Source of the DNA: an uncultured Candidatus Saccharibacteria bacterium
GTDB taxonomy: Bacteria > Patescibacteriota > Saccharimonadia > Saccharimonadales > JBBQAJ01
DNA length: 64,000 nt
Reading direction: 5' to 3'
Assembly: GCA_964593805.1 (NCBI GenBank)
Contig: CAZQHP010000001.1
Span: 709,283 to 773,282 of the forward strand
Part shown: positions 1 through 64,000 of the stretch, in pieces
How the letters are laid out: every line of letters starts with the position of its first letter
How positions within the stretch are numbered: the stretch's first letter is position 1
The notes under the pieces: generated by a model
The model's database searches: none
The model's input: the letters and a program-made list of their open reading frames with translations, nothing else
Told to the model about the DNA's origin: nothing
Translations under genes and position numbers: made by a program

Positions 1-182
1 TTGAGCCGCGCGTCCAGCCAAAAACAGCGCGGACACTGCGTAAAAAGTTCTATTTTGCTACGTGAAACCTTAAAAACATCCTTTTGTCCTGGTACGTAAG
101 GCTTATTCCGCTCTTTCCAGTAGTTGTTTGTGGCCATTAGAAGCCTATTGTATCAGTTTGGCGCGATAGAAACGATGTAACT

Positions 183-1433
183 TCATTTGCGCTCAAGTAT
201 GGATAAACTTTCTATATGCGGGGTACGGGGGAAGAAATTGAAAGCTTCAAAGTGAGTGATTTTGTAATCAGCCTGCAGTTTGGCAATATCTCTTGCCTGA
301 GTAGCGGGATTGCATGACAAATAGATGATTTTTGGCGGCTTGGATTCAATAATTCTATCTGTTATATCACCATGCAAGCCGGCGCGGGGCGGGTCAAAAA
401 TGATTGGCTTGTCCGCTGTAATGTAATCAAGCGTTTTCTCAGATGCAACTTGCGTGACGCTAGCTTTTAGGCCGCTAGCTTCAGCGTTAATCATAGCCAT
501 AGCGGCGGTTGCGGGGTCGCTTTCCACTAAGTCCACGGACTTTTTGGCCAAGCTTAAACCAATGCTGCCGACTCCGGCATACATATCAACCAGTTCGCTT
601 GCACTAGAAAATTCTTTCATGCGCTTGAGTGCAAGCTCAAAAACTGGCACATTCACCTGAAAAAATGAATCAACGTCGTAAATGTAAAGCTTGTCCAACA
701 AGCTGTCTTTTAGCGTCGCGTCGCCGAGTTCATATATCAGCTCCGAGCGCACCGAAGCCGGGCTTTTTGGGTTGGAGTAATAGACTCGTAATCCACGCAA
801 TCCTTCGGGCAATTTGAGTTTGAGGAACGTTTTTGCCTTCACAAACAGCGCCGCAACCGTGCTGCCCGCCTGGTTAGAGCGAACAATAATTGTTTTCAAA
901 TCGCCAGCTCGCACACCTCTGTTATTTAGTTCTTCTAACACGGCTTGGGCCGCTAAATCTATAGCTGGCAAAGCCAAAGCGCTGCCGGCAACAATCTGCT
1001 TTTGATGACTGCCGCGGTTATACAGCGCCAAATGCACGCCAGCGTCGTCTCCCCAAAACGAATACTCCATTTTGTTGCGATATTCAAATTGCTTTTTGTC
1101 CGTTTGCAAGCCAAAATCCGGCAGTCTTATCCCAGCTTGAGTAAAAAGTTCGCTAGTAATTTCTTGCTTCCAATGGTTTTCTGTATCAAAGTTCATAATT
1201 TGCCACGGGGACGTAGCCAGGTAGTTTTGCTCTTTTGGCTCTAACCTATCAGAGCTGGGCTTGATAACCTTTACCGCAGTGCCTTCCGCATAGCTTTTTT
1301 TGCTGCGTTCTAGTTCCACGGAAACCGTTTCCCCCGGCAATGCGTTCCAGACAAATACTTTGCGCCCATCCGCCAGCACTCCCAAACCTTGCCCGCCATG
1401 GACGAGCTTTTCAATCTTTATGATTTCCGGCAT
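183..1433 (-). CDS. SAM-dependent RNA (uracil-5)-methyltransferase, TrmA/RlmD (RumA) family, with TRAM-like N-terminus
   Basis: 416-aa ORF. N-terminal GQGLGV...GETVSVEL TRAM-like segment; DMYAGVGSIGL (SAM motif I), FDPPRAGL and YLSCNPATQARD motifs typical of the family. Confidence 0.8.
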   Translation of the reverse strand: MPEIIKIEKLVHGGQGLGVLADGRKVFVWNALPGETVSVELERSKKSYAEGTAVKVIKPSSDRLEPKEQNYLATSPWQIMNFDTENHWKQEITSELFTQAGIRLPDFGLQTDKKQFEYRNKMEYSFWGDDAGVHLALYNRGSHQKQIVAGSALALPAIDLAAQAVLEELNNRGVRAGDLKTIIVRSNQAGSTVAALFVKAKTFLKLKLPEGLRGLRVYYSNPKSPASVRSELIYELGDATLKDSLLDKLYIYDVDSFFQVNVPVFELALKRMKEFSSASELVDMYAGVGSIGLSLAKKSVDLVESDPATAAMAMINAEASGLKASVTQVASEKTLDYITADKPIIFDPPRAGLHGDITDRIIESKPPKIIYLSCNPATQARDIAKLQADYKITHFEAFNFFPRTPHIESLSILERK

Positions 1434-2339
1434 CTAGCTTTTGTATAGTCCAACAATCAGAATGACTGCGAACGCGGCTTTGGCAAATATCCCAAGCTGC
1501 AAGTAGTTGCGCTCAGTAACTTCATATTTCTGAAAGCCTTTTAGCTGGCGCATCTGATTGCCAATGTAGCCCAAAAAAGCTATAAGGGTTGTGGCATAAA
1601 GAGCATAGACGTACCAGGGACTGCGGACCATCCCAAACAGGGGCGTGCCAACGGCATACACCGCAATCAACAGCCAAGGCAGTACGCCCGTCACTAAGCT
1701 TAAGACATAATTTCCCCATTCAGGTTTTGAAGCGTGAGCGTTTTGTTTTTCTGAAAACCAGCCCAATGCGCAAGTAATCACCATGAAAGCGCCGATTAAT
1801 TTTAGCGTCATTACGTCTTGTACACCGCTAATCAGGGCGATAACTCCGACCATCAGCGCGCTTATAACCGCCATGTCAATCCAGCGCCACAGCATGACTT
1901 TTTTGGCCAGTGCAGTTTCGTACTGTTTGCGGTTGCGGGTTGCGGCCAGCAGCGGCACCACAGCGGAAAGCGCCAGGATCACAACTACTGCCCAGCGAAG
2001 TTCCAGGTCATAAACCGCGTGGACTGCGGGAACAAAAACAGTTCCTGCTTTGCTAGCAAGCTCATCTTTGGTTAAAAGACCTGTAAATAGCTGGTAAGAC
2101 GTGTTGTTCATCAAAAATCCCGCCGCGGCGGCAAGCGCCAGCGCCAGAACACCACTCGCCAAGTTGAGTCGATTAAGTAGTTGCTTGGTAACTGGTTTTT
2201 TTGCGGCCGTTGCTTTCACAACTTTGGTTGATACTGATTTCTTAGTTGCCTTTGCTGATTTAGCCTGAGTTTGTCGGATGGTTTTTTTGGTAGTTTTTTT
2301 CTTTGCCCTAGATTTAGTAGTTGTAGCCATGGATGACAC
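1434..2339 (-). CDS. Heliorhodopsin-like 7-TM protein with Lys/Ala/Thr-rich N-terminal tail
   Basis: 301-aa ORF with seven predicted TM helices after a ~50-aa KKxT/AKKA-rich tail. Blocks WRWIDMAVISALM, GWFSEKQ, GVLPWLLIAVYAVG and a TM7 Lys in GIFAKAAFAV line up (from memory) with RWVEYSLSSSVM, GWLQEK, IVPWIGLLIYV and the Schiff-base Lys in SLVAKSALAW of heliorhodopsin 48C12. Confidence 0.65.
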   Translation of the reverse strand: MSSMATTTKSRAKKKTTKKTIRQTQAKSAKATKKSVSTKVVKATAAKKPVTKQLLNRLNLASGVLALALAAAAGFLMNNTSYQLFTGLLTKDELASKAGTVFVPAVHAVYDLELRWAVVVILALSAVVPLLAATRNRKQYETALAKKVMLWRWIDMAVISALMVGVIALISGVQDVMTLKLIGAFMVITCALGWFSEKQNAHASKPEWGNYVLSLVTGVLPWLLIAVYAVGTPLFGMVRSPWYVYALYATTLIAFLGYIGNQMRQLKGFQKYEVTERNYLQLGIFAKAAFAVILIVGLYKS

Positions 2340-2369
2340 TATACCATATTCGCCAGCTCATCACGGAAG

Positions 2370-2849
2370 TTACAAAGCTTTATAGGGAATATGGCACATC
2401 CCCCGACCGGTGCGCTCGGTAAATTTCTGATGATAATCTTCGGCTTCATAGAAAGGTTCGGCTGGCGTGATTGTGGTAACTATTGGGTTATTGAAGTTCG
2501 TTTGTGTTGCCTTTTTTAACTTTTCGGCAATTGTTTTTTGTTTGTCGTCAAAATAAAAAAGGGCAGACCGATAGCTATCGCCTATATCTGGTCCCTGTCG
2601 ATTAAGCTGAGTTGGGTCATGCATGCGGAAGAATTGTTTCACCAGTGTTTCATAGCTAACTTTTTCAGGGTCAAATTCCAACAACACCACTTCGGCGTGT
2701 CCAGTCGTATGCGTACAAACGTCTTCATAACTGGGATTCTTCGTGTGACCGCCGCTGTAGCCGACTGTGGTTTTGGCAACACCCGGCACTTGATCAAAAT
2801 AAAACTGCACTCCCCAGAAGCAGCCTGCGCCAAACATTGCTTTTTGCAT
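2370..2849 (-). CDS. msrA: Peptide methionine (S)-sulfoxide reductase MsrA
   Basis: 159-aa ORF with the N-terminal GAGCFWGVQ active-site motif and full-length MsrA-like sequence. Confidence 0.9.
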   Translation of the reverse strand: MQKAMFGAGCFWGVQFYFDQVPGVAKTTVGYSGGHTKNPSYEDVCTHTTGHAEVVLLEFDPEKVSYETLVKQFFRMHDPTQLNRQGPDIGDSYRSALFYFDDKQKTIAEKLKKATQTNFNNPIVTTITPAEPFYEAEDYHQKFTERTGRGMCHIPYKAL

Positions 2850-2850
2850 G

Positions 2851-4383
2851 TTATTCCTGAAGCTTCAATCTTTTTATAAGCCAATCACGAGGGAGGAGAC
2901 TTAGAAACCAGCCGGCGCGGGGACCGGAGTCTTTGCCGATTAAGGCCTGATACAGGGTGGCGAAGAGTTCTTTTGGCGGCAGATTGCTTGCGTCTTTTAG
3001 GTCGTAGATGGCTTTGTGGAACCATTCACCATCGGCGTCCGCTGGCGCGTTTTCAACCTTTTTTGCCAGCTGGTTTAGGAGTTGCTTTTGCTGGTCACTA
3101 AACCTAGCAGCATCTAGTTGATCCAGGAGGCTGAATTTGACGTCTTCGGGGGCGCGCGTTTGCAGCCACTCATTTATAAAGCTGAGTTCTTTTTTGATTA
3201 TGTTGGCTTCTGCTTTCACTGTTGGTTTGTGTTCAGTACGGCCAATGATTTCAAGCGTTTTTTCGGCGTCTTTTAGCGCCGCTTGATAGCTGGCAACAAG
3301 GTGCGAAAACGGCACCTGGCTGACGCTGCGCGCGTTTTCGCCTCGCGTGCAGATATACCACAATTGCTTTTCGGCTTCTGACTTATCAGCTTTAGCGGCA
3401 AATTCGGCAAATTCATCCATGAGCTTCACCACGCCGTTAATTGGGTCAAAATATAGCCGCTTATCTGGTGCTGAGCGCAATATAAACCAACGCACAACTT
3501 CTGGAGGCATAAGTTTTGCACCCTGCACAGCATCCAGACCGGTGCCTTTGCTGGCGCTCATTTTTTTAGTGTCACCAACCATGTTTATAAAGTCATAAGC
3601 TACTGGATATGGCGGTTCGGCGTCATATACTTCACGTACAATCTGCACACCGGTGTCGTAGCTGCCACCTTTTGTCATATGGTCTCGCCCCGACGGTTCT
3701 ACGGCGACTTTTTGCAACCACCAACGCCCGGGCCAGTCCAAACGCCAGTCCAGTTTCACTTTTCCATCGTTATACGCAATTGACTTCTCTTTGTCATCGG
3801 CACCTTTATATACAAGCGTCTTTTTTGCTGTGTCTAAACTCACAAACGCGCGTTTTTTTAATCGTCCGTCTTCTAAAATCTGTATTGGTGACCAATGCTC
3901 GTCTAGTTCTCGTCCTGAAACCGTTTCCAGCGCATGGCGCGCTTCTGTCACGTGGCTTAAAGCCCGCTCAATTGCAGGTACATACCAGCCATCACGATAT
4001 TTTTCACTGGCTTTTGGATATTCAACTTCTATACCCAATGTCGCGCACGAATCAATCAAACCTTGCAAAAAAAAGTCTCCCATAGAAGTATCAGAACCAT
4101 CAGGAGCGGGTATGTCAGACAGTGGGTAGCCAAGGTATTTTTCGTAATCCGCAGGTAAATTGACTGGAACTTTGCGAAAGCCGTCAAAATCATCCACAAA
4201 CTGTATGTGGCGGGCTCCACGTCCTCGCCGTCTTATCTCCAGCAAAATCGCGTCACAAGTAACAAGTTCGCGCAAATGACCCAAATGATAGGTCCCAGAT
4301 GGCGAGCTGCCAGATTCAATCAAAATTTCGCCATCCGGATGGCGCTCCATAACCTCATCTACGATTTTATTCAGCCACTGCAT
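2851..4383 (-). CDS. lysK: Lysine--tRNA ligase, class I (archaeal/spirochaete type)
   Basis: 510-aa ORF. HIGH-type motif (YHLGHLRE) near the N-terminus and KMSKS-type motif (KMSASKG); length and layout fit class I LysRS, not class II. Confidence 0.85.
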   Translation of the reverse strand: MQWLNKIVDEVMERHPDGEILIESGSSPSGTYHLGHLRELVTCDAILLEIRRRGRGARHIQFVDDFDGFRKVPVNLPADYEKYLGYPLSDIPAPDGSDTSMGDFFLQGLIDSCATLGIEVEYPKASEKYRDGWYVPAIERALSHVTEARHALETVSGRELDEHWSPIQILEDGRLKKRAFVSLDTAKKTLVYKGADDKEKSIAYNDGKVKLDWRLDWPGRWWLQKVAVEPSGRDHMTKGGSYDTGVQIVREVYDAEPPYPVAYDFINMVGDTKKMSASKGTGLDAVQGAKLMPPEVVRWFILRSAPDKRLYFDPINGVVKLMDEFAEFAAKADKSEAEKQLWYICTRGENARSVSQVPFSHLVASYQAALKDAEKTLEIIGRTEHKPTVKAEANIIKKELSFINEWLQTRAPEDVKFSLLDQLDAARFSDQQKQLLNQLAKKVENAPADADGEWFHKAIYDLKDASNLPPKELFATLYQALIGKDSGPRAGWFLSLLPRDWLIKRLKLQE

Positions 4384-4602
4384 GATAGGAAAAGTATACA
4401 GTAAACAGATTACAGTTAACAGAAAGTGCAGTTAGGTTCGCCTGGGTATTGCGCTTGTGTGCCAGGTGCATTTTCTCTGCGAGAAACGGACTGAGCTGTA
4501 CAGTTGGTACTGCTCAGGAGTATCGGAGCAGAAAAATGTGCCTGGTGCCAAGAAGCCCGTAAAGATACGGCTTTACCGGAGCTATGCGGGCTGGTGCAAT
4601 GC

Positions 4603-5058
4603 TCAGGCGATTTGGGCGATTTTGTAGGTGGCGGTTTCCGCGGGAGTGACGATTTCTACTTTGTCGCCCAGTTTTTTGCCCAGAAGAGCCATGCCAATCG
4701 GTGATTCATCAGATATTTTGCCGTTCAAGGGATCGGCTTCTACGGTGCCGACTACCTGAAATTTTTTGGTAGCGCCGTTTTTTAGCGTTACCATGCTCCC
4801 GACCTGCACCTTGTTGCCGTTTTTTGGCTTGCCAATAATTTCTACGTTTAGCAGAATATGTTCAATTTCTGATATACGAGCTTCTAGCTTTTCCTGTTCT
4901 TGGCGGGCAGATTGGTATTCGGCATTTTCGGCCAAGTCGCCAAACTCACGAGCTGTTTTGATAGCGTCAGCAACCGGCTTGCGTTCCGCAATCAAGCCGG
5001 CAAGCTCTTTTTCTAGCTCAGCGACACCCTCTTTGGTGAGTAAAAACGACTTGTTCAT
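4603..5058 (-). CDS. greA: Transcription elongation factor GreA
   Basis: ORF 4603..5097. The internal ATG at 5058 (MNKSFLLTKEGVAELEKEL...) gives a ~151-aa GreA with an N-terminal coiled coil and C-terminal globular domain. Confidence 0.85.
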   Translation of the reverse strand: MNKSFLLTKEGVAELEKELAGLIAERKPVADAIKTAREFGDLAENAEYQSARQEQEKLEARISEIEHILLNVEIIGKPKNGNKVQVGSMVTLKNGATKKFQVVGTVEADPLNGKISDESPIGMALLGKKLGDKVEIVTPAETATYKIAQIA

Positions 5059-5138
5059 AATTATCTTCCACGCTCCGTTAATCTTCCATCCAACCAATAC
5101 TGACGCTTGGGTTGCAGATGATTATACCAGCCCGCGCT

Positions 5139-6389
5139 TCAGCGTGCTAGTTTTTTTATGAGTTCGTCCTCGGATACAAATCCTGCTACGGCTTCAGTAC
5201 GTCCTTTTAGCTCATATGTGGTATTTTCTAGTGTCTTTTCACTCACAACCACTCGGTATGGTATGCCTAGCAAATCAGCATCGGCAAATTTTTCCCCCGG
5301 CCGCACGTCTCTATCATCATACAAAACCGTAGTTCCCGCTTTCTCAAGCTTCTCATATATGGCGTCAGCATATTTGACCGCGTGCGCATTATCATCCAAG
5401 CGAGCCAAATAAACCTTGAAAGGTGCTACGTTTTCCGGCCACACCAGCCCTTTTTCGTCGCTCATAAGCTCGGCCATTACTCCCATGAGACGGCTCACAC
5501 CAATACCATAACAACCCATTTGCAGTGGCTGCAAAACCCCGTTTTCGTCCGTAACTGCCAATCCAAATGGAGTAGTAAATTTGGTACCAAGAGTAAAAAC
5601 ATTGCCGACTTCAATAGCTCGAACCTCTTCAAGGTCATTTTTGTTAAGGCCGAGCTCTTTTACTACTTCGTCCGTAAAGACTTCTTTGTTGATGGCTCTT
5701 TTTTGGCGGCGGTCAAGATAAATAGTGTCTTCACCAGCATCGGTAATAGTTTGAAATTCGTGGCTAAACTTACTGAAGCTACCGCCGCTGGCATATGTTA
5801 TGAAAGTTTGATCACCTATGCCTAGGCGATTATAGACTTTCATATAAGCTTCCGTGGCTTTTTCATAGAAGTCCGTATGCTGTTCGTCGGTCACGGCGTA
5901 AGAATACATATCTTTCATCAGAAACTCGCGACCGCGCATCAATCCGCTTTTAGAGCGCAGCTCGTTTCTAAACTTTGTTTGAATTTGATAGGGCGCAAAT
6001 GGCAGATCGTTATAGCTTGATACATAGTTTTTAACAATCGCTGATAGATTTTCCTCATGTGAAAAACCAAGGCCAAGTTCTGTTCCGTTTACAAGCTTAG
6101 TTTTAAACCAATCATCTACTACTTTGTCATCCCAACGGTTTGTTGCTTCGTAACGCTCTTTTATTTGCAGCGCGGGCATCATTATTTCTTGCCCGCCAAT
6201 GGTATCCATTTCTTCACGAACGATTTGGGCGATATTATTGAGCACCCGCAATCCCAGCGGCAGATAGCTATAAACACCAGCCATTTCTTTATGTATGTAG
6301 CCAGCCTGGATCAAAAGCTGGGCGTTTTTAGCGGTTTCATCCGCCGGCGTGTTTTTTTTGGTCTTGGTAAAAAGCTGTGACATTTTCAT
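5139..6389 (-). CDS. proS: Proline--tRNA ligase, bacterial-like but lacking the INS editing domain
   Basis: ~416 aa. Class II motifs (FRNELRSKSGLMRGREF, GCYGIGVSRL) plus a C-terminal anticodon-binding domain. Only a ~30-aa linker sits where the ~180-aa INS domain would be. Confidence 0.85.
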   Translation of the reverse strand: MKMSQLFTKTKKNTPADETAKNAQLLIQAGYIHKEMAGVYSYLPLGLRVLNNIAQIVREEMDTIGGQEIMMPALQIKERYEATNRWDDKVVDDWFKTKLVNGTELGLGFSHEENLSAIVKNYVSSYNDLPFAPYQIQTKFRNELRSKSGLMRGREFLMKDMYSYAVTDEQHTDFYEKATEAYMKVYNRLGIGDQTFITYASGGSFSKFSHEFQTITDAGEDTIYLDRRQKRAINKEVFTDEVVKELGLNKNDLEEVRAIEVGNVFTLGTKFTTPFGLAVTDENGVLQPLQMGCYGIGVSRLMGVMAELMSDEKGLVWPENVAPFKVYLARLDDNAHAVKYADAIYEKLEKAGTTVLYDDRDVRPGEKFADADLLGIPYRVVVSEKTLENTTYELKGRTEAVAGFVSEDELIKKLAR

Positions 6390-6409
6390 ATGCAACTATA
6401 GTACCTTGT

Positions 6410-7159
6410 TCAGCCTGCCTTGGCGACAACATATGTTCCGGTTCTACCAGCTTCAACCGCTTCAATAGGACAGTCTGCCTGGGCAATATAGGCGTCTATA
6501 CCTTCATCTGCAACCTCAAACGCCGCCCTAAGCTTGGAACGCATACCGCCTTTGCCTCTTGAGCCGCTGTCGTTTACGACCGCTAAAGCTCGTGCTTGAG
6601 CCACTTCACTATATGGTATTTCGCCGATAATACGGCCTTCATACATCAAACCCTCTACGTCATTTGTCATAAAGAAAACGGCTTGAGCCCGCATCAGGAT
6701 GCCGATATGCGCGGCTAAACCATCGTTTTCTCCACCCCAACGGCGTTTTTCAAGTTCTACGTGACTTAGCTTGTCGTTAGTATTTACTATGGGCACAATG
6801 CCGGCCGCAATATCATTTTTCAGAGCCTGCTTTAGCGTACTTCCTTCTTCAGGGTCTTCAATTTCATGATCGGTTACCGGCACTTGGCTAGCCCTTATGC
6901 CAAATTCCCCAAGTGCTTTCTTCCAACCCATGACAATATTGGCACTTCCAAGACCAGCCAGAATTTGTTCGTCTTCAATTTCTGGCGCTTCAGCCCTTCC
7001 TGCCATAACAGAGCCAGAGCTAACAATAATTAATCCGCTTGCATGCCTAACTAGCCGCCGCGCATGGCCATTGAGCTTCTCCTGATTAACGCCAGGTGCA
7101 TCCGCTACAGTCTCAGATCCGCATTTTACAACTTTTATTCCACTCATTATTGTCTCCAA
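6410..7159 (-). CDS. Amino-acid kinase family protein, glutamate 5-kinase (ProB)-like, no PUA domain
   Basis: 249 aa. VVKCGSETV, IVSSGSVMAGR, IPIVNTNDKL..GENDGLAA and GKGGMRSKLRAA resemble the ProB kinase-domain blocks (VKLGTS, VTSGAIAAGR, VINENDAV..GDNDNLSA, GTGGMSTKLQAA). Confidence 0.6.
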   Translation of the reverse strand: METIMSGIKVVKCGSETVADAPGVNQEKLNGHARRLVRHASGLIIVSSGSVMAGRAEAPEIEDEQILAGLGSANIVMGWKKALGEFGIRASQVPVTDHEIEDPEEGSTLKQALKNDIAAGIVPIVNTNDKLSHVELEKRRWGGENDGLAAHIGILMRAQAVFFMTNDVEGLMYEGRIIGEIPYSEVAQARALAVVNDSGSRGKGGMRSKLRAAFEVADEGIDAYIAQADCPIEAVEAGRTGTYVVAKAG

Positions 7160-7160
7160 T

Positions 7161-7184
7161 CAAAAACCCCTCTTCCTCGAGGGG
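7161..7184 (-). terminator. Rho-independent terminator downstream of the CPBP protease gene
   Basis: Minus-strand CCCCTC-gaggaa-GAGGGG hairpin followed by UUUUU. Confidence 0.6.
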
Positions 7185-7294
7185 CGTGTTAGTTTAGTCA
7201 AATGTTTACAAGCAACAAACTACGCCCGAGTGGGCGGAGTGGGCACGTTCCAGTAAACTTTCTGAGCTAAACTCATAGACATAACTATACCACA

Positions 7295-8056
7295 TTATTT
7301 GAGATATTGTACTATGTTGAATAAAACTATGAATGCTAGGCCGTTTTTGATCATATGTAGCCCAATTGAAGGCCACAAACTGCCGGTTTTTTCGCGTAGA
7401 TAACAGAGTACCAGCGACAATATGAAAGTATCCACGGCTGCAACCCATAGCAAGCCGTCGCTAGCCTCACCCAAATGAGCCGCCGCGAACAATCCGCTGG
7501 TTATGATAGCTGCTGATACAAACGGCAGCTTGGTCCTCAGCCCGCCAAACAAAAAACCGCGGGCCACAATTTCTTCAACTATCGGCGGCAGGATTACCAA
7601 ACTGGCAAAAACCGGAATAAGTTCTATGCCCCGCGTGGAGGTACTAAAACCAAGTTCTTGCTTTTGTTCAAGATCCAAACCAGGAACGAGCGCTTTCGCG
7701 ATTAAAATTCCCAAAATATACAGCACAAAATAAGCCGCGAACCCGCTGAGCGCATAGGCTGCGTACTTTGCCCGCGGTTTGTTAAAACCAATGTTTTTAA
7801 AGCCAAGGTTACGAAATTTGAGAAAAAAGTGGAGTAAATAAAGCGTCGCGGCTTCAATCAATATAACAAAAGCGAATGTAGCCCAAACGTTTGTTTGCAG
7901 CCAGTCGGTTGTTTGCGCCGCGCTCCAATGCTGTATGAGCGGTACGATAGAGATCAAAATGCCCGCAACCAGTTGTGCGGCAAAATAAATCGCCACCGTG
8001 ATAAAAACAGTCGCGGACGGACTGTAGAGCTTTGGCTTAATTACTTCTTCTTCCAC
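7295..8056 (-). CDS. CPBP (CAAX) family intramembrane glutamic endopeptidase
   Basis: 253-aa polytopic membrane ORF with an EEIVARGFLFGGL (EExxxR) motif and a later FAAAHL motif. Confidence 0.75.
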   Translation of the reverse strand: MEEEVIKPKLYSPSATVFITVAIYFAAQLVAGILISIVPLIQHWSAAQTTDWLQTNVWATFAFVILIEAATLYLLHFFLKFRNLGFKNIGFNKPRAKYAAYALSGFAAYFVLYILGILIAKALVPGLDLEQKQELGFSTSTRGIELIPVFASLVILPPIVEEIVARGFLFGGLRTKLPFVSAAIITSGLFAAAHLGEASDGLLWVAAVDTFILSLVLCYLREKTGSLWPSIGLHMIKNGLAFIVLFNIVQYLK

Positions 8057-8057
8057 C

Positions 8058-9182
8058 TTAGAAAAATCGCTTTACGTCAACTATCGTTATAAGCACAAAC
8101 AGCAGCATCAGAGCCGCAAAACCCGTGCCATGTATCAGGTCTTCGGTTTTTTTGCCAAGCGGTTTGCGAAAAGCCCTAAACAGCAGGGTCACAAATAGCC
8201 TGCCGCCGTCTAATGCCGGGATTGGCAAGGCGTTCATAATCGCTAAAGTGAGTGAAATTATGGCAACAATCATGAGTATAAATTGGTACCCGAGCAGACT
8301 GCCGTCTTTGAGCAATACGAATATGCCGACTGGCCCGGCTACCTGCGCGCTGGCTTTGGCGGTATCACCTCGAAACAAACTGCCCAGTGCCGTGCCAAGT
8401 CCCTTAAAAGTTAGGGCTGTTACTTGTTTTATAAAACCGCCAGCCACAATCGGAGCCGACCAAGTGGAGCGCTGGACTATGTATTCGGTAGGAACAATTC
8501 CCAGATAACCTTTTGGTTTATCTGTTTTTTTACTGTCTTCAACTTCTTGCTTTGTTCTGAGTGTAATATCTAGTTCTTTTTCCTGCCCGCCGCGGAGTAT
8601 GCCTAGACGTACATTCTGGCCTTCGTACCGTTTGGTTATATTTGGCAGATTTTCCGCGGAGCCAATTTGGCTGGTTTCGCCTCCGTACGTAACCCTCAGC
8701 AATTGGTCGCGCTGCGCCAGTCCGGCTTTGGCCGCCGGGCTGCCCTGTTCTACTACGCCAACTAACACGTTTTGCCTTATCACTTTTGTATCGCTGGCCA
8801 CCGTAAACTGGTTTTCGATCAGTTTGGGCATGCCAACCAGGGCTAGAAAAGTTAGCAGCGCAAAAGCAGTAATGAGATTCATTGCTACCCCCGCCAGCAT
8901 AATTTTCACTTTAGTGCTCAGGGTAGCCGCCCCAAAACTGCCCGGTGATTTATCGGCGTCGTTTTCACCTTTTAGCTTCACAAAACCACCGAGTGGCAGC
9001 CAGTTCAACGTAAATACGGTGCCGTTTTTTTTGGTCAAAACTTTGGCACGGGGCGGAAAGCCAATTCCAAATTCTTCAACTTCCACGCCGCCACGCCGCG
9101 CCATGACAAAGTGCCCAAATTCATGCACCACCACCAAGCCTACGAACAAAAACAAACCCAAAACCAGCAATAAAACTGACAT
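8058..9182 (-). CDS. rseP: Site-2 protease, M50 family zinc metalloprotease (RseP-like) with PDZ domain
   Basis: 374 aa. HEFGHFVMARR zinc motif in TM1, a central PDZ-like region, and a C-terminal NALPIPALDGGRL motif. Confidence 0.85.
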   Translation of the reverse strand: MSVLLLVLGLFLFVGLVVVHEFGHFVMARRGGVEVEEFGIGFPPRAKVLTKKNGTVFTLNWLPLGGFVKLKGENDADKSPGSFGAATLSTKVKIMLAGVAMNLITAFALLTFLALVGMPKLIENQFTVASDTKVIRQNVLVGVVEQGSPAAKAGLAQRDQLLRVTYGGETSQIGSAENLPNITKRYEGQNVRLGILRGGQEKELDITLRTKQEVEDSKKTDKPKGYLGIVPTEYIVQRSTWSAPIVAGGFIKQVTALTFKGLGTALGSLFRGDTAKASAQVAGPVGIFVLLKDGSLLGYQFILMIVAIISLTLAIMNALPIPALDGGRLFVTLLFRAFRKPLGKKTEDLIHGTGFAALMLLFVLITIVDVKRFF

Positions 9183-9874
9183 TAGTTTCCAAACCTCCGC
9201 TGTCTAGTGGCAAATTCAGCCAGCGCTTCGTCAAAATCGTCCACCGTAAAAGCCGGCCAATGTTTTTTGACAAAATAAAGTTCGGCGTAGGCCGCCCGCC
9301 ACAACATAAAATTACTCAGGCGCTGTTCTCCCGAAGTCCGAATCACCAGATCCATGGCCGGGATATCCGGCGCGTATAACGCACCCGCAAAATCTTCCAG
9401 CGTAATCACACCAGTTTTTTTGGTACTAACCAGCTTCTGAGCGGCGTCCACAATTTCCTGCTGGCCGCCGTAATTAAAACACAGCGCCAGCGTGCCGCGT
9501 TGGTTGTCTTTTGTCGCTGCTTCTGCTTTTTGTATGGCTTTGAGCAACTTGTCAGACAGACCATCGCGCCGGCCTAAAAACCGGACCCGAATGCCTTCTT
9601 TATGCACCTCTCGTACCTCGCGCGTGGCAACCCACAGAGCCAGATCCAACAGATAGGCTACTTCTTCTTTGCTACGGTTCCAGTTCTCCGCAGAAAAAAT
9701 GTATGCGGAAACATATTGCACGCCTTGATTGACCGCGTGTTTGGCGATTGTTTTCAAATTACCATAGCCCGCACGGTGGCCTTCCAGGGTGGGCAAGCTT
9801 TGGTCTTTGGCCCAGCGGCGGTTGCCGTCAAGTATCAGGCCAACGTGTGTAGGCAGTTTTGCAGTTCCAGACAT
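9182..9874 (-). CDS. uppS: Isoprenyl transferase (undecaprenyl-diphosphate synthase)
   Basis: 230 aa. HVGLILDGNRRWAK and RTSGEQRLSNFMLW motifs. Confidence 0.9.
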   Translation of the reverse strand: MSGTAKLPTHVGLILDGNRRWAKDQSLPTLEGHRAGYGNLKTIAKHAVNQGVQYVSAYIFSAENWNRSKEEVAYLLDLALWVATREVREVHKEGIRVRFLGRRDGLSDKLLKAIQKAEAATKDNQRGTLALCFNYGGQQEIVDAAQKLVSTKKTGVITLEDFAGALYAPDIPAMDLVIRTSGEQRLSNFMLWRAAYAELYFVKKHWPAFTVDDFDEALAEFATRQRRFGN

Positions 9875-9902
9875 GTTTACCCATTATAGCTTAGAGTAGC
9901 GG

Positions 9903-10466
9903 TCAAATTGTTAGGATTTCTTGTTCCTTGCTTTTTGCTAGCGCGTCGACCTCTGTTTTTGTTTGATTCATGGCATCGTCCACTTGCTTTGATAGTCGTT
10001 TAGCGTCATCTTCACCGAGTTTACGATCCTTCTTTGCTTCGTCAATCAGCCCCATGGCATCATGGCGGGCATTGCGCAGGCTTATCATACAGTCTTCTAC
10101 TTTTGTGCCGAGCTGTTTGACTATCTCACGGCGGCGTTCTTCGTTCAGCGGCGGCACCGGTACGCGTACCACGCGGCCATCGTCCATAGGATTCATGCCG
10201 AGTGTGGGGTTGTCTCGTATGGCGGTAGAGATTGCCGCCAGATTGTTTGGGTCAAACGGTGTAATTTGTAGCAGTTGTGCCTCTGGAGCCGTAATGTTCG
10301 CCACTTGGTTTAGTGGCGTGGGCACACCGTAAGCCGTCACCATGACGCCATCCAACATGCCTGAACTAGCCCGCCCGGTGCGCATTTTCTTCAGTTCGTC
10401 CTGAAAGTGCCCCAGCGCCTGCTGGAACTTAGTCTTTGCTTGACTTACAACTTGCTCGGGGCTCAT
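9903..10466 (-). CDS. frr: Ribosome recycling factor
   Basis: 187 aa, full-length RRF-like sequence (MRTGRASSGMLDGVMV...LNEERRREIVK). Confidence 0.9.
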   Translation of the reverse strand: MSPEQVVSQAKTKFQQALGHFQDELKKMRTGRASSGMLDGVMVTAYGVPTPLNQVANITAPEAQLLQITPFDPNNLAAISTAIRDNPTLGMNPMDDGRVVRVPVPPLNEERRREIVKQLGTKVEDCMISLRNARHDAMGLIDEAKKDRKLGEDDAKRLSKQVDDAMNQTKTEVDALAKSKEQEILTI

Positions 10467-10804
10467 ACCATTGCCGCCTCTAACGAACCTCCAAGAAATT
10501 CATCTGTAATGTGACCCGGGGTTACCGTTGTTGCGAGCACACAACCAACACCCTTAAGTTGATAGCTGGCTCCTTCATCAACATGTAGCTTAGATCCATC
10601 CAAACGTAGTTTTGCTTGGTTGCCGTTACGAAACTTCATGATTATATCTAAGCTGTCTGTGTCTCCAAACCCTTCAATCATTAAACCACCGATTGCTTGC
10701 CGCTGTTCCGGTAGCTCCCCGCTCACATCAATATATTCAATTGTTTCATGTGGATCCGAATACCAGACTTCGGCTGTCTCAATACCTGTTCTAAACTTGC
10801 TCAT
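10463..10804 (-). CDS. Hypothetical protein (113 aa) occupying the usual pyrH slot
   Basis: ORF whose stop overlaps the frr start by 4 nt. It lies 9 nt downstream of tsf. No family recognised. Confidence 0.5.
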   Translation of the reverse strand: MSKFRTGIETAEVWYSDPHETIEYIDVSGELPEQRQAIGGLMIEGFGDTDSLDIIMKFRNGNQAKLRLDGSKLHVDEGASYQLKGVGCVLATTVTPGHITDEFLGGSLEAAMV

Positions 10805-10813
10805 AAAAATATA

Positions 10814-11416
10814 TTACTCCGTTACTTCGCCGAGTGCCATACGCTCAAAACGGCGGACAACTATGTTTTCACCCAGTTTGGCGATGGCTTCTTTGACGTA
10901 ATCGGCCACTGTTTGGTCAGGATTCTTTACGAACGGTTGTTCTAGCAAAATGCGTTCGGCAAAGTGTTTGTGTACCATGCCGCCGGCGATGTTTTCCAGC
11001 ATGTTTTCCGGTTTGCCTTCTGATTTGGCTTTGTCTTTGAATTCAGCCATTTTGGCATCATGAACAGCTTTTGGAACATCTTCTTTAGACACGAACTCCG
11101 GGTTTGTGGCAGCTATATGCATGGCAATGTCTTTGACCAAATCCTTGAATTCATCGGTTTTGGCCACGAATTCTGTTTCACAATTTACTTCTACCAAAAC
11201 GCCAATTCGGTTGTCGTGGTTATAGGTTCCAACAATCCCGGCGCGGGCTTCCCGCTCGCCCCGTTTTTCGGCCTTGGTCAGGCCTTTTTTGCGCATGGCA
11301 GCTAGAGCGGCATCAAAGTCGCCTTTGGCTTCCACGAGCGCGGCTTTAGCGTCAGTCAGCCCCGCACCACTGAGATTCTTTAAACGCTTTACGTCTTCTA
11401 TAGAAATATTAGCCAT
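10814..11416 (-). CDS. tsf: Elongation factor Ts (short form)
   Basis: 200 aa. N-terminal UBA-like VKRLKNLSGAGLTDAKAALVEAKGDFDAA and a TEFVAKTDEF block. Confidence 0.9.
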   Translation of the reverse strand: MANISIEDVKRLKNLSGAGLTDAKAALVEAKGDFDAALAAMRKKGLTKAEKRGEREARAGIVGTYNHDNRIGVLVEVNCETEFVAKTDEFKDLVKDIAMHIAATNPEFVSKEDVPKAVHDAKMAEFKDKAKSEGKPENMLENIAGGMVHKHFAERILLEQPFVKNPDQTVADYVKEAIAKLGENIVVRRFERMALGEVTE

Positions 11417-12206
11417 TGCGTAGTACCGCCTTTGTTGCTTCTTTAGGTTCTTCTGCCTTTAGTTCTTCGGCTTTTTCAGCTTTTGCAGTTTCGGCTTCAA
11501 TTTTCTCAGCCTTTTTAGCGTGCTTGGCTTTGCCGGTTTCAATCGCGGCCTGTACGTAATCAGCAATCAACTGGATAGTTTTGATGGCGTCGTCGTTGGC
11601 AGGAATCGGGTAGTCAATCAGCGACGGGTCGGCGTTGGTGTCTACAATGCCCACGATTGGCACGCCCAGTTTGCGGGCTTCACGCACGGCGTTTATGTCG
11701 TGCGTTACGTCTGTCACAAACACCGCGCCCAGTTTGGCTGCCAGGTTCTTGATGCCGCCGTAGATGTGGTTCATTTCGTCAATTTCTTCCTGGTAGCGCT
11801 GGACTTCAAGCTTGCTGTATTTGGCGGCTAGGGCGCCGTTTTCCATCTTTTCTTCCAGGTCTTTAAGGTGTTTGACGCGTACGCCAATGGTATTGCGGTT
11901 GGTCAGCATGCCGCCCAGCCAACGCTCTACCACAAAAGGCATATCTGTTTTGTCCGCCAATACTTTTATAATGTCATGCGCCTGGCGCTTGGTACCGACT
12001 ACCAGGACTTGTTTGCCCTCAGCAGTTACGTCTTCTACAAAATTCAACGCCCGCTCCAGCTGTTCAACTGTTTTGGTCAGGTCAATTATGTGCGTGCCGT
12101 CGCGCTTGCTGTGGATGTACTGGGCCATTTTGGGGTGCCAGCGGCTGGTTTTGTGGCCAAAGTGCGCCCCAGCCTCTAAAAGTTTTTTAATGTCTACATC
12201 TGCCAT
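11409..12206 (-). CDS. rpsB: 30S ribosomal protein S2 with Lys/Glu-rich C-terminal tail
   Basis: 265 aa. LLEAGAHFGHKTSRWHPKM start and conserved S2 core. Confidence 0.95.
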   Translation of the reverse strand: MADVDIKKLLEAGAHFGHKTSRWHPKMAQYIHSKRDGTHIIDLTKTVEQLERALNFVEDVTAEGKQVLVVGTKRQAHDIIKVLADKTDMPFVVERWLGGMLTNRNTIGVRVKHLKDLEEKMENGALAAKYSKLEVQRYQEEIDEMNHIYGGIKNLAAKLGAVFVTDVTHDINAVREARKLGVPIVGIVDTNADPSLIDYPIPANDDAIKTIQLIADYVQAAIETGKAKHAKKAEKIEAETAKAEKAEELKAEEPKEATKAVLRNG

Positions 12207-12330
12207 GTATATTGAACCTTTCTTTGAATTCTTGCTCTTTGTTTAGGATGCCCGGTTGGTCCGCTCAAGGTGCCAATCAGGAGAATTCATTCCCAAACTG
12301 CTTAATTTGTTACTTAGACATACTAACAGA

Positions 12331-12359
12331 TTGACACATCTAGAGCAAGTGCGTATAAT
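12331..12359 (+). promoter_or_regulatory. Consensus sigma-70-type promoter upstream of rpmE
   Basis: TTGACA (12331-12336), a 17-nt spacer, then TATAAT (12354-12359), about 95 nt upstream of the rpmE ATG. Confidence 0.55.
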
Positions 12360-12453
12360 TGCCCGAGTTATATAGCTTCGCGCCAGGAAAACTTTATTAT
12401 TTACGAATTGCATTCTTGGGCTCGGCATATAATTGTCATTAATCATTCCAACT

Positions 12454-12804
12454 ATGAAAAAAGATTTGCACCCAACTAATTACCGCCCGGTAGTTTTCCA
12501 GGATCTCAACGACAACACGACGTTTTTGACCAAGTCCACGGTTGCTACAGAGGAAACAATCAAACTTGATGGTGTTGAATATCCTTTGGTCAAAGTGCAC
12601 ATTTCATCTGCCTCTCACCCGTTCTTTACCGGCCAGGAAAAACTGGTGGACATAGAAGGCCGCGTAGACAAGTTCAAAGCCCGCCAAGAAGCCGCCAAAG
12701 CTCGTGCCGAAAGCATGAAAAAGGCCGCCGGCAAAACCCGTGTCAAAACTCCCAAAGCCGACGAATCACAAAAAATCGGCAGCCTCAAACCCGGCAACCG
12801 CTAA
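12454..12804 (+). CDS. rpmE: 50S ribosomal protein L31, Cys-less type B, with Lys-rich C-terminal extension
   Basis: [15 protein letters not shown]...HPFFTG core without a CxxC zinc motif, plus a ~40-aa basic extension. Confidence 0.85.
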
Positions 12805-12870
12805 CTAAACGCCCTAAAACGCCCGTATCTTATTGATATGGGCGGTTTTCTAATATACTGGGGAAAGAAT

Positions 12871-13923
12871 ATGGACGCAAAAGAACAAGCATATCGAGAC
12901 GAACTAGCGGATCTGCAAGCCAAACTGCAAGATCCGGCCATCTTTAGCACGCCCGGATACCCCAAACTAGCCCGCCGCCAAAAAGAACTGGAAGATGCGC
13001 TGGCTTTGTTTGATGAAATCGCTAAACTAAATAAACAAAAAACAGAAGCCGAAAGCATGTCCGGTGGAAATGATGAAATGGCAGAGCTTGCCCAGGGCGA
13101 AGTTAACGAACTGGCCAAAAAGCTCTCAGCTCTCAGCTCTAAGCTCTCAGCTCTCTTGACCCCCAAAGATCCTAACGACGAAAAAGACGTAATCATAGAA
13201 ATCCGCGCTGCCGCTGGCGGCGATGAAGCCAGTTTGTTTGGTGGCGAGCTGTACCGTATGTACGCGCGGTGGTGCGAAACACATGACTACAAAACCGAAC
13301 TTATTAGCGAAAGCCCGTCTGAAGCCGGCGGGTTCAAGGAGATAATTTTCGCGGTGCATGGTGCAGACGCCTACAGAAACCTAAAATTTGAAGCTGGCGT
13401 GCACCGCGTCCAGCGCGTTCCAGTCACCGAAAGTCAGGGTCGTATCCACACCAGCACCGTTACCGTGGCAGTTATGCCTGAAGCTGAAGAATCAGATATC
13501 GAAATAAATCCCAGCGACCTAAAAATAGACGTTTTCAGGTCTGGCGGCCATGGCGGGCAATCAGTCAACACCACCGACTCAGCCGTGCGTATCACCCACC
13601 TGCCCTCCGGCATTGTTGTGACCAACCAAGATGAAAAATCTCAGATAAAAAACAAACTCAAAGCCATGAGCGTACTCCGTTCCCGCCTGCTGCAAATGAA
13701 AATAGACGAAGAAACAAAGCAGTTGTCTGATGACCGCAAAAAACTTATCGGCACCGGTGACCGCAGCGAAAAAATCCGCACTTACAACTTCCCCCAAGAT
13801 AGAATTACGGACCACAGAATTGGATACTCTAGATCCAACATCCCCGCCGCCCTAGCCGGCGACATTGACGACTTAATAGAAAAGCTCCATGCCTACGAAC
13901 TTGAGCTCATCAGTACTGAATGA
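12871..13923 (+). CDS. prfA: Peptide chain release factor 1
   Basis: [14 protein letters not shown] (P-x-T codon-recognition motif) and [24 protein letters not shown] (GGQ). The ATG at 12871 is preceded by GGGGAAAG. Confidence 0.9.
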
Positions 13924-14773
13924 TTGGCTTGGCTCTGCGAGCAAAGAGCTTTTGCAGGCCGGCGTAGCGACTTGCCGATTAGATTGCTTGGTACTGTTGG
14001 AAGATATTACAAAAAAAGACCGTTCGTATTTGCTGGCGCACCCCGAAATCGCCCTGCCAAAAGCTGATGTAGAAAAACTAAACCGAATGGTAGAGCGACG
14101 CAAAAACCACGAGCCGCTGGCCTACATACGCGGCAAATCAGAGTTTTACGGCCGCGAATTCAAGGTCAACAAACACACCCTACAGCCCCGCCCCGAAACC
14201 GAAACCATGATTGATTTACTAAAGCAAATCCTACATTCACAAAAACCTCATCTGTTACAAGACAGTCTTGTAACAGATGGGGGAAATGTGAATTGGCGGA
14301 TTGTGGATGTGGGGACGGGGTCTGGGTGCATTGGGATTACGGCTAAATTAGAGATTCCCGAGGCTGAAGTTATTGGGGTAGATGTTTCTGAACAATGCCT
14401 CCAGGTTGCGCGGCAGAATGCCAAAAAACTCAGTGCAGAAGTGAAGCTTTATCAGGGAGACCTTTTGGAGCCCATTCTATCCTCTGACCGCTATCCGCTG
14501 ACCGCTATTTTGGCAAACCTGCCCTACGTGCCAGACGGCCACACCATTAACCAAGCCGCCATGCAGGAACCAAAAATCGCAATTTTTGGCGGGCCAGACG
14601 GCTTGGGTTTGTACCGCCGCATGTTTGCGCAAATAAAAGAATATGCCCTGGCACCCCGCTTAATTCTGACTGAATCCCTGCCCTTCCAACACCTGGAACT
14701 ATCTAATATTGCAGCGGCTCACGGATACAAGTTACAAAAAGAGGATGATTTTATCCAGGCGTTCAGCTTGTAG
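13889..14773 (+). CDS. prmC: Release-factor glutamine N5-methyltransferase (PrmC/HemK)
   Basis: [14 protein letters not shown] motif and NLPYVP (NPPY-type) motif. It follows prfA and the start is uncertain (overlaps the prfA end). Confidence 0.8.
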
Positions 14774-15980
14774 GGGCGGCTTCTAGTTTCACCTTGACTA
14801 GTTGTTCTTTGCCATCCCGGAGGATTTTTAGAGTTACTTCCTCGCCAACTGCGTGCTTTGATATGAGAGATATCAAACTGTGGGTTTGATCCACCTTTTC
14901 GCCGCCGATCTCGGTAATAATGTCTTTTTCCCTCAGCCCGGCTTTCTGGGCGGGACTGCCGGCTACTACGGACGGACCGTTATCAGTCGCAGGTAAAATG
15001 TAAGCACCACGCTTTACTGGCAGGTTGTATTGGACGGCATAGTCATCGGTGAGACTTACGTAGCGAACGCCCAGGAAGGGCCGCTCCAGTTTGCCTTTTT
15101 CCAGCACGCTTTTTATAAGTCCTTGGATGTCAGCGACCGGTATGGCAAAACCGATGTTTTCGGCGCCGTCACCGGCAATAGCCGTATTGATGCCTATGAC
15201 TTCCCCGTCAATGTTGACTAGCGGCCCGCCGGAGTTGCCTTGGTTTATAGCGGCGTCAGTCTGGAACAGGTTTTGCAGGCTTTCGCTGGCGACAAAACCG
15301 TCGCCCGCCTCTACGTTTCGCCCGAAGCCAGATATAATCCCAGCCGTCACGGTGTTTTGAAACTGGCCTAGGGCATTGCCGATGGCCACGACTTTATCGC
15401 CAACCTGGACTTTTGACGAGTCCCCCAGTTTGGCGGGAGTTAATTTTTTGCCTTTCATATCTTTGATTTGCAAAAACGCCACGTCCAGCGGGTCGCTGGC
15501 GTTAGTACGACCGATAATCTCCACATTGTCAAACTGCGTGCCGTCAGACAGCGTCACGCTCACGCTGGTAGCGCTAGCGTCAACCACGTGGCGGTTAGTA
15601 ATTATGTAGCCACTGTCGCTTAGAATTATGCCCGTACCGGCGCTACGCTGTTCGCCGGCGCGCGAACCTAAGAAACTTTGAATCGGTGCCGTACTAGTAA
15701 CGTCTACTGACACTACGCTCGGGGAAACGTTTTTAGCGAGCGCGCTGATGAGCTGGCTTTCGTTCAAAACCGCTTGCTGGTTTTCGCGGCTTATTACCGC
15801 ATTGTTGGCATTACCTAGCTGCGCACGAGCACCAGAACCCAGGTAGCCGCCGCCAAACCCCGCGAAAGCACAAACCAAAATCAGCAGCAGAATTCCCGCG
15901 GTTTTGCGACGAGCGGCATCAAGCTTTGCGCCGCCAAATGAACTGGGCGCTGACTCTTGGTCTTTCATCCCGTCATTCAT
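14763..15980 (-). CDS. HtrA/DegP-family serine protease (S1C) with N-terminal TM anchor and PDZ domain
   Basis: 405 aa. GNSGGPLVN catalytic Ser motif, ITNRHVV His motif and a C-terminal PDZ-like segment. Confidence 0.85.
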   Translation of the reverse strand: MNDGMKDQESAPSSFGGAKLDAARRKTAGILLLILVCAFAGFGGGYLGSGARAQLGNANNAVISRENQQAVLNESQLISALAKNVSPSVVSVDVTSTAPIQSFLGSRAGEQRSAGTGIILSDSGYIITNRHVVDASATSVSVTLSDGTQFDNVEIIGRTNASDPLDVAFLQIKDMKGKKLTPAKLGDSSKVQVGDKVVAIGNALGQFQNTVTAGIISGFGRNVEAGDGFVASESLQNLFQTDAAINQGNSGGPLVNIDGEVIGINTAIAGDGAENIGFAIPVADIQGLIKSVLEKGKLERPFLGVRYVSLTDDYAVQYNLPVKRGAYILPATDNGPSVVAGSPAQKAGLREKDIITEIGGEKVDQTHSLISLISKHAVGEEVTLKILRDGKEQLVKVKLEAAPTS

Positions 15981-16011
15981 TTAATTATCCCTCCCTAAAA
16001 TTTTCCTGAAT

Positions 16012-16764
16012 TTACAGAACCTTGTCGCCCCAGTCAGAAAATACCAGCACCACTACAATAACAGCGATCATTATAAATACGATTTGGCGCCTCAGCAACA
16101 CCGACAGACGGTCGGTTTCCTGCAAATAATACAGCCCGCCCAGACCAAAGCCAAGCACCGTGAGCAACAGCGTCGGCTGGGACACCACGCCGTAAAAAAG
16201 CAGCCAATGCACAGAGAGCCAGGCCAGTGCCGCCGCAAAATAACCCCACGTATGGGCGTACAAAGAAGTGTACGGCTCTTCAAAACTGCTTAGAAAGTGC
16301 CGAGCGGCCAGGTAACACACGCTCCAGGCCCCAATAACCAGCGCTACCAGCGGCGCGGCGGGCCAACCGATAAAAAGTGCCATGAGGCCGTAAGTCTGTC
16401 CAATCAAGGCTTGCGCCGCAACGCTCAGCACGCTGCGTCCCGGCTTGATAGCAACCTGCCATAGCATATATAGGCCCGCCCAAACTAGTTGCATGGACGC
16501 CGAGTGGGAACGGGTCATAAAAACGACCGTGGCCAACCCTACGGTAATATCAACCGCGTTGGCCCGAACGATTGCCGCCCAAAAGCGCGGTCTGACAGCA
16601 AACATGCGCCATTTTGTAATCAATATAACCAGCACAGCCAGCTGGACAAAATTAATACGGACTAGAACGAACACCAGAGCCGGCATGACAGCGCTTAGCA
16701 CTATGTGAAACACATGCGCGTAGCCTTTTGTTGGCTTGATTTTCCCCGCTAAAAGTTTTCTCAT
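16012..16764 (-). CDS. Hypothetical polytopic membrane protein
   Basis: 250-aa ORF with about 8 hydrophobic helices. Its start overlaps the stop of the upstream LCP gene by 4 nt. No family recognised. Confidence 0.5.
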   Translation of the reverse strand: MRKLLAGKIKPTKGYAHVFHIVLSAVMPALVFVLVRINFVQLAVLVILITKWRMFAVRPRFWAAIVRANAVDITVGLATVVFMTRSHSASMQLVWAGLYMLWQVAIKPGRSVLSVAAQALIGQTYGLMALFIGWPAAPLVALVIGAWSVCYLAARHFLSSFEEPYTSLYAHTWGYFAAALAWLSVHWLLFYGVVSQPTLLLTVLGFGLGGLYYLQETDRLSVLLRRQIVFIMIAVIVVVLVFSDWGDKVL

Positions 16765-18392
16765 TGCGTGCCAAGTATTATAACAAAATCGGCGTTCCCA
16801 GGGTTGGGAATATTCGGATCAGGTAGTGATCCAACGGCCGTAACACCCAATCGCTGCTCTAGATAGTGTTTGGTGTATTTTTTTTGTCCGCCCCGCAAAT
16901 CTACCAAAATAGTCTTTGTGTAGGTCTTCGTCGGCGCATCGCCTGTCATGTTTACGTTGTAGCCGTAGCTTTTCAGCTCAGCCGCTTTTTTGGTAGCCAG
17001 CCCTGGCGTTGTTGTGCCGTTTAAGACTGCAATAGAGGCGTTTTCGTTGGCTATGAAGCCGTCTTTTAGGGCGTTTCGGACGTAGCTCTGAATCTCGGAG
17101 AAATCGTTCAGGCCAGCCCTGGGTTGCTGGATGGATTGCCCGGCTATGTTTACGCCGGTCAAAAAGTTGTTTGGCGGATCAACCAGGCCGATCGTGGCAA
17201 TATCGTTGGAGTTTATGCTTTTGCCAATTTCATACAAACGCATAACTTCGTTGATGCTCATGTTGGACTGGACGTGGTTGCCAAACGCGTCAAGCAGTTG
17301 CGATACTTTGACGGGGTTGGCAAACGTGCCAAGCGACAGGATTTTGTCTTTTAGCGCTACCAGCAGCTTGCGCTGGCGTTCGGCGCGGTCAAAGTCGCCG
17401 CGCGGACTGGTGTAGCGCGAACGGGCGTAGTACAGCGCACGCTGGCCGTCAAAATGCTGCTGGCCTTGTTTGACGTCCAACGTGTATATTTTGCGCGTCA
17501 GGTCGTCCCATAGTTTTTCGTACACCACGCCGTCGGCATCAACGTTGATATCTACGCCGCCAACGGTGTTTATGGCTTGGACGAAGCCGGCAAAGTCCAC
17601 CATAACATGATAGTGAATCGGTATGCCCAGGTCATCCTGGATGACTTTTTCAATAGCCGCTATGCCAGCGTTTTCGGCGTCGGTTTTGCTGGCTTTGCGG
17701 GCTAGCGCCGCGTATTTTGCTTCGGCAAATACGGAATTCACCCGGTAGTTGCTGGTTTTAGGATAATACAAATCACGGGGAACACTCAAAAGAGCGGCCT
17801 TTTTGTTAATGGGGTCAATACTGGCCACCAGTATTGTATCTGTTAGGTCAGGCCCTTCGTGGCCATCGCCGCCCCTCCCAAGCAGCAATATATTGACACG
17901 CCCGTCGCCTTCGCCCCTCAGCTTGCTGGGGTCTACGTTGTCCTGCAGAGCGGCTGCTCCCTCGGCTCCACCCTTAAATATGTTGTGTAGTTTTAGGTAG
18001 CCCTTGCCAAATAAAAATCCAACCACTACGACTATCAGTACCGCAGCCCCCGCGGCGCCTCGCAGCCCCCGCTTTTTCCAGCTCAGATGCTTGCGAGCTT
18101 TTTTTGGAGCCGGCGTTAACGACAAATCAATCGCCCCCCTAGAGTTGCGCTTTGGACGGCGGCCCAGCGACTCGCTTCCTTTCAGTGCCGGTTGCTTGGC
18201 CGCATGGAAGCCGCCGGTACCACTAAAATCATCCAGTAGATTGCGTGTAGGTGGCAGAGAAGATGACCTGTTCAAATCTGCACCATATTGATTGGCGGCA
18301 TTGCCCGTATTTTTTCCATCACCGCCAGGGTTCAGTATGCCATCTACTGAATTTCGAGCGTGTTTTGGTTGATGTTTTTGAAAATTATCCAT
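16761..18392 (-). CDS. LytR-CpsA-Psr (LCP) family cell-envelope glycopolymer transferase with LytR_C-like C-terminal domain
   Basis: 543 aa. A disordered N-terminus, one TM, then LLLGRGGDGHEGPDLTDTILVASIDP and RSRYTSPRGDFDRAERQ blocks typical of LCP proteins. Confidence 0.8.
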   Translation of the reverse strand: MDNFQKHQPKHARNSVDGILNPGGDGKNTGNAANQYGADLNRSSSLPPTRNLLDDFSGTGGFHAAKQPALKGSESLGRRPKRNSRGAIDLSLTPAPKKARKHLSWKKRGLRGAAGAAVLIVVVVGFLFGKGYLKLHNIFKGGAEGAAALQDNVDPSKLRGEGDGRVNILLLGRGGDGHEGPDLTDTILVASIDPINKKAALLSVPRDLYYPKTSNYRVNSVFAEAKYAALARKASKTDAENAGIAAIEKVIQDDLGIPIHYHVMVDFAGFVQAINTVGGVDINVDADGVVYEKLWDDLTRKIYTLDVKQGQQHFDGQRALYYARSRYTSPRGDFDRAERQRKLLVALKDKILSLGTFANPVKVSQLLDAFGNHVQSNMSINEVMRLYEIGKSINSNDIATIGLVDPPNNFLTGVNIAGQSIQQPRAGLNDFSEIQSYVRNALKDGFIANENASIAVLNGTTTPGLATKKAAELKSYGYNVNMTGDAPTKTYTKTILVDLRGGQKKYTKHYLEQRLGVTAVGSLPDPNIPNPGNADFVIILGTQ

Positions 18393-18504
18393 TGTGCGAA
18401 TTTTCTGATTATAGCGGTTATGGTCGTGTTCTGGAAACCGTAAAAAACGCGGCGACAGACAACGGTGTCAAACTTTTGCAAAGTACGCTATAGTGGTTGC
18501 AATA

Positions 18505-19170
18505 ATGCAACAGTACTCCAGTATACCAGTTGCGCCGACTGGCGCAAGCAATCAATTGCCTCCCATCAATGTACCCAAACAACCAAGTAACTGGCGGGGG
18601 GCGCTGTCTACTCTTGGCATCTTAATAGCCGCGCCGCTAGTGGCGCTTTTGCTGACCGCGTTTGTCTTCCAGTCCTACGAAGTTGACGGCCCAAGCATGG
18701 AAACAACGCTGCAAAATCGCGACCGGCTAATCGTCTGGAAAATCCCGCGCACGCTCGCGCGAATTACCAACCACGCCTACATTCCCCAGCGAGACGATGT
18801 CATAGTGTTCGTCAAACGTGGTTTGTACGAACAGGAGGGCGCCAAAGAAAAACAGCTCATCAAGCGTGTTATCGGGTTGCCGGGTGACCGCGTCGTGGTG
18901 CAGGATGGGCACATTACTATTTATAACAGCCAGAATCCTAGCGGTTTTAACCCCGACCAGGGCCACCCGTTTTCCCAAAATATCGCCTCGCTTACCACTG
19001 GCAATATGGACATTGTCGTACCGCCGAACGAAATTTTTGTATGCGGAGACAACCGCACTAACTCTTTGGATTCTCGCTCTTTCGGTACTATTTCTGCTGA
19101 TGACATTGTAGGCAGGTTAGTCGTACGCATATTCCCCGTTAACGGTTTCAAAAGCTTCATCAAACAGTAG
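18505..19170 (+). CDS. lepB: Signal peptidase I
   Basis: DGPSMETTL (Ser box), KRVIGLPGD (Lys box) and GDNRTNSLDSR motifs. The ATG at 18505 lies inside the longer GTG ORF. Confidence 0.9.
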   Translation: MQQYSSIPVAPTGASNQLPPINVPKQPSNWRGALSTLGILIAAPLVALLLTAFVFQSYEVDGPSMETTLQNRDRLIVWKIPRTLARITNHAYIPQRDDVIVFVKRGLYEQEGAKEKQLIKRVIGLPGDRVVVQDGHITIYNSQNPSGFNPDQGHPFSQNIASLTTGNMDIVVPPNEIFVCGDNRTNSLDSRSFGTISADDIVGRLVVRIFPVNGFKSFIKQ

Positions 19171-19183
19171 CTTGTTTGCTAAT

Positions 19184-20038
19184 CTAGCCCAGTTTGCGGT
19201 AGAGCCCCGCCAGATGATCGTCGTCTTTAAAATGAACCTCCAAACGGCCCCCTTTAGCGGTGTGGTGAATGGTTACTTTGGTTCCCAGTTTGTCGCCAAG
19301 TTTTTTGGTTTCATTTGTTTCTTTAACAGCCCTCTGTTTGACCGCCTTTGAAGTTACAAGCCCTTCTTTGTGAGCTGTCACAAACTGTTCGGCCTGTCGG
19401 ACCGACCAGGCTTGTCCTTGAATAAGTTCGAGCAACCGCGACTGGAGCTCCGGCTGGCCTTTGAGTGCCAAAATAGACCGAGCGTGTCCCTCTGTTATGT
19501 GGCCAGTTTGTAATGCGTCTCGAGCCGCGTCGGGCAGCTGAAGTAGCCGCGCAATGTTGTTCACGGTTGGCGCGGCTTTCCCAAGTTTTTGCGCAATCTG
19601 TTGATAGCTCAAATTAAACTGCTCATGCAGGTGTTCAATAGACGCCGCTTGTTCAAGCGGAGACAAATCAACCCGCTGGACGTTTTCTATTAGAGCGATT
19701 TCTAGCCGCTGGAGTTCCTGCTTTTCACGTACAACGGCTGGTATGGTTTTCAGGCCTGCTAGTTGCGAAGCTCTCCACCGCCGCTCACCTGCAATAATTT
19801 CATAGCCCTGGCCAGCCGGAGAAACAATTATTGGTTGCAACACGCCGTACTCGCGGATAGAGCCCGCCAGCTCGTTTAGCGCCTGCTCGTCAAAATGCTT
19901 GCGGGGCTGGTTCGGGCTGGCTGTTATATCTTTAATGAACAAATTTTGTATTCGTTCGTCACTAGTCAACAAACTTTTGTCAAAATCTACGGGCAGCAGG
20001 CTTTCTAAGCCTCTGCCCAATCTGTTAGCATTAGCCAT
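19184..20038 (-). CDS. parB: Chromosome partitioning protein ParB
   Basis: RGLESLL, GERRWRAS and HTH segments. The ATG at 20038 is preceded by GGAGG. Confidence 0.9.
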   Translation of the reverse strand: MANANRLGRGLESLLPVDFDKSLLTSDERIQNLFIKDITASPNQPRKHFDEQALNELAGSIREYGVLQPIIVSPAGQGYEIIAGERRWRASQLAGLKTIPAVVREKQELQRLEIALIENVQRVDLSPLEQAASIEHLHEQFNLSYQQIAQKLGKAAPTVNNIARLLQLPDAARDALQTGHITEGHARSILALKGQPELQSRLLELIQGQAWSVRQAEQFVTAHKEGLVTSKAVKQRAVKETNETKKLGDKLGTKVTIHHTAKGGRLEVHFKDDDHLAGLYRKLG

Positions 20039-20801
20039 TCTGGCCTCCATTGGTACGATTTATAATCTCTTTGGCAAACTGTTTATAGGCCCTGGCGCCT
20101 TTTGACCATTTGTCGTGTTCAGAAATAGGTTTGCCATAACTGGGTGCTTCGGCTAGGCGCACATTGCGTGGTATTTGAGTAGAAAACACACTGGATCCAA
20201 AATATTTCTGAAGTTCAGTTGCAACCTGCTCCGCCAAACTTGTGCGGCTGTCGTACATTGTTACCAGCACGCCAAGCAAATTTAGGCTTGGGTTCATGGT
20301 TTGTTTGACGCGTTGAAAAACGTCCATTAGCTGGCCCAATCCTTCCATGGCATAATATTCTGCCTGTACCGGTATGACTAACCAATGCGCGGCGGCCAAG
20401 GCATTTATGGTCAGTAAGCTCAGCGCCGGCGGACAATCTATCAAAATATAATCAAACTGCAATCCGTCAAGTGCTTGCTTGAGTTTGCTTTCTCGTGCCG
20501 GCTGGTCCATGAGCTCAACTTCAGCCGCAGCCAAATTGGTATTGGCGGGCATTATACTAACTCCACTCACGGAACTTTCACGCACGGCCTGGGCGGCAGT
20601 GGCCTGTCCTATTAAAACTTGATAAGTGGTGGTTTCGGCTTGCTTATCTACGCCCAGTCCACTGGTGGCATTTCCTTGGGGGTCGGCGTCTACTATCAAA
20701 ACGGTTTTTCCCGTTTTGGCCAGATACGCCGCCAGGTTGATGGTAGTCGTAGTCTTGCCCACTCCACCTTTTTGATTTAAGACAGCAATAGTATGTGCCA
20801 C
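20031..20801 (-). CDS. parA: Chromosome partitioning ATPase ParA/Soj
   Basis: NQKGGVGKTTTT deviant Walker A; 256 aa; GTG start. Confidence 0.9.
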   Translation of the reverse strand: MAHTIAVLNQKGGVGKTTTTINLAAYLAKTGKTVLIVDADPQGNATSGLGVDKQAETTTYQVLIGQATAAQAVRESSVSGVSIMPANTNLAAAEVELMDQPARESKLKQALDGLQFDYILIDCPPALSLLTINALAAAHWLVIPVQAEYYAMEGLGQLMDVFQRVKQTMNPSLNLLGVLVTMYDSRTSLAEQVATELQKYFGSSVFSTQIPRNVRLAEAPSYGKPISEHDKWSKGARAYKQFAKEIINRTNGGQNG

Positions 20802-21157
20802 TGGTAATTTAACCCCTTCTTTATCTGTTAACAGCCTACCACGAAAATCTTATCAATCATAGGTCGCGGGCTACGTTTGCAAAATTTTGCGGTTTTTCCC
20901 TGCACGTAATGAAAGCTGTGCTGGTTGGCTGATGGCAGTGTCGCAAAATATTACAATCGCCCTTAGCTTTTTGGTTGCCTTAGGACAAGCATTACTTATA
21001 GGCTACAGAACAAACACATTTGATATACTAGCCTTATAATACTAGTATACTAATGCTTATAGAAATTTTATTTGGGTGCCGCGGAAAATAAGCCTTAAAG
21101 ACAGTGTATTGTGCGACCCGGAAAATGTTTAGTAACACTGCCCCTATTTGCTTTTGC

Positions 21158-21751
21158 TTATAGCTGGAATGAGGCGGCAATTTCACCAAAAGTGCTATTT
21201 AGTTTATCAAAGTCTGATTCTTTGGCTTGCAAAGCCAAATAGTAGGCTGTGTTTTCATCGCGAAGGAAAATATACAGCGCTTGTCGGGCAAGACTGCCGT
21301 CTTTTCCCTGATATGTGAAATCAATTTCTGCCGCTTGCTTGCCGCTATGCTCAAATGTACGCTCAGACAACTTCTTGTAGCCCGGATAACGGGTTGGGAA
21401 GGCTTTGAAGACATTATCCAGCAGCAACTGTCTGGTGGTGGTTTTAGACAGTTGAGAAGCTATCCGTAGGCCGTCTTCGTACCGAAGGGTTATGCTATAC
21501 GGCGGCTCGGCATCACCGCTGGCGCGGAACAAAAATTTATCTTTTACGTCCTGTGGCGTCAGGTCGAGTACGCTTGCATCGACTGGATAGTTTAGTTTTA
21601 CTCCTTGGCTGGTATTACTAAACTCTTTGAGCGCAACCGTAGTGTTTTGGGCGGCTGAATCTGGCTTTTGGTTCTGATAGATAAGCGTGGCTACGCCTAC
21701 GCTGGCGGCCAGCACCAGCAAGCCCGCGCCAACCAGTAAAGTACGTTTCAT
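21158..21751 (-). CDS. Hypothetical membrane-anchored/secreted protein, translationally coupled to the giant surface protein
   Basis: 197 aa with an N-terminal hydrophobic anchor (LLVGAGLLVLAASVGVATLIY). Its start codon shares a base with the upstream stop (TAATG). Confidence 0.55.
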   Translation of the reverse strand: MKRTLLVGAGLLVLAASVGVATLIYQNQKPDSAAQNTTVALKEFSNTSQGVKLNYPVDASVLDLTPQDVKDKFLFRASGDAEPPYSITLRYEDGLRIASQLSKTTTRQLLLDNVFKAFPTRYPGYKKLSERTFEHSGKQAAEIDFTYQGKDGSLARQALYIFLRDENTAYYLALQAKESDFDKLNSTFGEIAASFQL

Positions 21752-24700
21752 TAGTTATTCGACCTTGCCAGTTCAACCCAGCGATCGGTACTGTAGAGCA
21801 TTGTCAGGGAATCATACTGGCCGCTGGCATAGGCGCCGGCCAGTTCACTTACCGTAGCGGTGTCGGCAAAGTTGACAGCGTTAGCAGAGACATTGATTAT
21901 AACCACCGTGTTGCCGTCCTTCACGCTGGCGGCTTCGCTCATGGTAATGTCACAGCCGTTGGCGTCATTACAGGTAATTGTAACGTACGAAGAGGTCGGT
22001 TCCAGCGTCAACGTAGCGGTAGCGGCCGTACCTTCGTCTGCTATGGTTCGAGCGTCCACGCCAAGGCCCAAGCGATCTTCTATAAACAGGCTGGCGCCTG
22101 AACCAGCTAGCTCTACCCTGCCGTCAGTCGCTGCGTCATAGGCCAGGGTGGCGTTTTGCGCCAGACCCAGTTTTAGACCATTATTGTCTCCGAGGTACAG
22201 GTTGTTAAATTCTGCCGATGTGGAACCTAGGTCAATCGTGCCGGCCGCGTTTGGCAAGATATTGCCGCTGGTTGTGATCCCCACCACCGCGGCAATGGCG
22301 CCTGAGCTATTGACTTGGAACAAGTCGCCGCTGCCCACAGTAAAGAGTGCGGCCGGGGTAGTGTCACCAATACCAACGTTGCCAGCCGACAGTACTACTA
22401 GTTTGGAACTTAAACCAGAGGCTGATTTGGTAGATAGGTGCAGATCACTGTAGTTATTAGTATGGTCTATGATTTTAGTACTGATAGCCGCGGCGGCATT
22501 GTTGGTAGCGTCGTCGCCAAAGTATAGTTCTACCCAGTTATTAACGGTCTGGTCCGTGTTCACCAGCCCCAGTGCTCCGGCCACGTTTTGATACTGCGAA
22601 GTTGAAGAACTTGATACTGCCGAAACTATTTTTGAAAGTCCCAAACTAGCTGTACCAATACCGACGTTGCCGCCGCTAGTTTGCAAAAACAGATTGCCGT
22701 ACGAACCAGCCGTACCGGCTCCTGCGCCTGGAGCTCCGCCTTGCAAAGTTATACTGCCGCCGTTGCCGTTAGTTGAACCAGATGGAGCATCCCCGCCAGC
22801 GCCCGCGGTGAGGTTAAGCACCGCGCCCGTGCCACCCGTTTGACCAGTCGTACCGCTAGTATCACCGCCCTTGCCGCCAGTTACCTGCAGTACTTGAGTG
22901 GCATTCGTGCCGCTTCCAGCTACACTGGCGGGCTGCGTGCCTATTAAATGTAATAGTGCGGTTGGGCTAGTAGTACCAATACCTATAGTGCCGTCTTGTC
23001 TAATAGATACCCGGGTTACAAGTCCGTTGAGCGAGGAACCAGACGACGTACTTGCAGGAGCGGTTTGGAGATTGATACTCCCTCCGTTAGCCGTGCCAGT
23101 TCCTTGCCCACCATTTATAGATGTATTGCCTCCAGTTTGGTTTGCTCCACTGCCATCACCACCCTGAAGTGTGACCGGACCACCGGCCGTACCAAGAAAA
23201 ATTTGGCCAGAGCCACCTTTTACCGTAACGGCACCACCTTGGTTGTTAGCACCATTGCCTCCGGTGATTGTAATTGCACCACCAGGATTAAACTGCAAGC
23301 CCGTGGCAGATGCATTGCCACCAGTTATCGCTATAGCTCCACCGGCCGCGTCGAGGCCATTGGCTCCAATTATACTCAGCTGCGCACCAGCAGTTGTAGC
23401 AGAAGTGCTATTTGCCAATTTTATGGTTCTAGCGGCTTCTTTTGTCAGATATATATCGCCTGTCACCTCCAAAGCAGCACCTGGAGCTGATGTACCTATT
23501 CCCACTCTGTTAAGTGCGGCATCAATGTATAGGGTATTAGTATCAAAACTACTCGTACCCGTTCCGGTAACGGTTAAGTTGCCGGCTATTGAAGACGCGC
23601 CCGTTCCCTGAACTGTTAAATTACCTGTCAGAGTTGCATTGCCAGATGTATCTATAGTTAATTTGGTTATACCAGCAGTCTCAAGCTCTAGGCTTCTTGA
23701 ATCATTAGACCCTATCGTTACTGTTGCGCCAAATGTGTTGCCATTTTGGAAGATTGCAGCACCTGCACCGGTTGTTTTACAGTAAACTAGTTGATTAGTG
23801 GTGTTATTTTGACATAAGTATATTGATGCATTTGACCCCGCTAATGTGCTAGGCAATACAATACCGCCGTTGCCAGCCTGTAGCGTTATAGAACTATCTC
23901 CGTTAGGATTACCAATCAACAGCGTAGCTTTTCCAGTTCCAGCTGCCAAACCAGCGCCTATTAGTATAGTTTGAGTATTGCTGTCGGCTATATTACCACT
24001 ACCAATGTTTATAGTATTGCTTATTACCGATTGCCCCAGAGTTATTGTGCCTACTTGACTTGTACCACCGATGGCTATGCCACCAGAAGTATGAGTCTGC
24101 AGCCGTATAGCCTCGCTCCCAGCCGTGTTAGAGGTACCTCCTTGAATCAAAGTAGTGTGATTAGCCGCCCCGATTGAACCAATCGTAACACCGACTGTCC
24201 CGGTTATACCTCCTCCTGTACCAATGGAAATAGTATTACTAGCGGCCGCCCCAGGCACACCTGTCCCAATATTTATAGTCTTGCCACCTGCCACAGTAGT
24301 ATTGCCTGTGCCAATATTGACCGTATCTACCACAGCAGAGTTGCCCCCAGCTATTGTAGTAGTCCTGGCGGCGGCTGGGGCAATGTTGCCTAGGTTGATA
24401 GTCGACACGCGAGTGTTGTTACCTAGGTTTATAGTACTAGCACCGGCCGTGCCAACCCCTGACAGGATATTTACGGTTGTGGCGGCTCCTGTGGTGCCGT
24501 TGCCAATGTTTATGGTTTGGGCACCGGTTGTGGCGTTCGCGCTGCCAATGTTGATGCTATGAGCGGCAGTTGACTGCCCGACTGTTATGGTGCCCGTACC
24601 TGTCGCGTGACCTATCGTAATCCCGCTCGATGATACTGATGTACCGATATTTATAGCGCCATTAGCCCCGCCACCTCCGGTAGTGCCAGCCTGGAGACTA

Positions 24701-27333
24701 ACAGATCCGCCGTTTCCGATAGTGGCATTTCCTCCAGTCAAAGTAACCGACCCGGCCGTTCCATTCGTGGCACCTCCTCCCGTCAATGTGACCGATCCTG
24801 CGGCGCCGCTGGTCGAGCCGCCCGAGCCGGCTGTAATTGATATAGCCCCCCCAGTACCATCAGTCGCACCGCCGCCAGCAAGCAGTGTAATATCTCCACC
24901 TGACGCACAACCGCCAAAACAAAATGCATTATCTGCTTGAATCAAAATGTCAGTGCCTACGCCCCCTGTAGTTGTTATGCTTGCGACTTGATCAAGAGCG
25001 GTACCAACAAATACCAATGACCTGGTGCTTAATGTTGATGATCCTCCATTGACTCCAGCCATACCTGTGACAGTACTGCTAGTAAACAACGCACCTGCGC
25101 TACTTATGGTTAGAACAGACGTCCCACCGTTTAGCCCTTGGAGTAAATATCCACCAAGCTCATTTTGCAGTATTAGTGTAGGTTGGCCTTCATTTGATGA
25201 GGCGTATAGGGTGCCGTTTGAGGCCACGCCGTTGTATTGCGTATTGACGGGGGCGCTTAGTGTAGATACGTAAACTTGCGGGTCGGTACCATACACAGTT
25301 TGAGCGCCCCATGCAGCCACTGTGGTACCGTTGTTCGGTAGAATAATTGTCGGTTTAACAGCTGTAAGCGCTCCTGATATATTCTGGGTTACAGACAGTC
25401 TCTGCCATGTGGTCGTGGCGGTAAATGAAGCCGCCGTGCCAGTGGCAGGTGTACCACCTGTACTATCAATCCGTAAACTAACTGGGGCAGTACCGCTGTT
25501 AGTTTTCAGCCACACGCTAAATGTATAGTTTCCAGTTATAGATGCCAAGAACGACTGATACAGACCGGCATTGGCCGCATTAGATACCAGTTTATCAGCT
25601 GTTTGTGTGCCGTTCGGTGCGGGATTGGAGGCTGGATCATCCGCTGTTACAGACATATTAGCTGGGGATATAATAGTTGGAAGCCAAAAATCTGTATTTG
25701 AAAACACCTCGCTGCTAAAAAGCCGATTACTGAATTTACCTATACCTCCGCTGGCGTTGTTGATATATCCAATGGATTCTTGATTGCCGCCAGCACTAAT
25801 ATTTAATAAATTCGCTCCGGCTGAATTCCTGAGCTGAAACAAATCGGCTGTTTGCGACGAGGCTCCTTGTATAATTGCCCCTATACTTGCCGATGAAGCA
25901 CTTTGGATATTAAAATTGGCGTTTGACTGAGTTGTTGTACCATTCTGAATATACCCAGTGCCACCGGTAGATGGTGCGTAGCCGCTACATACTGAGCCCG
26001 TGCTACACAAAGTACCCGTTTCATTTGGCAGAGTTAATGTGTTCGTAGAAGGGCTGGTGGGACCTATAAGCGTCAAGGTATTGGCAGACCCGCTGCCTTT
26101 GAACAGTATTGAACCTGTGTTTGTATTGGCGGTGCCAAGCGTTAGTGAATTAGCGCCTTGGATTGCTAATGTTCCTGTGAAATTAGCCGCCGAAGAGATA
26201 GTCTGGGAGTTGTAGGTTCCGGCGGTAACATTGCCGGTACCGCCAACTGCCAACCTATCTGTGCCTCCGCTCTGAAGCTGTAATAGGTTGCCGCCGCCCG
26301 TATCGTTTAGAAATATGCTAGCATCGGCCGTATTATCAGTTTGTGCGGAACCTGGTGCTAACAGTACAGCTTGGCCGCCGCCAGCCGCACAGGTTACGCC
26401 TGTGGTACAAATCGTTTGAGCCGCGCCCCCGCTAGTTGGGAAAATAAATGACCGGCCGCCGGCAGTGAATGTTAGCACGTCACCTCCGGCATCAATGGAT
26501 AGGTTGTTGCCGGAGCCTGTTTGCTTCAAACTGTTGCCTAGAATAACACCAGTCGCAGGTAGGGAAAGGTTTCCAAATTGCACGCTTGCGGTAGTATTGA
26601 TATTTTGTGGCGCTGAAAGGGTTAGGACTCCACCGGCGCTGTTAACATTTATTTGGTTCGCCGTACCTTGAATAGTTACGTCGTCACTAAATCCGTTGAC
26701 TGTTGTAGATGTTGGGTTAACTATTTGCCCTAGCTTCGTCTGCAACAACTCGCTAGTTACAAAATTACAGTTATTACTGTCCAGGCAGATTGTACCGCTG
26801 GCGTTTGGCAGCGTAAAAGTTTGATTTGCATTAGCGGCTTGAGTGCGAAAAAGGGTGGTAAAATTGCCGTCGGAGAACTTTAAATCTCCCCGCGTGACTA
26901 CATCGCCGTTCACTAGCAGGGATCTGTTGCTACCTTGTAGCTCTGATGGCAGCGTAGTTATTGCGGCATCTTTGAGCGTTACGTCTTGAATGCTGACCGA
27001 GGTCTGTTTGGCCTTCGTTGAGTTTTGTTCTTTTCTTAGCACAAACAAAATACTAACCCCTGTCAGCAGTACCACGGCCACGGTCACGCCAATTGACACG
27101 GCCATGGCTTTATGGCGCGAAAACGCTAGCAAAGAAGTAGCCGGCCTAGACGGGGCCTTGGGCGCATAAGCTATATCACTCTGCTCATGAATTTCCAGAT
27201 CTTCGGTCGCGTAATTATTTTCGGTCGAACTATAACCAACCACCGGCGCTGATGCGCCACTAGAAAGCCCATTGCCTGAAATAGGCAAATTAGGCTGGGT
27301 AGGGTCTTCAGCTTTAAGCTGATGGTCGTCCAT
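21751..27333 (-). CDS. Giant (1860 aa) membrane-anchored surface protein, beta-helix/tail-fibre-like putative adhesin
   Basis: ~75-aa cytoplasmic N-terminus and a single TM (AMAVSIGVTVAVVLLTGVSILFVL). The rest is G/T/A/S/N-rich with degenerate GG-x-hydrophobic repeats. Four copies of a [VI]GIG[TD]xxP/L..AL motif and a C-terminal DLGSTSAEFNNLYLG segment recall phage tail-fibre proteins. Confidence 0.6.
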   Translation of the reverse strand: MDDHQLKAEDPTQPNLPISGNGLSSGASAPVVGYSSTENNYATEDLEIHEQSDIAYAPKAPSRPATSLLAFSRHKAMAVSIGVTVAVVLLTGVSILFVLRKEQNSTKAKQTSVSIQDVTLKDAAITTLPSELQGSNRSLLVNGDVVTRGDLKFSDGNFTTLFRTQAANANQTFTLPNASGTICLDSNNCNFVTSELLQTKLGQIVNPTSTTVNGFSDDVTIQGTANQINVNSAGGVLTLSAPQNINTTASVQFGNLSLPATGVILGNSLKQTGSGNNLSIDAGGDVLTFTAGGRSFIFPTSGGAAQTICTTGVTCAAGGGQAVLLAPGSAQTDNTADASIFLNDTGGGNLLQLQSGGTDRLAVGGTGNVTAGTYNSQTISSAANFTGTLAIQGANSLTLGTANTNTGSILFKGSGSANTLTLIGPTSPSTNTLTLPNETGTLCSTGSVCSGYAPSTGGTGYIQNGTTTQSNANFNIQSASSASIGAIIQGASSQTADLFQLRNSAGANLLNISAGGNQESIGYINNASGGIGKFSNRLFSSEVFSNTDFWLPTIISPANMSVTADDPASNPAPNGTQTADKLVSNAANAGLYQSFLASITGNYTFSVWLKTNSGTAPVSLRIDSTGGTPATGTAASFTATTTWQRLSVTQNISGALTAVKPTIILPNNGTTVAAWGAQTVYGTDPQVYVSTLSAPVNTQYNGVASNGTLYASSNEGQPTLILQNELGGYLLQGLNGGTSVLTISSAGALFTSSTVTGMAGVNGGSSTLSTRSLVFVGTALDQVASITTTGGVGTDILIQADNAFCFGGCASGGDITLLAGGGATDGTGGAISITAGSGGSTSGAAGSVTLTGGGATNGTAGSVTLTGGNATIGNGGSVSLQAGTTGGGGANGAINIGTSVSSSGITIGHATGTGTITVGQSTAAHSINIGSANATTGAQTINIGNGTTGAATTVNILSGVGTAGASTINLGNNTRVSTINLGNIAPAAARTTTIAGGNSAVVDTVNIGTGNTTVAGGKTINIGTGVPGAAASNTISIGTGGGITGTVGVTIGSIGAANHTTLIQGGTSNTAGSEAIRLQTHTSGGIAIGGTSQVGTITLGQSVISNTINIGSGNIADSNTQTILIGAGLAAGTGKATLLIGNPNGDSSITLQAGNGGIVLPSTLAGSNASIYLCQNNTTNQLVYCKTTGAGAAIFQNGNTFGATVTIGSNDSRSLELETAGITKLTIDTSGNATLTGNLTVQGTGASSIAGNLTVTGTGTSSFDTNTLYIDAALNRVGIGTSAPGAALEVTGDIYLTKEAARTIKLANSTSATTAGAQLSIIGANGLDAAGGAIAITGGNASATGLQFNPGGAITITGGNGANNQGGAVTVKGGSGQIFLGTAGGPVTLQGGDGSGANQTGGNTSINGGQGTGTANGGSINLQTAPASTSSGSSLNGLVTRVSIRQDGTIGIGTTSPTALLHLIGTQPASVAGSGTNATQVLQVTGGKGGDTSGTTGQTGGTGAVLNLTAGAGGDAPSGSTNGNGGSITLQGGAPGAGAGTAGSYGNLFLQTSGGNVGIGTASLGLSKIVSAVSSSSTSQYQNVAGALGLVNTDQTVNNWVELYFGDDATNNAAAAISTKIIDHTNNYSDLHLSTKSASGLSSKLVVLSAGNVGIGDTTPAALFTVGSGDLFQVNSSGAIAAVVGITTSGNILPNAAGTIDLGSTSAEFNNLYLGDNNGLKLGLAQNATLAYDAATDGRVELAGSGASLFIEDRLGLGVDARTIADEGTAATATLTLEPTSSYVTITCNDANGCDITMSEAASVKDGNTVVIINVSANAVNFADTATVSELAGAYASGQYDSLTMLYSTDRWVELARSNN

Positions 27334-27511
27334 ATTTGTGTGTTTAATAGTTTTTGTTTGGGTTTGCCTCTGTTATAAGCAAAAACGGCAGTCATGTGAC
27401 TACACTTTCCCATCACTAGTGTACGAGAGGTGTTTGGCTAACGCAAGTTTTTTGAACACTTTTTTTATCAATCCTCGTGAAGTTATCCACTATTCTAAAA
27501 ACTGTACAGGT

Positions 27512-28345
27512 TTACACCCAAAGAATAGAGTAAACTGCCCCGAGCCCTACCAACAGCACACCTATGGCCACAATTACAACTCTGACCATTTCCGCTTGGA
27601 TTATTTTGCGCGCCAAGGGATTTCTCCCAAGAGCCGTTACGGCGCTAGAGATCGCGCCGTAGATAATACTACCCTCTGCTATCAAAACAATCACGAACAA
27701 TATCAAAGCAATCAGTACTCTTGTTTCGCCAACGTCTTTACCTACCAGATAGCGGCCTAGTTTTGCGAGCGCGGAATCGCTCCGCAATACACTGCCGTTC
27801 GCTGACCCCTGATTATTTAGATTTATTTTTATTTTGGCAATTTGTGTCTCTTTAGCCTGGCTCCCGTCTTGATAGCTATAGGGGCTTGTTTTCTCGGGAG
27901 TACCAGCAGCTATGCCAATAACGGTTGCCGGAACATCTCCGGATTTCATCAAAATGCCCTTTAGAGGCGAAAGCACCAATAAGTCCCCCTGCTTAATAGC
28001 TCCGTTTATATCGCTTACGTAGGCATCAACTTGGCCTTCGTTCTCTACCAATACTTTTGATGCTCCGGAGCCGACTGTTACTAGGCTATTGTCAAATGTT
28101 GTAACAATACCTACGACCCTGTTACTGCTCTCCTGGCTGGCGCGTTCCACGCTAGAATTTGTCGATCCGTCTACGCTTAACGCCGCAACCATCCCTGTCT
28201 GGAGGCCAGAATCAGTAGTGGCATAGCCTCTGGCGATAGCTGACACGGAAACCTGTGCCGCCAACACTAAAACAAAGCCTGCCAGTGCGGCCAAAACGTT
28301 CCATAAAATTATTCTATTTTTTAGATTGCGATTCACTATAGCCAT
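27512..28345 (-). CDS. Hypothetical membrane protein (N-terminal TM, extracytoplasmic domain, C-terminal TM hairpin)
   Basis: ORF 27512..28393; likely ATG at 28345 (MAIVNRNLK...). The C-terminal hairpin is LIALILFVIVLIAEGSIIYGAISSAVTALGRNPLARK...VVIVAIGVLLVGLGAVY. Confidence 0.5.
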   Translation of the reverse strand: MAIVNRNLKNRIILWNVLAALAGFVLVLAAQVSVSAIARGYATTDSGLQTGMVAALSVDGSTNSSVERASQESSNRVVGIVTTFDNSLVTVGSGASKVLVENEGQVDAYVSDINGAIKQGDLLVLSPLKGILMKSGDVPATVIGIAAGTPEKTSPYSYQDGSQAKETQIAKIKINLNNQGSANGSVLRSDSALAKLGRYLVGKDVGETRVLIALILFVIVLIAEGSIIYGAISSAVTALGRNPLARKIIQAEMVRVVIVAIGVLLVGLGAVYSILWV

Positions 28346-28417
28346 TACTCTTATGCTTGCCTCTAGTATGACTGGCTTAGCCCCTGAAAACAAGCGGATA
28401 CGGCTATGCTGGGATAG

Positions 28418-28726
28418 TTACGCTATCTTGGTAATTTTTAGATGCGTTTGGTGCTGGCGATGTCCCCTGACAGTATGGACCCGTTTTTTAGCTTTGTAGC
28501 GGATGGACATGACTTTATCGGCCTGTAGGTCTGGAGCAACTATTTCAGCGGTTACCTTAGCGCCGCTGACTTGAGGGTTGCCAACAGTTGTTTTGTCACC
28601 ATCAATTACTAGAAGTGGCACAAACGTAGCAGTTTTACCTTCTTGCTTAAGGAGTTCGACAGCAATTGTCTCTCCTTCGCTAACAAGGTATTGTTTTGAA
28701 CCGGTTGTAATAACTGCTTTTTTCAT
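28418..28726 (-). CDS. rplU: 50S ribosomal protein L21
   Basis: MKKAVITTGSKQYLVSEGETIAVE start and a RGHRQ C-terminal block. Confidence 0.9.
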   Translation of the reverse strand: MKKAVITTGSKQYLVSEGETIAVELLKQEGKTATFVPLLVIDGDKTTVGNPQVSGAKVTAEIVAPDLQADKVMSIRYKAKKRVHTVRGHRQHQTHLKITKIA

Positions 28727-28772
28727 GAGTACCAAAAGAGTCTAACAGATATACCCCTCCCTGTCAAAGGAG

Positions 28773-31682
28773 TTAGGCGGACTTAGCCAAGCTGATAGTT
28801 AGATCTGCGCCTTCTATTTTAACCGTTGCTTCAAAACCATTTTTTACCTCACCCAGCATTTTTGCCAGTGTCTCCGCCAAAACTGTTTCTTGATGCTCCT
28901 CAATTGCCTTTTGAACTTCTTTGTTATCTGTTAAAAGCTGTAAACTAATCCTATCCTCAACGTTCAAACCTGCTTGTTTGCGAGCATTTTGAACCTGTCG
29001 TACCACCTCTCTCATCACACCTTCTCGCTTGAGTTCGGGTGTTATCTTTTTATCTATCCATACCCCTGATTCTCCTTCTTTAAGCAGTCCGAAATCTATC
29101 TTTTTAACATTTAGTTCTTCTTTGGCTATCTCTGTTAAGCCTGGCCTGAATTCGCGAGACCACTCAAGTTTTGCAGTTTCCAAAGGTTGACGCACCTTAA
29201 TTCCATCTTTTGCGCGCATTTCTAGCCCGGCAGTAATTAACTTTCTCAAGATCGCCATTTCTTCGAGTAACTGGCGATCAATGTGCCCCGCCTCTGGCCA
29301 ATCACTCAGGTGAACTGACGAGGACAATTCAGTACCGGCAGTTAACTCTCGCCAGAGATGGTCACTAATAAATGGCGCCCACGGAGCCAGCAGCTGGGTG
29401 GTGCGTACCAAGGCGTACCATAAGGTTTCGTAGGCTTGGATTTTATCGCTGTCGTTTTCACTCTTCCAAAAACGGCGGCGCGAACGCCGGACATACCAGT
29501 TAGACATGTCGTCAACAAAGCCAAAAATTGGTTTAATGGCATACGCCAATTTATAATTATCTGCCGCCTCAGTGGTTTCCGTAATAGCTTGATTGAGCCG
29601 TGCCAGCAGCCATTTATCCAACACGTGTTTTACTTCTGGCTCAGCCAATTTATTGGGTGGTTTCCACTTGTCAATGTCTGTGTACATTTTGAAAAAACGC
29701 TGTGTGTTTAACAACGTACCTAAAACATTTCTATTCAAATCTTTCATGGCGTCCCTGTTAAAACGCATATAGTCGCCTGCCACGGCCTGATAATTAGACA
29801 ACAAATATAAGCGCAAACTGTCTGCGCCTTCGTTGCTAAAAACGTCATCTACGGGCGGATAGTTTTTTAAGCGCTTGCTTAATTTTTGGCCATCACCTGC
29901 CAAGACCATCCCGTTTACCAAGACATTTTTATAGGCTGGTTTATTGAACAAAATAGTTGCTATAACGTGCAAAACATAAAACCAAAGACGCGTCTGATCC
30001 AGCCCCTCGCCCACGTAATCTGCCGGGAATGAAGCTTCAAATGTTGATTGGCCGTCAAATGGGTAGTGCTGACCTGCAACCGGCATACTGCCAGATTCAA
30101 ACCAACAGTCTAGCACTTCCTCTACCCTGCGGTACTGTTTGCCGTCTTTTTCAAATATAACCTCGTCAATAAATGGTCGGTGCAAGTCATCCAATTTAGC
30201 ATCTGCGCCAGCCAAGCCTTTGAGTTCAGCAATACTCTCAACAACTATGTAGTCTGTTTCGTCTTCCGTGTTGACCCAAATAGGCATAGGCGCGCCCCAG
30301 TAACGATTGCGGCTAACTGCCCAGTCGCGAGCCCCTTCCAGCCATTTTCCAAACCGTCCTTCCTTGATATGGTCCGGCATCCAGCTGATTGATTCAGCCG
30401 TGGCCAGCAGTTGTTTTTTAATGGCCGATACGCTGATAAACCACGTACCGATTGCGTAATACAGCAGCGGTGTTTCGCATCGGTAACAGAAAGGGTAGGT
30501 GTGAGTAAAAGTTTCGGCGGCAAACACCAAACCTTTATGGGTCAAATGCTCAATTATGGGCTTGTCGGCACTCTTAAAAAAACGCCCGCTGACTTCGGGT
30601 ACATTTTTCAGGTCAAGCATATGGCCGCTTGCATCTACCGTAGCAAGCACGGGCAATTTATACGTTTCGCTTAAGCTCAAGTCATCTTCGCCAAATGCCG
30701 GCGCTACATGCAAAACGCCGGTACCATCTTCTACGCTCACAAATGATGCCGCTACTATGGTGTGCAAGTCGGCATATTTAGAAGTGTCCGCCGCATCTAC
30801 GGCACGGAAGAGTGGTTCGTACCGTTTACCTAATAATTCTTGGCCGCTTACTTCTTTGGTTATCTTAAAATCACGTTCATCAAGCACGCCGAGGCGTTTT
30901 TTTGCCAAAACTACTACTTCTTCTTGCCCCTCATCCGTCGTATGGCGCGCATAGACGTATTGTTCGGCCGGGTTTACCGCAATAGCGGCGTTACCAGGCA
31001 AGCTCCATGGCGTGGTTGTCCAAGCAAGCAAATGAGCGTCTTCATCGCTTAACCTAAACTTCACGTATAGGCTGGGGTCCGGCACATTGTCTTGATAACC
31101 TTCATTAACCTCAAAATTGGATAAGGGCGTCTCGCAGCGAGGACAGTACGGCATGCTCTTGTAGCCTTTATAGAGTAAACCCTTGTTATGAATCTGTTTT
31201 AAAACCCACCAAACACTCTCAGTATATTCAGTATCAATAGTGGCATAGGCGTGCTCGGTGTCAGTCCAGCGGCCAATTCTCTTGAAAAAATCTTCCCATT
31301 CGCCCTTGTACTGGAAAACTGATGCCCGGCAGGCGGCATTAAATTTCTCCAGTCCCAGTTCTAGGATTTGTTTTTTGCCACTAACCCCAAATTGTTTTTC
31401 TATAGCGAACTCTACCGGCAAACCATGGCAGTCCCAGCCATTTCGCCGCTCAACATAGTAGCCCCGCATTGTCTTGTAGCGCCCAAGAGAGTCTTTGATG
31501 GAGGTAACTAAGCTGTGCCCAAAGTGCGGTAAGCCATTGGCAAATGGCGGACCATCATAAAAACTAAAGTTTTTCTCACCAAGTCTTTGTTGAACACTCT
31601 TTTCAAATGTCTTTTCTTTGTCCCAAAGCTTGAGCAAATCTTCTTCTATTTGGGCAAATTGTGATTTATTTTCCTTGGCCAT
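28773..31682 (-). CDS. ileS: Isoleucine--tRNA ligase
   Basis: 969 aa. PPFANGLPHFGHSL (HIGH), GWDCHGLP and KLSKRLKNY (KMSKS) motifs, with CP1 editing-domain length. Confidence 0.9.
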   Translation of the reverse strand: MAKENKSQFAQIEEDLLKLWDKEKTFEKSVQQRLGEKNFSFYDGPPFANGLPHFGHSLVTSIKDSLGRYKTMRGYYVERRNGWDCHGLPVEFAIEKQFGVSGKKQILELGLEKFNAACRASVFQYKGEWEDFFKRIGRWTDTEHAYATIDTEYTESVWWVLKQIHNKGLLYKGYKSMPYCPRCETPLSNFEVNEGYQDNVPDPSLYVKFRLSDEDAHLLAWTTTPWSLPGNAAIAVNPAEQYVYARHTTDEGQEEVVVLAKKRLGVLDERDFKITKEVSGQELLGKRYEPLFRAVDAADTSKYADLHTIVAASFVSVEDGTGVLHVAPAFGEDDLSLSETYKLPVLATVDASGHMLDLKNVPEVSGRFFKSADKPIIEHLTHKGLVFAAETFTHTYPFCYRCETPLLYYAIGTWFISVSAIKKQLLATAESISWMPDHIKEGRFGKWLEGARDWAVSRNRYWGAPMPIWVNTEDETDYIVVESIAELKGLAGADAKLDDLHRPFIDEVIFEKDGKQYRRVEEVLDCWFESGSMPVAGQHYPFDGQSTFEASFPADYVGEGLDQTRLWFYVLHVIATILFNKPAYKNVLVNGMVLAGDGQKLSKRLKNYPPVDDVFSNEGADSLRLYLLSNYQAVAGDYMRFNRDAMKDLNRNVLGTLLNTQRFFKMYTDIDKWKPPNKLAEPEVKHVLDKWLLARLNQAITETTEAADNYKLAYAIKPIFGFVDDMSNWYVRRSRRRFWKSENDSDKIQAYETLWYALVRTTQLLAPWAPFISDHLWRELTAGTELSSSVHLSDWPEAGHIDRQLLEEMAILRKLITAGLEMRAKDGIKVRQPLETAKLEWSREFRPGLTEIAKEELNVKKIDFGLLKEGESGVWIDKKITPELKREGVMREVVRQVQNARKQAGLNVEDRISLQLLTDNKEVQKAIEEHQETVLAETLAKMLGEVKNGFEATVKIEGADLTISLAKSA

Positions 31683-31925
31683 GACGTTCCTTTTATAAAT
31701 AAAAAGTCCCTATTCACAGGAGCTCCGCCTCTGGCGGAACGGTACCATCCTGATTGGGACTTAATTTAGGGCTATTACGGGCTTACCCGGTGAGTTCTAG
31801 TGTTTCGCTTTATACGAAAGTTCCTCTCACTCCGTTCTCCTTCAAAACTTTAATGACGGATGATCGCAGTTGATAGCTGCTCAAACGGATTGACTAAACT
31901 ATAGCTTACTTCCCTGTGGGTCGCA
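31683..31925 (-). promoter_or_regulatory. Putative T-box leader RNA controlling ileS
   Basis: The minus strand reads AAUCAGGAUGGUACCGUUCC (plus 31736-31755), matching the T-box core GGUGGUACCG. It folds as a canonical antiterminator: CAGGA/UCCUG helix, 7-nt UGGUACC bulge, GUUCCGCC-AGA-GGCGGAGC upper helix. The outer AAGUCCC/GGGACUU pairing is followed by UUUUUAUUUAU. Upstream AUC-A codon candidates include a GCAG-CUAUCAA-CUGC hairpin (plus 31866-31880). Confidence 0.6.
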
Positions 31926-31937
31926 AGCAATTTAGGG

Positions 31938-32198
31938 CTATACGAGGTAGCCGGCAACTTCGTTCATGAGGGGTAGTGGTTCGCCTTCCCAGTGTTTTAT
32001 GAGGTCGTTATTGTCTCGCCGTACCAGCAGAGCAGGATATTGGACAACCCCGTACAGTGCGGCCAAATCAGCTCCATTGCGTGTCTCCAGGCTAATTAAT
32101 TCAATAGGCGTGCCCTTTTGGTGTTCAAAATCATGGGCATACTCCTCTACTATCCGGGCGAACTCGGACTGGGGGTGATAGAGAATTGAAACTTTCAT
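31938..32198 (-). CDS. Small Cys-less thioredoxin-fold-like protein downstream of nrdJ (hypothetical)
   Basis: The internal ATG at 32198 gives 86 aa (MKVSILYHPQSEF...YGVVQYPALLV...HWEG). The beta-alpha-beta pattern and a cis-Pro-like YP resemble Trx/NrdH, but no CxxC is present. The longer ORF to 32336 overlaps nrdJ. Confidence 0.4.
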   Translation of the reverse strand: MKVSILYHPQSEFARIVEEYAHDFEHQKGTPIELISLETRNGADLAALYGVVQYPALLVRRDNNDLIKHWEGEPLPLMNEVAGYLV

Positions 32199-32262
32199 AG
32201 CATTAGCGTAAAGCGTTAAACCCACGCGGTCAAGGTCAAGCAGAGCGCCTAGAGATACGTGC

Positions 32263-35037
32263 CTAGGAGCAGCCCGTTGTGGAACCGCAGGAGCTGCATA
32301 CATAGCAGCTGCCGGCTTTTTGTGTCTGGTTGCCACAGTTAAAGCACATTGGAGCAGATTGATCCATGCTCGGCTTCTTGGGCTTTAGTGGAATCTCATC
32401 CGCAACCACCGAAGGCTGAGGTTCAACTTTCAACTCAGCAGTCTTGGCCGATTCGGGTTGAATTGTTGTATCAATATCCAACAAACTGGTCTGCTCTTCT
32501 GGCATATCATCAATAGAGGCCAAGCCAAGTTCCAGCCGATCGTCGAATGACAAGTAATCCAGCGCCAAACGGCGGAAAATGTAGTCAATCAACGATGATG
32601 CTGTTCGTATCTCTGGGTCGTCCGTAATGCCCGCGGGCGCGAAGGACATGCTGGTCATACCTTTTACGTACACCTTGAGCGGTACGCCGTATTGCAGGCT
32701 ATAGCTGATTGAACGGGCGAATGAGTCCATCAGACCGGCTAGCGTTGAGCCCATTTTGGCCACTCGCACAAACAGTTCTCCTGGGGTGCCGTCTTCATAT
32801 TCCCCAACCGTAAAGTAGCCATGGCAGTCCGAAACGGTAAATGAGTAGGTTTTGGATGGGCGAACTTTGGGCATATCGCGGCGTATAACGCCTCGAACGA
32901 TAACTTTGTCCGCGGCTTCTTCAGCAGCTGTTGGCAAATCGTTGTTGCTATCGGCTCCTTTTTTGGTCATAGACAATGGTTGGGCAACTTTGCAATTATC
33001 ACGATATATAGCCACTGCTTTAAGGCCCAGCTTCCATGACTCAACGTGCAGCTGTTCAATTTCTTCTACAGTTGCTTCCTCCGGCATGTTTACAGTTTTA
33101 CTTATAGCGCCGGAGATAAATGGTTGTACTGCCGACATCATTTTGACGTGTCCCATGTAGTGGATGGAATTGTCTCCCATTGAACATGAAAAGACGGCAA
33201 AGTGTTCTGCCTTAAGGTGAGGAGCGCCAGTTATTGTTTTTTCTACATCAATATAATTCACGATATCATCTACTTGGGCTTTTGTGTAGCCGAGTACTTT
33301 TAGTGCTCGCGGTACAGTTTGGTTAACTATGTTCATAGTACCGCCGCCAACTAATTTCTTGAATTTCACCAGTCCGAGATCCGGCTCAATCCCCGTAGTA
33401 TCACAATCCATCATCAGGCCAATGGTACCCGTTGGAGCCAGTACGCTAGCTTGGGCGTTTCGTACGCCGTACAAACCACCAAGCTCTACCGCGTCATCCC
33501 ATGCCGTTGCCGCCGCGCTTAGTAGATCTTCCGCCACCAAACTGGCATCTATTTTAGATACCTCTTCCCTGTGCATTTTTAGGACGCCTAACATGCCTTC
33601 GCGGTCTTTGTGAAAGCCAGCGAACGGCCCAACTCTGTTGGCAAGCCGGGCGCTGGTAGCATAGGCGTGCCCGGTCATGATAGCGGTGATAGCGGCCGCT
33701 TGAGCCCGACCTTCGTCACTGTCGTAGGGCAAGCCTTGTGCCATGAGCATCGCACCGAGGTTAGCATAACCAATTCCTAGCTCGCGGTAAGCCCGAGCAT
33801 TTTTGGTAATGTTTTCTGTTGGGTATTCGCTGTATCCAACCAAAATTTCCTGAGCTGTAAAGATTAGCTCCACTGTGTGCCTAAAAGCTTCTACGTCAAA
33901 ACTGCCGTCTTCGTTCAGGTACTTCAGCAAGTTGATAGAAGCTAGGTTACAAGCGGAGTTGTCCAGGTGCATGTATTCGCTACAAGGGTTGCTGCCGTTG
34001 ATACGGCCGGCGTTTGGCGTTGTGTGCCAGCGATTAATAGTGGTGTCAAACTGCATACCCGGATCGGCGCATTCCCAAGCTGCCTCGGCAATCTGGCGGA
34101 AGAGATCGCGAGCTTTTATGCGTTTCACGGTTTTGCCATCGCTGACAGAGCGAAGTTCATAGTTGTCGTCATTTTCGACAGCCTGCATGAATTCATCTGT
34201 GACGCGAACGGAATTGTTGGCGTTTTGATACTGGATAGATGTAATATCTTTGCCGTCTAGCGTCATGTCCCAGCCGGCGGCTTGGAGATCGCGAGCCTTG
34301 CGTTCTTCGCGGGCTTTGCACCAGATAAACTCTTCAACATCAGGATGGTCGATGTTCAATATGACCATCTTGGCGGCTCGGCGTGTTTTGCCGCCGCTCT
34401 TGATGGCCCCCGCAGAAGCGTCCGCGCCACGCATAAAACTAAGCGGGCCGGAAGCCGTACCAGCGCTTTTGCCAAGCGGTTCCACGGATGACCTGATACT
34501 GCTGAGATTGATTCCTGAACCCGAGCCGCCCTTGAATATCATGCCCTCTTCTTTATACCAGTTTAGAATAGACGGCATCGTATCTTCTACAGCTAATATG
34601 AAGCAGGCACTGGCTTGTTGAGCTCGCGCTGGAGCACCGATGTTAAACCAGACTGGCGAATTAAAGGCCGCACGCTGTGTGGCAAGTATATACTTTAGCT
34701 CCTCGCGAAAATCCTCTGCTTCTGCTTCGGACTCAAAATAACTTTCCTGCAAACCATGCCGTGTTATGGTGTCTACCACACGATTGATAAGTTTCTTGAG
34801 CGAGTCTTCGCGCTCAGTGGTACCGGGCGTACCCGTAAAATACTTTTGAGCGACAATATTTATGGCATTGAGCGACCAGCCCTCTGGGAATTCAAGATCT
34901 TTTTGCTCAAAAACGGGTTTGCCGGTTGTCGGGTTCATGATAACCGAGTCGCGTTTGACCCACTTTAGCTCGTCGTACGCCAGGGCTTTGGCTGGCGTAA
35001 AGAATCGCCTGCGTCCCAGGATAGTTGTTTGTCCCAT
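32263..35037 (-). CDS. nrdJ: Adenosylcobalamin-dependent (class II) ribonucleotide reductase
   Basis: 924 aa. Typical NrdJ N-terminus (RRFFTP...LKWVKRD...AINIVAQKYF), NPCSE active-site block, and a C-terminal Cys cluster CFNCGNQ..CYVCSSCGSTTGCS. Confidence 0.9.
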   Translation of the reverse strand: MGQTTILGRRRFFTPAKALAYDELKWVKRDSVIMNPTTGKPVFEQKDLEFPEGWSLNAINIVAQKYFTGTPGTTEREDSLKKLINRVVDTITRHGLQESYFESEAEAEDFREELKYILATQRAAFNSPVWFNIGAPARAQQASACFILAVEDTMPSILNWYKEEGMIFKGGSGSGINLSSIRSSVEPLGKSAGTASGPLSFMRGADASAGAIKSGGKTRRAAKMVILNIDHPDVEEFIWCKAREERKARDLQAAGWDMTLDGKDITSIQYQNANNSVRVTDEFMQAVENDDNYELRSVSDGKTVKRIKARDLFRQIAEAAWECADPGMQFDTTINRWHTTPNAGRINGSNPCSEYMHLDNSACNLASINLLKYLNEDGSFDVEAFRHTVELIFTAQEILVGYSEYPTENITKNARAYRELGIGYANLGAMLMAQGLPYDSDEGRAQAAAITAIMTGHAYATSARLANRVGPFAGFHKDREGMLGVLKMHREEVSKIDASLVAEDLLSAAATAWDDAVELGGLYGVRNAQASVLAPTGTIGLMMDCDTTGIEPDLGLVKFKKLVGGGTMNIVNQTVPRALKVLGYTKAQVDDIVNYIDVEKTITGAPHLKAEHFAVFSCSMGDNSIHYMGHVKMMSAVQPFISGAISKTVNMPEEATVEEIEQLHVESWKLGLKAVAIYRDNCKVAQPLSMTKKGADSNNDLPTAAEEAADKVIVRGVIRRDMPKVRPSKTYSFTVSDCHGYFTVGEYEDGTPGELFVRVAKMGSTLAGLMDSFARSISYSLQYGVPLKVYVKGMTSMSFAPAGITDDPEIRTASSLIDYIFRRLALDYLSFDDRLELGLASIDDMPEEQTSLLDIDTTIQPESAKTAELKVEPQPSVVADEIPLKPKKPSMDQSAPMCFNCGNQTQKAGSCYVCSSCGSTTGCS

Positions 35038-35167
35038 GATATCCTCACTTTTTACCTTAATTATTGTTTAATTTTTTGTTAGAGTTGTTGTAACTGTCCG
35101 CACATCTGGACGTCACCAGCTCTTCTAAAAGTTCAATCAATGAATTTTCGGAAGAACTGGTGGTGTC

Positions 35168-35641
35168 CTATTTTGCGTCGTGTTTTACTTTGCGTTCGCG
35201 GATTTGCAGTAGTTCGCGTTCAAACCCGGCAATATCCTTAAAGCGCCTGTAAACACTTGCAAAGCGCACGTAAGCAACTTCGTTGAGCGGTGATAGACGT
35301 TCCATAACCAACTCACCAATCCGCGCCGTGCCAATTTCTTGGTCCCCGCACGCATAGATGTAATGTTCTATGTCAGCAACTAGTCGTTCAAGTTGCAAAC
35401 TGGTTACAGGAGTCTTTTCACATGCCCTATACAGTCCGGCCAGTAGCTTATCTCGATTAAAGAGTTCGCGGATACCGTTGTTTTTGATAACGATAATCTG
35501 CGGACGTTCAATCCGTTCGTATGTTGTGAAGCGGTACCCGCAGTCCGGGCAGGCCCGGCGGCGGCGAATGGCTTCGCCCTCACTAACATCACGGGATTCT
35601 ATAACCTTTGTATCTACTGACGAGCATTGGCTGCATTTCAT
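35168..35641 (-). CDS. nrdR: Transcriptional repressor NrdR
   Basis: MKCSQCSSVDTKVIESR...CPDCGYRFTTYERIE zinc ribbon plus an ATP-cone. ATG at 35641. Confidence 0.9.
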   Translation of the reverse strand: MKCSQCSSVDTKVIESRDVSEGEAIRRRRACPDCGYRFTTYERIERPQIIVIKNNGIRELFNRDKLLAGLYRACEKTPVTSLQLERLVADIEHYIYACGDQEIGTARIGELVMERLSPLNEVAYVRFASVYRRFKDIAGFERELLQIRERKVKHDAK

Positions 35642-35728
35642 GTTTTGCCTCCTCGCGTCCCCGGCTTCCTTGTAGTAGGCCGGATACAAATTATGTGTTC
35701 ATTCTAAATGTGCTATAACTATATTTTA

Positions 35729-35777
35729 TCACTATATATAGCGTCTACGCTTCCAATCATAGACCCATATACAGTGT
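35729..35777 (-). promoter_or_regulatory. Tandem NrdR-box-like operators upstream of nrdR-nrdJ
   Basis: TCACTATATATAGCGT (35729-35744) matches the palindromic NrdR box (acaCwAtATaTwGtgt as I recall it) at about 14/16 positions. A weaker GACCCATATACAGTGT (35762-35777) lies 33 bp away centre-to-centre. Confidence 0.55.
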
Positions 35778-35822
35778 TTTGCAATATAAAAAATGGTGTA
35801 TTATTTACGAATTTTATCTCTG

Positions 35823-37145
35823 TTATTCATCGTCTTTTGGCGAATCTTCAGAGATATCATCTTTTTTATCAGTAGCATTTTGCTGGCGGCGTTTGGTGAG
35901 GCGTCGCAAGAAGGATGGTTTTTCAAGTTCATCTTCTTCCGCGTCGCTAACTATTGGGCTGGTATCTAGTAATTTGCCCTCTTTAGCGTGTTGTTCTTTT
36001 GATTCGGTTTCGTCGGCGTCTTCCAGAGCCCATATGTTAGGCATGGGGGTATCTTTGTTAAGCTCGCTTTCTTTCTCTTCGTCATGCAGCTCCATATCAA
36101 TCCCCGTCATGTCATGTTCGTCAGCAGTTTTGGGCAAGCTGCCCGGTTGCTGAGACACATTGGATTTAGCATTTTTTCGGTTTGCATAGTAAGCATCATC
36201 AAATCCCGTCGCTACAACGGTTATAATAATCTCGCCTTCCAGATCGGGACTGATAGTAGCGCCAAAAATTATATTCGCTTCTGGGTCAGCCGCACCCGTT
36301 ATGGTTTCGGCAGCTTGGTTTATTTCATGCATCGACATGTCGCTGCCACCAATAACATTGAATAAGATGCCTCTGGCGCCGTCTATAGAAACTTCTAACA
36401 GTGGCGATTCTATGGCTTGCTGAGCAGCATGGGCGGCACGATCTTCACCCGAAGAACGTCCAATCCCCATAAGTGCCGAACCGGCGTGGCTCATAACAGT
36501 TTTAACATCCGCGAAGTCAAGATTGATTAATCCATGAACAGTTATGAGATCTGATATGCCCTGTACTCCTTGGCGCAGCACATCGTCAGCAACTTTAAAA
36601 GCCTCTAGTAACGGCGTTTGACGGTCGATTGTCTGAAGCAGGCGGTCGTTGGGAATAATAATAAGCGTATCAACCACTTTGCGCAGGTTTTCTATAGCAA
36701 TGTCGGCGTTACGGCGACGTTTTTCGCCTTCGAAAGCAAATGGTTTTGTAGCAAATCCAACAACAAGTGCCCCTTGGTCTTGTGCAGCCTCTGCCACAAT
36801 GTGTCCCGCACCGCTACCTGTGCCCCCACCGGCGCCAATGGTAACAAATACCATGTCAGCCCCAGCAACCGCGTTGCGAATATCTTCCAGCGACTCCTGT
36901 GCTGCTTTCTGGCCAACTACAGGGTCGGCTCCGGCGCCAAGACCGCGCGTAGCATCACGACCAATATGGATTTTGGTTTGCGCTTTAGAGTGATGCAAAG
37001 CTTGCGCGTCAGTATTAACAACGATAAATTCAACGCCCTCAACGCCGGCTTCTACCATGCGGTTAATCGCGGCACCGCCGGCACCGCCGACACCAACGAC
37101 TTTTATACGAGCGAACGTTTCAATTGCAGGGTTTACTTGCGGCAT
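35823..37145 (-). CDS. ftsZ: Cell division protein FtsZ with long acidic linker and extended C-terminal tail
   Basis: [13 protein letters not shown] and [11 protein letters not shown] tubulin signature. A C-terminal LEKPSFLRR peptide is followed by ~25 extra residues. Confidence 0.95.
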
Positions 37146-37246
37146 GTATTCGTACCATCCTCAATTAAGTATAAGGTGGAGTATATAGGACTTTCCCACT
37201 TCTATGCAACCCCATGGCCCGCTTGAACCAATATGTCTATACGGTA

Positions 37247-38479
37247 TTATCTCTTGCGCACACGGCGAAGCAGCCCCTCTATCATCCCCAGGGCCTTTTG
37301 ATTGGGAGTCCCACGGGTGGCGTGGGATTCCGGCATAAGTAGCATGTCTAACTGCATAAGGCCGATGGCAGTTGTATATGCGGGATCGTCAATCACATCC
37401 ACTAGTCCTTGCAAGGGCTGCAACGTACCTAGTCGAGCTGGCAGTTGGAGTTTTTCCTTGGCAAAATCAGCCAGTCCTGGCAGCTTAGAGGTCCCACCCA
37501 CTATAACGGCTCCGCCAGGCAATTTCCGGGAACGGCCGATTTTTTTCAGTTCCTTGTCCACAAACTCAAAAAGTTCATCGACGCGGGCTTCTGTAATCAT
37601 ATGGACTTCACTTTTGGCGAAAGTGTGCTCTTTGCCGTCAACCTCAAGCGTAATGGTGTCGTAGTCTGGCGCTTCCAGAGTAGCGTAACCAACCTTTACA
37701 GCTTCGGCCACGTCTAAATCAGTTTTCAGGCCAATAGCCAGATCATTAGTAATGTTTATCCCACCGATGGGCAAGATAGCTACGTGCTGGATTTCACCGT
37801 CTTCTACCACTACTAGGTTGGTTGTGCCAGCTCCTATGTCCAATAGCACTGTACCGGATTCTTTCTGTTGTCTGTTTAGTACCGCTTCAGCGGCAGCCAG
37901 ACTAGATATAGTAACATGGCTAAGACTCACGTGAGACCGCTCCAGAACAGCGGTCAAACTTTTGAGGGTTGGCGAGGCAGCCGTCACTATATGCGTATCA
38001 ACTTCTAAGCGCACACCGTTCATGCCGACAGGATCTTTGATATTATCCTGGCCATCAACTCTGTAATTTTTGGCAAAAACTTGGATTATTTCTCTGTTGG
38101 GAGGTAGCTGCATGATTGTCGCTGCTTCTTCCGCACGGTAGCGGTCATCGATGCTGATTTCACGATTAGCAGCGCTAATCGCTACAACGCCTTTGGAATT
38201 AAGGCCGCTGACATGCGTACCGTTAATGTTGACGGTCGCGCTATTTATATGGATGCCAGAAATTCGTTCTGCCTCTGTAACTGCGTGAGTAATTGCTTCT
38301 GTCACGTCGTCAATATGCACGACTACACCCTTGCGCATACCAATATTTTTGGCCATTCCATGGCCGATTATTGATAATTCTGCCGGATGATCGGAATCAA
38401 ACATACCAATAACGCACCTCACAGCAGAGGTGCCAATATCTAGACCGAAAAAATGTGTCGGCGATGAACCATCACGCAT
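37247..38479 (-). CDS. ftsA: Cell division protein FtsA
   Basis: Actin-like ATPase with FFGLDIGTSAVRCVIG and GGTSKLPGL motifs. ATG at 38479 is preferred over the TTG at 38515. Confidence 0.85.
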   Translation of the reverse strand: MRDGSSPTHFFGLDIGTSAVRCVIGMFDSDHPAELSIIGHGMAKNIGMRKGVVVHIDDVTEAITHAVTEAERISGIHINSATVNINGTHVSGLNSKGVVAISAANREISIDDRYRAEEAATIMQLPPNREIIQVFAKNYRVDGQDNIKDPVGMNGVRLEVDTHIVTAASPTLKSLTAVLERSHVSLSHVTISSLAAAEAVLNRQQKESGTVLLDIGAGTTNLVVVEDGEIQHVAILPIGGINITNDLAIGLKTDLDVAEAVKVGYATLEAPDYDTITLEVDGKEHTFAKSEVHMITEARVDELFEFVDKELKKIGRSRKLPGGAVIVGGTSKLPGLADFAKEKLQLPARLGTLQPLQGLVDVIDDPAYTTAIGLMQLDMLLMPESHATRGTPNQKALGMIEGLLRRVRKR

Positions 38480-38537
38480 ATGGCAAGTATACCGCTTATA
38501 CTGTTGGGTTCGCAAGACAAGCTTGCTGCCCCAAACC

Positions 38538-39290
38538 CTACAAGCTAGTCAAGATTTCGAAGCCGTCATCAGTGACAAGCACTGTGTGTTCAAAATGCGC
38601 GGCCATAGAACCGTCACTTGTACGAATTGTCCAATTATCCGGATCGGTTTTTATGGTATATGCCCCAAGAGTTGCCATCGGCTCAATCGCAATAGTCATA
38701 CCTGCGGATAGGGTCGGTCCCGTACCTTTTTTGCCATAATTTGGTATGTTTGGGTCTTCGTGGAGCTGATGACCCACGCCGTGGCCAACAAGATCACGGA
38801 CAATACCGTATTTGCCCCTGTCCAGTACCGCCTGCACAACGGCTGAAATATCTCCAACCCGCGCACCATTGCGCACAACGCCGATACCGGCCATTAGAGC
38901 CCTGCTGGTTTCTTGGACCAAATTGTTGATTCGACCTGGTGCTTTGCCCACAATTACAGAAACTGCCGCGTCGGTTATCATGCCTCTGTAGGTTACGCCA
39001 AAATCCAGACTTACTATATTGCCCTCTTTTATTAGATGGTTTTGGCGTGGTATACCATGTACGATTTCATCGTTAACAGACACGCATATCACGTCCGGGA
39101 AGCCAAAATAACCCAAGAAAGTCGGCTGGCCGCCAAGACTCTTGAGTTCTTTTTTTGCGATTTCGGCCAAGTCTTTTGTTGTCATACCCCTGGACAACTG
39201 CCGAGATACCAACTGCAAAACGGTAGCCAGCATACGGCCGCTTTCACGCATGGCCGCAATTTCAGCCTGGGTTTTTACGCGTGTCTGCAT
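38538..39290 (-). CDS. map: Methionine aminopeptidase, type I
   Basis: 250 aa with conserved metal-ligand blocks (VSLDFGV, ITDAAV, GHGVGHQLHE, IAIEPM, HFEHTV). Confidence 0.9.
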   Translation of the reverse strand: MQTRVKTQAEIAAMRESGRMLATVLQLVSRQLSRGMTTKDLAEIAKKELKSLGGQPTFLGYFGFPDVICVSVNDEIVHGIPRQNHLIKEGNIVSLDFGVTYRGMITDAAVSVIVGKAPGRINNLVQETSRALMAGIGVVRNGARVGDISAVVQAVLDRGKYGIVRDLVGHGVGHQLHEDPNIPNYGKKGTGPTLSAGMTIAIEPMATLGAYTIKTDPDNWTIRTSDGSMAAHFEHTVLVTDDGFEILTSL

Positions 39291-39832
39291 CAGTCAGATG
39301 TTTCTTTTAGCAAATGTACGATTTCTGTATGGACTTCTTCAATCGGCCGTTCGGCATTTACTTCTTCAAATTTGATCCCGGCTTTGATTAGATAATTCAA
39401 GATTGGCACTGTATCTCTTTCAAATTCAGCAAAACGCTGTTCAATGCCATCGTCATGATCGTCCAAGCGGCGCCGTGCAAGCAGACGGGACCGCATAGCC
39501 GCTTTGGACGCAATCAGATGAATCATGCAAGTTATCTCAAACCTTCCTTTTTTTTGTTGCTGTAAAAGCCATTTGGCTTGGGATATTCGGCGCGGGAAGC
39601 CGTCCAAAATCACATTGTTTTGGTCAGCTATTTCTGCCAGTGCTCGTTCGAGCAAAACCGTGACTTCTTGGTCTCCCAGAATTTCACCCTTCTGCATCCT
39701 CGCATGCTGATCATTTGAACCATATAGTCTTAACAGTTCTCCAGTTGAAACAACGTTAAACCCGTCTTTTTCAGCCAGTAGTTTGCTCTGCGTTCCTTTG
39801 CCCGAGCCGGCTATGCCCATCAGCAATATCAT
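39290..39832 (-). CDS. adk: Adenylate kinase (short type)
   Basis: MILLMGIAGSGKGTQSKLL P-loop; ILDGFPRR motif. Confidence 0.85.
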   Translation of the reverse strand: MILLMGIAGSGKGTQSKLLAEKDGFNVVSTGELLRLYGSNDQHARMQKGEILGDQEVTVLLERALAEIADQNNVILDGFPRRISQAKWLLQQQKKGRFEITCMIHLIASKAAMRSRLLARRRLDDHDDGIEQRFAEFERDTVPILNYLIKAGIKFEEVNAERPIEEVHTEIVHLLKETSD

Positions 39833-40284
39833 ACGGCAAGCTTCTCTTTAACAATTTTGGCAATCACTGCTCCATCGGCCGAACCCTTGCTGCGTTCTTT
39901 GACTTTACCTATAACCTGCCCCATTGCTTGCATGCCGGCGGCACCCAGCTCTGCAATGACTTCGGAAACGAGTTGGCTTACCGCTTCCTCTGTGAGCTGC
40001 TCTGGCAAATATTTTTCTATCACCTGCTTTTCTGTGGCTTCGGCTTCAGCCCGCTCCGGGCTGCCGCCCTGAACATACATTTCAACGCTTTCTTGCCGCT
40101 TTTTAGCCTCTTTGCTTAGAATGTCTATAATCTCGCTGTCGGGCAGGCCGGTTTCTCTGGCACCCTCGGCCACCTCAACATTCAATATAGCGCTCTTAAG
40201 CCCCCTAAGCGTGGTCACAAGCGTCTTATCGCCCGCCAGCATGGCTTGTTTCAAATCTTGTTCGATCTGTGTCTTTATACTCAC
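39829..40284 (-). CDS. GatB/YqeY domain-containing protein
   Basis: 151 aa. IEQDLKQAMLAGDK...LRGLKSAILN start typical of YqeY-like proteins. Confidence 0.75.
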   Translation of the reverse strand: MSIKTQIEQDLKQAMLAGDKTLVTTLRGLKSAILNVEVAEGARETGLPDSEIIDILSKEAKKRQESVEMYVQGGSPERAEAEATEKQVIEKYLPEQLTEEAVSQLVSEVIAELGAAGMQAMGQVIGKVKERSKGSADGAVIAKIVKEKLAV

Positions 40285-40378
40285 TTACGTTCTCGCTTAT
40301 TTCCCTCAGATTGTATCAGAGATAATAGACCCTGGGTAGCTTTTAAAATCTACGGCTACGAACCTGGTACTTTGAGTT

Positions 40379-40612
40379 CTATCTTTCCTTTTGCGGGGGG
40401 GCTTGGCCGAGTTTAATCTTTTTCATCTTGATGGCTTTGCGCTCACGCCGAACAATTGCCTTTTGGCGCCGGTCGCGTTTGCTAAGCGGTTTTTCAAAAA
40501 ATTCTGCTTGCTTGGCAGCCGTAACAACGCCCGCCTGTTGCACCTTGCGAGTAAAACGGCGAATCAGATTTTCCACCGACTCCTTAGAATCTTTGCGCGT
40601 AACTTGTATCAT
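40379..40612 (-). CDS. rpsU: 30S ribosomal protein S21
   Basis: 77 aa. ESVENLIRRFTRKVQQAGV...KPLSKRDRRQKA pattern. Confidence 0.85.
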   Translation of the reverse strand: MIQVTRKDSKESVENLIRRFTRKVQQAGVVTAAKQAEFFEKPLSKRDRRQKAIVRRERKAIKMKKIKLGQAPPQKER

Positions 40613-40702
40613 AGACGTAAATTCTACATTAACAGATAGAATTTTGCAACTAGCAATTAGTTAATAGAAAATAAGCGAGTGTTTGCGGACCTAGCACTTG
40701 CA

Positions 40703-40996
40703 CTAGGGAGTTATTTGCTGCTTCTTTTGGTTAAGACGTTGTGACTTCAACACTATGCTCTGTAACTCTTTGAAAATGGCGAACTGTTTATTGGTATGGT
40801 AGATCTTGGTATTACCTTGGCGTTCGGATATGAGAAAGCCGATTTTTTCCAGTCGCTTTAGTTCGCGCTGGATGTTACCAGCGTCTTCTTTGATTAGTTT
40901 AGCCAGCCCGCGGACATGTGTTTTGAAGTCTGGGTACTTAGCATAGACCACAATTATCTTGCGCCGAACCCTGGAGGTTATAAATACGTCTAACAT
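40703..40996 (-). CDS. Small winged-helix (ArsR/PadR-like) transcriptional regulator
   Basis: 97 aa. The HVRGLAKLIKEDAGNIQRELKRLEKIGFLISERQGNTKIY helix-turn-helix plus wing pattern. Confidence 0.6.
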   Translation of the reverse strand: MLDVFITSRVRRKIIVVYAKYPDFKTHVRGLAKLIKEDAGNIQRELKRLEKIGFLISERQGNTKIYHTNKQFAIFKELQSIVLKSQRLNQKKQQITP

Positions 40997-41136
40997 AAGC
41001 TCTTATTGTTACTCCTACAACGTAAAGTATAGGAAGGCAGGTTCCAAGTGTCAAGGCACAAGTTACAAGATACTATCGCAACCATAATTTTTTTCCTTTC
41101 TTGATACTTGTTACTTGATACTTAATACTTGTATGC

Positions 41137-43065
41137 ATGTACTATAGAGTTTTGGTGGCTAGTCAGGGTTTCCATGGCAAAGAAAGTCTAACCTATAAAT
41201 CAGCCGAGGGCCTTCTGACGGGTCAGATAGTAGCGGTGCCTTTGCAGCGCAAAACGGCTTTGGGAATCGTTGAGTCCAAAGTGCCTAAACCTTCCTTCTC
41301 CACAAAAGAAGTGGCAACCGTTTGGCCAGTTTTTGTGCCGCCCGCCTCGTTAGCCTTGCTCGAGTGGCTGTACCATTACTACCCGGCACCGCTTGGTCTC
41401 ATTACTGAACTTTTCACGCCGCCGGCTCTGCCAAAAAAATTACCAGCCCCACCTGCCGTCAAGCTCGCGGAGAAAGCTGTTTCCTTGCCGCCGCTGACAG
41501 GCGAACAAACCAAAATCCTCAAAACTATCCAAGACTCCACCGAGCAAAGCGTTTTGCTTCATGGCGATACCGGGACGGGCAAAACTAGAATATACCTTGA
41601 GCTGGCTAGAAAATCGTTGGAAGCGGGCAAGTCTGTCATCATACACACGCCAGAAATTGGCTTAACGGAACCCCTGCTTGAAACATTTACTAAAACGTTT
41701 GGCAACCAAGTAGTCGCGACTCATTCGGACATGACCCCTGCCGAGCGGCGCTCAGTTTGGCTGCGTGCCAGCACTACGAACACGGGCTTGGTCATTATCG
41801 GTCCTCGTTCGGCTTTATTTTCTCCGCTTAAAAACGTCGGGCTGATTGTGTTGGACGAGGCTCACGACAGCGCCTACAAACAAGAACAGGCCCCCAGATA
41901 CCAGGCCAGCCGAGTCGCTGCTCAACTTGCCCGCTTACACGGCGCGCGCTTTATCATGGCAAGCGCTACGCCGCTTGTTACTGATTATTTTACCTTTGCT
42001 CGAAAGGGCTTGCCCATACTGCGTATGACTCAGCCTGCTATAAAAAATACTCAGGCGGTGGCCCTAAATATAATTGATTTGCGTGATAAAGCAGAATTTA
42101 GTAAATCACCTTGGATTGCACGTAGGCTGATTAACGCCATTAACGAAGCCCTGAAAAACGGCGAACAGTCGCTTTTGTTTCTAAACCGCCGCGGCAGTGC
42201 GCGCTTGGTTCTCTGCGACAGCTGCGGCTGGCAGGCGCTATGTCCCCACTGCGACGTAGCTTTAACCTATCACCATGATAGTTACGCCATGCGCTGTCAC
42301 AGCTGTGACTTCTCTGAGCGCGCGCCTACCAGTTGTCCGGCTTGCGGCGCCAATGAGCTAGTATTTCGTAGTATTGGCACCAAAGCTCTGGAAAGCGAAA
42401 TGAACAAACTGTTCCCAAAGGCCAAAATTAGCCGATTCGATCGAGATACCGAAAAATCCGGGCGCCTGAGCCAGCAGCATCGCGCCCTGCAAAGCGGAGA
42501 GATTGATATACTTATTGGCACGCAGAGCATTGCGAAAGGTTTTGATCTACCCAAATTAAGTGTTGTGGGCATTATTCAGGCAGATAGCGGACTGCAAATA
42601 CCGGACTATACAGCAGCCGAACGTAGCTACCAGTTGCTCAGCCAAGTAAGCGGCCGGGTTGGCCGCGGACACCGTGCAGGCAAGCTGTTTGTCCAGACAT
42701 ACCAGCCCAAAAGCCCGCTTATAAACATGGCCCTTGGGAAAGATTACGCGAGTTTTTATGATCAGGAACTAAGGCAACGGGAGGCCTATAAGTTCCCGCC
42801 TTATAGCTATTTGCTCAAAGTGGCGTGTGTTCGGGCAAGCAGTCAAAGCGCCCTCAAAGCCTGCCAAAAACTCGCCGATGACCTAAAGAAGTTAGGTAGC
42901 GGCGTCACCATAGAGGGCCCATCGCCTAGATTTATTGAAAAAGTCGCCGGCCGGTACGCATGGCATGTAGTAGTCAAATCCAAAAACCGCAACAACTTGG
43001 TAAAAGTTGTCGGCCAGTTGCCTGGCAACTGCACTTACGACTTAGATCCGAGCGATTTGCTATAG
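41137..43065 (+). CDS. priA: Primosomal protein N' (replication restart helicase PriA)
   Basis: LLHGDTGTGKT Walker A, LDEAHD box, and a Cys-rich zinc insert (CDSCGW..CPHCD...CHSCDF..CPACG). Confidence 0.9.
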   Translation: MYYRVLVASQGFHGKESLTYKSAEGLLTGQIVAVPLQRKTALGIVESKVPKPSFSTKEVATVWPVFVPPASLALLEWLYHYYPAPLGLITELFTPPALPKKLPAPPAVKLAEKAVSLPPLTGEQTKILKTIQDSTEQSVLLHGDTGTGKTRIYLELARKSLEAGKSVIIHTPEIGLTEPLLETFTKTFGNQVVATHSDMTPAERRSVWLRASTTNTGLVIIGPRSALFSPLKNVGLIVLDEAHDSAYKQEQAPRYQASRVAAQLARLHGARFIMASATPLVTDYFTFARKGLPILRMTQPAIKNTQAVALNIIDLRDKAEFSKSPWIARRLINAINEALKNGEQSLLFLNRRGSARLVLCDSCGWQALCPHCDVALTYHHDSYAMRCHSCDFSERAPTSCPACGANELVFRSIGTKALESEMNKLFPKAKISRFDRDTEKSGRLSQQHRALQSGEIDILIGTQSIAKGFDLPKLSVVGIIQADSGLQIPDYTAAERSYQLLSQVSGRVGRGHRAGKLFVQTYQPKSPLINMALGKDYASFYDQELRQREAYKFPPYSYLLKVACVRASSQSALKACQKLADDLKKLGSGVTIEGPSPRFIEKVAGRYAWHVVVKSKNRNNLVKVVGQLPGNCTYDLDPSDLL

Positions 43066-43081
43066 GGTATACTAATCCATA

Positions 43082-43660
43082 ATGAAATCACCTAAAGACC
43101 AGATTATCCATCTGCCAAACCCGCATCTTCGCACCCGTTCCCGGCGAATCGGTTTAGTAGATAAAAATGTTCAGGAAATCATAGCTAAAATGGTCGAAGC
43201 CACACTTGACTGGGAAGACAGCCGCGAGCACGAGGTTGGTGTTGCATTAGCGGCCATACAAATGGACCAACCCCTGAGAATTGTCATAATTCGTAATGAT
43301 TTTGACAACAAAAAAGATCGAACATTTAAAGTGTTCATTAACCCGGAGATTGTAAAGTTAGAAGGTGAGATTGTAGAAGATTTTGAAGGTTGTTTGAGCA
43401 TACAGGATGTCTATGGCAAGGTGCCCCGCTACGAACGAGTCAAAGTAAAGGCACTTGACCAGACCAGCAGACCTATACGCGTCACTGCCAAAGGCTTCCT
43501 GGCTCGCGTTTTCCAGCATGAAATCGACCACACAAATGGCAAAGTATTCGTAGACCATATAAAAAACAACCCTGCTGCGTTCTTTAAACTACAAGCAGAC
43601 GGCCATTTAACAGAGTTAGATTATGAAAAAGATGTCCGTAGCAGCGACTTGTGGGAATGA
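43082..43660 (+). CDS. def: Peptide deformylase
   Basis: GVALAAIQ, EGCLS and HEIDH motifs. Confidence 0.9.
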   Translation: MKSPKDQIIHLPNPHLRTRSRRIGLVDKNVQEIIAKMVEATLDWEDSREHEVGVALAAIQMDQPLRIVIIRNDFDNKKDRTFKVFINPEIVKLEGEIVEDFEGCLSIQDVYGKVPRYERVKVKALDQTSRPIRVTAKGFLARVFQHEIDHTNGKVFVDHIKNNPAAFFKLQADGHLTELDYEKDVRSSDLWE

Positions 43661-43676
43661 CGCGGGAGACTAACAG

Positions 43677-44696
43677 ATGAAAATCAACCTGCGCAAACGA
43701 AAAAACCAATCAAAACCCGACAATAGTTACGGCTCTGGAACTTTTGATCGGCTGATGCCGCCTGAGACATCTGAAATACCCCGGAGCGAGCCGCGCGATA
43801 TTTCGCTGGTGTTCTTTGGTAGCGGTCCGGTCGCCGCAAAATCACTGGAGCTACTGGCTCAAAACTTTAGTGTAGAAGCCGTGGTTACCAAGCCAAAGCC
43901 CGCTCATCACCATGGTGCGTTTCCTATTTTAGATCTTGCGGAATCTCTGAAGCTATCTGTGCACACTGTCAGCAATAAAGCCCAGCTGTCCGAGCTAATT
44001 GGTTCTAGGCCCTTTCACAGCCGCTTGGGCGTGTTGATAGATTTTGGCATAATTGTTAACCAAGATGTCATAGACTACTTCCCTTTGGGTATCGTAAACA
44101 GCCATTTTTCAATCTTGCCGCAGTGGCGCGGCGCCGACCCCATCACCTTTTCCATTCTTTCAGGGCAAGACAAAACTGGGGTAAGTCTGATGTTGATAGA
44201 CGCGGACATGGACACTGGTAAAATTATCACCCAGAAGAGTCTTTCAATTAGCTCGGACGCAACAACCAAAACCTTAACCGCTGAACTAATTAATCTTAGT
44301 CGGGATCTATTGGTTGAATACCTCCCGAAATACATTGACGGATCTGTGCAAGCTCGCAACCAGCCGCACCCGGATCGTGCCACTTATTCACGCAAGCTCA
44401 CAAAACAAGATGGGATCATAGATTGGACCAAAGCGGCTCCGCGGCTTGAGCGAGAGATTAGGGCTTTTCTGGAGTGGCCAAAAAGCACAACAGCTATCGG
44501 CGGTAAGGAAGTTATACTTACTAAAGTCAGTGTTGTGAATGTTACAGGCAAGCCAGGTTTGGTTGAGATTAAGGATAAGAATTTGATCATTTATGCCGGG
44601 CAGCAAGCATTGAGTATAGAAAAACTAAAGCCAGCTGGTAAAAAGGAAATGACCGCCGAGGCATTTCTGGCCGGCTACGGGTATTTATTGAAGTAG
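43677..44696 (+). CDS. fmt: Methionyl-tRNA formyltransferase (with ~40-aa N-terminal extension if the first ATG is used)
   Basis: VFFGSGPVA, NSHFSILPQWRGADP and a C-terminal tRNA-binding domain. Confidence 0.85.
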   Translation: MKINLRKRKNQSKPDNSYGSGTFDRLMPPETSEIPRSEPRDISLVFFGSGPVAAKSLELLAQNFSVEAVVTKPKPAHHHGAFPILDLAESLKLSVHTVSNKAQLSELIGSRPFHSRLGVLIDFGIIVNQDVIDYFPLGIVNSHFSILPQWRGADPITFSILSGQDKTGVSLMLIDADMDTGKIITQKSLSISSDATTKTLTAELINLSRDLLVEYLPKYIDGSVQARNQPHPDRATYSRKLTKQDGIIDWTKAAPRLEREIRAFLEWPKSTTAIGGKEVILTKVSVVNVTGKPGLVEIKDKNLIIYAGQQALSIEKLKPAGKKEMTAEAFLAGYGYLLK

Positions 44697-44698
44697 CG

Positions 44699-45034
44699 TT
44701 ATTGTTCTGGTGCGACTGGGGGCTGGGTTGCGGCGGCTAATATCTGGGGAGCAGACTGTTTGATTTCGGCTTTTAACTTTTCTAGTTCATCAGCTACGAC
44801 TTTTTTGTAGTCTGGGAAGTTGGTTTCCAGCCATTTAAGGGCACCGGCTTCGTCATTTTTATCTATAAAGCTTTCAAATTCGTCAAGCTGTTCGTTGGTC
44901 ATCTGTTCGGCCAGTTTCATGCCCACGCGCATTTCCAGCGTTTCATAGATATGCGCCAGCATTTTATTTTTTTCCTCGGTCGGCAAGCTTCCCAGCCCTA
45001 GCTCTTCCAGTAGTGTGTTATCTAGTTTGAACAT
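44699..45034 (-). CDS. Conserved small acidic protein (resembles CPR DUF5663-type proteins, from memory)
   Basis: 111 aa. MFKLDNTLLEELGLGSLPTEEKNKMLAHIYETLEMRVG start. Confidence 0.5.
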   Translation of the reverse strand: MFKLDNTLLEELGLGSLPTEEKNKMLAHIYETLEMRVGMKLAEQMTNEQLDEFESFIDKNDEAGALKWLETNFPDYKKVVADELEKLKAEIKQSAPQILAAATQPPVAPEQ

Positions 45035-45056
45035 ATGGATATATTATCACGCTATT

Positions 45057-45344
45057 TTAACTGCCAGCAATCAGAAACGCCGCCAGCGCGGCGCAACCGC
45101 CTATTATACCCAACAAAAAACCTTTGATCAGCGCTTGGCGGTAAAGGGTTCTGCTACGAGACGATTGAGCATCATTCGCTGGTGTTATAGAAGAACCTGG
45201 TTTTTGGCTGTTACTAGCAGGTAAAGCCTGACGGCCAGCGTAACCAGCGAGAACTTGGCTAAGTGGAATCATGCGGCCTCCTGAGGGCTCTAGCGGCGTA
45301 TTATTTGATACCTTAGTTTCAGGAATGTTCGGAATTTCTTCCAT
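45057..45344 (-). CDS. Hypothetical tail-anchored small membrane protein
   Basis: 95-aa ORF with a C-terminal TM (GFLLGIIGGCAALAAFLIAG), directly downstream of infB. Confidence 0.4.
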   Translation of the reverse strand: MEEIPNIPETKVSNNTPLEPSGGRMIPLSQVLAGYAGRQALPASNSQKPGSSITPANDAQSSRSRTLYRQALIKGFLLGIIGGCAALAAFLIAGS

Positions 45345-45365
45345 GACATTACCGACTATACGTGG

Positions 45366-47123
45366 TTATAGCGTTCTTGCAACCGTCTGCCGAGTAAAGA
45401 ATTCCAGATGATCACCTTCTAGTAGTTCCAGTTTTGAGGCTGTTGTTAGACTTACGCCGCACATATCGCCTTCAAAAACTTCTTTGGCCTCTTGCGGGCC
45501 GCGCTTGAGAAGCGTTGCTTCAACTTCGGCGAGAATTTCTTTGTCTCGAACAACCCGTACTAGAGCCGGCACTGTCAGCTTGCCCTTGGTTACTTCGCCG
45601 CCGCAGATTACTTCGGTTTTGCTGGTTTTGAAGATTCCTTTTACAACCAAGCGGCCTAGTTCTGTTTCCACTATCTCCGGGGGAAGCATCAGCTGAAGTT
45701 CTGCTTTGGCATCATCTATAAGTTCATAGATTACCCTGTACAAACGGATGCGAACTTTGTCGCGGGCGGCCAACTGTTTAATGTTAGTGGGCATCTGGAC
45801 ATGAAAACCATACAAAATGGCTTTGGTGGTGGCCGCCAGATGTACGTCGTTTTCGTTTATAGTGCCCACTCCGGAACCGACCACACGCACGGCAACTTCT
45901 TCGGTATCAAGCGCTTTAAGACTATCAACAACGGAGGTGAGCGAACCTTGAACGTCCGCTTTTATAATTATGTTTAGTTCGTTGACTTCGTTGCTACGGT
46001 TTATCATGCGGATAAGTTCGCCGCTGTTGATATCCATTCGGGAGCCGCTTTTTTGATCTGCGGCCGATTGGCTAGCCTGGGCGCGGGCGGCTTTTTCGTC
46101 GGATACGGCTATAAAAGTATCGCCAAACTCCGGTAACGATTTGAACCCTGTAATTACCACCGGCGTAGAAGGACCGGCTTGTTTCAGAATTTCGCCACTG
46201 GTTGATTCCAGATTTCGGATTCGGGCATAGCTACTGCCAGCCACGACAAACTGGCCTGGCTTGAGCGTACCGGCCTCTACCAGCGCTTCCGCGACCGAAC
46301 CCCTGCCCTGTTCCATGTGCGCTTCAATAATCAGCCCCTGGGCAGGCACATCGATGTCCGCCCGCAAATCTTCTACGTCCGACACTAGCAGTATCATGTC
46401 CAGCAAATTTGGTATACCGTCTCCGGTTTTGGCCGACACCGGCGTAACCACAATGTCACCGCCCCACTCTTCAATCAGCAAATCTTGTTCGGAAAGCTGC
46501 TGTTTGACGCGGTTTATGTCCGCGCCTTCTTTGTCTATCTTGTTTATAGCTACAATAATTTTGACGCCGGCTTTACGCGCAAAACGGATGGCTTCTATGG
46601 TTTGAGGCTTTATGCCGTCGTCGGCGGCAACTACAATCACCACCACGTCTGTAAGGGCCGCGCCGTGTTCGCGCAAGGCCGCGAAAGCTTCGTGGCCTGG
46701 CGTATCCAAAAAAGTTATCTGGCGGTCACCATGCTTAATCTGGTAGGCGGAAATATGCTGAGTGATGCCCCCGGCCTCTGATTTCACTACTGCGGCACCG
46801 CGAATAGCATCCAACAGGCTGGTTTTGCCGTGGTCCACATGTCCCATCACCGCCACTACTGGCGGGCGCTGGCCAGCGTTTTTGCTAGCTACTGGTTTTT
46901 CACGGACAGTTTCGGTTGCTGAAGCATCTTTTTTGGTCAGCTCAATGTCCAGATCAAGCTCGCCAACAATAATCTGAGCGGTATCATAGTCAATCCGCTC
47001 GTTTACCGTGGCCATAACGCCGTTTTTCATGAGTTCTGTAATCAGTTTGGTTACGGGTATAGAAAGCTGTTCGGCTAGAGCGCCCACGGTAATCATGTTG
47101 TCTATTTCGATGGTTGTTGCCAT
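45366..47123 (-). CDS. infB: Translation initiation factor IF-2 (short, lacks long N-terminal region)
   Basis: [14 protein letters not shown] and NKID G-domain motifs; 585 aa. Confidence 0.95.
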
Positions 47124-47169
47124 GGTTGCTCCTTTCCGGCTGATTGCCTTGGTTACTAAACTTTACATA

Positions 47170-48255
47170 CTATTTGGCGTCTTTGAGACTCAGGGCAATT
47201 TTTCTACCCTCGGTGTCAATATCTAGAACTTTGAACTTCTTGGTTTCGTTCAGCTGGAAGATTTTTTCTGGGTCTATGCCTTCTTCGTCACTCATTTCTG
47301 ACACGTGCACTAGGGCTTCAACCGCGGAACTGAGCTGGACGAAGGCGCCAAACGGCGTAATCCGCGTAACTTTGCCTTCTACAACCGAACTCTTTTTGAA
47401 AGCTTTTACTTCTTGAAGCCAAGGGTCTTCCTGCATTTGCTTGAGACTTAGAGACAGCCGATCTTTGTCTATGCCAATTATCTTGGCCTGTACGGTTTGC
47501 CCAGTTTTGACGTAGTCCCTAGGGTCTTCTACGCGCTCCCAGGAGATTTCAGATATGTGTATGAGGCCTTCTATGCCGTCCACATTTACAAAAGCGCCAA
47601 AGTCTATGACTCCAGTCACCACGCCCTCTACGCTGTCGCCAACTTTGAGCTCAGAGAAACGTGCTTGCATGTCGTCTTTGACGGCTTCTTTTTCGGAAAA
47701 AATCAGTTTGTTGTCTTTGCGGCTGATGTCCAGAATTCGTGCTCTTATGGGTTTGTTGGCTAGCTGGTTAAGCTTTTGCAAGATTTCATCCTTGTCCGCT
47801 CCGGAAACGCGTGGGTAGTGGCCGGCAGCTAGCTGTGAAACCGGCAAAAAGCCTCGTATACCTTCCAGTTCCACCAGTAAACCGCCGCGGTTGGCGTCGT
47901 ACGGTGAAATTTCTATAATCTCTTGCTTATCAAATAATGTTTGGAGTTCATCCCAGCCGCGGTCTTTGGCGGCGCGGCGCATACTGAGCAGTGCGTAGCC
48001 TTCATCCATTTCCGGGTCTACCACGCTGGTCAGGATCTGTTGTCCTGGTTCTAGTTTTTGGCCGTGGCCGATTTCGCGGCGCATAACTACGCCTACGCCG
48101 TTGGCGCCCAGGTCTATCCAGACCTCGTGCTTATGTACGCTCGAAACGACGCCTTCTACTACGTCTCCCGTTTTTAGCTGGATAATATCGCTGGACGCCA
48201 GCAAGTCGTCCATAGTTACACCTGTTGGTGTGGTTGTTTTTGACATGATGTTCAT
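47170..48255 (-). CDS. rpsA: 30S ribosomal protein S1 (four S1 domains)
   Basis: Four repeats of the S1 OB-fold pattern (G.VVEG.V..V....V.VD.G..G.V). Confidence 0.85.
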   Translation of the reverse strand: MNIMSKTTTPTGVTMDDLLASSDIIQLKTGDVVEGVVSSVHKHEVWIDLGANGVGVVMRREIGHGQKLEPGQQILTSVVDPEMDEGYALLSMRRAAKDRGWDELQTLFDKQEIIEISPYDANRGGLLVELEGIRGFLPVSQLAAGHYPRVSGADKDEILQKLNQLANKPIRARILDISRKDNKLIFSEKEAVKDDMQARFSELKVGDSVEGVVTGVIDFGAFVNVDGIEGLIHISEISWERVEDPRDYVKTGQTVQAKIIGIDKDRLSLSLKQMQEDPWLQEVKAFKKSSVVEGKVTRITPFGAFVQLSSAVEALVHVSEMSDEEGIDPEKIFQLNETKKFKVLDIDTEGRKIALSLKDAK

Positions 48256-48396
48256 GCCTCCTTAGACTCTGCGGTGCGCCGTGGCGCATTGCTCCGTTCA
48301 GATTTCCACATAATTATATCTGTTATTCACAGGTATGTAAAGAGTTAAGAAGTTATCGTATTTTTACTTTTCACCTTATGGCTTATACTTGACGTC

Positions 48397-49221
48397 ATGT
48401 TTGCCGCAGTTGATATAGGGGGTACTAAGACGCTGGTTGCCGTCTTTGACGCGCACGGCAAAATTGTAGAACAAGCAAAATTCTCTACTCCCAAGGACTA
48501 TGAAGATTTCAAGATAGAATTGGCAAAAACCGTTGCAGGTTTATCAACGCAGGATTTTTTGCGAACTGTGGTGGCTGTGCCTGGGAGAGTCGATCGTCAA
48601 AGAGGGGTTGGCGTGCGCTTTGGCAATCTTGAATGGGTAAACGTACCGATTCAAAAAGATGCGGAAGATATTTTTCGTTCGCCGGTGATTGTTGAAAATG
48701 ATGCCAAATTGGCATGTCTGTCTGAGGCCTTATTACTTAAAGCCAATTATAAAAAAGTGCTGTATGTAACCATTAGTACGGGGATTGGGGTGGGGTTGGT
48801 CGTAAACGGTGAAATCGATACCGCCATAGGGGATGGCGGCGGCCATACTATGATGCTCGAACACAAAGGTAAAATCATGTCCTGGGAAGAGTTTGGTTCT
48901 GGCAAAGCTATAGTTGAAAAATATGGCAAGCGCGCAGAGGATATTAACGACCCGGAAATCTGGAAAGCTATTGTAAAAGACTTCGCCGTTGGCATTGTCG
49001 AACTGATCGCGGTACTAGCTCCGGAAGTTATTGTGATTGGCGGAGGTGTTGGCAGCCATTTTAATAAATTTGGAATACTCCTGAACAAACAACTTAAACA
49101 ATACGAAACGCCGCTTATGCCGATGCCGCCGATTGTTGCAGCAAAACACCCAGAGGAAGCAGTTATTTACGGCTGTTACGAATACGCGAAACAACACCAT
49201 GAAAAACTTGTTACTAAATAA
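48397..49221 (+). CDS. ROK family sugar kinase (glucokinase-like)
   Basis: MFAAVDIGGTKTLVAVFD N-terminus, ENDAKLA and GIGVG blocks. Confidence 0.75.
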   Translation: MFAAVDIGGTKTLVAVFDAHGKIVEQAKFSTPKDYEDFKIELAKTVAGLSTQDFLRTVVAVPGRVDRQRGVGVRFGNLEWVNVPIQKDAEDIFRSPVIVENDAKLACLSEALLLKANYKKVLYVTISTGIGVGLVVNGEIDTAIGDGGGHTMMLEHKGKIMSWEEFGSGKAIVEKYGKRAEDINDPEIWKAIVKDFAVGIVELIAVLAPEVIVIGGGVGSHFNKFGILLNKQLKQYETPLMPMPPIVAAKHPEEAVIYGCYEYAKQHHEKLVTK

Positions 49222-49702
49222 ACTCCGCAAACAGCTGACGGCTATCAAATTTGTTGAGGCGGCGACTTTTTACTGGTCGCCCCAAACCAGCACCATATAC
49301 CTAAACAGCGGCATCCTGGAGAAAGAAGATGGCCAGTGGGCGCTGCTGCACGAAGCGGGGCACGCCGTGCTGGCACACAAGGGCTACAAAACAGACGCCG
49401 GGTTACTTATGCTGGAAGTAGAAGCCTGGCAAGCGGCGCTAGATTTGGGCCAAAAACTAGACATAGCCATAGATGAAGAACACATACAGGACTGCCTAAA
49501 CACCTACCGCGACTGGCTGTATGCCCGCAGTACCTGCCCCACTTGTGCTTTAAACAGCCTACAAGTCGATGAGACCACTTATTTGTGCCTTAACTGCCTG
49601 GCGCGCTGGTCTGTGTCCCAATCGCGCTTCTGCCGCCCCTACCGCATGCAAGACAAGCACAAAAAAACACCGCCCGAGGTTAATCAGACGGTGTTTCGGT
49701 AA
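49199..49702 (+). CDS. ImmA/IrrE-like HEXXH metallopeptidase-domain protein with C-terminal zinc ribbon (hypothetical)
   Basis: The ATG at 49199 overlaps the kinase gene by 23 nt. WALLHEAGHAVLAH motif; CPTC...CLNC pairs. Confidence 0.5.
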   Translation: MKNLLLNKLRKQLTAIKFVEAATFYWSPQTSTIYLNSGILEKEDGQWALLHEAGHAVLAHKGYKTDAGLLMLEVEAWQAALDLGQKLDIAIDEEHIQDCLNTYRDWLYARSTCPTCALNSLQVDETTYLCLNCLARWSVSQSRFCRPYRMQDKHKKTPPEVNQTVFR

Positions 49703-49716
49703 GAAACTAGTCTAAA

Positions 49717-49914
49717 TTAGACAGTTTTCTTAGTTCGGCGGCTAATTCGTCCGCCTTTAGCGCCAGCTATACGAGCAAGCTCGCGGTTTGCAAAGAAACC
49801 GCCGGTGCGGCCTTTTTTGCCGCCCGCAGCACCGATTTTTGCGTAAAAATCAGCACCGTATTTAGCTTTGTTTGTAGAGGCAGCAGCCTTGCCGCCAGCT
49901 TTAGTTCCAGCCAT
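49717..49914 (-). CDS. KGG-repeat general stress protein (YciG/GsiB-like)
   Basis: 65 aa with repeated GGKKG/AKGG motifs. Confidence 0.6.
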   Translation of the reverse strand: MAGTKAGGKAAASTNKAKYGADFYAKIGAAGGKKGRTGGFFANRELARIAGAKGGRISRRTKKTV

Positions 49915-49950
49915 TGTTATGACTCCCTGCCCACCGCGTTAGTTGAAGAT

Positions 49951-49985
49951 AAAAAGAGGGACCTGTTTTTCAACAGATACCCTCT
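49951..49985 (-). terminator. Rho-independent terminator after the 50062..50265 gene
   Basis: Minus-strand AGAGGGuaucuguu-gaaa-aacagguCCCUCU hairpin followed by UUUUUAU. Confidence 0.6.
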
Positions 49986-50061
49986 CTTTTGTTTCTTCTT
50001 GCGAAGATATGCTTATGGTATCACATCATGCTAGTGTTGTCAACACGCTTCTGGTTGCTGG

Positions 50062-50265
50062 CTAGATGCGAAGCAATTCAAACACGCGGTTGATTAGAAA
50101 CGCCGGCCAGACCGCTGCCTTGAGCAGTGCCACGACTATGTTCCAGAAGCCGTCAACAGCTCCTACGAAGTAGAAAGCCGAGCCTACAAAGCCCAAGCAG
50201 TACATACCACCCGCTGGACCACTATTGTCCACAAAGTTTATACCTTTATATTCTTTTTTTGCCAT
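50062..50265 (-). CDS. Hypothetical small membrane protein
   Basis: The ATG at 50265 is preceded by GGAGG. 67 aa with two hydrophobic helices. Confidence 0.5.
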   Translation of the reverse strand: MAKKEYKGINFVDNSGPAGGMYCLGFVGSAFYFVGAVDGFWNIVVALLKAAVWPAFLINRVFELLRI

Positions 50266-50348
50266 AGTTTTATATCCTCCAGCCTCATTAAACACCTCTA
50301 GCTAATCATAAGCAATATCTCACAGCAGGCGCGCGCTATAATGTTGGG

Positions 50349-50765
50349 GTGACAAAAAATGAGATTATTCAGAAGGTGAAGGCTATGAACTGGCCGGAGG
50401 GTTCGTACGTGGTCTTTGGTAGTGGACCGATGGCCGTCGCCGGCATACGGGAATCGAGCGACATTGACCTGCTCGTTTCTGATGAGCTTGCCAAGCAATT
50501 AAAAGCTGATGGCTGGCAAGAAATAGAGAAAACCCCGAACGACAAACCACTGGTTCAGGGCGACTTTGAAGCTCACAAAAGCTGGGAATTCAGTTCTTAC
50601 AAGCCAACGCTTGAACATTTACTATCCACCGCAACAGTAATAGACGGCGTCCCTTTTGCCTCGCTACAAGAAGTTAGGAAGTGGAAAACAGCCTCTGCCC
50701 GCCCCAAAGACCTGACCGACATCAAACTCATTGACAACTATCTAGCCAAGAAGAAAAAGTTTTGA
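50349..50765 (+). CDS. Nucleotidyltransferase-fold (Pol-beta superfamily) protein
   Basis: 138 aa. The FGSGPMAVAGIRESSDIDLLV (GS...DxD) motif and a C-terminal ARPKDLTDIKLI block. Confidence 0.6.
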   Translation: MTKNEIIQKVKAMNWPEGSYVVFGSGPMAVAGIRESSDIDLLVSDELAKQLKADGWQEIEKTPNDKPLVQGDFEAHKSWEFSSYKPTLEHLLSTATVIDGVPFASLQEVRKWKTASARPKDLTDIKLIDNYLAKKKKF

Positions 50766-50789
50766 ATATTAGCTATTTTCTGTTATAAT
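50762..50789 (+). promoter_or_regulatory. Putative promoter giving a leaderless Fic mRNA
   Basis: TTGAAT, a 16-nt spacer, then TGtTATAAT (-10 at 50784-50789). The Fic ATG at 50796 lies 7 nt downstream of the -10. Confidence 0.45.
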
Positions 50790-50795
50790 ATAGTA

Positions 50796-51905
50796 ATGCA
50801 ATCTGGTTTTTCTTCCCCTGAATTATTTCTGGGGAATCCTACAGGCTTTGAAGCCGATAGAGCCCGTCAGGCACGCAAAATTGACCGCCTGCTAGGGTTT
50901 TTTGGCTTTGAAGAACAGCTGGCGACCCCGGAACAACGAACCGACTTTGTAGATGGTTTGCAATTTGAACAGTTTGAATTTCTGCTCCGCCAGATGAACG
51001 GCGCTATTGTAAACCTGAAACCTAGTGAGCGTACATACGCCAGCGAGTTACAGAATATTGGTGACCGAAGTTCCGCAGTTCATCCCCCTATAGACATCAT
51101 GCCCGCCCCGCCCCAGAAAGGGCCATTGCTCGAAAAGGTCCTGCAGACAGCACAGACGGCGCGTACGCTGGAAGACAAAGCCACCATACTGGCCGTAGGT
51201 ATAAACGCGGTGCATCCCTTTCCTGAAGGCAACGGCCGCGTTGCTAGAGGTGTTTATTATCTGCTGACTCAAGGCTTTAAAAGCGGCGACCCTAAACTAG
51301 CAGAAGTGCTCGGCGAAGATGGAGAAAACATAATCACGCCAGACCCGAACTTCCTACGACCCGTGATTATGGGTATGCTCAAAATTAAACTTGGCACACA
51401 CATCTATGATCCAACCACTTATAATGTAAAGCCCCGGCTGATTTCGGCGAGTAATGATGCGAATTTCAACCCTGTCAAAGTGCCTGAACCGTTTAAACGT
51501 CCGCTCAATGACGAGCTTGCCATGATTCTGCTGCAGGAAGACATGAAGGACATGGTGCCCCTGCTGGCCGCGGAGTCGGATCCGGCCAATCCTGCCCTTA
51601 ACGCTTCAATCGTCGAACATGAAGGCCAGCCTTATTTCCTGATGAATAAGTTCTGGGAGTATGCTACAGATGAAGATTTTATCAGGATGACGACTTTTTT
51701 TACCGCGGTAAAGGATATGTATGTGGAGATACTTCTGGAACAGATGCTCCTGGGAGATCAAAGCTTCCCGAGCATGGTTCCTGATGAAAACGGCAATCTC
51801 GTACAGATGCCGTGCGCAGTCGCCATGAGCAAAATCACCAAGCGCGAGCTTGACGTTTCACCGGAAGCTATGGAACGGGCTTTGAACAAATTCTCCAAAC
51901 AGTAA
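50796..51905 (+). CDS. Fic/DOC family protein (putative AMPylase)
   Basis: 369 aa with the canonical Fic motif HPFPEGNGRVAR. Confidence 0.8.
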   Translation: MQSGFSSPELFLGNPTGFEADRARQARKIDRLLGFFGFEEQLATPEQRTDFVDGLQFEQFEFLLRQMNGAIVNLKPSERTYASELQNIGDRSSAVHPPIDIMPAPPQKGPLLEKVLQTAQTARTLEDKATILAVGINAVHPFPEGNGRVARGVYYLLTQGFKSGDPKLAEVLGEDGENIITPDPNFLRPVIMGMLKIKLGTHIYDPTTYNVKPRLISASNDANFNPVKVPEPFKRPLNDELAMILLQEDMKDMVPLLAAESDPANPALNASIVEHEGQPYFLMNKFWEYATDEDFIRMTTFFTAVKDMYVEILLEQMLLGDQSFPSMVPDENGNLVQMPCAVAMSKITKRELDVSPEAMERALNKFSKQ

Positions 51906-52040
51906 CTTCTCGAGCGTTGTTTACGCCACAACATTTACAGATTACAGCTTCAAAAGTTCGCGATATCGAATCCGATCACCGCGCCATAGTTACCCAATAC
52001 ACCTTCCACTAATTTCTAAGCTTGCTTCTTAAGATTATGC

Positions 52041-52676
52041 TCAGGGCTTCAGTTTTTTAGTTATAAACCACAGGAAGACCATGAAGACAATCATAACTAT
52101 TGCGACTGGTATAAATAAGATAAACGACTTCCAAAATAGCTGCCAATAATCACTATTTTCAATCAAGCGGGGGTCGAAAACTATTAATTTTTCGGTGGAT
52201 ATTACAATCAAGGCAAACACGGACACAAAAATACCAAATATCACAATGATTTGACTGTAAATACTAGCAATTTGTTTTTTAACTTCCCGATCAACTTGTT
52301 TTTTAATGTTGTCGCTATATCCTTTGACAACTTCTGTGAGCTGGTTAACGTCTTCGGCGCGTGCAGCGTCCTGGTCCAGAAGTCGAGGTAGGGTGATTGA
52401 ACCTATTTCAGTTGTGCGTGAATATGGTAGGTTTTTGGGATATTCAACCAGATAGAATGGTTCACGCCTTACGTCCTTAAAGACCTCAAGTTTATTACTC
52501 TCTCGATTATTGGTCGTTATGGTATTTGCGCTTATTAGTTCTGCGAGAGCGTCGTCAATTACGGCTCTTGGAATATCTGTAAGATGGTTATAGATGTGTT
52601 CTGGCAATAAACAGTTCGGTGCTTTATCGTAAAATACTTTTACAATTTTTTCTTTAACGCGACTTTTATCTATCAT
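52041..52676 (-). CDS. Hypothetical protein with soluble N-terminal domain and C-terminal double TM
   Basis: 211-aa ORF in an AT-rich stretch. TM helices IVIFGIFVSVFALIVI and FILFIPVAIVMIVFMVFLWFI. Confidence 0.45.
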   Translation of the reverse strand: MIDKSRVKEKIVKVFYDKAPNCLLPEHIYNHLTDIPRAVIDDALAELISANTITTNNRESNKLEVFKDVRREPFYLVEYPKNLPYSRTTEIGSITLPRLLDQDAARAEDVNQLTEVVKGYSDNIKKQVDREVKKQIASIYSQIIVIFGIFVSVFALIVISTEKLIVFDPRLIENSDYWQLFWKSFILFIPVAIVMIVFMVFLWFITKKLKP

Positions 52677-52867
52677 TGGCTAATCTTAGTGAGAATATAC
52701 ACTTGTTGCAAGCATTAGCACTAACTGATATCACAGGCATTCGATGAGATAGACGGTGGTGGTTTGGTACAATTAGAGAGATGAAGACTTTTAAAGGTTT
52801 CTAATTAGCTCCAACAGACCGCAACCTCTGGCAACGCCAGAGTATTTTTAATTTGTAAGGAGTTACT

Positions 52868-53401
52868 ATGAAACTTGGAAACCTAAACTTTGAACCGGTA
52901 GAACAAAATTTAAGCTTGGTTAGTGAGCCGACCCAAAAAGCCATCGCCGCCCACAAACTTTCGGGCGTTTTGGTGGCAGAAATCGACCCCGACGTCTCTG
53001 ATACAGCAGCGTTTTGTGAGAAATACAACGTCGGTCTAGATGTTTCGGTAAATTGCGTGATTTTGGAAGCCAAACGCGGTGAGCGAACGTGGTATGCCGC
53101 CTGCATGATTCCGGCTACCGTGCGAGCAGACGTAAACGGCATTGTACGCCGCGCACTAGATGCCAAAAAGATTTCCTTTGCCCCCATGGACAAAGCAGTG
53201 GCTCTAACGGGCATGGAGTTTGGCGCAATCAACCCCATAGGCCTGCCGGCTGACTGGCCCATTTTGGTAGACACCGGCGCTGCCGAACTAGAACACGCCA
53301 TCATCGGTAGCGGCATCCGCAAGTCCAAGCTGTTGGTATCTGGAAAGCTGTTGGCTTCCCTGCCCAACTCCCAAATGCTATCTCTGGTAAAAAGCGACTA
53401 A
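52868..53401 (+). CDS. YbaK/ProX-type aminoacyl-tRNA trans-editing domain protein
   Basis: 177 aa. NCVILEAKRG...ISFAP...TGMEFGAINPIGLP...GSGIRKSKL blocks typical of YbaK/EbsC/ProRS-INS-like deacylases; AAGGAG RBS. Confidence 0.7.
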   Translation: MKLGNLNFEPVEQNLSLVSEPTQKAIAAHKLSGVLVAEIDPDVSDTAAFCEKYNVGLDVSVNCVILEAKRGERTWYAACMIPATVRADVNGIVRRALDAKKISFAPMDKAVALTGMEFGAINPIGLPADWPILVDTGAAELEHAIIGSGIRKSKLLVSGKLLASLPNSQMLSLVKSD

Positions 53402-53404
53402 GAT

Positions 53405-53431
53405 AAAAGCCATCCTTTCGGATGGCTTTTA
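53405..53431. terminator. Bidirectional terminator between the ybaK-like gene and 5S rRNA
   Basis: AAAAGCCATCC-tttc-GGATGGCTTTT. Confidence 0.7.
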
Positions 53432-53437
53432 TATAAT

Positions 53438-53549
53438 TTGGCACCGTGCTATTTTCCCAGGGTTAAAACCCAAGTATTGTAACCGCTGCGAGGCTTAACT
53501 GCTGTGTTCGGCATGGGAACAGGTGTTTCCCTCGCGCCATGGGCACCAA
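53438..53549 (-). rRNA. rrf: 5S ribosomal RNA
   Basis: The reverse complement contains CCUGUUCCCAUGCCGAACACAGCAGUUAAGC, and the termini pair (UUUGGUGCC / GGUGCCAAA). Confidence 0.9.
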
Positions 53550-53804
53550 ACGCGAACTTCGTTCGCGTAATTATCAATTTTCAATTCACAAATTTCAATG
53601 AAATGACAATTAACAATGCACCAAACAAAGGTCAGGCTCAATGTCCATGCGGTAGTATATCATTTATGGTATAAGGCTTAAACAGCTTCATATCATATTT
53701 GGTATACTGCACGAATTTTGAAATATTAAGGCTAACGGGTGGTTAGAACCACCAATAACTAGTCAATGCACTTACTCAGAGAAGGCTCATGCCTTGTCTG
53801 AGTT

Positions 53805-56922
<3,118 letters not shown>

Positions 56923-57250
56923 ACGATATTGTGCATCGACTAGTTATTGGTAATACCAATACCTGTGCCATGTCGAATGACATGGTGCCGTTTGCCTTAT
57001 CGAAGGTCATATACGTTCCATTACGTACACAACCTATCTCAAAATTTGAATCTAATTGTTAAGTTACAAAACCCAAGAACATCCCACAAATACTGAATGA
57101 TTTACCCTGAGAGCTTGAGTTTACGCTGAAAGCCTGCAGGCGATTCCTTACAACTTCTTGCCTAAACTCAAGCAGTTGCAATATCTTATCACTAATAACA
57201 GGGGCGGTCAAGCATATTCTGATGTCAAACTTGCTACGTTTTATAGACTG

Positions 57251-58252
57251 TTAGCGCGGAGGTATTCCTTGCTTTTGCAATCGCTCGTCAGCTTCATTGC
57301 TGAGCCTAGTAATGATCTGTCCTGTCAGTAGATAGTTGAGCGGGTCCTGGTCTTCAGGAGGCTTACCATACTCAAACATTATATGCATGCAACGATTTAT
57401 GGCTTCGGCTGTATGACCATGGCTACGGTGGTTAAGCGGATTAAGTGCCGCTTCTCCTTGGACAGCAGCTTGTCTGTTGAGTAGCGCGGTCACTTGATTA
57501 CCCATCTCAACTATGACGGCATGCAGAGGCACGTCCCTTTTTGGTATTTTCGCCAGAAGCGCTTCCAACACAGATGCATTTCTCCAACCAGACTCTGAAG
57601 CTTCTTTGATAATGTTTGAAAAATTGTCGAATACGCGTCGTCTCAAACTAATTGGGTCCGAATACGGTAAACCAGGCAAAACCTCTTCTACAGGCTCTGT
57701 TTGAAGCTGTTCCACAACATCTGAAAGTATAGATGGGTCCTTTCCTGCTATTTTTGGTCCCATCACATAAGAATTAAATGCCAGTCGACTACTTTCGTCT
57801 CCCGCAGTCTTGGCAAATACCTCTTGCCAGAAACTTTCAGAACTTTGCCCCAGATCATCAACTGCAATGTGTTTATTAGCATCGCCTGCCTGCACCCTCC
57901 AGCTCAGTCGAGACATAACCCTGAGTGACATCAGCCACTGTAAATAACCCGAGGGATATTTCGCAATCCCCCATTTATCAACAGTAATTTGCTCACGCAA
58001 ACCTCTCCCATAGTCAACCAGAGCCTGTTTAGCAGCTTCTAGTTCTTCTACAGATCGCTCTTCTATCAATGCTCTGAAATTTTGGTCAACTGTTGTTGTG
58101 AAAAGTTCCCGTGGCTGATCACGTCTCCCAACACCCCAGGTTACATTATTTTCTGTGACTTGGTGCGCATACTCAACAGCCGACGTGCCTTCTGCCAGTT
58201 CTATAGGCGCCGTAGGGTTTGGTCCGGTTTGTAGTGTTTCTTTTGTAGGCAC
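57251..58252 (-). CDS. Hypothetical cytoplasmic protein (333 aa), downstream partner of the S8 protease
   Basis: Intact ORF with no signal peptide and no recognisable motif. It lies between the protease gene and 23S rRNA. Confidence 0.5.
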   Translation of the reverse strand: MPTKETLQTGPNPTAPIELAEGTSAVEYAHQVTENNVTWGVGRRDQPRELFTTTVDQNFRALIEERSVEELEAAKQALVDYGRGLREQITVDKWGIAKYPSGYLQWLMSLRVMSRLSWRVQAGDANKHIAVDDLGQSSESFWQEVFAKTAGDESSRLAFNSYVMGPKIAGKDPSILSDVVEQLQTEPVEEVLPGLPYSDPISLRRRVFDNFSNIIKEASESGWRNASVLEALLAKIPKRDVPLHAVIVEMGNQVTALLNRQAAVQGEAALNPLNHRSHGHTAEAINRCMHIMFEYGKPPEDQDPLNYLLTGQIITRLSNEADERLQKQGIPPR

Positions 58253-58304
58253 AGTATATGTATTATACTACAATCATCATTAAATAGCAAGCTCCCGGTA
58301 ATGT

Positions 58305-60047
58305 TTATTTTGTAGTCAGTGTAACTGAATTAGATGCAGCTGACTTGTTGTTACTGGCGTCAACAGCCTGAACATAGTAGGTATATCTAGTTCTGCGAGC
58401 AACGGATGTATCGGTGAAAGTCAGGTTAGTTGTCTTGGCGTAAAGCACGCCGTTTCGGTAAATCCAGTATTCTTTTACAGCAACGTTATCTTTGCTAGCT
58501 GTCCAGGTAAGTTTTGGCTTGCCGTTCTGCAGCTTGCCAGTCAGCACAGACGCAGTTGGAGCGGTAGTATCAGCAGGAAGTATTAGTGTGCCTAGTGCAC
58601 GATTTAGGTTTGGTAACGGACCTATATTTCCGGTCAATGTTCCAGCACTGGTGTTTTGCAGAGTTCCAGTCTGAATTAGTGTGCTACGTATCTGTGCAGG
58701 AGTTAGTACTTTGCCTGGGTTGAGTGTTTCGTAAGCAGAGCTTAGAGAAGCGATGGCTGAGGCCACAATTGGAGCAGCCGAACTTGTGCCATTAAAGTTT
58801 GAAGTATATGCACCATTTGGTGTAGTACTTGCTTCTAATGCGCCATAACCAGTTGTTGTTACACATTCTCCATGGCCCTGTAGTTCAACACGTGAACCGT
58901 AATTGCTAAAGTACAAGCGCGAATGAAGCGGCGCGCTACAAGCCGAACCCGCGCCGGCAATAACGGCACCCGAATTTACTTTGCCACTCGGGAAAGTCGT
59001 ACCCCACACCGTTGTGTCATCTAGATTATGACCGCTGTTGGCAGCCGCTTCTACAACATTTATACCGCTGTTTGTCAGCGCTTTAATAGCGTCATATATG
59101 GCTGGCTCCCACTCAACTGGCGCAAATCCGCCCACACTGGCGGGCGCCCAAGTTTGCTGCTCAATTAGAATTACATCACCAGGTACTGCTTTTGTAGCGG
59201 CAACCTGCAATGCGCCGACTATATCCCAACCGCGCTCTGAATTATAGGTATTAACTCTACTGAGTTTAACGCCAGTAGTAGCTCCAGTTACTCCGTAAGT
59301 ATTATCTGTTGCTACCATTTCGCCTAGAACGGCAGTACCGTGGTTTGTGTCATTAAACGGATCAACTGGCGTACCGTTTTTTACCATGGTATACACTGCT
59401 TTGGATAAGTCTTCGTGAGCGGCGTTCCAGCTGTATTCCAGATCAATTATACGCACAGCCGAGCCGGTGCCGCCTGGGAATGTTTTGGCAAAAGTTGCGC
59501 CAATTCCTTCTGGGCTAGGGTTTAGGTACTTCTGCAGGCTGGTGTAGTTGTTTGCCGTCGGTGCGGGCGCGGGCTTTGACTCTGGGTACACGGTTTCCAC
59601 GCTGTCCAACAAAGCAATCTGACCCACCAGAGCTTGAATATTATCTTTGGGAGTAACTTTGACTACAAAGTAGTTGTCTAGCTCGCTTGCCAGTTTAGTG
59701 CTGGCTTCTGTAGCTAGTTCGCTACCTGGACGAACTAGTTTTTCCAGCTTTTGCTTGCCCGCGTCTGCCAGTACTTTATTTATACTGTTAGCTTTGTTGC
59801 TAGTTTTGGTACTTTTAGCTTTGAAGTTGCTAGTCTGATCCAGCTCCATCTCTGCTGAATCTTTAAGCTTAAAAATAAGACTGTCGTTACGGTATTTCTG
59901 AGCGTTTGAATAGTCGTTGTTTGGGTTTGAGCCAGCGTCTACGACGCTGCCCAGACCAAACAGACTAGGTACAACTAAAAGCGCTGCCAGAAACAGAGAC
60001 AAAACAGATACAGTAACCTTGCCAAAACGATTTGCACGTAACTTCAA
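58305..60047 (-). CDS. Secreted subtilisin-like serine protease (S8 family) with C-terminal fibronectin-III-like domain
   Basis: N-terminal signal/anchor (VSVLSLFLAALLVVPSLFGL). Catalytic Asp (VRIIDLEYSW), His (NHGTAVLGEM) and Ser (NGTSSAAPIVAS) in D-H-S order. The C-terminal LTWTASKDNVAVKEYWIYRNG...YYVQAVDASNN segment is FN3-like. Confidence 0.8.
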   Translation of the reverse strand: MKLRANRFGKVTVSVLSLFLAALLVVPSLFGLGSVVDAGSNPNNDYSNAQKYRNDSLIFKLKDSAEMELDQTSNFKAKSTKTSNKANSINKVLADAGKQKLEKLVRPGSELATEASTKLASELDNYFVVKVTPKDNIQALVGQIALLDSVETVYPESKPAPAPTANNYTSLQKYLNPSPEGIGATFAKTFPGGTGSAVRIIDLEYSWNAAHEDLSKAVYTMVKNGTPVDPFNDTNHGTAVLGEMVATDNTYGVTGATTGVKLSRVNTYNSERGWDIVGALQVAATKAVPGDVILIEQQTWAPASVGGFAPVEWEPAIYDAIKALTNSGINVVEAAANSGHNLDDTTVWGTTFPSGKVNSGAVIAGAGSACSAPLHSRLYFSNYGSRVELQGHGECVTTTGYGALEASTTPNGAYTSNFNGTSSAAPIVASAIASLSSAYETLNPGKVLTPAQIRSTLIQTGTLQNTSAGTLTGNIGPLPNLNRALGTLILPADTTAPTASVLTGKLQNGKPKLTWTASKDNVAVKEYWIYRNGVLYAKTTNLTFTDTSVARRTRYTYYVQAVDASNNKSAASNSVTLTTK

Positions 60048-60073
60048 AACAAATACCTTACCTTAATGCAATC

Positions 60074-60102
60074 ATTATATCACCAATATCAATAATTGTC
60101 AA
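60074..60102 (-). promoter_or_regulatory. Perfect consensus sigma-70-type promoter for the S8 protease gene
   Basis: Minus strand TTGACA (60097-60102), a 17-nt spacer, then TATAAT (60074-60079), about 27 nt upstream of the ATG. Confidence 0.6.
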
Positions 60103-60135
60103 CCGCTTGTGCTTGAATTCTGTTGTTGTCACTTA

Positions 60136-60161
60136 AAATAAAAGATCCACCTTTCGGTGGA
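60136..60161 (-). terminator. Rho-independent terminator after the tRNA cluster / tRNA-Ala fragment
   Basis: Minus-strand UCCACC-gaaa-GGUGGA followed by UCUUUUAUUUU. Confidence 0.65.
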
Positions 60162-60168
60162 CACTTTA

Positions 60169-60192
60169 TTTGGTGGAGCAACGGGGACTCGA
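60169..60192 (-). repeat. 24-bp duplicate of the tRNA-Ala 3' end (att-like direct repeat)
   Basis: TTTGGTGGAGCAACGGGGACTCGA is identical at 60169-60192 and 60345-60368. The copy lacks the rest of the tRNA. Confidence 0.8.
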
Positions 60193-60346
60193 CCTACCTT
60201 CGGCAGGCCCGAAACTTCGCGACTGGCAACAAGTTGCCATCGGAAGATTTCCTTGCGAAGTGCCACTGGCACTTCTCACCCGGACCCTGTGCGGGGTTCT
60301 CGATTTTAACCAAACAAAAAGCCCAGCTCAAGCTGGACCCTTTGTT

Positions 60347-60423
60347 TGGTGGAGCAACGGGGACTCGAACCCCGGACCCCCTGCTTGCAAAGCAGGTGCT
60401 CTAGCCAACTGAGCTATTGCCCC
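60347..60423 (-). tRNA. tRNA-Ala (UGC), CCA encoded
   Basis: Reverse complement GGGGCAAUAGCUCAGUUGGCUAGAGCACCUGCUUUGCAAGCAGGGGGUCCGGGGUUCGAGUCCCCGUUGCUCCACCA. Cloverleaf with a G3-U70 pair and UGC anticodon. Confidence 0.9.
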
Positions 60424-60536
60424 ATGTATGAGACAAACCTTCGGTTTTTCTCATCGGTCAGTCGGCAAAAGCCGCCCCGCAAGCGGGCAAGCTGACCTGC
60501 TCTTTTCCCTGGCTTCAGGAAAACAACTTTGTAAAT

Positions 60537-60613
60537 TGGTGGGCGATGAGGGACTCGAACCTCCGACCTCGTCATTATCAGTGACGCGCTCTAACCAGCT
60601 GAGCTAATCGCCC
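60537..60613 (-). tRNA. tRNA-Ile (GAU), CCA encoded
   Basis: Reverse complement GGGCGAUUAGCUCAGCUGGUUAGAGCGCGUCACUGAUAAUGACGAGGUCGGAGGUUCGAGUCCCUCAUCGCCCACCA, with anticodon loop CUGAUAA. Confidence 0.9.
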
Positions 60614-60668
60614 TCGCAAAAGACCAGCGTATTGTACCGGAAACTCCCCTGTTAAACAACTGTAGTTG

Positions 60669-60878
60669 CTAAACGGGTCTTTCCGATTCTGGAGGTTTTG
60701 GTTCTGCAAAGCGAAACCGAAGACCTTGTTTATCTACATACAAGATGGCATGCACGCCTTCTTCGAATCCGATTAATCTTTGCAAAGGCCTCCGAAACAA
60801 GCGTGGAATTTCGTGACCATAAATTACGGCTGGTGACACCCGCTCTTTTTTGCCAGAAGTAGGCTCAACTTCTCCCAT
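60669..60878 (-). CDS. Hypothetical small protein (69 aa)
   Basis: The ORF has a TATAAT (60888-60893, minus strand) about 9 nt upstream of its ATG. No family recognised; it may be non-coding. Confidence 0.3.
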   Translation of the reverse strand: MGEVEPTSGKKERVSPAVIYGHEIPRLFRRPLQRLIGFEEGVHAILYVDKQGLRFRFAEPKPPESERPV

Positions 60879-60899
60879 AGTACGATTATTATAACAAAC

Positions 60900-60954
60900 G
60901 AGGGTTAGCCCTCATCCCCCACCATGAAACACCTTCCAGAGGTGTTTTTATTTT
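60900..60954 (+). repeat. Repeat A: degenerate tRNA-Ile 3' half (T-arm-like hairpin + ATCCCCCACCA) plus terminator hairpin
   Basis: GAGGG-ttag-CCCTC ATCCCCC ACCA resembles GGAGG-uucgagu-CCCUC AUCGCCC ACCA of tRNA-Ile but is on the opposite strand. It is followed by AAACACCT-tccag-AGGTGTTT and a T-run. Positions 60918-60954 repeat at 61548-61584 with one mismatch. Confidence 0.75.
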
Positions 60955-61003
60955 TGTACAAACTTCCTACTATTAGCAACTCAGCTTGTGTTATCATTCA
61001 GAA

Positions 61004-61279
61004 ATGAGCGATACCCAGAATTCCGAGAGGTTACAAAAATCGAATTTTAATACAACCGCACAGTTTATGCTACCTTTCTTTACGCTTAGCTCAATACTAC
61101 TAATATCTTTCAAGCAGCCGCAGTGGGGATTGATAACGAACCTGATTGCCCAGATATTCTGGCTTTATTCCGGTTGGAAAGCCTGGAAGGAAGCAAATCA
61201 GATTGGGATTTTTATAAATGCGATCGCTTTCACGGTCATAGTTATCTTTGGCATTATCAATTATTGGTTTATTAAATAA
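61004..61279 (+). CDS. Hypothetical small membrane protein (91 aa, 3 TM)
   Basis: ATG at 61004. Trp-rich TM helices (IAQIFWLYSGWKAWKEANQIGIFINAIAFTVIVIFGIINYW). Confidence 0.45.
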   Translation: MSDTQNSERLQKSNFNTTAQFMLPFFTLSSILLISFKQPQWGLITNLIAQIFWLYSGWKAWKEANQIGIFINAIAFTVIVIFGIINYWFIK

Positions 61280-61284
61280 GTATA

Positions 61285-61294
61285 CCGCCCACCA
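61285..61294 (+). repeat. Repeat B: CCGCCCACCA core
   Basis: A 10-mer shared with repeat C, of which 9 nt are identical to the tRNA-Ile 3' end. It sits in the 20-nt gap between two small ORFs. Confidence 0.6.
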
Positions 61295-61299
61295 ATTTT

Positions 61300-61542
61300 A
61301 TGAAAGATACCGAACTCAGTAAACTAGTCAAAGAAGCTGAATCAATTGTTGGCGGCAATTGGGATTCGCATGCAGACACTGCACGCGGCCATGCTAAGAT
61401 TCAGTCTTTGCTAGTTGCAACAAATGTAGAACTTATAAAAACCATCCGTGAACTTGACCACAAGAACAGCAGACTCCAGAAACTGGTCTTTCTACTATCT
61501 GTCGTGGCCACCTTTGCAGCGATCGTAGCTCTCATAAAGTAA
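61300..61542 (+). CDS. Hypothetical tail-anchored coiled-coil protein (80 aa)
   Basis: ORF with a C-terminal TM (LVFLLSVVATFAAIVALI). Confidence 0.45.
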   Translation: MKDTELSKLVKEAESIVGGNWDSHADTARGHAKIQSLLVATNVELIKTIRELDHKNSRLQKLVFLLSVVATFAAIVALIK

Positions 61543-61544
61543 AA

Positions 61545-61584
61545 CCGCCCACCATGAAACACCTTACAGAGGTGTTTTTATTTT
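61545..61584 (+). repeat. Repeat C: CCGCCCACCA core plus terminator hairpin (copy of repeat A)
   Basis: CCCACCATGAAACACCTTaCAGAGGTGTTTTTATTTT, exactly 630 bp downstream of repeat A. Confidence 0.75.
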
Positions 61585-61629
61585 GCTTACATTTGTCTGA
61601 GGTTGGGTTGGGTCAGATATAATAGACCT

Positions 61630-61899
61630 ATGAAGAAGTTTTGGAAGCCACTCATTATCTTTGTTGCTCTTAGTTTTATGATTCTAGTGGCTGAGATATT
61701 GGTATTTGAAACTTCTTGCCCTGGACGAGGGTTTTTCAAAGAAAGTAGCGATGGCAGATATTTGTGCGGTACTACCAGCAATGCCGAGGCTGAGATTGGC
61801 CACTTTATCTTGTCGGCAATGCTGCTAGCTCTACTTGCTACTTTCGCTACGCATCTTTTAGTACGAATCATCGAAGGCCTCAGCTCAAAAACTAAATAA
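61630..61899 (+). CDS. Hypothetical small membrane protein (89 aa, 2 TM)
   Basis: ATG at 61630 (MKKFWKPLIIFVALSFMILVA...). Confidence 0.45.
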   Translation: MKKFWKPLIIFVALSFMILVAEILVFETSCPGRGFFKESSDGRYLCGTTSNAEAEIGHFILSAMLLALLATFATHLLVRIIEGLSSKTK

Positions 61900-61937
61900 T
61901 TGCTCGGCTTGCGTCGTTTTAGGGGTAAAATGTTCTT

Positions 61938-62303
61938 GTGAGTTTAGCTTTATTTGTAGTTTTTGTGGTGTTAGTTGTTGTAGTTTTTTGGTGGCTTGTT
62001 GGGTTTACCCTTGGCCTAATTATCGCATTTATACCCAAACCAATTAAAGTTGACCGCTTTATAAACAAAGCAACTGCAAAGCGGTACTTACTCTTTAGCA
62101 CCGTTGTGCTTGTCGCAAGCTACCTTATTGAGCTACCGCTAAAACGCAGCTGTGCGTTTGATGGTTGCATTCCAACCGGTTCTGTTTCTTTTACAAACGC
62201 CGTGTTCGGTCTGCCAGCATATAGTCTCTTTGTCCTCTTTGTAGTTGGAGTTGGCATCTGGACAGCCCGCCTTGTTAGTGTCAAAAGAAAAACCCATATA
62301 TAA
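61938..62303 (+). CDS. Hypothetical membrane protein (121 aa)
   Basis: GTG-start ORF with 3-4 hydrophobic helices. Confidence 0.4.
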   Translation: MSLALFVVFVVLVVVVFWWLVGFTLGLIIAFIPKPIKVDRFINKATAKRYLLFSTVVLVASYLIELPLKRSCAFDGCIPTGSVSFTNAVFGLPAYSLFVLFVVGVGIWTARLVSVKRKTHI

Positions 62304-62374
62304 ACTTCACATCCCGCTCGTGCTTGCTAAGCCAAGATTTCATCGTATTATTAATGATATAGGGAGTTGCTAAT

Positions 62375-62812
62375 ATGACAGAAGTTATTGGCTTACCGAC
62401 AGTAGATAGCGTTATGGACACCATACCAACCGGCCGAAGAGCTTATATAAGCGCTACAACTGATTTGGGAAATGGCGAAGTTATAAAAGACGCTTGGGGA
62501 CATTCCATTGGAGTAATAGTTAACGCGCTTGGGCTTGTTTCGGCAGTGCGTACACTCGCTGAAGCCAGTTTGAAAGACGAGTTAGTGCCGCCTCTACCCG
62601 ATGATCTAAAAACTATATTGGTTACTTTCAAGGATGTAATTGACAGGCACAAAAATGATACTTTTGCAGCCGAAGAGCTGCATACAAAGTACCGTGTTCC
62701 GGCAGAATTGGCGGTTCGCGCCGCACTTGACCATGGTAGTAATGCCCACCAGCGTGCGATTTCTCGGGATCAGACTGTGTTCCCTGTTTCGCCAGATGCA
62801 ATTCAGTTTTAG
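62375..62812 (+). CDS. Hypothetical soluble protein (145 aa)
   Basis: ORF preceded by GGGAG. No family recognised. Confidence 0.45.
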   Translation: MTEVIGLPTVDSVMDTIPTGRRAYISATTDLGNGEVIKDAWGHSIGVIVNALGLVSAVRTLAEASLKDELVPPLPDDLKTILVTFKDVIDRHKNDTFAAEELHTKYRVPAELAVRAALDHGSNAHQRAISRDQTVFPVSPDAIQF

Positions 62813-62824
62813 CCAGTTACAATA

Positions 62825-62835
62825 ATCGCCCACCA
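62825..62835 (+). repeat. Repeat D: ATCGCCCACCA core (11/11 identical to the tRNA-Ile 3' end)
   Basis: Lies directly after the 145-aa ORF and is followed by a weak hairpin and a T-rich tract. Confidence 0.6.
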
Positions 62836-62873
62836 TTAACACCTTTTAGTGTGATTTTGTTTATAATAAGGCT

Positions 62874-63110
62874 ATGCAAAAGAAGCATACGAACTTTCTC
62901 ATCACACTGACTTTCCTTATACCCAGTGTATTTCTAATATGGTTTGTGCTATTACGCCCACAGATCAAGAGTGCTGAAAGCAAGTGTTATTCTCCAAATG
63001 GTAAGCAAAATATAGAAATACAGCATGGTCTTCTAAGTTTAGAATGTAGGGTATTGGATGATCCTAGCGGGAATGAACAGCTTACAAAAACCTATAATTA
63101 CTTTTGGTAA
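62874..63110 (+). CDS. Hypothetical small secreted/anchored protein (78 aa)
   Basis: N-terminal hydrophobic helix (FLITLTFLIPSVFLIWFVLL) and two Cys. Confidence 0.4.
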   Translation: MQKKHTNFLITLTFLIPSVFLIWFVLLRPQIKSAESKCYSPNGKQNIEIQHGLLSLECRVLDDPSGNEQLTKTYNYFW

Positions 63111-63115
63111 CTAAA

Positions 63116-63151
63116 AGCGCCCTTCTCGCAAATAGGGCGCTTTCGTTTTTT
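63116..63151 (+). terminator. Strong terminator where the small-gene array and 16S rRNA converge
   Basis: AGCGCCCT-tctcgcaaat-AGGGCGCT followed by TTCGTTTTTT. Confidence 0.7.
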
Positions 63152-63353
63152 GAGGCTTCTCGGTCTTTTGTGTCCGCTAAAAACTTTTATAGTGCAAATC
63201 AAACGTCAGGTCGTGTTACAGAACTGAAATCTTGTCCTTCGCTCTCGCAAGCAATTGCGAAGGATATGTGAGTTGTCAGTACTGATATTACAACTCACCA
63301 AGATCGACCTAGCTCGCAAAGGATTGCTCCGCATGCTGCTAGTTTTCTCCCTA

Positions 63354-64000
<647 letters not shown>

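Follow-up and report, generated by a model that had tools for sequence, protein, structure and literature searches.

Near one end of the window, i.e. the stretch of 64,000 nucleotides from an uncultured Candidatus Saccharibacteria bacterium that was analysed here, a gene of the heliorhodopsin family lies on the minus strand between msrA and the gene for an RNA methyltransferase. Its product carries a strongly basic tail ahead of a membrane domain of seven transmembrane helices. The features of this locus are the following:

183..1433, minus strand: TRAM-domain RNA (uracil-5)-methyltransferase, RlmD/TrmA-like (PF05958, PF01938)
1434..2330, minus strand: heliorhodopsin-family coding sequence, 298 amino acids plus stop (Pfam PF18761, E=3.6e-35)
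1437..2183, minus strand: seven-transmembrane heliorhodopsin domain, residues 50-298 (AlphaFold2 model, Foldseek)
1479..1481, minus strand: codon of Lys284, equivalent to the Schiff-base Lys241 of 48C12 (phmmer and MAFFT alignments)
1875..1877, minus strand: codon of Asp152 at the counterion position, equivalent to Glu107 of 48C12 (phmmer and MAFFT alignments)
2184..2330, minus strand: polycationic disordered N-terminal tail, residues 1-49 (composition, pLDDT, family conservation)
2330..2328, minus strand: true start codon, ATG (public gene calls and homologues)
2338..2346, minus strand: predicted extended -10 element TGgTATAGT (sequence and cross-locus comparison)
2370..2849, minus strand: msrA, peptide methionine-S-sulfoxide reductase, 159 amino acids (PF01625, E=1.9e-63)
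2851..4383, minus strand: class I lysyl-tRNA synthetase, given for context as a member of the conserved upstream housekeeping block (PF01921, E=8.2e-91)

An earlier note on this DNA had started the protein at a GTG codon at position 2339, which gives 301 amino acids. The open reading frame 1434..2339 does exist on the minus strand, but the actual start lies at 2330, an ATG that all public gene calls and all homologues use (MATTTK..., 298 amino acids). The homologous N-termini all read MAT(T)K, the identical 298-residue product is annotated in public assemblies, and the GTG, 9 nucleotides upstream of the ATG, overlaps a conserved -10 box.

That this is a heliorhodopsin, as the note had proposed from a comparison by eye, is borne out by both profile and structure. 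The Pfam heliorhodopsin model scores 121.9 bits (gathering cut-off 26.7), with a match that extends over residues 55-296 of the 301-residue frame and over profile positions 1-239 of 242, and a phmmer search of the PDB finds 48C12 (6su3) at E=2.5e-16. In the AlphaFold2 model (mean pLDDT 80.5), the seven transmembrane helices are reproduced together with the long extracellular AB beta-hairpin of the heliorhodopsin domain (residues 78-110, with strands 78-88 and 99-110). This model superposes best on TaHeR (6is6; TM 0.90, rmsd 1.9 Å) and 48C12 (TM 0.86); ten heliorhodopsin chains are matched by Foldseek at E=1e-12 to 9e-10 and TM 0.84-0.90, whereas type-1 rhodopsins appear only at E=2e-4 or worse and TM 0.74 or less. 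Counted on the helix boundaries of the model, 24 Lys and Arg residues lie on the N-terminal tail and the three intracellular loops versus 4 on the three extracellular loops and the C-terminus, and even without the tail the ratio is 8 inside to 4 outside. The positive-inside rule thus predicts a cytoplasmic N-terminus, which agrees with the orientation assumed earlier. No second heliorhodopsin was detected with the heliorhodopsin profile in a six-frame translation of the window. We regard it as virtually certain that the product belongs to the heliorhodopsin family and that its polycationic tail is real and cytoplasmic.

An important question is whether this protein still has what is needed to hold retinal. 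Lys284 pairs with Lys241 of 48C12 in the phmmer alignment as well as in three made with MAFFT, so that the Lys noted in the seventh helix does sit at the retinal position. When the residues listed by Kovalev 2020 (PMC7049168) are mapped, R104, W105, E149, E230, Y226, Y92, D127, W173, S76, M115 and F206 of 48C12 are unchanged, and the cluster on the cytoplasmic face (R149/E194/E273/Y269 of the protein studied here) is invariant. The substitutions are H23A, H80P, N101M, Y108M, S111I, S237G and E107D. The last of these is the Asp152 in the RWID motif that had been pointed out before, a conservative replacement of Glu, and this Asp is compatible with the fold because the structure of the corresponding TaHeR variant E108D, which is among the best Foldseek matches (7clj), has been solved. 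The two His residues suspected of being lost are indeed replaced, by Ala63 (H23) and Pro126 (H80), while Met146, Met153 and Ile156 occupy the positions of N101, Y108 and S111. The motif of the seventh helix reads GIFAK instead of SxxxK, with Gly280 in place of S237, a position that is N, S, G or D across the subfamily. As judged from these alignments, the polar Schiff-base cavity lined by His, Asn and Tyr is now hydrophobic (Ala, Pro, Met), and with A, P, M, M and I at the five positions H23, H80, N101, Y108 and S111, the water-filled cavity is probably gone. Since the Ser of SxxxK is missing along with Asn101, Tyr108 and the pair of His residues, the photochemistry may have changed or disappeared.

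The same position is variable among relatives. The Schiff-base Lys is missing in 66 of 244 of them (approximately 27%), mostly by exchange to Arg. On a neighbour-joining tree, the most parsimonious history of the Lys state needs about 24 changes; this is a rough count of independent losses, from a tree built with capped distances. Between orthologues that have undergone the Lys-to-Arg exchange, dN/dS is 0.09-0.12, and many Lys-less orthologues keep the tail. Loss of the Lys in about a quarter of the members under purifying selection argues for a function that in part does not depend on light. In one of these Lys-to-Arg clades the charge cluster has been rewired (RWADK...DILAR), which suggests a putative stabilised apo form. 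No description of Lys-less heliorhodopsins was found in the literature searched.

One reading of these data is that the subfamily has turned into a structural or tethering, opsin-like scaffold that works in the membrane without chromophore; the Lys retained here would be a leftover of its ancestry, and no functional pigment would be made. The repeated losses under selection and the rewired clade speak for this reading, as do the missing polar residues of the cavity (H23, H80, N101, Y108, S111, S237) and the rank of the Lys241 column, which is only 51st in conservation among the 237 columns of the domain. It is also in line with the retinal supply: as already remarked for the window, no retinal-biosynthesis genes are seen, i.e. 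no crt- or blh-type families were found among the 24 open reading frames scanned with Pfam, and Saccharibacteria lack blh (PMC9296517). Yet 73% of the members retain the Lys although identity within the family has fallen to 30-50%, and 77% of the Lys-bearing members have an acidic counterion. Moreover, the position of S111 is Thr or Ser in 69% of the Lys-bearing but in only about 15% of the Lys-less members, and those of W173, S76 and Q213 are likewise better conserved where the Lys is present, as expected if retinal is bound. This relaxation of the pocket in Lys-less members fits the idea that those which retain the Lys are still pigments. Nor would missing biosynthesis preclude a pigment, since the type-1 rhodopsins of Saccharibacteria take up external retinal and heliorhodopsins bind it quickly (PMC9296517), so that the scavenging of chromophore postulated earlier fits published work. 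A pure scaffold without pigment seems distinctly unlikely for this protein, which probably would form a retinal pigment.

The tail is the second unusual property. Its residues 1-49, a low-complexity sequence of mainly Lys, Thr, Ala and Ser, contain 17 Lys or Arg and no Asp or Glu; with the amino acid frequencies of the window proteome, the chance probabilities are approximately 7e-6 for the count of basic residues and 2e-3 for the lack of acidic ones. Among about 70 open reading frames of the window, no other has so strongly basic a segment free of acidic residues, and no comparable acid-free, Lys/Thr-rich N-terminal tail was found on other proteins in the window and in 24 related GTDB loci (approximately 260 kb). 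Residues 2-44 are predicted to be disordered (AlphaFold pLDDT below 50). The basic stretch described before is thus real and coding.

It is also not confined to this gene. Whether other heliorhodopsins have such a tail had been left as a question, and among 138 complete relatives (representatives at 50% identity) 88, i.e. 64%, have one of at least 35 residues, with a median of 62.5 and a range of 36-130 residues; where the same locus holds a canonical heliorhodopsin, the N-terminus is only 16-20 residues long. All 24 of 24 species-level loci belong to Saccharibacteria. The tail thus defines a large subfamily in the Saccharimonadales and is a lineage-wide property rather than a one-off fusion, and the gene studied here is a member of this Saccharimonadales-specific, vertically inherited heliorhodopsin subfamily. 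Family tails consist of 28.6% Lys plus Arg (24% Lys, 4% Arg) and 2.7% Asp plus Glu, have a net charge of +16 and are essentially free of aromatic or large hydrophobic residues. Lys exceeds Arg by about 6:1, versus 1.3:1 in this proteome, at 48% GC. Lys residues are preferentially spaced 3-5 residues apart, and the tripeptides KPA, KKP and AAK are 2-5-fold enriched over shuffled sequences.

The tail had been called histone-H1-like. As a compositional analogy, which includes the spacing of the Lys residues, this description holds; homology was not detected, as Pfam searches with eight tails at E up to 10 gave no significant family and the tail of the protein itself matches nothing. The best match, to HC2 by a single relative, remains below threshold (E=0.034, with 14.7 bits where the cut-off is 40). 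Run against 5.8 billion proteins, a profile of 46 tail residues gave no match at E up to 10, the heliorhodopsin family itself included, and such a search with the tail only is uninformative because the sequence is of low complexity. A scan of metagenome contigs with DNA patterns for the N-terminal motif, which had been tuned on the loci and had a sensitivity of 2-8 of 24, recovered seven true tailed heliorhodopsins, many spurious 15-residue open reading frames and MAT..KAKTKT starts on GroES, PDH E1-alpha, a hemerythrin-like protein and a CoA-transferase. These starts were rejected as a shared tag, since the pattern itself forces the motif and at least some of the matches look like other phyla.

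Residues 1-18 of the tail form a conserved motif, MATT(T)K..KAK.K(T)TKK, but synonymous-site conservation is raised over the first approximately 20 codons, where pS is lowered, and the fraction of identical codons is 0.67 in the first approximately 22 codons versus 0.34 in the transmembrane domain. The conservation of the first approximately 18 residues is therefore confounded by constraint on the nucleotides. Just upstream, the putative extended -10 element TGgTATAGT ends 7 nucleotides before the ATG, and an equivalent element is found 6-8 nucleotides from the ATG in approximately 25 related loci with heliorhodopsins of both types, i.e. tailed and canonical. A generic scan for sigma-70 -35/-10 promoters did not call it. 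The short distance predicts a leaderless heliorhodopsin mRNA, and the gene thus appears to have its own conserved, leaderless-type promoter.

This arrangement raises the possibility that the tail is a by-product of, or a helper in, expression and membrane insertion, with A-rich codons keeping a leaderless 5' end unstructured and the positive charge locking the N-terminus inside. The conserved position of the -10 element, the codon-level conservation, the frequency of leaderless-type starts in this genome and a charge distribution that follows the positive-inside rule would all be accommodated. However, the nucleotide constraint covers only about 20 codons of tails that are 36-130 residues long, and beyond codon 20, in the body of the tail, pN is lower than pS and the composition remains conserved, with its preference for Lys over Arg and its ordered Lys spacing. 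Furthermore, canonical heliorhodopsins at this locus manage with their short N-termini under the same promoter and topology, and other apparently leaderless genes of the window have no such tail. We consider a mere role in expression or insertion quite improbable.

What the tail could bind is a separate matter. A disordered, polybasic segment predicted to lie in the cytoplasm beside the first transmembrane helix might associate with anionic membrane lipids, spread along the inner leaflet and clustering phosphatidylglycerol (PG) or cardiolipin, or with one specific acidic protein rather than with nucleic acid, and such a partner could recognise the conserved 18 residues as a short linear motif. 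Polybasic lipid anchors are, however, usually accompanied by aromatic or large hydrophobic residues, which these tails essentially lack, the conservation of the motif is in part nucleotide-level, and the product of the adjacent msrA gene is not notably acidic. Binding to lipid or to a single acidic partner instead of nucleic acid seems quite improbable; binding of nucleic acid is itself rather unlikely, if less so.

The position of msrA next to the heliorhodopsin gene had been taken as a sign of a module for light or oxidative stress. The adjacency is genuine: msrA directly precedes the heliorhodopsin gene on the minus strand, with its stop codon 39 nucleotides before the heliorhodopsin start and no terminator-like site found in this gap, while downstream the start codon of the methyltransferase gene, a conserved neighbour, abuts the heliorhodopsin stop. 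In comparisons of 32 loci, all of which carry a heliorhodopsin, msrA is directly adjacent in 22 (17 of 25 loci plus 5 of 7 independently anchored ones) and one gene away in another (1 of the 7); at the loci anchored on the methyltransferase gene in other Saccharimonadales genomes, a heliorhodopsin is present in 7 of 7. The adjacency occurs in two orientations, with two lineages of MsrA and with both heliorhodopsin types: a co-directional lineage of approximately 70-80% identity and a divergent one of approximately 41-47% identity, whose start codon lies about 30 nucleotides from that of the heliorhodopsin and which is found in at least eight loci.

Since the whole region is syntenic, this adjacency could have been inherited without functional coupling, with the partner of the heliorhodopsin, if any, encoded elsewhere. 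The gene lies within a long conserved housekeeping block, in which a CPBP protease, ProRS, GreA and LysRS precede and the RNA methyltransferase, RsmE, a PD-(D/E)XK nuclease, SerRS, HPF and SecA follow the heliorhodopsin. With vertically inherited synteny over such a distance, adjacency by itself argues only weakly for a module, and with its own predicted promoter just after msrA, the heliorhodopsin gene would not require co-transcription. MsrA is also absent from approximately 30% of the loci, it is not among the ten recurrent classes of heliorhodopsin neighbours (PMC11109279), and no paper on MsrA together with heliorhodopsin was found in the literature searched. Its charge is unremarkable (pI 4.8-6.3 versus a window median of 6.3), and electrostatic pairing between tail and MsrA is therefore not supported. 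On the other hand, the junction between msrA and heliorhodopsin is steadier than those around it: LysRS and MsrA are directly joined in only about 5 of 32 loci, and genes for an ABC transporter, DUF427, TrmB and HAD proteins come and go around the pair. Its persistence across MsrA lineages, orientations and heliorhodopsin types, and the precedent of heliorhodopsins that regulate the products of adjacent genes, also argue for more than shared descent. Thus, the conserved adjacency stands, whereas the module built on it is weakened by the predicted separate promoter and the synteny block. Inherited synteny without coupling falls just short of an even chance in our estimate, and a functional link between heliorhodopsin and MsrA, which gene order may hint at, is slightly more tentative still.

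Overall, the best explanation, to which we give about even weight, would be a retinal photosensor or scaffold with a polyanion-tethering tail and a possible tie to MsrA. The protein would bind scavenged all-trans retinal and act as a slow, non-pumping photosensor or scaffold, like those heliorhodopsins whose regulation of soluble partners has been characterised. The output would pass through the cytoplasmic face, i.e. the R149/E194/E273/Y269 cluster and the polycationic tail. The tail would most likely keep an acidic partner or a polyanion, be it RNA or the DNA of the nucleoid, at the membrane; the conserved neighbourhood of msrA would point to a role in the control of photo-oxidative damage. 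Light would be a modulator in the Lys-retaining members, including this one. As many orthologues without the Lys are under selection and have the tail, the scaffold or tether role is probably the core function. A more far-reaching version, in which the heliorhodopsin fold of environmental Saccharimonadales has become a core housekeeping protein, mainly chromophore-independent, that is anchored in the membrane of an ultrasmall cell as a histone-like polycationic tether for nucleoid or RNA, with retinal and light as an optional gate in Lys-retaining members and with a coupling to MsrA to deal with photo-oxidative damage at the membrane, appears improbable, but if true, the natural Lys-to-Arg variants would be a ready-made ‘dark’ control series for heliorhodopsin function.

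To our knowledge, the function of heliorhodopsins is largely open, with only a few cases of partner regulation and one viral channel known. In genomes of approximately 0.8-1 Mb from which most accessory functions have gone, this subfamily keeps a fixed place between genes for tRNA synthetases and translation factors, which argues for an important role. It offers a candidate signalling output in the polycationic tail and a candidate partner in MsrA, and its dozens of selected Lys-less variants let light-dependent and light-independent functions be separated.

With the canonical 48C12 and TaHeR (6su3, 6is6), the protein shares the seven-helix fold, the long AB beta-hairpin, the N-in topology, the Lys in the seventh helix and the residue set R104/W105/E149/E230/Y226/Y92/D127/W173. 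It differs from them in an identity of only approximately 24%, in the Asp counterion and the Gly at S237, in the absence of the surface cluster Q26/S242/W246 and in having a 49-residue polycationic tail where 48C12 has about nine residues. The SxxxK motif, used as a criterion in Bulzu 2021 (PMC8612252) and Chiriac 2022 (PMC9166423), reads GxxxK here and is likewise lacking in many relatives, and surveys that demand it miss a large share of the heliorhodopsin-fold proteins in CPR genomes. A cytoplasmic N-terminal addition is also present in Znf-HeR, MORN-HeR and the uncharacterised ‘ntv’ variants (Bulzu et al. 2021, PMC8612252), and such additions have been proposed to be the signalling output. 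They are folded domains (zinc ribbon, MORN repeats) in Thermoplasmatales and Firmicutes, in contrast to the disordered Lys/Thr/Ala/Ser tail in Saccharimonadales, which is thereby set apart from them and may correspond to one of ntv2-10.

In the host lineage, SacR type-1 pumps (Jaffe 2022, PMC9296517) and 80 heliorhodopsins of Saccharimonadia (Chiriac 2022, PMC9166423) have been described, and they share with our case the host, the lack of retinal biosynthesis, presumed scavenging and a suggested mitigation of oxidative stress. The published Saccharimonadia motifs SLVAK, SLIAK and SFVAK are of the canonical type (PMC9166423, PMC9296517); the supplementary files of PMC9166423 that were searched contain no occurrences of TM7 motifs. 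The tail, the pairing with MsrA, the synteny and the losses of the Lys are not mentioned in either paper.

Known pairs of heliorhodopsin and partner consist of a non-pumping heliorhodopsin encoded beside an enzyme, soluble or in the membrane, that is tied to light or stress, with direct contact proposed at the cytoplasmic face. One such regulatory pair is that of a heliorhodopsin with glutamine synthetase. TfHeR regulates the adjacently encoded photolyase (PMC9769723), and OcHeR does the same for the OmrDE ABC transporter (PMC11109279). Here, the neighbour is MsrA, the heliorhodopsin has its own predicted promoter, and the pair is a candidate.

Basic tails of the H1 type occur in the C-terminal domain of histone H1, in chlamydial Hc2, in the C-terminal tail of mycobacterial HupB/MDP1 and in the KPAA repeats of AlgP. 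The subfamily tails resemble them in disorder, absence of acidic residues, preference for Lys over Arg, a Lys every 3-5 residues and the KKP, KPA and AAK tripeptides. The tail studied here differs in being rich in Thr and Ser instead of Ala and Pro and in its location on a seven-helix membrane protein, and shows no detectable homology.

Rhodopsin folds that have lost the Schiff-base Lys while their genes remained intact are found in type-1 ‘Rh-noK’ and fungal opsin-related proteins. Rh-noK proteins are mentioned in PMC7714340 and PMC10308929. In contrast to these, the losses in the present subfamily lie inside the heliorhodopsin family, have occurred repeatedly at one syntenic locus and are mostly exchanges of Lys to Arg.

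The minus-strand reading frame that the earlier note had taken for a heliorhodopsin gene is present at 1434..2339, and its product matches the heliorhodopsin profile PF18761 nearly end to end (E=3.6e-35, 121.9 bits against a cut-off of 26.7) and, at E=1e-13 to 1e-16, the heliorhodopsins of known structure 48C12 and TaHeR. The proposed GTG start at 2339 has to be given up, as it lies inside a conserved -10 box and the ATG at 2330 is used by every homologue and in every public gene call; the resulting protein has 298 aa and begins MATTTK. AlphaFold2, run with 30 relatives, gives a model (mean pLDDT 80.5) with seven transmembrane helices and the long TM1–TM2 beta-hairpin typical of heliorhodopsins, and Foldseek places it next to TaHeR (TM 0.90, rmsd 1.9 Å) and 48C12 (TM 0.86), with type-1 rhodopsins far behind. 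In alignments, K284 (GIFAK) pairs with the Schiff-base lysine K241 of 48C12, D152 (RWID) occupies the position of the counterion E107, and Ala63 and Pro126 replace H23 and H80, all of which the earlier note had read correctly.

When the residues listed as conserved by Kovalev et al. 2020 (PMC7049168) are projected onto the protein and 244 relatives, the protein retains the R104/W105/E149/E230/Y226/Y92 cluster facing the cytoplasm, the dimer residue D127 and the pocket residues W173, S76, M115 and F206 (48C12 numbering). Unlike in 48C12, however, the lining of its Schiff-base cavity is hydrophobic rather than polar (H23A, H80P, N101M, Y108M, S111I), and the SxxxK criterion of published surveys overlooks it because S237 is Gly. 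The crystal structure of TaHeR E108D (7clj) ranks among the best structural matches, and thus an Asp counterion fits the fold; even so, one would expect photochemistry unlike that of 48C12. As for the source of retinal, a Pfam scan of 24 window ORFs brought up no enzyme of carotenoid or retinal biosynthesis, in line with the earlier reading, and a second heliorhodopsin was not found within the 64-kb window. In rhodopsin-bearing Saccharibacteria no blh has been found, and their rhodopsins rapidly take up external retinal (PMC9296517).

The Schiff-base lysine is substituted in 66 of the 244 relatives, mostly by Arg but also by Gln, Val, Thr, Leu and others; it ranks 51st in conservation among 237 columns (query and 244 relatives), and a rough neighbour-joining tree requires about 24 changes at this position under parsimony, with Lys at the root. 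It is missing from seven of 25 syntenic species-level loci and, in other Saccharimonadales, from three of the six canonical-type heliorhodopsins that occupy this locus. Canonical-type genes at this locus in L121, L123 and L127 (at ~3400–4400) carry Gln, Gln and Gly, respectively, and that of L123 has its own, independently gained basic N-extension of 53 aa. Lys-less genes are not pseudogenes, since dN/dS is 0.09–0.12 between K-to-R orthologues and a saturated pair shows pN 0.18 versus pS 0.75. In one Lys-less clade the charge cluster is rewired (RWADK...DILAR), and Lys-less members retain their tails. Selection on these orthologues points to a scaffold or tether role as the core function, which light would modulate. 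A rival reading goes further and takes the protein as a scaffold wholly independent of a chromophore; yet some pocket positions are looser in Lys-less members, the S111 equivalent being T/S in 69% of Lys-bearing but only ~15% of Lys-less sequences, and this difference suggests that Lys-bearing members, the query among them, still use retinal.

The N-terminal tail is as basic as the earlier note had claimed: residues 1–49 contain 17 K/R and no D/E (P ~7e-6 and 2e-3, respectively, at window proteome frequencies), form the strongest acid-free basic segment of the 64-kb window and are predicted to be disordered (pLDDT <50 at residues 2–44). Rather than a one-off fusion, it is a trait of the family: almost all of the 120 closest homologues bear such a tail of 40–85 aa, opening with the recognizable motif MATT(T)KKSTKAKTKTTKKP. 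When 1.84 billion 50%-identity representatives were searched exhaustively with HMMER, 755 proteins matched with E up to 1e-3, and of the 138 complete sequences within the best 150 of these, 88 (64%) carry a tail of 35 aa or more (median 62.5 aa, 36–130 aa; K+R 28.6%, D+E 2.7%, median net charge +16). Tail residues are K (24%), T (19%), A (16%), S (10%), V (8%), R (4%) and P (4%), and AT bias does not account for the lysines, because K:R is ~6 as against 1.3 in the window proteome at 48% GC. Lysines are preferentially spaced by 3–5 residues, and KPA, KKP, KPV and AAK occur 2–5 fold above shuffled tails. In Lys preference, spacing and 3-mers the tails are alike in style to H1 and HupB-type basic tails; ‘histone-H1-like’ is therefore apt for style and composition but not for homology, as a Pfam scan of eight tails found no significant family and a tail-only profile search gave zero matches. 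On metagenome contigs (L046, L040, L027, L104, L060), unrelated proteins (GroES, PDH E1-alpha, a hemerythrin-like protein, a CoA-transferase and a 299-aa protein Lys-rich throughout) start with a very similar basic MAT..K(A/T)KAKTKT; most likely these are chance matches imposed by the pattern used in the search, though they might point to a more general use of basic extensions at the N-terminus.

To judge from a frame kept open in all relatives although lengths vary, and from pN < pS in the tail body of five pairs, the tail is certainly translated. Beyond the N-terminal motif only its composition is conserved. Conservation of the motif is partly a nucleotide-level effect, since identical amino acids have identical codons at a frequency of 0.67 in the first ~22 codons versus 0.34 in the TM domain, and pS is lowered in the N-terminal codons. 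Directly upstream lies the following element:

2346..2338, minus strand: extended -10 element TGgTATAGT, ending 7 nt before the heliorhodopsin ATG

It recurs at equal distance in ~25 related loci, canonical-type ones included, so that the mRNA is predicted to be leaderless and under a promoter of its own. That the tail serves leaderless expression or topology only is a rival reading, with the nucleotide-level signal in the first codons on one side and the pN < pS of the tail body on the other. At many other gene starts of the window (e.g. 4383, 9874, 43082, 48397, 50349, 50796) a TAnnnT box ends 6–8 nt ahead of the start codon and a Shine-Dalgarno sequence is missing; leaderless mRNAs seem to be a frequent feature of this genome. 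In the ~60 nt upstream of the heliorhodopsin start, six loci with a divergent msrA (L003, L001, L004, L007, L012, L016) have the two start codons only ~30 nt apart and back-to-back -10-like boxes; here neither gene would have a leader, and one overlapping bidirectional promoter would serve both.

In the window, whose contig has 776,748 bp, and in the related loci (24 of 24 GTDB loci are from Saccharibacteria/Saccharimonadales MAGs), the gene sits in a conserved housekeeping block:

Upstream side: CPBP protease, ProRS, GreA, LysRS, a variable stretch (ABC transporter, DUF427, others), MsrA
Downstream side: (HAD), TRAM methyltransferase, RsmE, PD-(D/E)XK nuclease, SerRS, HPF, SecA

The neighbour at 2370..2849 (minus) is indeed MsrA (PF01625, E=1.9e-63), and of 25 loci, 17 have MsrA beside heliorhodopsin, partly as a co-directional gene with 67–80% identity to that of the window, partly as a distinct, divergent MsrA (41–47% identity) with its start codon ~30 nt from the heliorhodopsin ATG. 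Seven further genomes, anchored on the downstream methyltransferase and selected on sequence length only, all have heliorhodopsin at the locus (canonical and untailed in six), with MsrA as its immediate neighbour in five and separated from it by one gene in another. The MsrA/heliorhodopsin junction is the most stable one within the otherwise variable stretch, which favours functional coupling; the block, however, is vertically inherited and every sampled genome has heliorhodopsin, and synteny alone is the rival explanation for the adjacency. A 100-aa DUF427 gene (PF04248, NTP_transf_9) recurs just upstream of msrA (L121–L124, L127, L005, L007–L009, L012, L014, L016, L018). After GreA, the window (2851–4383) and some Saccharimonadales have a class I LysRS (PF01921), and L007, L009, L010, L012, L013, L015, L021 and L022 have, by eye, a ~505–516 aa protein resembling class II LysRS, if correct an in-place swap of synthetase class.

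In L014 (5018–6801) two heliorhodopsin genes stand in tandem, the first 48C12-like with H23, H80, E107, S237, K241 and a short N-terminus, the second tailed with K241 replaced by Arg; they may form a heterodimer, or may record the duplication from which the tailed subfamily arose. With the canonical type at the locus in other genomes and both types in this tandem, the tailed form is probably a diverged duplicate that took the place of the canonical copy in some lineages.

Elsewhere in the window, a 1860-aa ORF without Pfam match is directly followed by a PsbP-like protein (PF18933, E=2.6e-6; together 21158–27333, minus), an unusual family for a non-photosynthetic CPR bacterium, and the rRNA operon (53436–64000, minus) is interrupted by protein-coding DNA:

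63355–64000, minus: 16S, 3' part, cut by the window end
60986–63110, plus: several small ORFs, within ~2.7 kb after 16S
60537–60613, minus: tRNA-Ile
60347–60423, minus: tRNA-Ala
58305–60047, minus: S8 subtilase, 580 aa
57251–58252, minus: 333-aa ORF, no Pfam match
53805–56923, minus: 23S, 3119 nt versus a 2925-position model
53436–53550, minus: 5S

Overall, fold, residues, tail properties, conservation patterns and synteny are established by the analysis, whereas pigment formation, the ligand of the tail and the MsrA link are inferred. The best reading is that of a retinal-scavenging, non-pumping heliorhodopsin acting as photosensor or scaffold. Its output would run via the cytoplasmic face, i.e. 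the invariant R/E/E/Y cluster and the polycationic tail, which would anchor either a polyanion, with nucleic acid the most plausible, or an acidic partner; binding of lipid or of one specific protein is the rival to such a tether. MsrA would link this role to photo-oxidative repair.

Saccharimonadia heliorhodopsins and a suggested role in oxidative stress have already been published (PMC9166423, PMC8612252). In the searchable literature we found neither a polycationic tail as subfamily hallmark, nor loss of the polar Schiff-base cavity, frequent and selected loss of the Schiff-base lysine, a fixed position in a housekeeping block beside MsrA or any mention of MsrA and heliorhodopsin together, and PMC11109279 does not list MsrA in its ten classes of recurrent heliorhodopsin neighbours. 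The tail may be one of the ten N-terminal extension variants of Bulzu et al. (PMC8612252), most of which are given without description. In two loci without msrA (L011:319–1065, L015:4944–5690), a divergent SPFH/Band-7 (stomatin/flotillin-like) gene, recognized by eye, lies directly upstream of the tailed heliorhodopsin, an arrangement reminiscent of the flotillin-associated rhodopsins described among proteorhodopsin paralogues (PMC10308929).

Follow-up and report, generated by a model that had tools for sequence, protein, structure and literature searches.

The gliding machinery of Mycoplasma mobile combines an F1-like ATPase with the giant surface proteins Gli349, Gli521 and Gli123, and the F1-derived ATPase is thought to drive these giant membrane-anchored surface proteins (PMC8406192, PMC11864180). 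In the cultured epibiont Southlakia epibionticum, the envelope adhesins SEML1_0890, 0891 and 0315 are essential (Wang et al. 2023, PMC10633639), and surface proteins of this organism have been proposed to bind host glycans (PMC10633639).

Here, we analysed a locus of three minus-strand genes, A, B and C, in a 64,000-nt stretch of Saccharibacteria DNA (the window). We suggest, with a probability of roughly 0.45, that these genes specify the membrane-bound and external components of a surface-fibre apparatus that has a c-ring-like membrane base and is typical of environmental Saccharibacteria. M. mobile is likewise a wall-less or minimal parasitic bacterium, and its machinery parallels the genomic neighbourhood found in relatives of the cassette, where a giant fibre, a membrane adaptor and F1 genes are encoded together. 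However, the M. mobile system has no c-like component, its ATPase is arranged in cytoplasmic dimer chains, and the beta subunit of the operons that contain A is nearer to ordinary F1 beta than to G1 beta. We use this parallel as an analogy only, and it does not imply motility. With the S. epibionticum adhesins, the cassette shares the phylum, the designation as Saccharibacteria surface proteins and the argument from lifestyle, but the adhesins are other proteins with other domains (VCBS, FN3, dockerin) and no c-like partner has been described for them. In S. epibionticum, L21 is followed directly by ParA, with the cassette absent from that site, and the ATP synthase is canonical and dispensable. 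The central role in an epibiotic lifestyle that the original prediction suggested is not supported in the form given.

Organization and conservation of the locus

The three genes proposed in the original prediction, encoding proteins of 277 (A), 1860 (B) and 197 aa (C), are all present in the list of open reading frames (Table 1). B takes up 5583 of the 64000 bases of the window, i.e. 8.7%, close to the 9% estimated before. The spacer between A and B is 178 nt long in the window and contains a weak terminator-like hairpin. The order L21, A, giant gene is conserved across the compared loci, and in many genomes the cassette occupies a fixed chromosomal site between L21 and ParA. B has housekeeping genes as neighbours (L21, ParAB, signal peptidase, LCP), the cassette is not flanked by phage genes, and the GC content is not atypical. 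In 31 of 31 distinct Saccharibacteria-type loci, a set that includes the window's own contig (L001) and some giants cut by contig ends, the next same-strand ORF after A encodes a giant of up to 3330 aa. The three genes form a real and conserved envelope-directed cassette.

Table 1. Positions of genes A, B and C and of their domains and motifs in the window.
Feature	Position	Strand	Description
Gene A	27512..28345	-	277-aa membrane protein (277 aa in the public gene call); family Patescibacteria-wide by sequence
Gene A, alternative start	27512-28393	-	TTG at 28393 gives 293 aa; ATG at 28345 gives 277 aa
A, N-terminal transmembrane helix (aa 12-30)	28256..28312	-	Hydropathy; AF2 helix aa 6-30
A, beta-rich extracytoplasmic domain (aa 37-175)	27821..28237	-	AF2 strands across aa 37-175
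A, C-terminal helical hairpin (aa 207-276)	27518..27727	-	Putative degenerate ATP-synthase c-subunit domain
A, invariant G-R-N-P loop (aa 240-243)	27617..27628	-	Predicted to face the cytoplasm
Gene B	21751..27333	-	1860-aa giant; single membrane helix as anchor
B, cytoplasmic tail (80 aa) and signal-anchor TM (aa 81-99)	27037..27333	-	Hydropathy
B, conserved basal ectodomain (aa 100-520)	25774..27036	-	Cys-stapled LPNxSGTxCxxxxxC modules; common to the family
B, weak carbohydrate-binding-module-like stretch (aa 602-666)	25336..25530	-	Pfam CBM_4_9, sub-threshold
B, Gly/Thr-rich repeat region (aa ~780-1120)	23974..24996	-	Solenoid-like in the model
B, four [VI]GIG[TD] motifs and DLGS....F.NLY (aa 1277-1713)	22195..23505	-	Motif counts versus shuffles
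B, C-terminal tip domain (aa 1731-1860)	21754..22143	-	Conserved beta-sandwich
Gene C	21158..21751	-	197-aa PsbP/Mog1-like protein; N-terminal signal or anchor

Gene A and its relation to F-ATPase subunit c

Close homologs of A (50-91% identity) number 342, and a Pfam domain is present in none of them; a profile search with the family retrieved 1943 clusters (50% identity clustering, E<=1e-3); judged by this search, the family is Patescibacteria-wide. No relative of A was found in IMG/VR. Conservation of A is far above that of B, and this difference fits a pairing of core machinery with a fibre that varies and faces outward. The AF2 model of A has a mean pLDDT of 82.4. Hydrophobic segments span aa 12-30, 210-228 and 256-274, with the sequence ALGRNPLARK between the last two. 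In Foldseek searches against the PDB, the top matches of the ectodomain are phage capsid decoration/cement proteins (8hdt_G, E 2.4e-4; 8pkh; 9kzj_H), all of them weak at a target-normalised TM-score of ~0.5.

That the C-terminal hairpin resembles rotor c subunits had been offered as "pure speculation"; descent of the hairpin from F-ATPase subunit c, in degenerate form, is now the best-supported inference of our analysis, based on fold, profile-profile comparison, Pfam, a PDB profile search, JGI naming and genomic context. In Foldseek, the hairpin matches the c subunits 9itt_I, 6n2d and 3v3c with an rmsd of 1.4-1.9 over 66-69 aa and 19-23% identity, bearing in mind that a helical hairpin is a fold that is easily matched. 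Comparison of the A family with c subunits by hhalign gives a probability of 77.5% (E 1.9e-5). In a profile search of 177,635 PDB sequences, the top match is the Chloroflexus subunit c, in register and through AIGRNPE, at E 0.054, and ATP-synt_C (PF00137) is the commonest Pfam match in the family (5 of 18 members), its best match with E 0.0039 lying below Pfam's threshold; all the sequence-level signals, in fact, fall short of curated thresholds. Conversely, when an HMM built from six c-subunit sequences was run against all ORFs of 44 loci, the best matches were A-family proteins. JGI annotation names three A homologs "subunit c".

The likeness to subunit c (AtpE; PF00137, COG0636) extends to the two-helix topology with the loop toward the cytoplasm, to a first helix rich in small residues, which reads FGLGMGYFG in Microgenomates-type A, and to small residues before the loop. 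The loop of A aligns with the conserved R-Q/N-P polar loop of c subunits, and its G-R-N-P is invariant in three alignments (A1, A2 and A5). In c rings, a loop of the R-N-P type contacts F1 gamma/epsilon, according to cross-linking work in E. coli. By contrast, helix 2 of A has no Asp/Glu at the ion-binding position, i.e. the mid-membrane carboxylate has been lost while the R-N-P loop was kept, and the hairpin is preceded by an additional N-terminal TM helix and an ectodomain of 140 residues, to which it is fused. Moreover, A in the window adjoins the gene for a giant surface protein and not ATPase genes.

Gene A in F1 operons of other lineages

Distant members of the A family share an operon with the genes for b, delta, alpha, gamma, beta and epsilon. 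By gene calls and Pfam, the Microgenomates-type order is A, b-like, OSCP, alpha, gamma, beta, epsilon, in which neighbouring genes overlap at their start and stop codons and none matches PF00119 or PF00137. F1 genes follow A in 46/46 metagenome loci with enough downstream DNA, and in each of the 31 Microgenomates-type loci with enough upstream DNA a divergent ORF with a length of 600 aa or more lies beside A. No canonical a or c subunit was found among the 2678 ORFs of the metagenome loci, and in ~90 loci a canonical c subunit was likewise missing within 10 kb; since loci and not whole genomes were read, genomes with an A-type operon may carry canonical atpB and atpE elsewhere. The two arrangements meet in Saccharibacteria bacterium 49-20 (locus L044), in which b-like, delta-like, alpha, gamma, beta, epsilon, A and a 3089-aa giant form one same-strand array. 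The beta subunits of A-type operons score as ordinary F1 beta, with ~390 bits versus 253-288 bits for G1 beta. That A lies inside ATPase operons in which the usual rotor and proton channel are missing is a hint that giant fibres and an F1-type motor may be connected. F1 genes are absent from the window and from the 10 kb around A in window-type loci, and coupling to an ATPase is here therefore extrapolated from distant relatives (25-35% identity).

Architecture of the giant protein B

The only hydrophobic segment of B follows an N-terminus of 80 aa without a signal peptide, in line with the prediction of a giant that crosses the membrane once and has a very long portion outside the cell. Among the 120 best giants, B itself (P0001) included, 110 have a TM segment within the first 400 aa. 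B is composed of 15.6% Gly, 13.9% Thr, 11.7% Ala, 10.4% Ser and 8.2% Asn, and its cysteines are closely paired (183/189, 309/315, 443/449, 805/809, 1174/1185, 1788/1794), which fits an extracytoplasmic location. Its homologs comprise 130 giants with lengths of 1055-3254 aa, most of which come from Saccharibacteria/Patescibacteria. As far as the alignments indicate, the first ~500 residues are conserved and the middle is a mosaic: 50-62 of 115 homologs align to the basal ectodomain versus 3-10 in the middle, the length of which differs among close relatives (1284 to >3300 aa). The Cys-loop module LPNxSGTxCxxxxxC occurs in 75/120 giants.

No Pfam family reaches its threshold in B, the CBM_4_9 match (E 1.4e-4) scoring 22.7 bits against a gathering score of 25.9. 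In the search for a fibre or beta-helix fold, the AF2 monomer was poor (mean pLDDT 48.5). The Gly/Thr-rich region shows regular short strands, with a pLDDT of 55-72 for aa ~890-1120 only, and neither Tandem Repeats Finder nor self-BLAST detected exact repeats in it. The motif-bearing region downstream is unstructured in the monomer model (pLDDT <45). Here, the four predicted [VI]GIG[TD] motifs are found at aa 1277, 1450, 1557 and 1653, whereas the full form with ..P..AL holds for two of the four and one copy lacks the proline; shuffled B contains 0.06 [VI]GIG[TD] motifs on average, and none of 5000 shuffles reaches four. The predicted DLGS....F.NLY segment is likewise present (DLGSTSAEFNNLY at aa 1701). 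The tip has a pLDDT of 80-95 for aa 1760-1860 and an identity of 35-69% among the nearest giant homologs that have this tip domain.

The description of B as tail-fibre-like is weakly supported. It draws on domains in some homologous giants (Peptidase_S74, YadA-head, Beta_helix/NosD, CBM or Peptidase_G2), on the name "tail fiber domain-containing protein" that NCBI gives to some homologs, and on the best Foldseek matches, to tailspike, tail-fibre and baseplate proteins of phages, although these matches reflect a weak resemblance of a poor model; the tip model also matches phage fibre-type domains. Like phage fibres and tailspikes, B is modular, Gly-rich and probably oligomeric, with a beta-sandwich tip and recurring GNVGIGT-type motifs, and S74, an intramolecular chaperone, occurs in some of its homologs. 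However, B itself has neither S74 nor a phage-family match: no PHROG matched A, B or C, and tblastn with B found no match in 50,697 phage records. In addition, B is held in the cell membrane by an N-terminal TM helix and is encoded at a fixed chromosomal site. Like trimeric autotransporter adhesins, B is presumed to be an adhesive fibre; it shares with them short ..INIG.. beta-roll-like repeats of ~14 residues, and some homologs match YadA_head (PF05658). B differs from these adhesins in having an N-terminal anchor, no C-terminal beta-barrel translocator, no outer membrane in which to reside and no PF05658 match of its own.

Gene C and the tip domain

C has a TM segment at aa 6-24 and matches PsbP_2 (PF18933) with 28.0 bits, above the gathering score of 27 (E 2.6e-6); matches to other members of the PsbP/Mog1/DcrB superfamily (PF01789, PF08786), i.e. 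PsbP and DcrB, are weaker. PsbP and DcrB are also exported or membrane-tethered, but C is unconnected with photosystem II and is paired with a giant fibre tip. C is present in 6/6 distinct loci with this tip domain and in 0/10 loci with a complete giant that lacks it, and on this pattern we read C as a probable dedicated partner of the tip. The TAATG overlap of B and C is real in the window (shared base 21751) but is not conserved, with gaps of 13-83 nt in the five other orthologous loci. The overlap is peculiar to the window genome, and the translational coupling and fixed stoichiometry that had been deduced from it therefore do not generalise.

A model for the cassette and alternative explanations

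In our model, B would be inserted with its N-terminus inside and one membrane helix, and ~1,750 residues would be exposed at the cell surface. These would comprise a conserved basal module, a variable mosaic stalk of glycine-rich, solenoid-like, tail-fibre-like modules and the conserved beta-sandwich tip, for which C, exported or anchored and with its predicted PsbP fold, may serve as a chaperone, as a cap or in docking. Oligomers of A most likely make up a c-ring-like platform, the ectodomains of which would form a collar in contact with B at the base of the fibre, and an F1-type ATPase could bind to the loops of A on the cytoplasmic side. This coupling is plausible but unproven. Such an apparatus would most likely mediate attachment to a host cell or surface.

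A different view of A is that it has no physical link to the giant and is no more than an accessory of ATP synthase or a degenerate subunit c paralog (e.g. a c-ring assembly factor, plug or regulator), with B alone as adhesin and the adjacency of the two genes reflecting co-regulation or genome compaction. Subunit c is the only recognisable relative of A, A heads the F1 operon in Microgenomates-type loci, and the 178-nt spacer with its hairpin would suit this view. We nevertheless consider it unlikely: in all Saccharibacteria-type loci A lies away from ATPase genes yet beside a giant, a giant gene also lies alongside 31/31 Microgenomates-type operons, the loci contain no canonical c subunit nearby to assist, and an assembly factor of a ring facing the cytoplasm would not need a conserved 140-residue ectodomain. 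It is rather improbable that B serves as a structural component of the envelope, such as a spacer or an S-layer-like coat, that shapes or protects the cell surface without binding a host, with A and C as anchoring or assembly factors. B is large, Gly/Thr/Ser-rich and membrane-anchored, lies among housekeeping genes, and has no recognisable receptor-binding or enzymatic domain beyond the sub-threshold CBM; but a mosaic middle of variable length is typical of interaction-facing fibres and not of lattice proteins, the cassette is missing at the syntenic site of the cultured relative, and homologs of B contain adhesin and tailspike-type domains.

B and C could be a polymorphic toxin-immunity pair, with a C-terminal effector on a filamentous delivery protein that C neutralises, as suggested by a giant filamentous protein with a distinct C-terminal domain and a small, strictly co-varying downstream gene that overlaps it in the window. 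This is very improbable, as polymorphic toxins show the opposite of the pattern found here, in which the tip is more conserved than the unalignable stalks. No toxin families were detected, the tip model is a beta-sandwich with matches to fibre-type domains of phages, and C, with a PsbP fold and an export signal, belongs to no known immunity family. Finally, the Foldseek matches and NCBI names of the giants could suggest that the giant gene is left over from a prophage or is a phage tail-fibre gene of recent acquisition. This origin is hardly credible in view of the negative PHROG, tblastn and IMG/VR searches and of the cassette's surroundings and base composition; its L21-ParA position is fixed in many genomes, and the N-terminal membrane anchor of B is foreign to phage fibres.

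The A-B-C cassette

The locus had been described as three consecutive minus-strand genes for membrane-anchored proteins, and both parts of that description hold. The open reading frames of A (a 277-aa membrane protein with a C-terminal hairpin), B (an 1860-aa giant) and C (a 197-aa PsbP-like protein) were confirmed (see the table), and hydropathy agrees with the proposed topology of all three: three transmembrane (TM) segments in A (aa 12-30, 210-228 and 256-274) and one each in B (aa 81-99) and C (aa 6-24). The 80 N-terminal residues ahead of the B segment lack a signal peptide. The ENA record starts A at the ATG. The cassette lies among housekeeping genes, with those for IleS and ribosomal protein L21 upstream and those for ParA, ParB, signal peptidase I and an LCP protein downstream.

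Positions of the cassette genes and of features in the rRNA region of the window
Feature	Position (nt)	Strand	Description
Gene A	27512-28393	minus	ORF; 293 aa from TTG, or 277 aa from ATG at 28345
Gene B	21751-27333	minus	ORF, 1860 aa
Gene C	21158-21751	minus	ORF, 197 aa
16S gene	ends at 63355		followed by a 2.7-kb stretch with short ORFs only and no Pfam match
tRNA-Ile and tRNA-Ala	60347-60613		after the 2.7-kb stretch
Subtilase-like ORF	58305-60047		after the tRNAs; followed by a 333-aa ORF without Pfam match
23S gene	53805-56923		after the 333-aa ORF, with the 5S gene

The TAATG junction by which the C start overlaps the B stop is real. However, orthologous loci have gaps of 13-83 nt here, and the overlap can therefore not carry the general argument for fixed stoichiometry that had been built on it. 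The 178-nt spacer between A and B (27334-27511) contains a weak terminator-like hairpin of 6 pairs at 27388-27403. Promoter and terminator scans of the region gave no excess over shuffled controls and are thus uninformative on operon structure, including co-transcription of A and B. One or two extra giant genes come after the cassette in several relatives (L006:11890-16105, L007:13682-17683, L008:10610-15244 and L029:16169-20801, in our set of fetched loci carrying A-family genes), and some of these encode Kelch/beta-propeller or CBM domains; the site thus has tandem clusters of giant surface genes.

Protein A is predicted to be a derived homolog of subunit c

A is much more conserved than B. 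Its 342 close homologs are 50-91% identical to it and none has a Pfam domain. A profile search of 1.84 billion representatives recovered 1943 clusters at E<=1e-3, of which 784 reached E<=1e-10, while a scan of IMG/VR for the family found nothing. The AF2 model (mean pLDDT 82.4) has an N-terminal TM helix, a beta-rich ectodomain (aa 37-175) with a weak likeness to phage capsid decoration proteins (E 2.4e-4, TM-score about 0.5), and a C-terminal hairpin (aa 207-276). Foldseek aligned the two hairpin helices (aa 207-241 and 245-276, pLDDT 82-91) to c subunits of F-ATPases: 66-69 residues superimpose with an rmsd of 1.4-1.9 A, and sequence identity is 19-23%.

Because a hairpin is an easy fold to match, homology to subunit c was tested in five further ways. 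Compared profile to profile, 18 family hairpins and six c subunits gave a probability of 77.5% (E 1.9e-5, 66 columns). Among 177,635 PDB sequences, the best match to the hairpin profile was Chloroflexus subunit c (9itj_H, E 0.054), aligned in register through AIGRNPE. When isolated hairpins were compared with Pfam, ATP-synt_C was the family matched by most members (5/18, best E 0.0039), although below its gathering threshold; full-length A did not match PF00137 at E<=1. A small c-subunit HMM run against all ORFs of at least 45 aa in 44 loci had A-family proteins as its top matches. Finally, the JGI pipeline has independently named three A-family members "F0F1-type ATP synthase membrane subunit c". 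All of these lines agree with the fold, and what the original prediction offered as pure speculation, a resemblance of the hairpin to rotor c subunits, is borne out.

The G-R-N-P loop of the hairpin is invariant across three alignments of A-family sequences (A1, A2 and A5) and, judged by sequence, corresponds to the cytoplasmic polar loop R-Q/N-P of subunit c. In E. coli, this loop reportedly contacts gamma and epsilon, according to cross-linking by the Fillingame laboratory. A thus has the two-helix TM hairpin and the loop in common with subunit c (PF00137) but differs in the ion-binding Asp/Glu in the middle of helix 2: none of the 18 hairpins has a mid-membrane acidic residue in this helix, and the column aligned to the carboxylate is hydrophobic. 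In A proteins of the type found in the window, an invariant Glu (E224) is present in helix 1 instead. From the retained loop and the missing helix-2 carboxylate, we infer that A is not a functional subunit c but a derived homolog that does not bind ions, to which an additional TM helix and an ectodomain are fused.

A is associated with giant proteins and with F1 genes

Subunit c is encoded together with other ATP-synthase subunits. The same is true of distant members of the A family, but not of A in the window and its close relatives. The latter, which we refer to as the Saccharibacteria type, comprise 31 distinct loci obtained from exact-protein look-ups (including the contig of the window) and a GTDB scan. 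In 31 of 31, the next same-strand gene after A encodes a giant, of up to 3330 aa, and L21 and IleS are usually encoded upstream of A. Synteny across the three genes is conserved for A and the giant, and extends to C only where the C-terminal tip domain of B is present. The window is free of F1 genes, as are the close relatives within 10 kb of A; in other words, the window has only the A-giant half.

The second type is the more distant Microgenomates type (Levy-, Woese-, Parcubacteria and others; 25-35% full-length identity to A). Here, gene calls and Pfam give the order A, a 240-aa b-like protein with a TM segment and a coiled coil, OSCP, alpha, gamma, beta and epsilon, with overlapping starts and stops; a PF00119 or PF00137 gene is absent within 10 kb of A in these gene calls. 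Among 80 further metagenome loci, F1 genes follow A in all 46 with at least 2.5 kb downstream, and alpha, gamma and beta are all present in the 30 with at least 6.5 kb. A divergent ORF of at least 600 aa starts within 2.6 kb in 31/31 loci with at least 3 kb upstream, and none of the 2678 ORFs of the metagenome loci encodes a canonical a or c subunit. In a third arrangement, "Saccharibacteria bacterium 49-20" (L044) has genes for b-like, delta-like, alpha, gamma, beta, epsilon, A and a 3089-aa giant on one strand, with the giant starting 2 nt past the A stop. Thus, the A-giant and A-F1 associations are preserved through three distinct arrangements. The Mycoplasma-type F1-like (G1) motor has divergent alpha/beta paralogs distinct from the housekeeping F1; the beta subunits encoded in L044 and in one Microgenomates-type locus (L045) resemble F1 beta (about 390 bits) more closely than G1 beta (253-288 bits). 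At the syntenic site of the cultured oral species S. epibionticum, L21 is followed directly by ParA, which shows that not all members of the phylum have the cassette; this species has a canonical, dispensable atp operon.

Several further features of these loci were observed. The operon of A-like, b-like, delta, alpha, gamma, beta and epsilon genes occurs at L045:10001-16073 and L046:10001-16011 and in L035-L043 and L047-L126, with no a or canonical c within 10 kb. The giants beside Microgenomates-type operons combine a cytoplasmic MerR-type HTH, a TM helix and a Thr/Gly/Ser-rich ectodomain. At L046:2661-8765 (minus strand), in L035, L036, L041 and L042 and in 28 of 31 metagenome loci, they are about 2000 aa long, have one or two such HTH domains, are divergent from the operon, and have a Peptidase_G2 chaperone-like domain in the huge ectodomain. 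With a DNA-binding domain tethered to a surface fibre, such a protein could signal across the membrane as a one-component device. A Fic-like gene (weak Pfam match) lies directly upstream of the A-like gene at L045:9049-10038 and L046:9021-9974 and in about 30 metagenome loci, slightly overlapping it in many Levybacteria-type loci. Between the A-like and b-like genes, two loci have a gene for cofactor-independent phosphoglycerate mutase (L035:3343-5049 and L036:4246-5922). The beta subunit encoded at L045:14369-15811 has an insertion of about 18 residues just past the Walker-A helix relative to F1 beta subunits in the PDB.

B is a probable membrane-anchored fibre outside the defined families

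B is rich in Gly, Thr, Ala and Asn, as had been described, and also in Ser. All 12 of its cysteines lie in close pairs, six in total, which is expected of a putative extracytoplasmic protein. Four copies of the [VI]GIG[TD] motif had been reported and all four are present (0.06 expected from shuffles, with 0/5000 reaching four), but only two are followed by the full "..P..AL". Neither Tandem Repeats Finder nor self-BLAST detected exact internal repeats, and the repeats are therefore degenerate. B has no match in Pfam, even when scanned as 200-250-aa tiles (E<=5), or by phmmer among PDB sequences; NCBIfam and PHROGs gave nothing for A, B or C. The sole Pfam signal in B is CBM_4_9 (PF02018), matched at aa 602-666 below threshold (18.5-22.7 bits against a cut-off of 25.9), with only half of the profile covered.

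The 130 homologs of B are all giants (1055-3254 aa), and those with a named source are nearly all from Saccharibacteria or Patescibacteria MAGs. A minority have Beta_helix/NosD, Peptidase_S74, YadA_head, Kelch or CBM domains. A TM segment lies within the first 400 residues in 110 of the 120 giants examined, B included. The coverage plot shows that the part common to the family is the first ~500 residues, i.e. the tail, the TM helix and a basal ectodomain built with Cys-stapled "LPNxSGTxC.....C" modules. By position, the middle is a mosaic of modules that recur at differing places among giants, and the last ~130-220 residues are common to the closest homologs only, of which the six with read loci are syntenic orthologs.

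The AF2 monomer of aa 661-1860, built on a fragment alignment of 15 sequences, is poor (mean pLDDT 48.5). The stalk is usable only at aa ~890-1120, where regular short strands form a solenoid-like array (pLDDT 55-72); aa 1760-1860 of the tip form a beta-sandwich at pLDDT 80-95. The VGIG-motif region is unstructured, which an obligate oligomeric fibre would give in a monomer model and a shallow alignment would give equally. Foldseek searches with this poor model yield weak hints: the best PDB matches are phage tailspike and baseplate proteins (E 3e-3 to 5e-2), and the 12 BFVD matches at E<=1e-3 are mostly uncultured Caudovirales proteins, including an Mtd N-terminal-domain protein and a collagen-repeat protein, with lambda-Stf-repeat proteins just above this cut-off (E 2e-3 to 3.6e-3).

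Phage tail fibres and tailspikes (PF13884, PF11962) have a C-terminal S74/G2 autoproteolytic chaperone domain that is present in some homologs but absent from B, and B lacks sequence relatives in PHROGs or INPHARED (tblastn of aa 101-520 and aa 1277-1860 against 50,697 phage records). With no such match and no relative of A in IMG/VR, a prophage origin of the cassette was rejected. Trimeric autotransporter adhesins are anchored by a C-terminal outer-membrane beta-barrel, whereas B has an N-terminal TM helix and does not match the YadA-type families PF05658 and PF03895; this assignment was also rejected. We read B as a membrane-anchored, probably oligomeric fibre of modules as in phage fibres and bacterial adhesins; by sequence comparison, it falls outside all defined phage and adhesin families.

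C, the tip of B and a model for the cassette

C matches PsbP_2 (PF18933) at 28.0 bits against a cut-off of 27, with residues 16-196 on profile positions 10-183 of 184, and more weakly PsbP and DcrB; phmmer against PDB sequences gave noise only. In an iterative search of all fetched loci, C and the tip domain of B (aa 1731-1860) were found in exactly the same six distinct loci; both were absent from the ten loci in which the giant is complete but has another C-terminal end (0/10 each). This confinement argues that C is a dedicated partner of the tip. A downstream gene that co-varies with the end of a large surface protein would also fit a polymorphic toxin-immunity pair. However, the tip is a conserved part of B rather than hypervariable, and no toxin family is detectable in B in the Pfam tiles. 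For these two reasons, a toxin-immunity function of B/C is unlikely and was rejected.

Based on these data, we propose a model, to which we assign a probability of roughly 45%, in which A would oligomerise in the manner of a c ring, with its ectodomains at the base of B and its cytoplasmic loops docking an F1-type ATPase, while the B fibre would bind a host or surface, with C helping at the tip. The conserved base of B co-occurs with A. The main rival, which we regard as unlikely, holds that A serves an ATPase only and merely adjoins the giant genes; it would draw on the A-F1 operons but has to accommodate an A-giant association preserved through three arrangements. A far-reaching extension of the proposed model, which we consider improbable at present, is that the A family is the membrane rotor or adaptor of a repurposed, ion-free F1-type ATPase that passes ATP hydrolysis to giant extracellular fibres. 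With no a subunit and a c-like subunit lacking the carboxylate, such an enzyme would move no ions, and might instead be a device that uses ATP to move, tension or retract host-attachment fibres; the cassette in the window would be its outer half. Mycoplasma mobile, with an F1-like motor and giant leg proteins, would offer a parallel for ATP-driven fibres (PMC8406192, PMC11864180).

Patescibacteria account for a large part of bacterial diversity and live attached to other cells, and their envelope proteins are mostly unannotated. With about 1,900 clusters at 50% identity, the family defined by the locus is widespread; it is apparently derived from the ATP-synthase rotor subunit, has lost the ion-binding site, has kept the putative F1-docking loop and is rigidly linked to giant surface proteins and, in many lineages, also to F1 genes in operons without the proton channel and normal rotor. 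Many "ATP synthase present" calls in metabolic reconstructions of Patescibacteria may, thus, count an enzyme that lacks a proton path and is unable to make ATP from a gradient. The long-standing question of the purpose of the ATPase in non-respiring organisms becomes testable and, if true, the repurposed motor would explain why "ATP synthase" genes are widely retained in Patescibacteria without respiratory chains. For the attachment apparatus of environmental Saccharibacteria, the cassette itself is a concrete candidate, and its putative partners are A for the base and C for the tip. The A family, the F1 operons without a and c in Patescibacteria, and the cassette are undescribed in the open-access literature searched, although such absence is weak evidence. 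As a molecule, the fibre is a novel form of a type already known, and its pairing with a rotor-derived membrane protein is, as far as we can tell, undescribed.

The rRNA region of the window

The rRNA genes at 53436-64000 do not form a compact operon (see the table). The 23S match is 3119 nt long against a model of 2925 nt, which suggests a gene with about 190 nt of insertion.

Follow-up and report, generated by a model that had tools for sequence, protein, structure and literature searches.

Organization of the rRNA locus

The window analysed here, a 64,000-nucleotide stretch of DNA, comes from an uncultured member of the Saccharimonadales (Saccharibacteria, CPR) and includes the only rRNA locus of that genome. 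Its source contig is 776,748 bp long and holds gyrB, gyrA, 16S and the remainder of the rRNA locus. All RNA genes are encoded on the minus strand, and Rfam and ARAGORN place the 16S end at 63355 and the 23S start at 56923, leaving a gap of 6,431 bp (56924-63354). This gap contains tRNA-Ile, tRNA-Ala, a gene for a 580-aa S8 protease, a 333-aa open reading frame (ORF333) and a block of small plus-strand ORFs (Table 1), and the order 16S-tRNA-23S-5S is retained inside 10.6 kb. The original prediction for this DNA had described an rRNA operon split by about 6.4 kb of protein-coding DNA, with both spacer tRNAs retained, a protease gene and a 333-aa ORF between the tRNAs and 23S, a 21-bp stem flanking 23S, a TTGACC-17-TAAGAT promoter for 23S and a consensus promoter driving the protease gene. 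Each of these features was recovered, the 23S promoter match inside a conserved block and the protease promoter with 12/12 hexamer matches at 60102-60074.

Table 1. Features of the rRNA locus, in window coordinates.
Feature	Position	Strand	Details
Terminator after 5S	53395-53432	-	-23.6 kcal/mol, z = -4.8
5S rRNA	53436-53550	-	Rfam RF00001
23S rRNA, 3,119 nt	53805-56923	-	Rfam RF02541, 2,622.7 bits, model positions 1-2925
5' arm of 23S processing stem	56931-56951	-	pairs with 53751-53771; 21 nt, 95% complementary; conserved in six genomes
23S leader	57052-57173	-	hairpin 57113-57173 (inverted repeat I13), then boxA-like AACTTAACAATTAG at 57052-57065
Predicted 23S promoter block	57183-57236	-	-35 TTGACC 57206-57211, -10 TAAGAT 57183-57188, upstream segment GTAGCAAGTTTGACATCAGAATATGC; promoter scan; conserved in six genomes (alignment A2)
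ORF333 cassette	57243-58304	-	between protease stop codon and 23S promoter block; no cassette here in L004 or L008
ORF333, 333 aa	57251-58252	-	
Promoter-like site in ORF333 cassette	58262-58290	-	TTGCTA-17-TATAAT
Secreted S8 (subtilisin-like) serine protease, 580 aa	58305-60047	-	N-terminal signal-like segment; PF00082, 57.8 bits
Predicted protease promoter	60074-60102	-	TTGACA-17-TGnTATAAT, perfect consensus, extended -10
Second, ancestral terminator after tRNA-Ala	60136-60168	-	CCACCGAAAGGTGG and T-run; -17.7 kcal/mol; same stem directly 3' of tRNA-Ala in L004
Structured element	60168-60300	-	ends in copy of last 22 nt of tRNA-Ala (60171-60192); direct repeat D2, repeated 12-mer
First terminator after tRNA-Ala	60309-60346	-	within 176-bp insertion; -20.1 kcal/mol, z = -4.45; inverted repeat I5
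tRNA-Ala (TGC)	60347-60423	-	ARAGORN, Rfam
tRNA-Ile (GAT)	60537-60613	-	ARAGORN, Rfam
Predicted tRNA-pair promoter	60631-60659	-	TTGTTT-17-TACAAT, ~18 nt before tRNA-Ile; L004 and L008 share TTGTTTAACAG...GGTACAAT
ORF-block insertion, ~2.45 kb	60662-63111	+	boundaries from alignment A4 with L004 and L008
69-aa ORF in block	60669-60878	-	
Inverted tRNA-Ile 3'-end copy, then terminator hairpin	60893-60948	+	CCCTCATCCCCCACCA, 15/16 matches
Six ORFs of block	60986-61279, 61300-61542, 61603-61899, 61938-62303, 62375-62812, 62874-63110	+	
Further CGCCCACCA copies	61286-61294, 61546-61554 (hairpin to 61578), 62827-62835		
Intrinsic terminator after 16S	63112-63151	-	hairpin 63116-63151, -18.3 kcal/mol on minus strand
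16S trailer (3' arm of 16S processing stem)	63175-63212	-	38 nt, 89% complementary to L001 3226-3262 (upstream of 16S, beyond window)
16S rRNA, 3' part, cut by window end	63355-64000	-	Rfam RF00177, 649.8 bits, model positions 859-1533

The protease scores well above the curated PF00082 cut-off of 21.8 bits and has 2,373 homologs; Asp202, His236 and Ser422, the residues of the catalytic triad, are invariant in 14 of them.

Predicted modules and their signals

All promoters and terminators of the locus are predictions, and their support is their conservation in related genomes. A first module would comprise the 16S promoter, leader, 16S, trailer stem and an intrinsic terminator. The complete 16S gene lies at 3345-4898 of L001, and the complementarity between trailer and upstream arm recurs in relatives L004 and L008. 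The predicted 16S promoter (TTGACA-17-TAAGAT) has a -10 hexamer identical to that of the 23S promoter. The terminator hairpin, followed by only four U's, is bidirectional and hence also ends the plus-strand ORF block. It had been seen earlier as the strong convergent terminator of an antisense array, and the hairpin is indeed there. However, homologous terminators follow 16S in L004 and L008, both of which lack the ORF block, and the window hairpin is best read as the ancestral 16S terminator, older than the array rather than brought by it.

The second module would consist of a promoter, tRNA-Ile, tRNA-Ala and an intrinsic terminator. The -35 hexamer of this promoter (TTGTTT) is weak and falls below the listing level of our promoter scan; its -10 hexamer also occurs in L018. 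In L004 and L008, the 16S terminator and this promoter are just a few bases apart. After tRNA-Ala, the hairpin predicted at 60136-61 is present, but a second terminator had been missed: there are two (both with z about -4.3), owing to the insertion at this site of 176 bp with a copy of the tRNA-Ala 3' end on either side. Terminators after tRNA-Ala in relatives keep this position with different stems.

In the third module, a perfect consensus promoter would drive the secreted protease gene, followed here by ORF333 and lacking a terminator. The promoter consensus is conserved in five genomes, among them relatives L004, L008, L011 and L013, is near-consensus in L018 (TTGACT and TATAAT), and accompanies the gene even outside the rRNA locus, as in L013.

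The fourth module would run from the 23S promoter through a hairpin, a boxA-like box and the processing stem to 23S, 5S and a terminator. Across six genomes, the promoter reads TTGAC(C/T) with a 17-18-nt spacer, and its -10 fits TAnnAT in five (TAAACT in L022); separate scans of L004 and L008 also recovered it. The leader motif CTTAACAA is invariant in the same six genomes, in which the hairpin and processing stem are present as well. By analogy with the E. coli consensus TGCTCTTTAACAA, we infer that the leader box AACTTAACAATTAG is boxA-like. The terminator after 5S is retained in L004 with compensatory stem changes. A folding-energy scan found no terminator on either side of the ORF333 cassette and none between protease or ORF333 and 23S, so read-through that starts at the protease promoter could supply 23S as well.

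DNA specific to the window

Three pieces of DNA are specific to the window: a 2.45-kb low-GC block of ORFans, an element of 176 bp and the ORF333 cassette of 1.06 kb. As judged from the predicted signals, each fits precisely into a junction where one module has ended, at its terminator or stop codon, and the promoter of the following module has not yet begun; every RNA gene and signal is therefore left intact. The ORF block has a GC content of 42%, compared with 48% for the window, and codon-usage scores give a clear coding signal for three of its six plus-strand ORFs. Its proteins had no matches in Pfam, PHROG or NCBIfam, and the 145-aa ORF has a single distant homolog. The four copies of the tRNA-Ile 3' end within the block are all inverted relative to the tRNA-Ile gene. 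The 9-mer CSCCCACCA occurs five times in the 64 kb, always in tRNA-Ile or the ORF block, a count reached in none of 100 shuffles.

An integron cassette array would have attC sites of at least 57 bp with RYYYAAC and GTTRRRY after each cassette, plus an intI gene. The repeats after the ORFs are instead 23-nt terminator hairpins with a 9-mer resembling the tRNA-Ile end; no RYYYAAC/GTTRRRY core sites were seen by eye and no integrase was found with Pfam, and this reading was rejected.

ORF333 has about 25 distant homologs, and its AlphaFold2 model is all-alpha (pLDDT 83), with no significant match in a search against the PDB. The 176-bp insert is bounded by repeats of the tRNA-Ala 3' end (60347-60368 and 60171-60192, within a 57-nt unit of 81% identity), the kind of direct repeat expected of a tRNA-targeted island. 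The structured element, which has no Rfam match, is missing from L004, the closest relative. Homologues lie 3' of tRNA-Ile in L011 and L017, and compensatory changes occur in 19 of 43 predicted pairs. In L008 and L011, the 3' end of tRNA-Ile is present again ~170-185 bp from the gene.

Genomic islands that integrate at the 3' ends of tRNA genes leave partial tRNA gene copies behind. The insertions in the window resemble such islands in the direct repeat formed by the final 22-25 nt of tRNA-Ala and in the low GC of the inserted block. Unlike an island, the tRNA-Ala insert is just 176 bp long and its repeat-flanked segment holds a structured element that is conserved, rather than random leftover DNA. 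The tRNA 3'-end copies hint at entry by recombination at tRNA ends, a route we propose only tentatively because the tRNA-Ile copies in the ORF block are opposite in orientation to the gene and because no integrase or recombinase domain was found in any ORF of 56924-63354 (Pfam, PHROGs, NCBIfam). Fragments of tRNA genes have been reviewed (PMC9897764).

Age of the modular layout

Relatives were represented by about eight MAG contigs, of which several are short. The 16S of L004 is 98.6% identical to that of the window and its protease 82%; its order is 16S, 244 bp, tRNA-Ile, tRNA-Ala, protease, 23S, 5S, lacking both the ORF block and ORF333. Like L004, L008 lacks these two insertions, and yet both contain all five splitting signals: terminators after 16S and after tRNA-Ala, and promoters ahead of the tRNAs, the protease gene and 23S. 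Because relatives without the insertions already carry them, these signals predate the window-specific DNA. Where protease identity is 48-82%, relatives have the protease gene between tRNA-Ala and 23S, and it is directly upstream of 23S also in L008, L011/L072, L019 and L022. The modular layout, protease included, would be ancestral to a Saccharimonadales clade. In L017, 23S is gone, but a truncated remnant of its promoter block persists after the protease and seems to represent a later stage of the same process.

We therefore favor, with a probability of roughly 0.7, a locus built of four modules on one strand, each headed by a sigma-70-type promoter of its own, in which the layout is ancestral and later insertions entered the seams. 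The original prediction fares unevenly on this point. Its argument against co-transcription of 16S, the tRNAs and 23S-5S agrees with the predicted promoters and terminators conserved in relatives. Its three separate units hold as far as separateness goes, but the promoters number four and 23S is open to read-through from the protease. The comparison of related loci that it called for confirmed the insertions as window-specific, but found the splitting signals and the position of the protease to be older; a split created by insertions at both spacer tRNAs is thus not supported. An intermediate state between linked and unlinked is a fair description of the series among relatives, although the window locus is already unlinked by published criteria.

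Transcription of the locus and alternative readings

Gene order, signal conservation, insertion boundaries and assembly support are observed, and we infer from them that 16S, the tRNAs and 23S-5S come from separate transcripts, with the predicted promoters and terminators at work. An alternative is that the locus is still one operon, in which transcription from the 16S promoter, resistant to termination through a Nus/boxA-type mechanism, continues across hairpins and antisense block into 23S-5S, while internal promoters merely add to it and RNase III severs the protease mRNA at the 23S stem. The short U-run of the 16S terminator and the open path from protease and ORF333 into 23S would suit such a transcript, and rRNA antitermination complexes could pass some sites. 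However, rrn antitermination acts mainly on Rho-dependent, not intrinsic, terminators, and the path contains three strong hairpin and U-run sites that relatives have kept, with compensatory changes in the stems. Each downstream module also has a conserved promoter of its own, and 2.45 kb of antisense transcription from genes with their own signals lies in the way. Although compact Saccharimonadia loci that contain tRNAs and ORFs were scored as 'operonic' in one survey (PMC8172020), we regard a single operon as unlikely here.

It is also quite unlikely that a co-transcribed 16S-tRNA-23S operon was split in this genome by recent insertions at both spacer tRNAs, bringing terminators and making new promoters necessary. 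All three inserts described above are indeed lineage-specific and lie beside the tRNAs; they are absent from L004 and marked by tRNA 3'-end copies. Yet this sequence of events is contradicted by relatives: L004 and L008 carry all five signals without the insertions, the hairpin at 63116-63151 has homologous counterparts after 16S in both, and the position of the protease is constant down to 48% protease identity.

Logan contig L002 (SRR8863434) is 100% identical to the window across 56659-60387. Logan contig L074 is 2,811 bp long, exactly as long as window 60584-63394, and 120 bases at each of its ends match exactly. Contig L075, from another ENA analysis, encodes the same 145-aa protein with an adjoining 121-aa ORF. 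Second contigs bridge all of the gap but 197 bp between the two tRNAs, and every new junction is covered by independently assembled contigs, which makes misassembly, named by the original prediction as grounds for its refutation, improbable. Although rRNA loci are a classic site of chimeric joins in metagenome assemblies and those 197 bp are without a bridging second contig, we consider it very improbable that a short-read assembler wrongly joined the intervening DNA into the locus, given that two contigs from a different assembler reach the tRNAs from both sides and extend into 16S and 23S, that L004, from another study, has the same order gyrB-gyrA-16S-tRNAs-protease-23S-5S-ROK-S1, and that the insertion boundaries are clean and at homologous flanks.

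Relation to known rRNA arrangements

A canonical linked rrn operon has a short spacer of a few hundred bp with tRNA genes at most and no internal terminators or promoters; the window spacer is 6.4 kb long, with up to nine ORFs, three predicted terminator hairpins and three conserved candidate promoters, and does not belong to this class. Brewer et al. (bioRxiv 10.1101/705046) define rRNA genes as unlinked when the spacer exceeds 1,500 bp, a cut-off that 6,431 bp far surpasses. Lui et al. 2021 (PMC8172020) place pairs more than 2,000 bp apart with opposite-strand genes between them in category D, unlinked by distance, and six plus-strand ORFs lie here between 16S and tRNA-Ile. By these published criteria, the window locus counts as unlinked. 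Unlinked rRNA genes are known across CPR (PMC8172020), whose genomes are a known stronghold of them (bioRxiv 10.1101/705046; PMC8172020). Most unlinked pairs are tens to hundreds of kb apart, whereas here the whole order is kept within 10.6 kb. The two Saccharimonadia genomes that Lui et al. called 'operonic by tRNAs and ORFs' have spacers of 1,456 and 1,959 bp.

Protein genes and tRNAs between 16S and 23S have been published for Saccharibacteria (Murugkar et al. 2020, PMC7651992), and the window, with tRNA-Ala(TGC), tRNA-Ile(GAT) and protein genes in various orientations, has the same composition. It is a well-resolved example of these known gene-filled spacers, and no new kind. In oral taxa, the stretch from 16S to the tRNAs encodes a conserved membrane protein of 79 aa, pyrD precedes 23S and tRNA-Val is usually present as well, and none of these occurs in the window or its relatives; the conserved spacer gene here is the S8 protease, and the others are ORFans. 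A tblastn search with four sequences of the 79-aa protein found nothing in the window or compared loci, and Pfam found no pyrD domain among the spacer ORFs. TM7x is noted as a similar oral case (PMC12424978); in the text consulted, neither that source nor PMC7651992 mentions promoters or terminators inside the locus.

Split loci with 16S apart from 23S-5S are also known from Thermus, Helicobacter, Borrelia, Rickettsia and Buchnera (cited in PMC8172020). In such loci, as predicted for the window, 16S has a promoter, a leader and a processing stem separate from those of 23S-5S. In the classical cases, the genes are dispersed around the chromosome, whereas in the window they remain neighbours and the spacer tRNAs would form a third unit.

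Organization of the locus and support for the assembly

The window derives from a 776,748-bp metagenome contig on which gyrB and gyrA lie upstream of 16S, and the ROK, S1 and IF2 genes lie downstream of 5S. The 16S and 23S genes are 6,431 bp apart, and in this interval Rfam found only the two tRNAs even at permissive thresholds. The coordinates of the original prediction were borne out by Rfam, ARAGORN and ORF calls, as were its 21-nt stem flanking 23S (inverted-repeat search), both of its promoter matches (promoter scan) and its hairpins (folding).

Misassembly of the intervening segment is very unlikely, as the joins are supported by two contigs, L002 and L074, both of which come from an assembler other than that used for the window's contig. 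L002 is 100% identical to window positions 56659-60387, and L074 has exactly the length of positions 60584-63394, with its first and last 120 bases identical to those ends. Every boundary at which inserted DNA meets an RNA gene has therefore been seen twice, and only the 197 bp between tRNA-Ala and tRNA-Ile are not spanned by a second contig. The 23S gene measures 3,119 nt versus a model of 2,925 positions (it measures 3,226 nt in L004, the closest relative); the Rfam match is unbroken across model positions 1-2925, and the extra length in both consists of expansion segments.

Coordinates of features at the rRNA locus of the window and at the loci of relatives
Feature	Contig	Position	Strand	Basis or remark
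16S, 3′ part, cut by window end	window	63355-64000	-	Rfam
16S terminator	window	63112-63151
Insertion 1 (ORF block)	window	60662-63111		2.45 kb; 42% GC versus 48% for the window; bordered by the T-run of the 16S terminator on one side and by the tRNA promoter on the other
Six small ORFs	window	60986-63110	+	in 16S-23S gap
Copies of CSCCCACCA	window	60916-60924, 61286-61294, 61546-61554, 62827-62835	+	after ORFs, within the ORF block alone
tRNA promoter	window	60631-60659
tRNA-Ile(GAT)	window	60537-60613	-	Rfam, ARAGORN
tRNA-Ala(TGC)	window	60347-60423	-	Rfam, ARAGORN
Insertion 2	window	~60193-60368		176 bp; brings a further terminator plus a structured element whose end repeats the final 22 nt of tRNA-Ala
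Structured element, long type	window	60168-60300	-	after tRNA-Ala; insert ~95 nt
Structured element, long type	L011	1649-1790	-	after tRNA-Ile; insert ~95 nt
Structured element, long type	L017	6895-7045	-	insert ~95 nt
Structured element, short type	L008	8565-8701		after tRNA-Ile; insert ~54 nt
Structured element, short type	L009	6465-6600		after tRNA-fMet; insert ~54 nt
S8 protease, 580 aa	window	58305-60047	-	PF00082 match
Insertion 3	window	57243-58304		promoter-like site and ORF333; preceded by the stop codon of the protease and followed by the 23S promoter block
ORF333, 333 aa	window	57251-58252	-	ORF in 16S-23S gap
69-aa ORF	window		-	in 16S-23S gap
23S	window	53805-56923	-	Rfam
Promoter-like site	window	53570-53598	-	TTGAAA-17-GATAAT
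5S	window	53436-53550	-	Rfam
tRNA pair with endonuclease region	L008	8367-9905
GIY-YIG (LEM-3-like) endonuclease ORF	L008	8965-9729
Hairpin with T-run in 23S leader	L008	11983-12002
Duplicated 23S 5′ end with glycosyltransferase family 2 gene	L011	7150-9092		fragment ~490 bp
Duplicated 23S 5′ end with glycosyltransferase family 2 gene	L072	255-2151
Relic of 23S promoter block	L017	5790-5845

Comparison with related loci

We compared the genomic surroundings of protease homologs, mapping the features of the window onto them by blastn and Rfam. The closest public genomes carry the annotation Candidatus Saccharibacteria or Saccharimonadales. The position of the protease across these relatives argues that its placement between tRNA-Ala and 23S is an old, clade-wide feature; by the same comparison, the small-ORF block is, like ORF333, specific to the lineage of the window.

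Arrangement of the compared loci, with identity of the protease to that of the window
Locus	Protease	Arrangement
L004 (closest; 16S 98.6% identical)	82%	16S, 244 bp, tRNA-Ile, tRNA-Ala, protease, 23S, 5S; without ORF block or ORF333
L013	78%	protease between histidine kinase gene and secE-nusG
L008	70%	16S, tRNA-Ala, tRNA-Ile, GIY-YIG endonuclease gene, hybrid pseudo-tRNA, protease, 23S
L017	69%	protease, truncated relic of 23S promoter block, unrelated DNA
L011 / L072	55%	16S, 302-aa ORF, both tRNAs inverted, protease, 872-972-aa Big_13-like gene, 23S promoter, duplicated 23S 5′ fragment, glycosyltransferase gene, 23S
L022	52%	protease immediately 5′ of 23S
L019	48%	protease immediately 5′ of 23S
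L009	48%	protease outside rRNA context
L018	45%	tRNA-Ile and tRNA-Ala(TGC), then protease; no 23S in next 5-10 kb of contig
L021	44%	two other tRNA-Ala genes, then protease; no 23S in next 5-10 kb of contig

The ORFs of the block belong to no family in Pfam, PHROGs or NCBIfam. Codon usage is clearly gene-like in three of them (80, 121 and 145 aa) and weaker in the others, and a single distant homolog was recovered for the 145-aa ORF. We rejected an integron-like interpretation, because the block carries neither attC sites nor an integrase. ORF333 likewise matched no family in these three databases and had no word-index homolog; a full HMMER search recovered about 25 distant representatives, at most 39% identical, one of which lies in an ordinary CPR chromosomal context, and hence the family is not confined to such loci as this one. 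Its confident AlphaFold2 model is all-alpha (pLDDT 83), and nothing significant emerged from a profile search of PDB sequences or from Foldseek of the model. Of the two terminators that follow tRNA-Ala in the window, the downstream one matches L004.

Several relatives carry rearrangements of their own. In L008, tRNA-Ala precedes tRNA-Ile, and the endonuclease ORF after them is followed by a hybrid pseudo-tRNA that joins the first 46-58 nt of tRNA-Ile (46 nt at 100%, 58 nt at 95% by blastn) to a tRNA-Ala-like 3′ end. This arrangement suggests that an incoming cassette took the place of the original tRNA pair. In L011 and L072, the duplicated 23S fragment and the glycosyltransferase gene separate the 23S promoter from the genuine 23S gene. 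The relic in L017 ends at the -10 hexamer, 3′ of the protease gene, with 23S gone, and marks a rearrangement breakpoint and a fully unlinked state.

Predicted promoters, terminators and modular structure of the locus

An alignment of six genomes upstream of 23S revealed a near-invariant block, GTAGCAAGTTTGACATCAGAATATGCTTGACC, followed by a 17-18-nt spacer, TG and a -10 hexamer that conforms to TAnnAT in all but L022, which has TAAACT. Downstream of this promoter all six have a hairpin, the invariant CTTAACAA, which is probably a boxA-like signal, and the processing stem. The promoter block starts directly after the stop codon of the upstream gene, be it the protease, ORF333 or the Big_13-like gene, and a metagenome scan with its 29 nt returned two contigs only, one of them already known.

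The other modules carry comparable signals. Just beyond the window, the 16S promoter reads TTGACA-17-TAAGAT, with a -10 hexamer identical to that of the 23S promoter. In L004 and L008, the trailer stem of 16S gives way to a terminator made of a G+C-rich hairpin and a T-run, and only a few bases past it come TTGTTTAACAG...GGTACAAT and then the first tRNA; the window keeps both the terminator and the tRNA promoter, 2.45 kb apart. Among the relatives compared, the terminator after tRNA-Ala is constant in position, its stem having changed in a compensatory manner, and the 5S terminator is also conserved with compensatory changes. The protease promoter, TTGACA-17-TGnTATAAT, is kept in five genomes, among them L013 with its protease gene away from the rRNA locus, and is near consensus in L018 (TTGACT and TATAAT). 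The promoter-like site 20 nt upstream of 5S has 10 of 12 matches; L004 does not conserve it, so that a chance match is probable.

Since these signals are shared with relatives that are without the insertions, the locus is, as far as such signals tell, a chain of self-contained modules that predates the window-specific DNA. The original prediction held that 16S, the tRNAs and 23S-5S are no longer co-transcribed, and that insertions at both spacer tRNAs created this split. Separate transcription units are indeed likely, given the promoter and terminator signals, but they were not created by these insertions, because the signals are already present in L004 and L008. Folding found no terminator after the protease or after ORF333, which implies that transcription started at the protease promoter should continue into the 23S leader; there, the transcripts would presumably be parted by cleavage at the 23S stem.

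The tRNA-linked element and a possible route of entry

The 176-bp insert of the window, homologous to segments in four other genomes, contains the one odd item of the locus. In all copies of this element except that of L017, which is without a clean tRNA 3′ end, an intact tRNA is followed by a terminator-like hairpin, a short spacer and a duplicate of the variable loop plus the T-stem 5′ strand; next come a hairpin-rich insert and then the T-stem 3′ strand, the acceptor 3′ strand and the CCA of the same tRNA. The conserved, hairpin-rich whole resembles the 3′ half of a tRNA whose T loop carries an insertion. Compensatory double changes affect 19 of 43 predicted pairs in the long type, among only three sequences, and the short type is ~90% identical across 58 nt between two distant genomes. 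The element belongs to no Rfam family, and a search of the window and 14 loci with a covariance model yielded no additional copy. A tmRNA reading of its tRNA-Ala-like 3′ end was discarded, since ARAGORN found no tmRNA. Two viral-contig scans with its conserved parts gave no match, and thus no support for an origin as a phage attP site.

Copies of the tRNA-Ile 3′ end also occur within the ORF block. The 9-mer CSCCCACCA, with which tRNA-Ile ends, has five occurrences across the 64 kb, one being that of the gene and the other four lying in the block; none of 100 shuffles attained a total of five. Two of the four block copies precede the same terminator hairpin and a third precedes a degenerate version; the copy at 60893-60924 agrees with the tRNA at 15 of 16 nt, a stretch that takes in the 3′ strand of the T-stem. 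All are oriented opposite to the present tRNA-Ile. Inversion of the tRNA pair does occur in this clade, as seen in L011, where the two spacer tRNAs run opposite to the rRNA genes. In both L008 and L011 the 3′ end of tRNA-Ile recurs once more, ~170-185 bp from the gene, which is how recombination at tRNA 3′ ends usually shows itself. Such recombination may have brought in the insertions, although we hold this with low confidence because no recombinase gene is present.

Discussion

ORF-filled and unlinked rRNA loci have been documented in this phylum, and therefore the arrangement in the window is not a new kind, nor is current understanding overturned. With unlinked genes defined by a spacer of >1,500 bp, Patescibacteria are among the clades rich in them (Brewer et al., bioRxiv 10.1101/705046), and 27 of 34 circularised CPR genomes are unlinked, two Saccharimonadia genomes being classed as "operonic by tRNAs and ORFs" (Lui et al., PMC8172020). 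The categories of the latter study are exactly those seen in the window and its relatives. A 2025 preprint (PMC12424978) mentions the 7-kb amplicon that results in TM7x. What is new here is the S8 protease as a different conserved spacer gene, a putative promoter and terminator for each module even in compact relatives, and a graded series of loci from compact to dispersed. Whereas the window's clade has the protease, oral Saccharibacteria have a 79-aa protein and pyrD in the spacer (Murugkar et al. 2020, PMC7651992); the 79-aa protein is absent from the window and the compared loci.

The locus is a clear example of rRNA operons coming apart in small-genome bacteria. Each RNA module would first have had its own promoter, leader, processing stem and terminator; the seams would next have filled with cargo (L004, then the window, then L011); and the modules would finally have separated (L017, L018, L021). 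Surveys that use 16S-ITS-23S long amplicons will overlook or mis-size such organisms, and those calling compact Saccharimonadia loci "operonic" by gene order alone may err about transcription.

The tRNA-linked element may be a recombination site, a small mobile element or a functional RNA. A bolder proposal, which we regard as rather unlikely, is that this ~130-nt sequence is a previously undescribed mobile or functional element targeting the conserved T-loop region of tRNA genes, and that recombination at its copies supplies the rRNA loci of Saccharibacteria, and perhaps of other CPR bacteria, with foreign genes and in the end takes these loci apart.

A minor observation concerns the 23S leader of L008, in which a terminator-like hairpin and its T-run separate the promoter from the boxA-like sequence. 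L011 shares this segment, whereas the window and L004 lack it; it could represent either an attenuator or one more small insertion.

Follow-up and report, generated by a model that had tools for sequence, protein, structure and literature searches.

Nearest known systems and the locus

The element described here is absent from Rfam 15 and from the literature we found (full-text searches gave no description of such an element), and the nearest known systems each share part of its features. The first to consider are the elements that integrate at the 3' ends of tRNA genes, namely the islands and prophages of tyrosine integrases and the cis-mobilizable elements that carry att sites only. In these, as in our module, a direct repeat starts in the T-loop, the tRNA is regenerated and a related genome holds the empty site. 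Our module, however, is 176 bp long, lacks an integrase, cargo or decaying arms, and contains a covarying multi-hairpin domain. Its layout also differs from theirs in including an inverted relic of the same tRNA, and searches of viral, phage and plasmid collections did not bring it up. tRNA-derived RNAs offer a second comparison. In tmRNA (including its two-piece form), the bacterial Y RNA YrlA and mascRNA, the T-stem, the 3' strand of the acceptor and CCA serve as a frame, as they do here, and the module probably exploits tRNA transcription and end processing as these RNAs do. Unlike them, it has no acceptor stem, tag reading frame or Rfam match (E up to 10), and it copies whichever tRNA lies next to it (Ala, Val or Lys) rather than a fixed alanine-type domain.

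Introns of tRNA genes are also structured inserts at a fixed position, with related inserts spread across different tRNA species; archaeal bulge–helix–bulge introns (some in the T-loop) and the bacterial group I introns of tRNA anticodon loops are the examples. Here, by contrast, the interrupted copy has no tRNA 5' half, so splicing could not give a tRNA, and an intact tRNA stands upstream. Group I introns are larger than the module, which shows none of their features, and we know of no splicing endonuclease in this bacterium. REPIN/RAYT repeats, the PATEs derived from IS200/IS605, Correia elements and RPE are, like the module, small, hairpin-rich, terminator-adjacent and non-coding, and their presence varies; REPINs are reported to persist for a long time at orthologous sites, which the module does as well. 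The differences lie in its architecture, a four-way junction with invariant junction nucleotides in place of a terminal-inverted-repeat hairpin, and in its strict linkage to tRNA genes, with few copies per locus and no transposase seen beside them. Finally, tandem inversion duplications at quasi-palindromes resemble the module in their sense–antisense–sense arrangement, here of the tRNA 3' part, with junctions at hairpins. That model leaves unexplained a shared foreign insert and its recurrence at four tRNAs.

The DNA we analyzed, called the window below, is a stretch of 64,000 nucleotides from a Candidatus Saccharibacteria chromosome, with gene content like that of a small chromosome; its minus strand bears a split rRNA operon. 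Genomes that share the 3'-terminal 22 nt of its tRNA-Ala are almost all from Saccharibacteria, in keeping with this assignment. The 16S rRNA gene runs from 63355 to the window end and tRNA-Ile occupies 60537-60613. The gene for tRNA-Ala(UGC) at 60347-60423 is complete, with CCA encoded (ARAGORN; Rfam tRNA, 70.9 bits), and is the host gene of the module. On the same strand follow a gene for an S8 protease (58305-60047) with its promoter at 60074-60102 (consensus TTGACA/TATAAT), an ORF of 333 amino acids and the 23S rRNA gene (53805-56923), then 5S. Our subject is what lies between tRNA-Ala and the protease.

Searches for known families returned nothing there. Rfam release 15 holds 4227 models, including tRNA, tmRNA, permuted tmRNA, SRP, 6S and RNase P and covering the ribozymes and the omega and bridge-type RNAs present in it. 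With the whole window at the gathering score it gave nothing for 60169-60344, with 59900-60700 at E up to 10 nothing for the spacer described below, and at five other loci bearing the element no match. ARAGORN reported neither a tmRNA nor an additional tRNA in the spacer. Pfam identified no integrase, transposase or reverse transcriptase among the neighboring genes in the window and at eight other loci, nor among all window ORFs of at least 150 amino acids.

A duplicated tRNA 3' end and its empty site

The original prediction centered on a 24-bp direct repeat of the tRNA-Ala 3' end, and the repeat is exact: TTTGGTGGAGCAACGGGGACTCGA is present at 60169-60192 and again at 60345-60368, with 0 such pairs expected by chance. 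Its 22-mer core has exactly two matches in the window (0 expected, from 100 shuffles). On the minus strand the repeat reads TCGAGUCCCCGUUGCUCCACCAAA and runs from T-loop position 55 of tRNA-Ala to the encoded CCA and two A residues. The first copy (TCGAGTCCCCGTTGCTCCACCAAA; 60345-60368, minus strand) comprises the T-loop from U55, the 3' strands of T-stem and acceptor, ACCA and AA, and is part of the functional tRNA-Ala. The second (60169-60192, minus strand) comprises the remainder of the T-loop, the same two 3' strands, ACCA and AA. The repeat is thus a duplicated tRNA 3' segment, leaving tRNA-Ala intact on one side and closing a structured domain on the other. Likeness between the two copies reaches beyond 24 nt, to 57 nt at 81% identity (60136-60192 against 60312-60368), and this extension takes in the A-run, hairpin and U-run of a terminator 3' of each copy.

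Between the copies lies a spacer of 152 nt, too short to hold an integrase gene. In it a first terminator is followed by an antisense relic of 11 nt and then by part of a tRNA-Ala whose T-loop carries a structured domain; the second repeat copy supplies the rest of this partial tRNA. Terminator 1 (60309-60346, minus strand; A-run, hairpin AAACAAAGGGUCCAGC-UUGA-GCUGGGCUUUUUGUUUGG and U-run) was defined by its inverted repeat, its fold and a comparison of loci, and is the CCAGC-UUGA-GCUGG hairpin with U-run that had been correctly picked out before. The antisense relic GAACCCCGCAC (60289-60299, minus strand) is the reverse complement of tRNA-Ala at about nucleotides 47-56 (GUCCGGGGUUC), matching at 10 of 11 positions. 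Next, from alignments, comes the sense partial copy AGGGUCCGGG (60279-60288, minus strand), which consists of the variable loop and the 5' strand of the T-stem and leads into a conserved core. The core spans 60179-60290 on the minus strand and scores 128.4 bits with a covariance model that we call R1. Past the second repeat copy stands terminator 2 (60130-60168, minus strand; AAAUAAAGUGUCCACC-GAAA-GGUGGAUCUUUUAUUUU), the ancestral terminator of tRNA-Ala.

The closest relative found, locus L047 (GCA_964597925.1), has an S8 protease 82% identical to that of the window and the same gene order: gyrB, gyrA, 16S, tRNA-Ile, tRNA-Ala, S8 protease. Its positions 5873-7763 align with 60192-58285 of the window. 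There the site is empty. tRNA-Ala runs directly into a homologue of terminator 2, after which come the promoter and coding sequence of the protease; terminator 1 is missing, and a search of the locus with model R1 gave no match. The second repeat copy in the window aligns with the tRNA 3' end of this empty site and runs on into the ancestral downstream sequence, so that 176 bp have been gained or lost at this site. By comparison of loci the extra DNA is 60193-60368 on the minus strand, although the 24-nt repeat makes all 176-bp frames within 60169-60368 equivalent. What varies at the tRNA-Ala 3' end is a 176-bp unit, an insertion/deletion polymorphism. The protease had been put forward as possible surviving cargo of a lost element; we dropped the idea, since the protease, its promoter and terminator 2 are all in place at the empty site.

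A directly repeated tRNA 3' end at an insertion is the classical signature of tyrosine-integrase elements, and a repeat of this kind surrounding an insertion missing from a relative does speak for a plain att scar. In such a scar the arms of attP would have fused after the loss of an element that integrates into tRNA genes, and the remaining DNA would have no function and an incidental structure. We strongly disfavor this reading and give it very little credence. No copy of the element has cargo between its repeats, Pfam reveals no remnant of an integrase among neighboring genes, and an insert inside the T-loop of the second tRNA copy would disrupt a core-type recombination site. A scar would also hardly recur as a sequence of about 110 nt in 12 copies with compensated changes at 22 of 40 pairs, nor would it be conserved better than its flanks. 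The att-like scar of the original prediction therefore keeps its premise, an insertion or deletion at a tRNA 3' end borne out by the comparison with relatives that it had called for and by the empty site that this brought to light, and loses its substance, because the content is a conserved, functional-looking module, in place of decaying attP arms, with no integrase.

A recurring core and its fold

The most conserved 21-mer of the spacer (window against L037) led us to seven metagenome loci, and protein-anchored look-ups led to four more. In all there are 12 copies of the core in 11 loci, the window's and 11 further copies, every one from Saccharibacteria. They follow tRNA-Ala(UGC) in the window, L037 and L042; tRNA-Val(UAC) in L040 (two copies), L043, L044, L045 and L046; tRNA-Lys(UUU) in L057/L041 and L059; and tRNA-Lys(CUU) in L065/L066. 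The exact 3'-terminal 22 nt of tRNA-Ala occur at 37 genome loci, mostly Saccharibacteria with a few Chloroflexi, and among these model R1 matches in L037 only; in the window it finds one copy.

The layout is shared. A complete tRNA is followed by a terminator of A-run, hairpin and U-run and by a reverse-complement piece of that tRNA's variable loop and T-arm. Then, in sense orientation, come the variable loop and T-stem 5' strand of the same tRNA, leading into an insert of about 95 nt at T-loop nucleotide 54. After the insert the tRNA resumes with UCGAGU, the 3' strands of T-stem and acceptor, and CCA; a second terminator ends the unit. Where the host tRNA has the variant T-loop TCAAGT (L065), UCGAGU is replaced by UCAAGU. 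The second copy in L040 departs from the plan, with the whole 5' part of tRNA-Val joined straight to the insert. In the Val and Lys loci the antisense piece corresponds, as reverse complement, to tRNA-Val or tRNA-Lys, and in every group the score against the locus's own tRNA is the highest.

This sense–antisense–sense order raises the question of whether the unit arose where it stands, by tandem inversion duplication of the tRNA 3' half through template switching at the terminator and at a second small palindrome, with later elaboration in place. The junctions do coincide with palindromes, namely the loop of the terminator and the L057 sequence CACGC-GGA-GCGUG; all three tRNA-derived pieces fit the local tRNA, and the two terminators of L044 are nearly identical. 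In the window, however, terminator 1 has more in common with the element-adjacent terminator of L046, L040 and L065, which are Val and Lys loci, than with the window's own terminator 2, and this indicates that terminator 1 is part of the inserted unit. The whole unit is missing from L047, and the homologous insert of about 95 nt common to four tRNAs means that the insert, at least, has moved. We regard a purely local origin as improbable.

How well is the core kept? Between syntenic pairs, identity steps down from 95-100% in the tRNA to 75-94% in the core, 58-75% in the terminator and relic and 40-55% downstream, and the flanking proteins at these loci are only about 60% identical. Because its identity stands above that of its flanks, the core is under purifying selection in place, which argues against an inert scar. 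At the same time it has changed hosts. The window core, beside tRNA-Ala, is 84% identical to that of L040 (Val) and 81% identical to that of L042 (Ala), and two sequence types of the helix P2 each occur in both Ala and Val contexts, while the flanking tRNA-derived pieces fit the local tRNA at every locus. Similarity of the core independent of tRNA type, together with the spread of the P2 types over both contexts, points to a module that has moved between tRNA loci.

Folding of the spacer is stronger than that of shuffled sequence (on the minus strand, z = -3.25 for 60170-60310; z = -6.5 once both terminators are included). RNAalifold on ten copies gives a four-way junction of a closing stem and three hairpins, P1, P2 and P3, so that the insert of about 95 nt is three hairpins closed by the T-stem. 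The 5' strand of the closing stem lies at 60276-60282 (minus strand, as are all the parts that follow; RNAalifold and pair counts). P1 occupies 60257-60275, the junction GCAAG 60252-60256, P2 60211-60251, P3 60191-60209 (GGCCUGCC-GAA-GGUAGGUC) and the junction GAG 60188-60190. The 3' strand of the closing stem, at 60182-60187, is the T-stem 3' strand, and the first bases of the second repeat copy belong to P3 and this stem. The closing stem consists of the T-stem and two further pairs and covaries with the type of tRNA. P1 has 8 bp and a 3-nt loop; P2 has about 18 bp and a highly variable sequence. GCAAG is invariant, GAG derives from T-loop nucleotides 57-59, and P3 has two G·U pairs that do not vary among the 12 copies.

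With the 12 copies aligned to the model, 97.3% of cells are paired and 22 of 40 pairs show changes on both sides; none of 500 shuffles did as well, and slid controls pair at 30-47%. That alignment was made with the model and hence leans towards it. A MAFFT alignment not fitted to the model gave 97.0% paired cells and 20 of 40 pairs compensated, again with 0 of 500 shuffles as good and slid controls at 30-46%. Covariance across homologous loci had been proposed as a check, and compensatory changes have indeed kept the helices. Two of the hairpins noticed at first hold up, with support from covariation: GAAGUGC/GCACUUC is helix P1 (GAAGUGCC-AGU-GGCACUUC) and GGCAA-CUUG-UUGCC is the tip of P2. 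The long-range pairing of CUUCGC with GCGAAG finds no support; GCGAAG pairs with CUUC(C) of the P2 5' strand. Two further pairings, one joining the antisense relic to the partial T-arm as a hairpin and the other an alternative closing helix (GGACUCGA/UCGAGUCC), look plausible in Val-type copies. Both are broken in L046 and cannot form together with the supported closure by the T-stem, and we leave them unproven.

The helices have a preferred strand. There are 29 G·U cells against 2 A·C, and pairing stands at 97% on the sense strand as against 90% on the antisense strand; the G·U excess indicates that the helices work on the tRNA-sense strand. Hairpins bearing G·T on one strand would also fit recognition as single-stranded DNA, and this brings us to the main rival of an RNA reading, selfish, non-autonomous mobile DNA (MITE- or PATE-like, or attC-like) with no RNA function. 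A recombinase or transposase whose gene lies elsewhere in the genome would recognize its hairpins in folded single-stranded DNA, and the element would target the tRNA T-loop or 3' end. Top-strand single-stranded DNA is what IS200/IS605 elements recognize, and with such recognition one-strand wobble is expected. Much else suits mobile DNA: a unit present in the window and missing from a close relative, an identical insertion point in the T-loops of four tRNA species, a tree of the core incongruent with tRNA type, a locus (L040) with two copies, the lack of a promoter of its own and a position between terminators. Mobility is what this explanation accounts for; conservation in place is what it does not. 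Inert insertions would not be expected to stay above their own flanks where the neighboring proteins are about 60% identical, and the invariance of junction and loop nucleotides amid covarying stems is the pattern of functional RNAs. Nor is the module a single long terminal-inverted-repeat hairpin. Pfam showed no transposase, integrase or reverse transcriptase beside the copies or in the 64-kb window, and no copy turned up when viral contigs were scanned by pattern or when phage and plasmid collections were searched by blastn. We judge mobile DNA without an RNA function to be unlikely, the foremost contender though it is.

A further possibility concerns the tRNA-like tail. Read-through might yield an isoform of the tRNA whose 5' part pairs with the distal acceptor 3' strand and whose T-loop holds the domain, while the first T-arm and 3' end, with terminator 1, would pair with the antisense relic to form an outsized extra arm; the product could be aminoacylated and put to non-ribosomal use. 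In minimum free energy folds of the full L045, L057 and window transcripts the 5' acceptor strand of the tRNA takes the distal 3' strand as its partner, with additional pairing of first copy and relic in L045 and L057, but such folds cannot tell two identical 3' strands apart. The distal acceptor changes with the tRNA (UUGCUCC in the window against UCGCUCC in L042; AUCACCC in L045 against AGCGCCC in L043), a concerted change that gene conversion between repeats 176 bp apart can explain. The relic is specific to the local tRNA, yet only about 11 nt long in Ala-type copies, the window's included. One copy in L040 does have the whole tRNA-Val 5' part fused to the core. Set against this, L037, L046, L059 and L065 have kept the core intact while their distal acceptor strand is truncated or decayed, and both co-transcriptional folding and processing would favor the ordinary tRNA. 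Such an isoform seems to us a long shot.

The same decay bears on the original suggestion of a structured RNA with a tRNA-like CCA end. L037, L046, L059 and L065 have a shortened or degraded CCA-bearing tail, as to some extent does L043, so the tail, lost in 4-5 of 12 copies, is not essential to the role of the core. We found no complement of UUGCUCC within the element. Since no acceptor stem can form and the tail is lost in four loci, the element is not a tRNA-like molecule on its own. The structured half of the suggestion stands, with a conserved family, covariation and a strand bias behind it; the CCA half does not extend to all copies, and no acceptor stem can form.

A possible RNA gene in a tRNA frame

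On balance, then, we lean towards an RNA: the spacer is, somewhat more probably than not, one copy of an undescribed, conserved structured-RNA module that piggybacks on the tRNA genes of Saccharibacteria. Transcription would come from the tRNA promoter, by read-through of terminator 1. We infer read-through because no promoter is conserved 5' of the element across the copies compared; the only promoter-like site, a weak one in the window (60331-60303, 9/12), is not kept in the others. tRNA 3'-end processing would release the RNA, and the compact four-way junction might stabilize it, helped by the tRNA-like 3' end or terminator 2 where these are present. It may then act as a stable non-coding RNA together with some partner. 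Counting against an RNA is that the module is flanked by two hairpins like intrinsic terminators, and with terminators on both sides and no conserved promoter, transcription rests on the assumption of read-through. Spread between tRNA loci and genomes could occur by recombination in the conserved 3' part of the tRNA, from T-loop TCGAGTCC to CCA, which would automatically rebuild the tRNA and create the direct repeat. Simple recombination there leaves the inverted tRNA relic unexplained.

Two other roles were considered and rejected. As a riboswitch or leader the module would serve the gene that follows, and the downstream genes vary (S8 protease, SPFH, kinase, Mrr nuclease, unknowns), several of them on the opposite strand; the S8 protease has its own consensus promoter, which also counts against a leader. 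Protein coding is the second: plus-strand ORFs do lie over the spacer and clash with the stem-wise pattern of compensation.

There is a substantial chance that the element is more unusual than either insertions at tRNA 3' ends or RNAs framed by tRNA parts. A tentative and bolder proposal, one we hold with distinctly less confidence than the RNA module itself, is a new class of element in which a compact RNA domain occupies the T-loop of an extra 3' half of a tRNA. The tRNA would serve at once as promoter, processing signal and recombination target, and with every insertion the tRNA would be rebuilt and its 3' end duplicated. Such an element would amount to a self-restoring mobile RNA gene, possibly catalytic or a scaffold for a ribonucleoprotein.

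Saccharibacteria are ultra-small episymbionts with genomes of about 0.8-1.2 Mb and little spare DNA. In genomes so small, purifying selection on the domain beside several tRNA genes makes it likely that the domain matters, whether to the cell itself or to some element exploiting it. To our knowledge, almost no non-coding RNAs have been characterized in the phylum. If the RNA is expressed, it would be a new RNA family for Saccharibacteria, supported by covariation, and would represent a new way to embed an RNA in a tRNA frame, via the T-loop of a half-tRNA. If instead the module is mobile DNA, it would be a new protein-less element, specific for the tRNA T-loop, that spares its target gene. Either way, a direct repeat of a tRNA 3' end is here not evidence of a lost island, and this matters for the programs that call islands and prophages in CPR genomes.

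Insertions around the rRNA operon

In the window about 2.5 kb (60663-63177) separates the 3' flank of the 16S gene from tRNA-Ile, a stretch that is missing in the close relative L047 (GCA_964597925.1), where the gap at the same site measures 42 nt. On the plus strand of the 2.5-kb stretch, antisense to the rRNA operon, lie six small ORFs of 78-145 aa, none of which has a Pfam match. Within this insertion, upstream of tRNA-Ile and in inverted orientation, lie two fragments that resemble the tRNA-Ile 3' end: CCCTCATCCCCCACCA (60908-60924, plus strand), followed by a terminator (hairpin and T-run, 60926-60955), and CGCCCACCAATTT (61286-61298, plus strand). They are inverted relics of a tRNA end, of the kind found in the putative structured-RNA element downstream of tRNA-Ala, but the conserved three-hairpin core of that element does not accompany them.

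A third insertion relative to L047 (57247-58284) falls between the S8 protease and 23S genes and holds a 333-aa ORF (57251-58252, minus strand), again with no match in Pfam; in L047, 34 nt run from the protease to the 23S leader. The 23S rRNA itself (53805-56923) is 3119 nt long against a model of 2925 positions, and thus has some 190 nt of extra sequence; a further 65 nt are present in L047 at the site corresponding to window 54497/54498. Elsewhere in the window, all on the minus strand, are a heliorhodopsin gene (1434-2339), a class I lysyl-tRNA synthetase gene (2851-4383) and a 1860-aa ORF without a Pfam domain (21751-27333).

Element copies and tRNA fragments at other loci

In some copies of the element, as in the tRNA-Val locus L044 (252-296) and the tRNA-Lys(CUU) locus L065 (2860-2900), an additional GC-rich hairpin (such as CCUGUCCGCC...GGCAGACAGGCGGG) is inserted in the partial tRNA, between the 3' strands of the T-stem and the acceptor. 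About 0.9 kb downstream of its first copy, L065 has another one, which is degenerate and scores 20 bits. At three comparison loci, L023 (downstream of tRNA-Ala), L028 and L040 (upstream of 12542), fragments of tRNA 5' ends (acceptor plus the start of the D-arm) run into unrelated sequence, after which the D-arm appears as its reverse complement; this arrangement suggests other insertions or inverted duplications within Saccharibacteria tRNA genes.

Hairpins resembling tRNA-Ala minihelices

Outside the window, in other Saccharibacteria, seven loci (L004, L005, L008, L011, L026, L036 and L039) have a 35-37-nt hairpin of the form GGGG...CUCCACCA immediately 3' of tRNA-Ala, between it and tRNA-Ile/Val. 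All seven share the invariant pair G3·U70; the pairs G1-C72, G2-C71 and G4-C69 are also constant, the inner pairs covary, and ACCA follows. These hairpins look like tRNA-Ala minihelices encoded in the genome, and such putative minihelices would be expected to be substrates of alanyl-tRNA synthetase.
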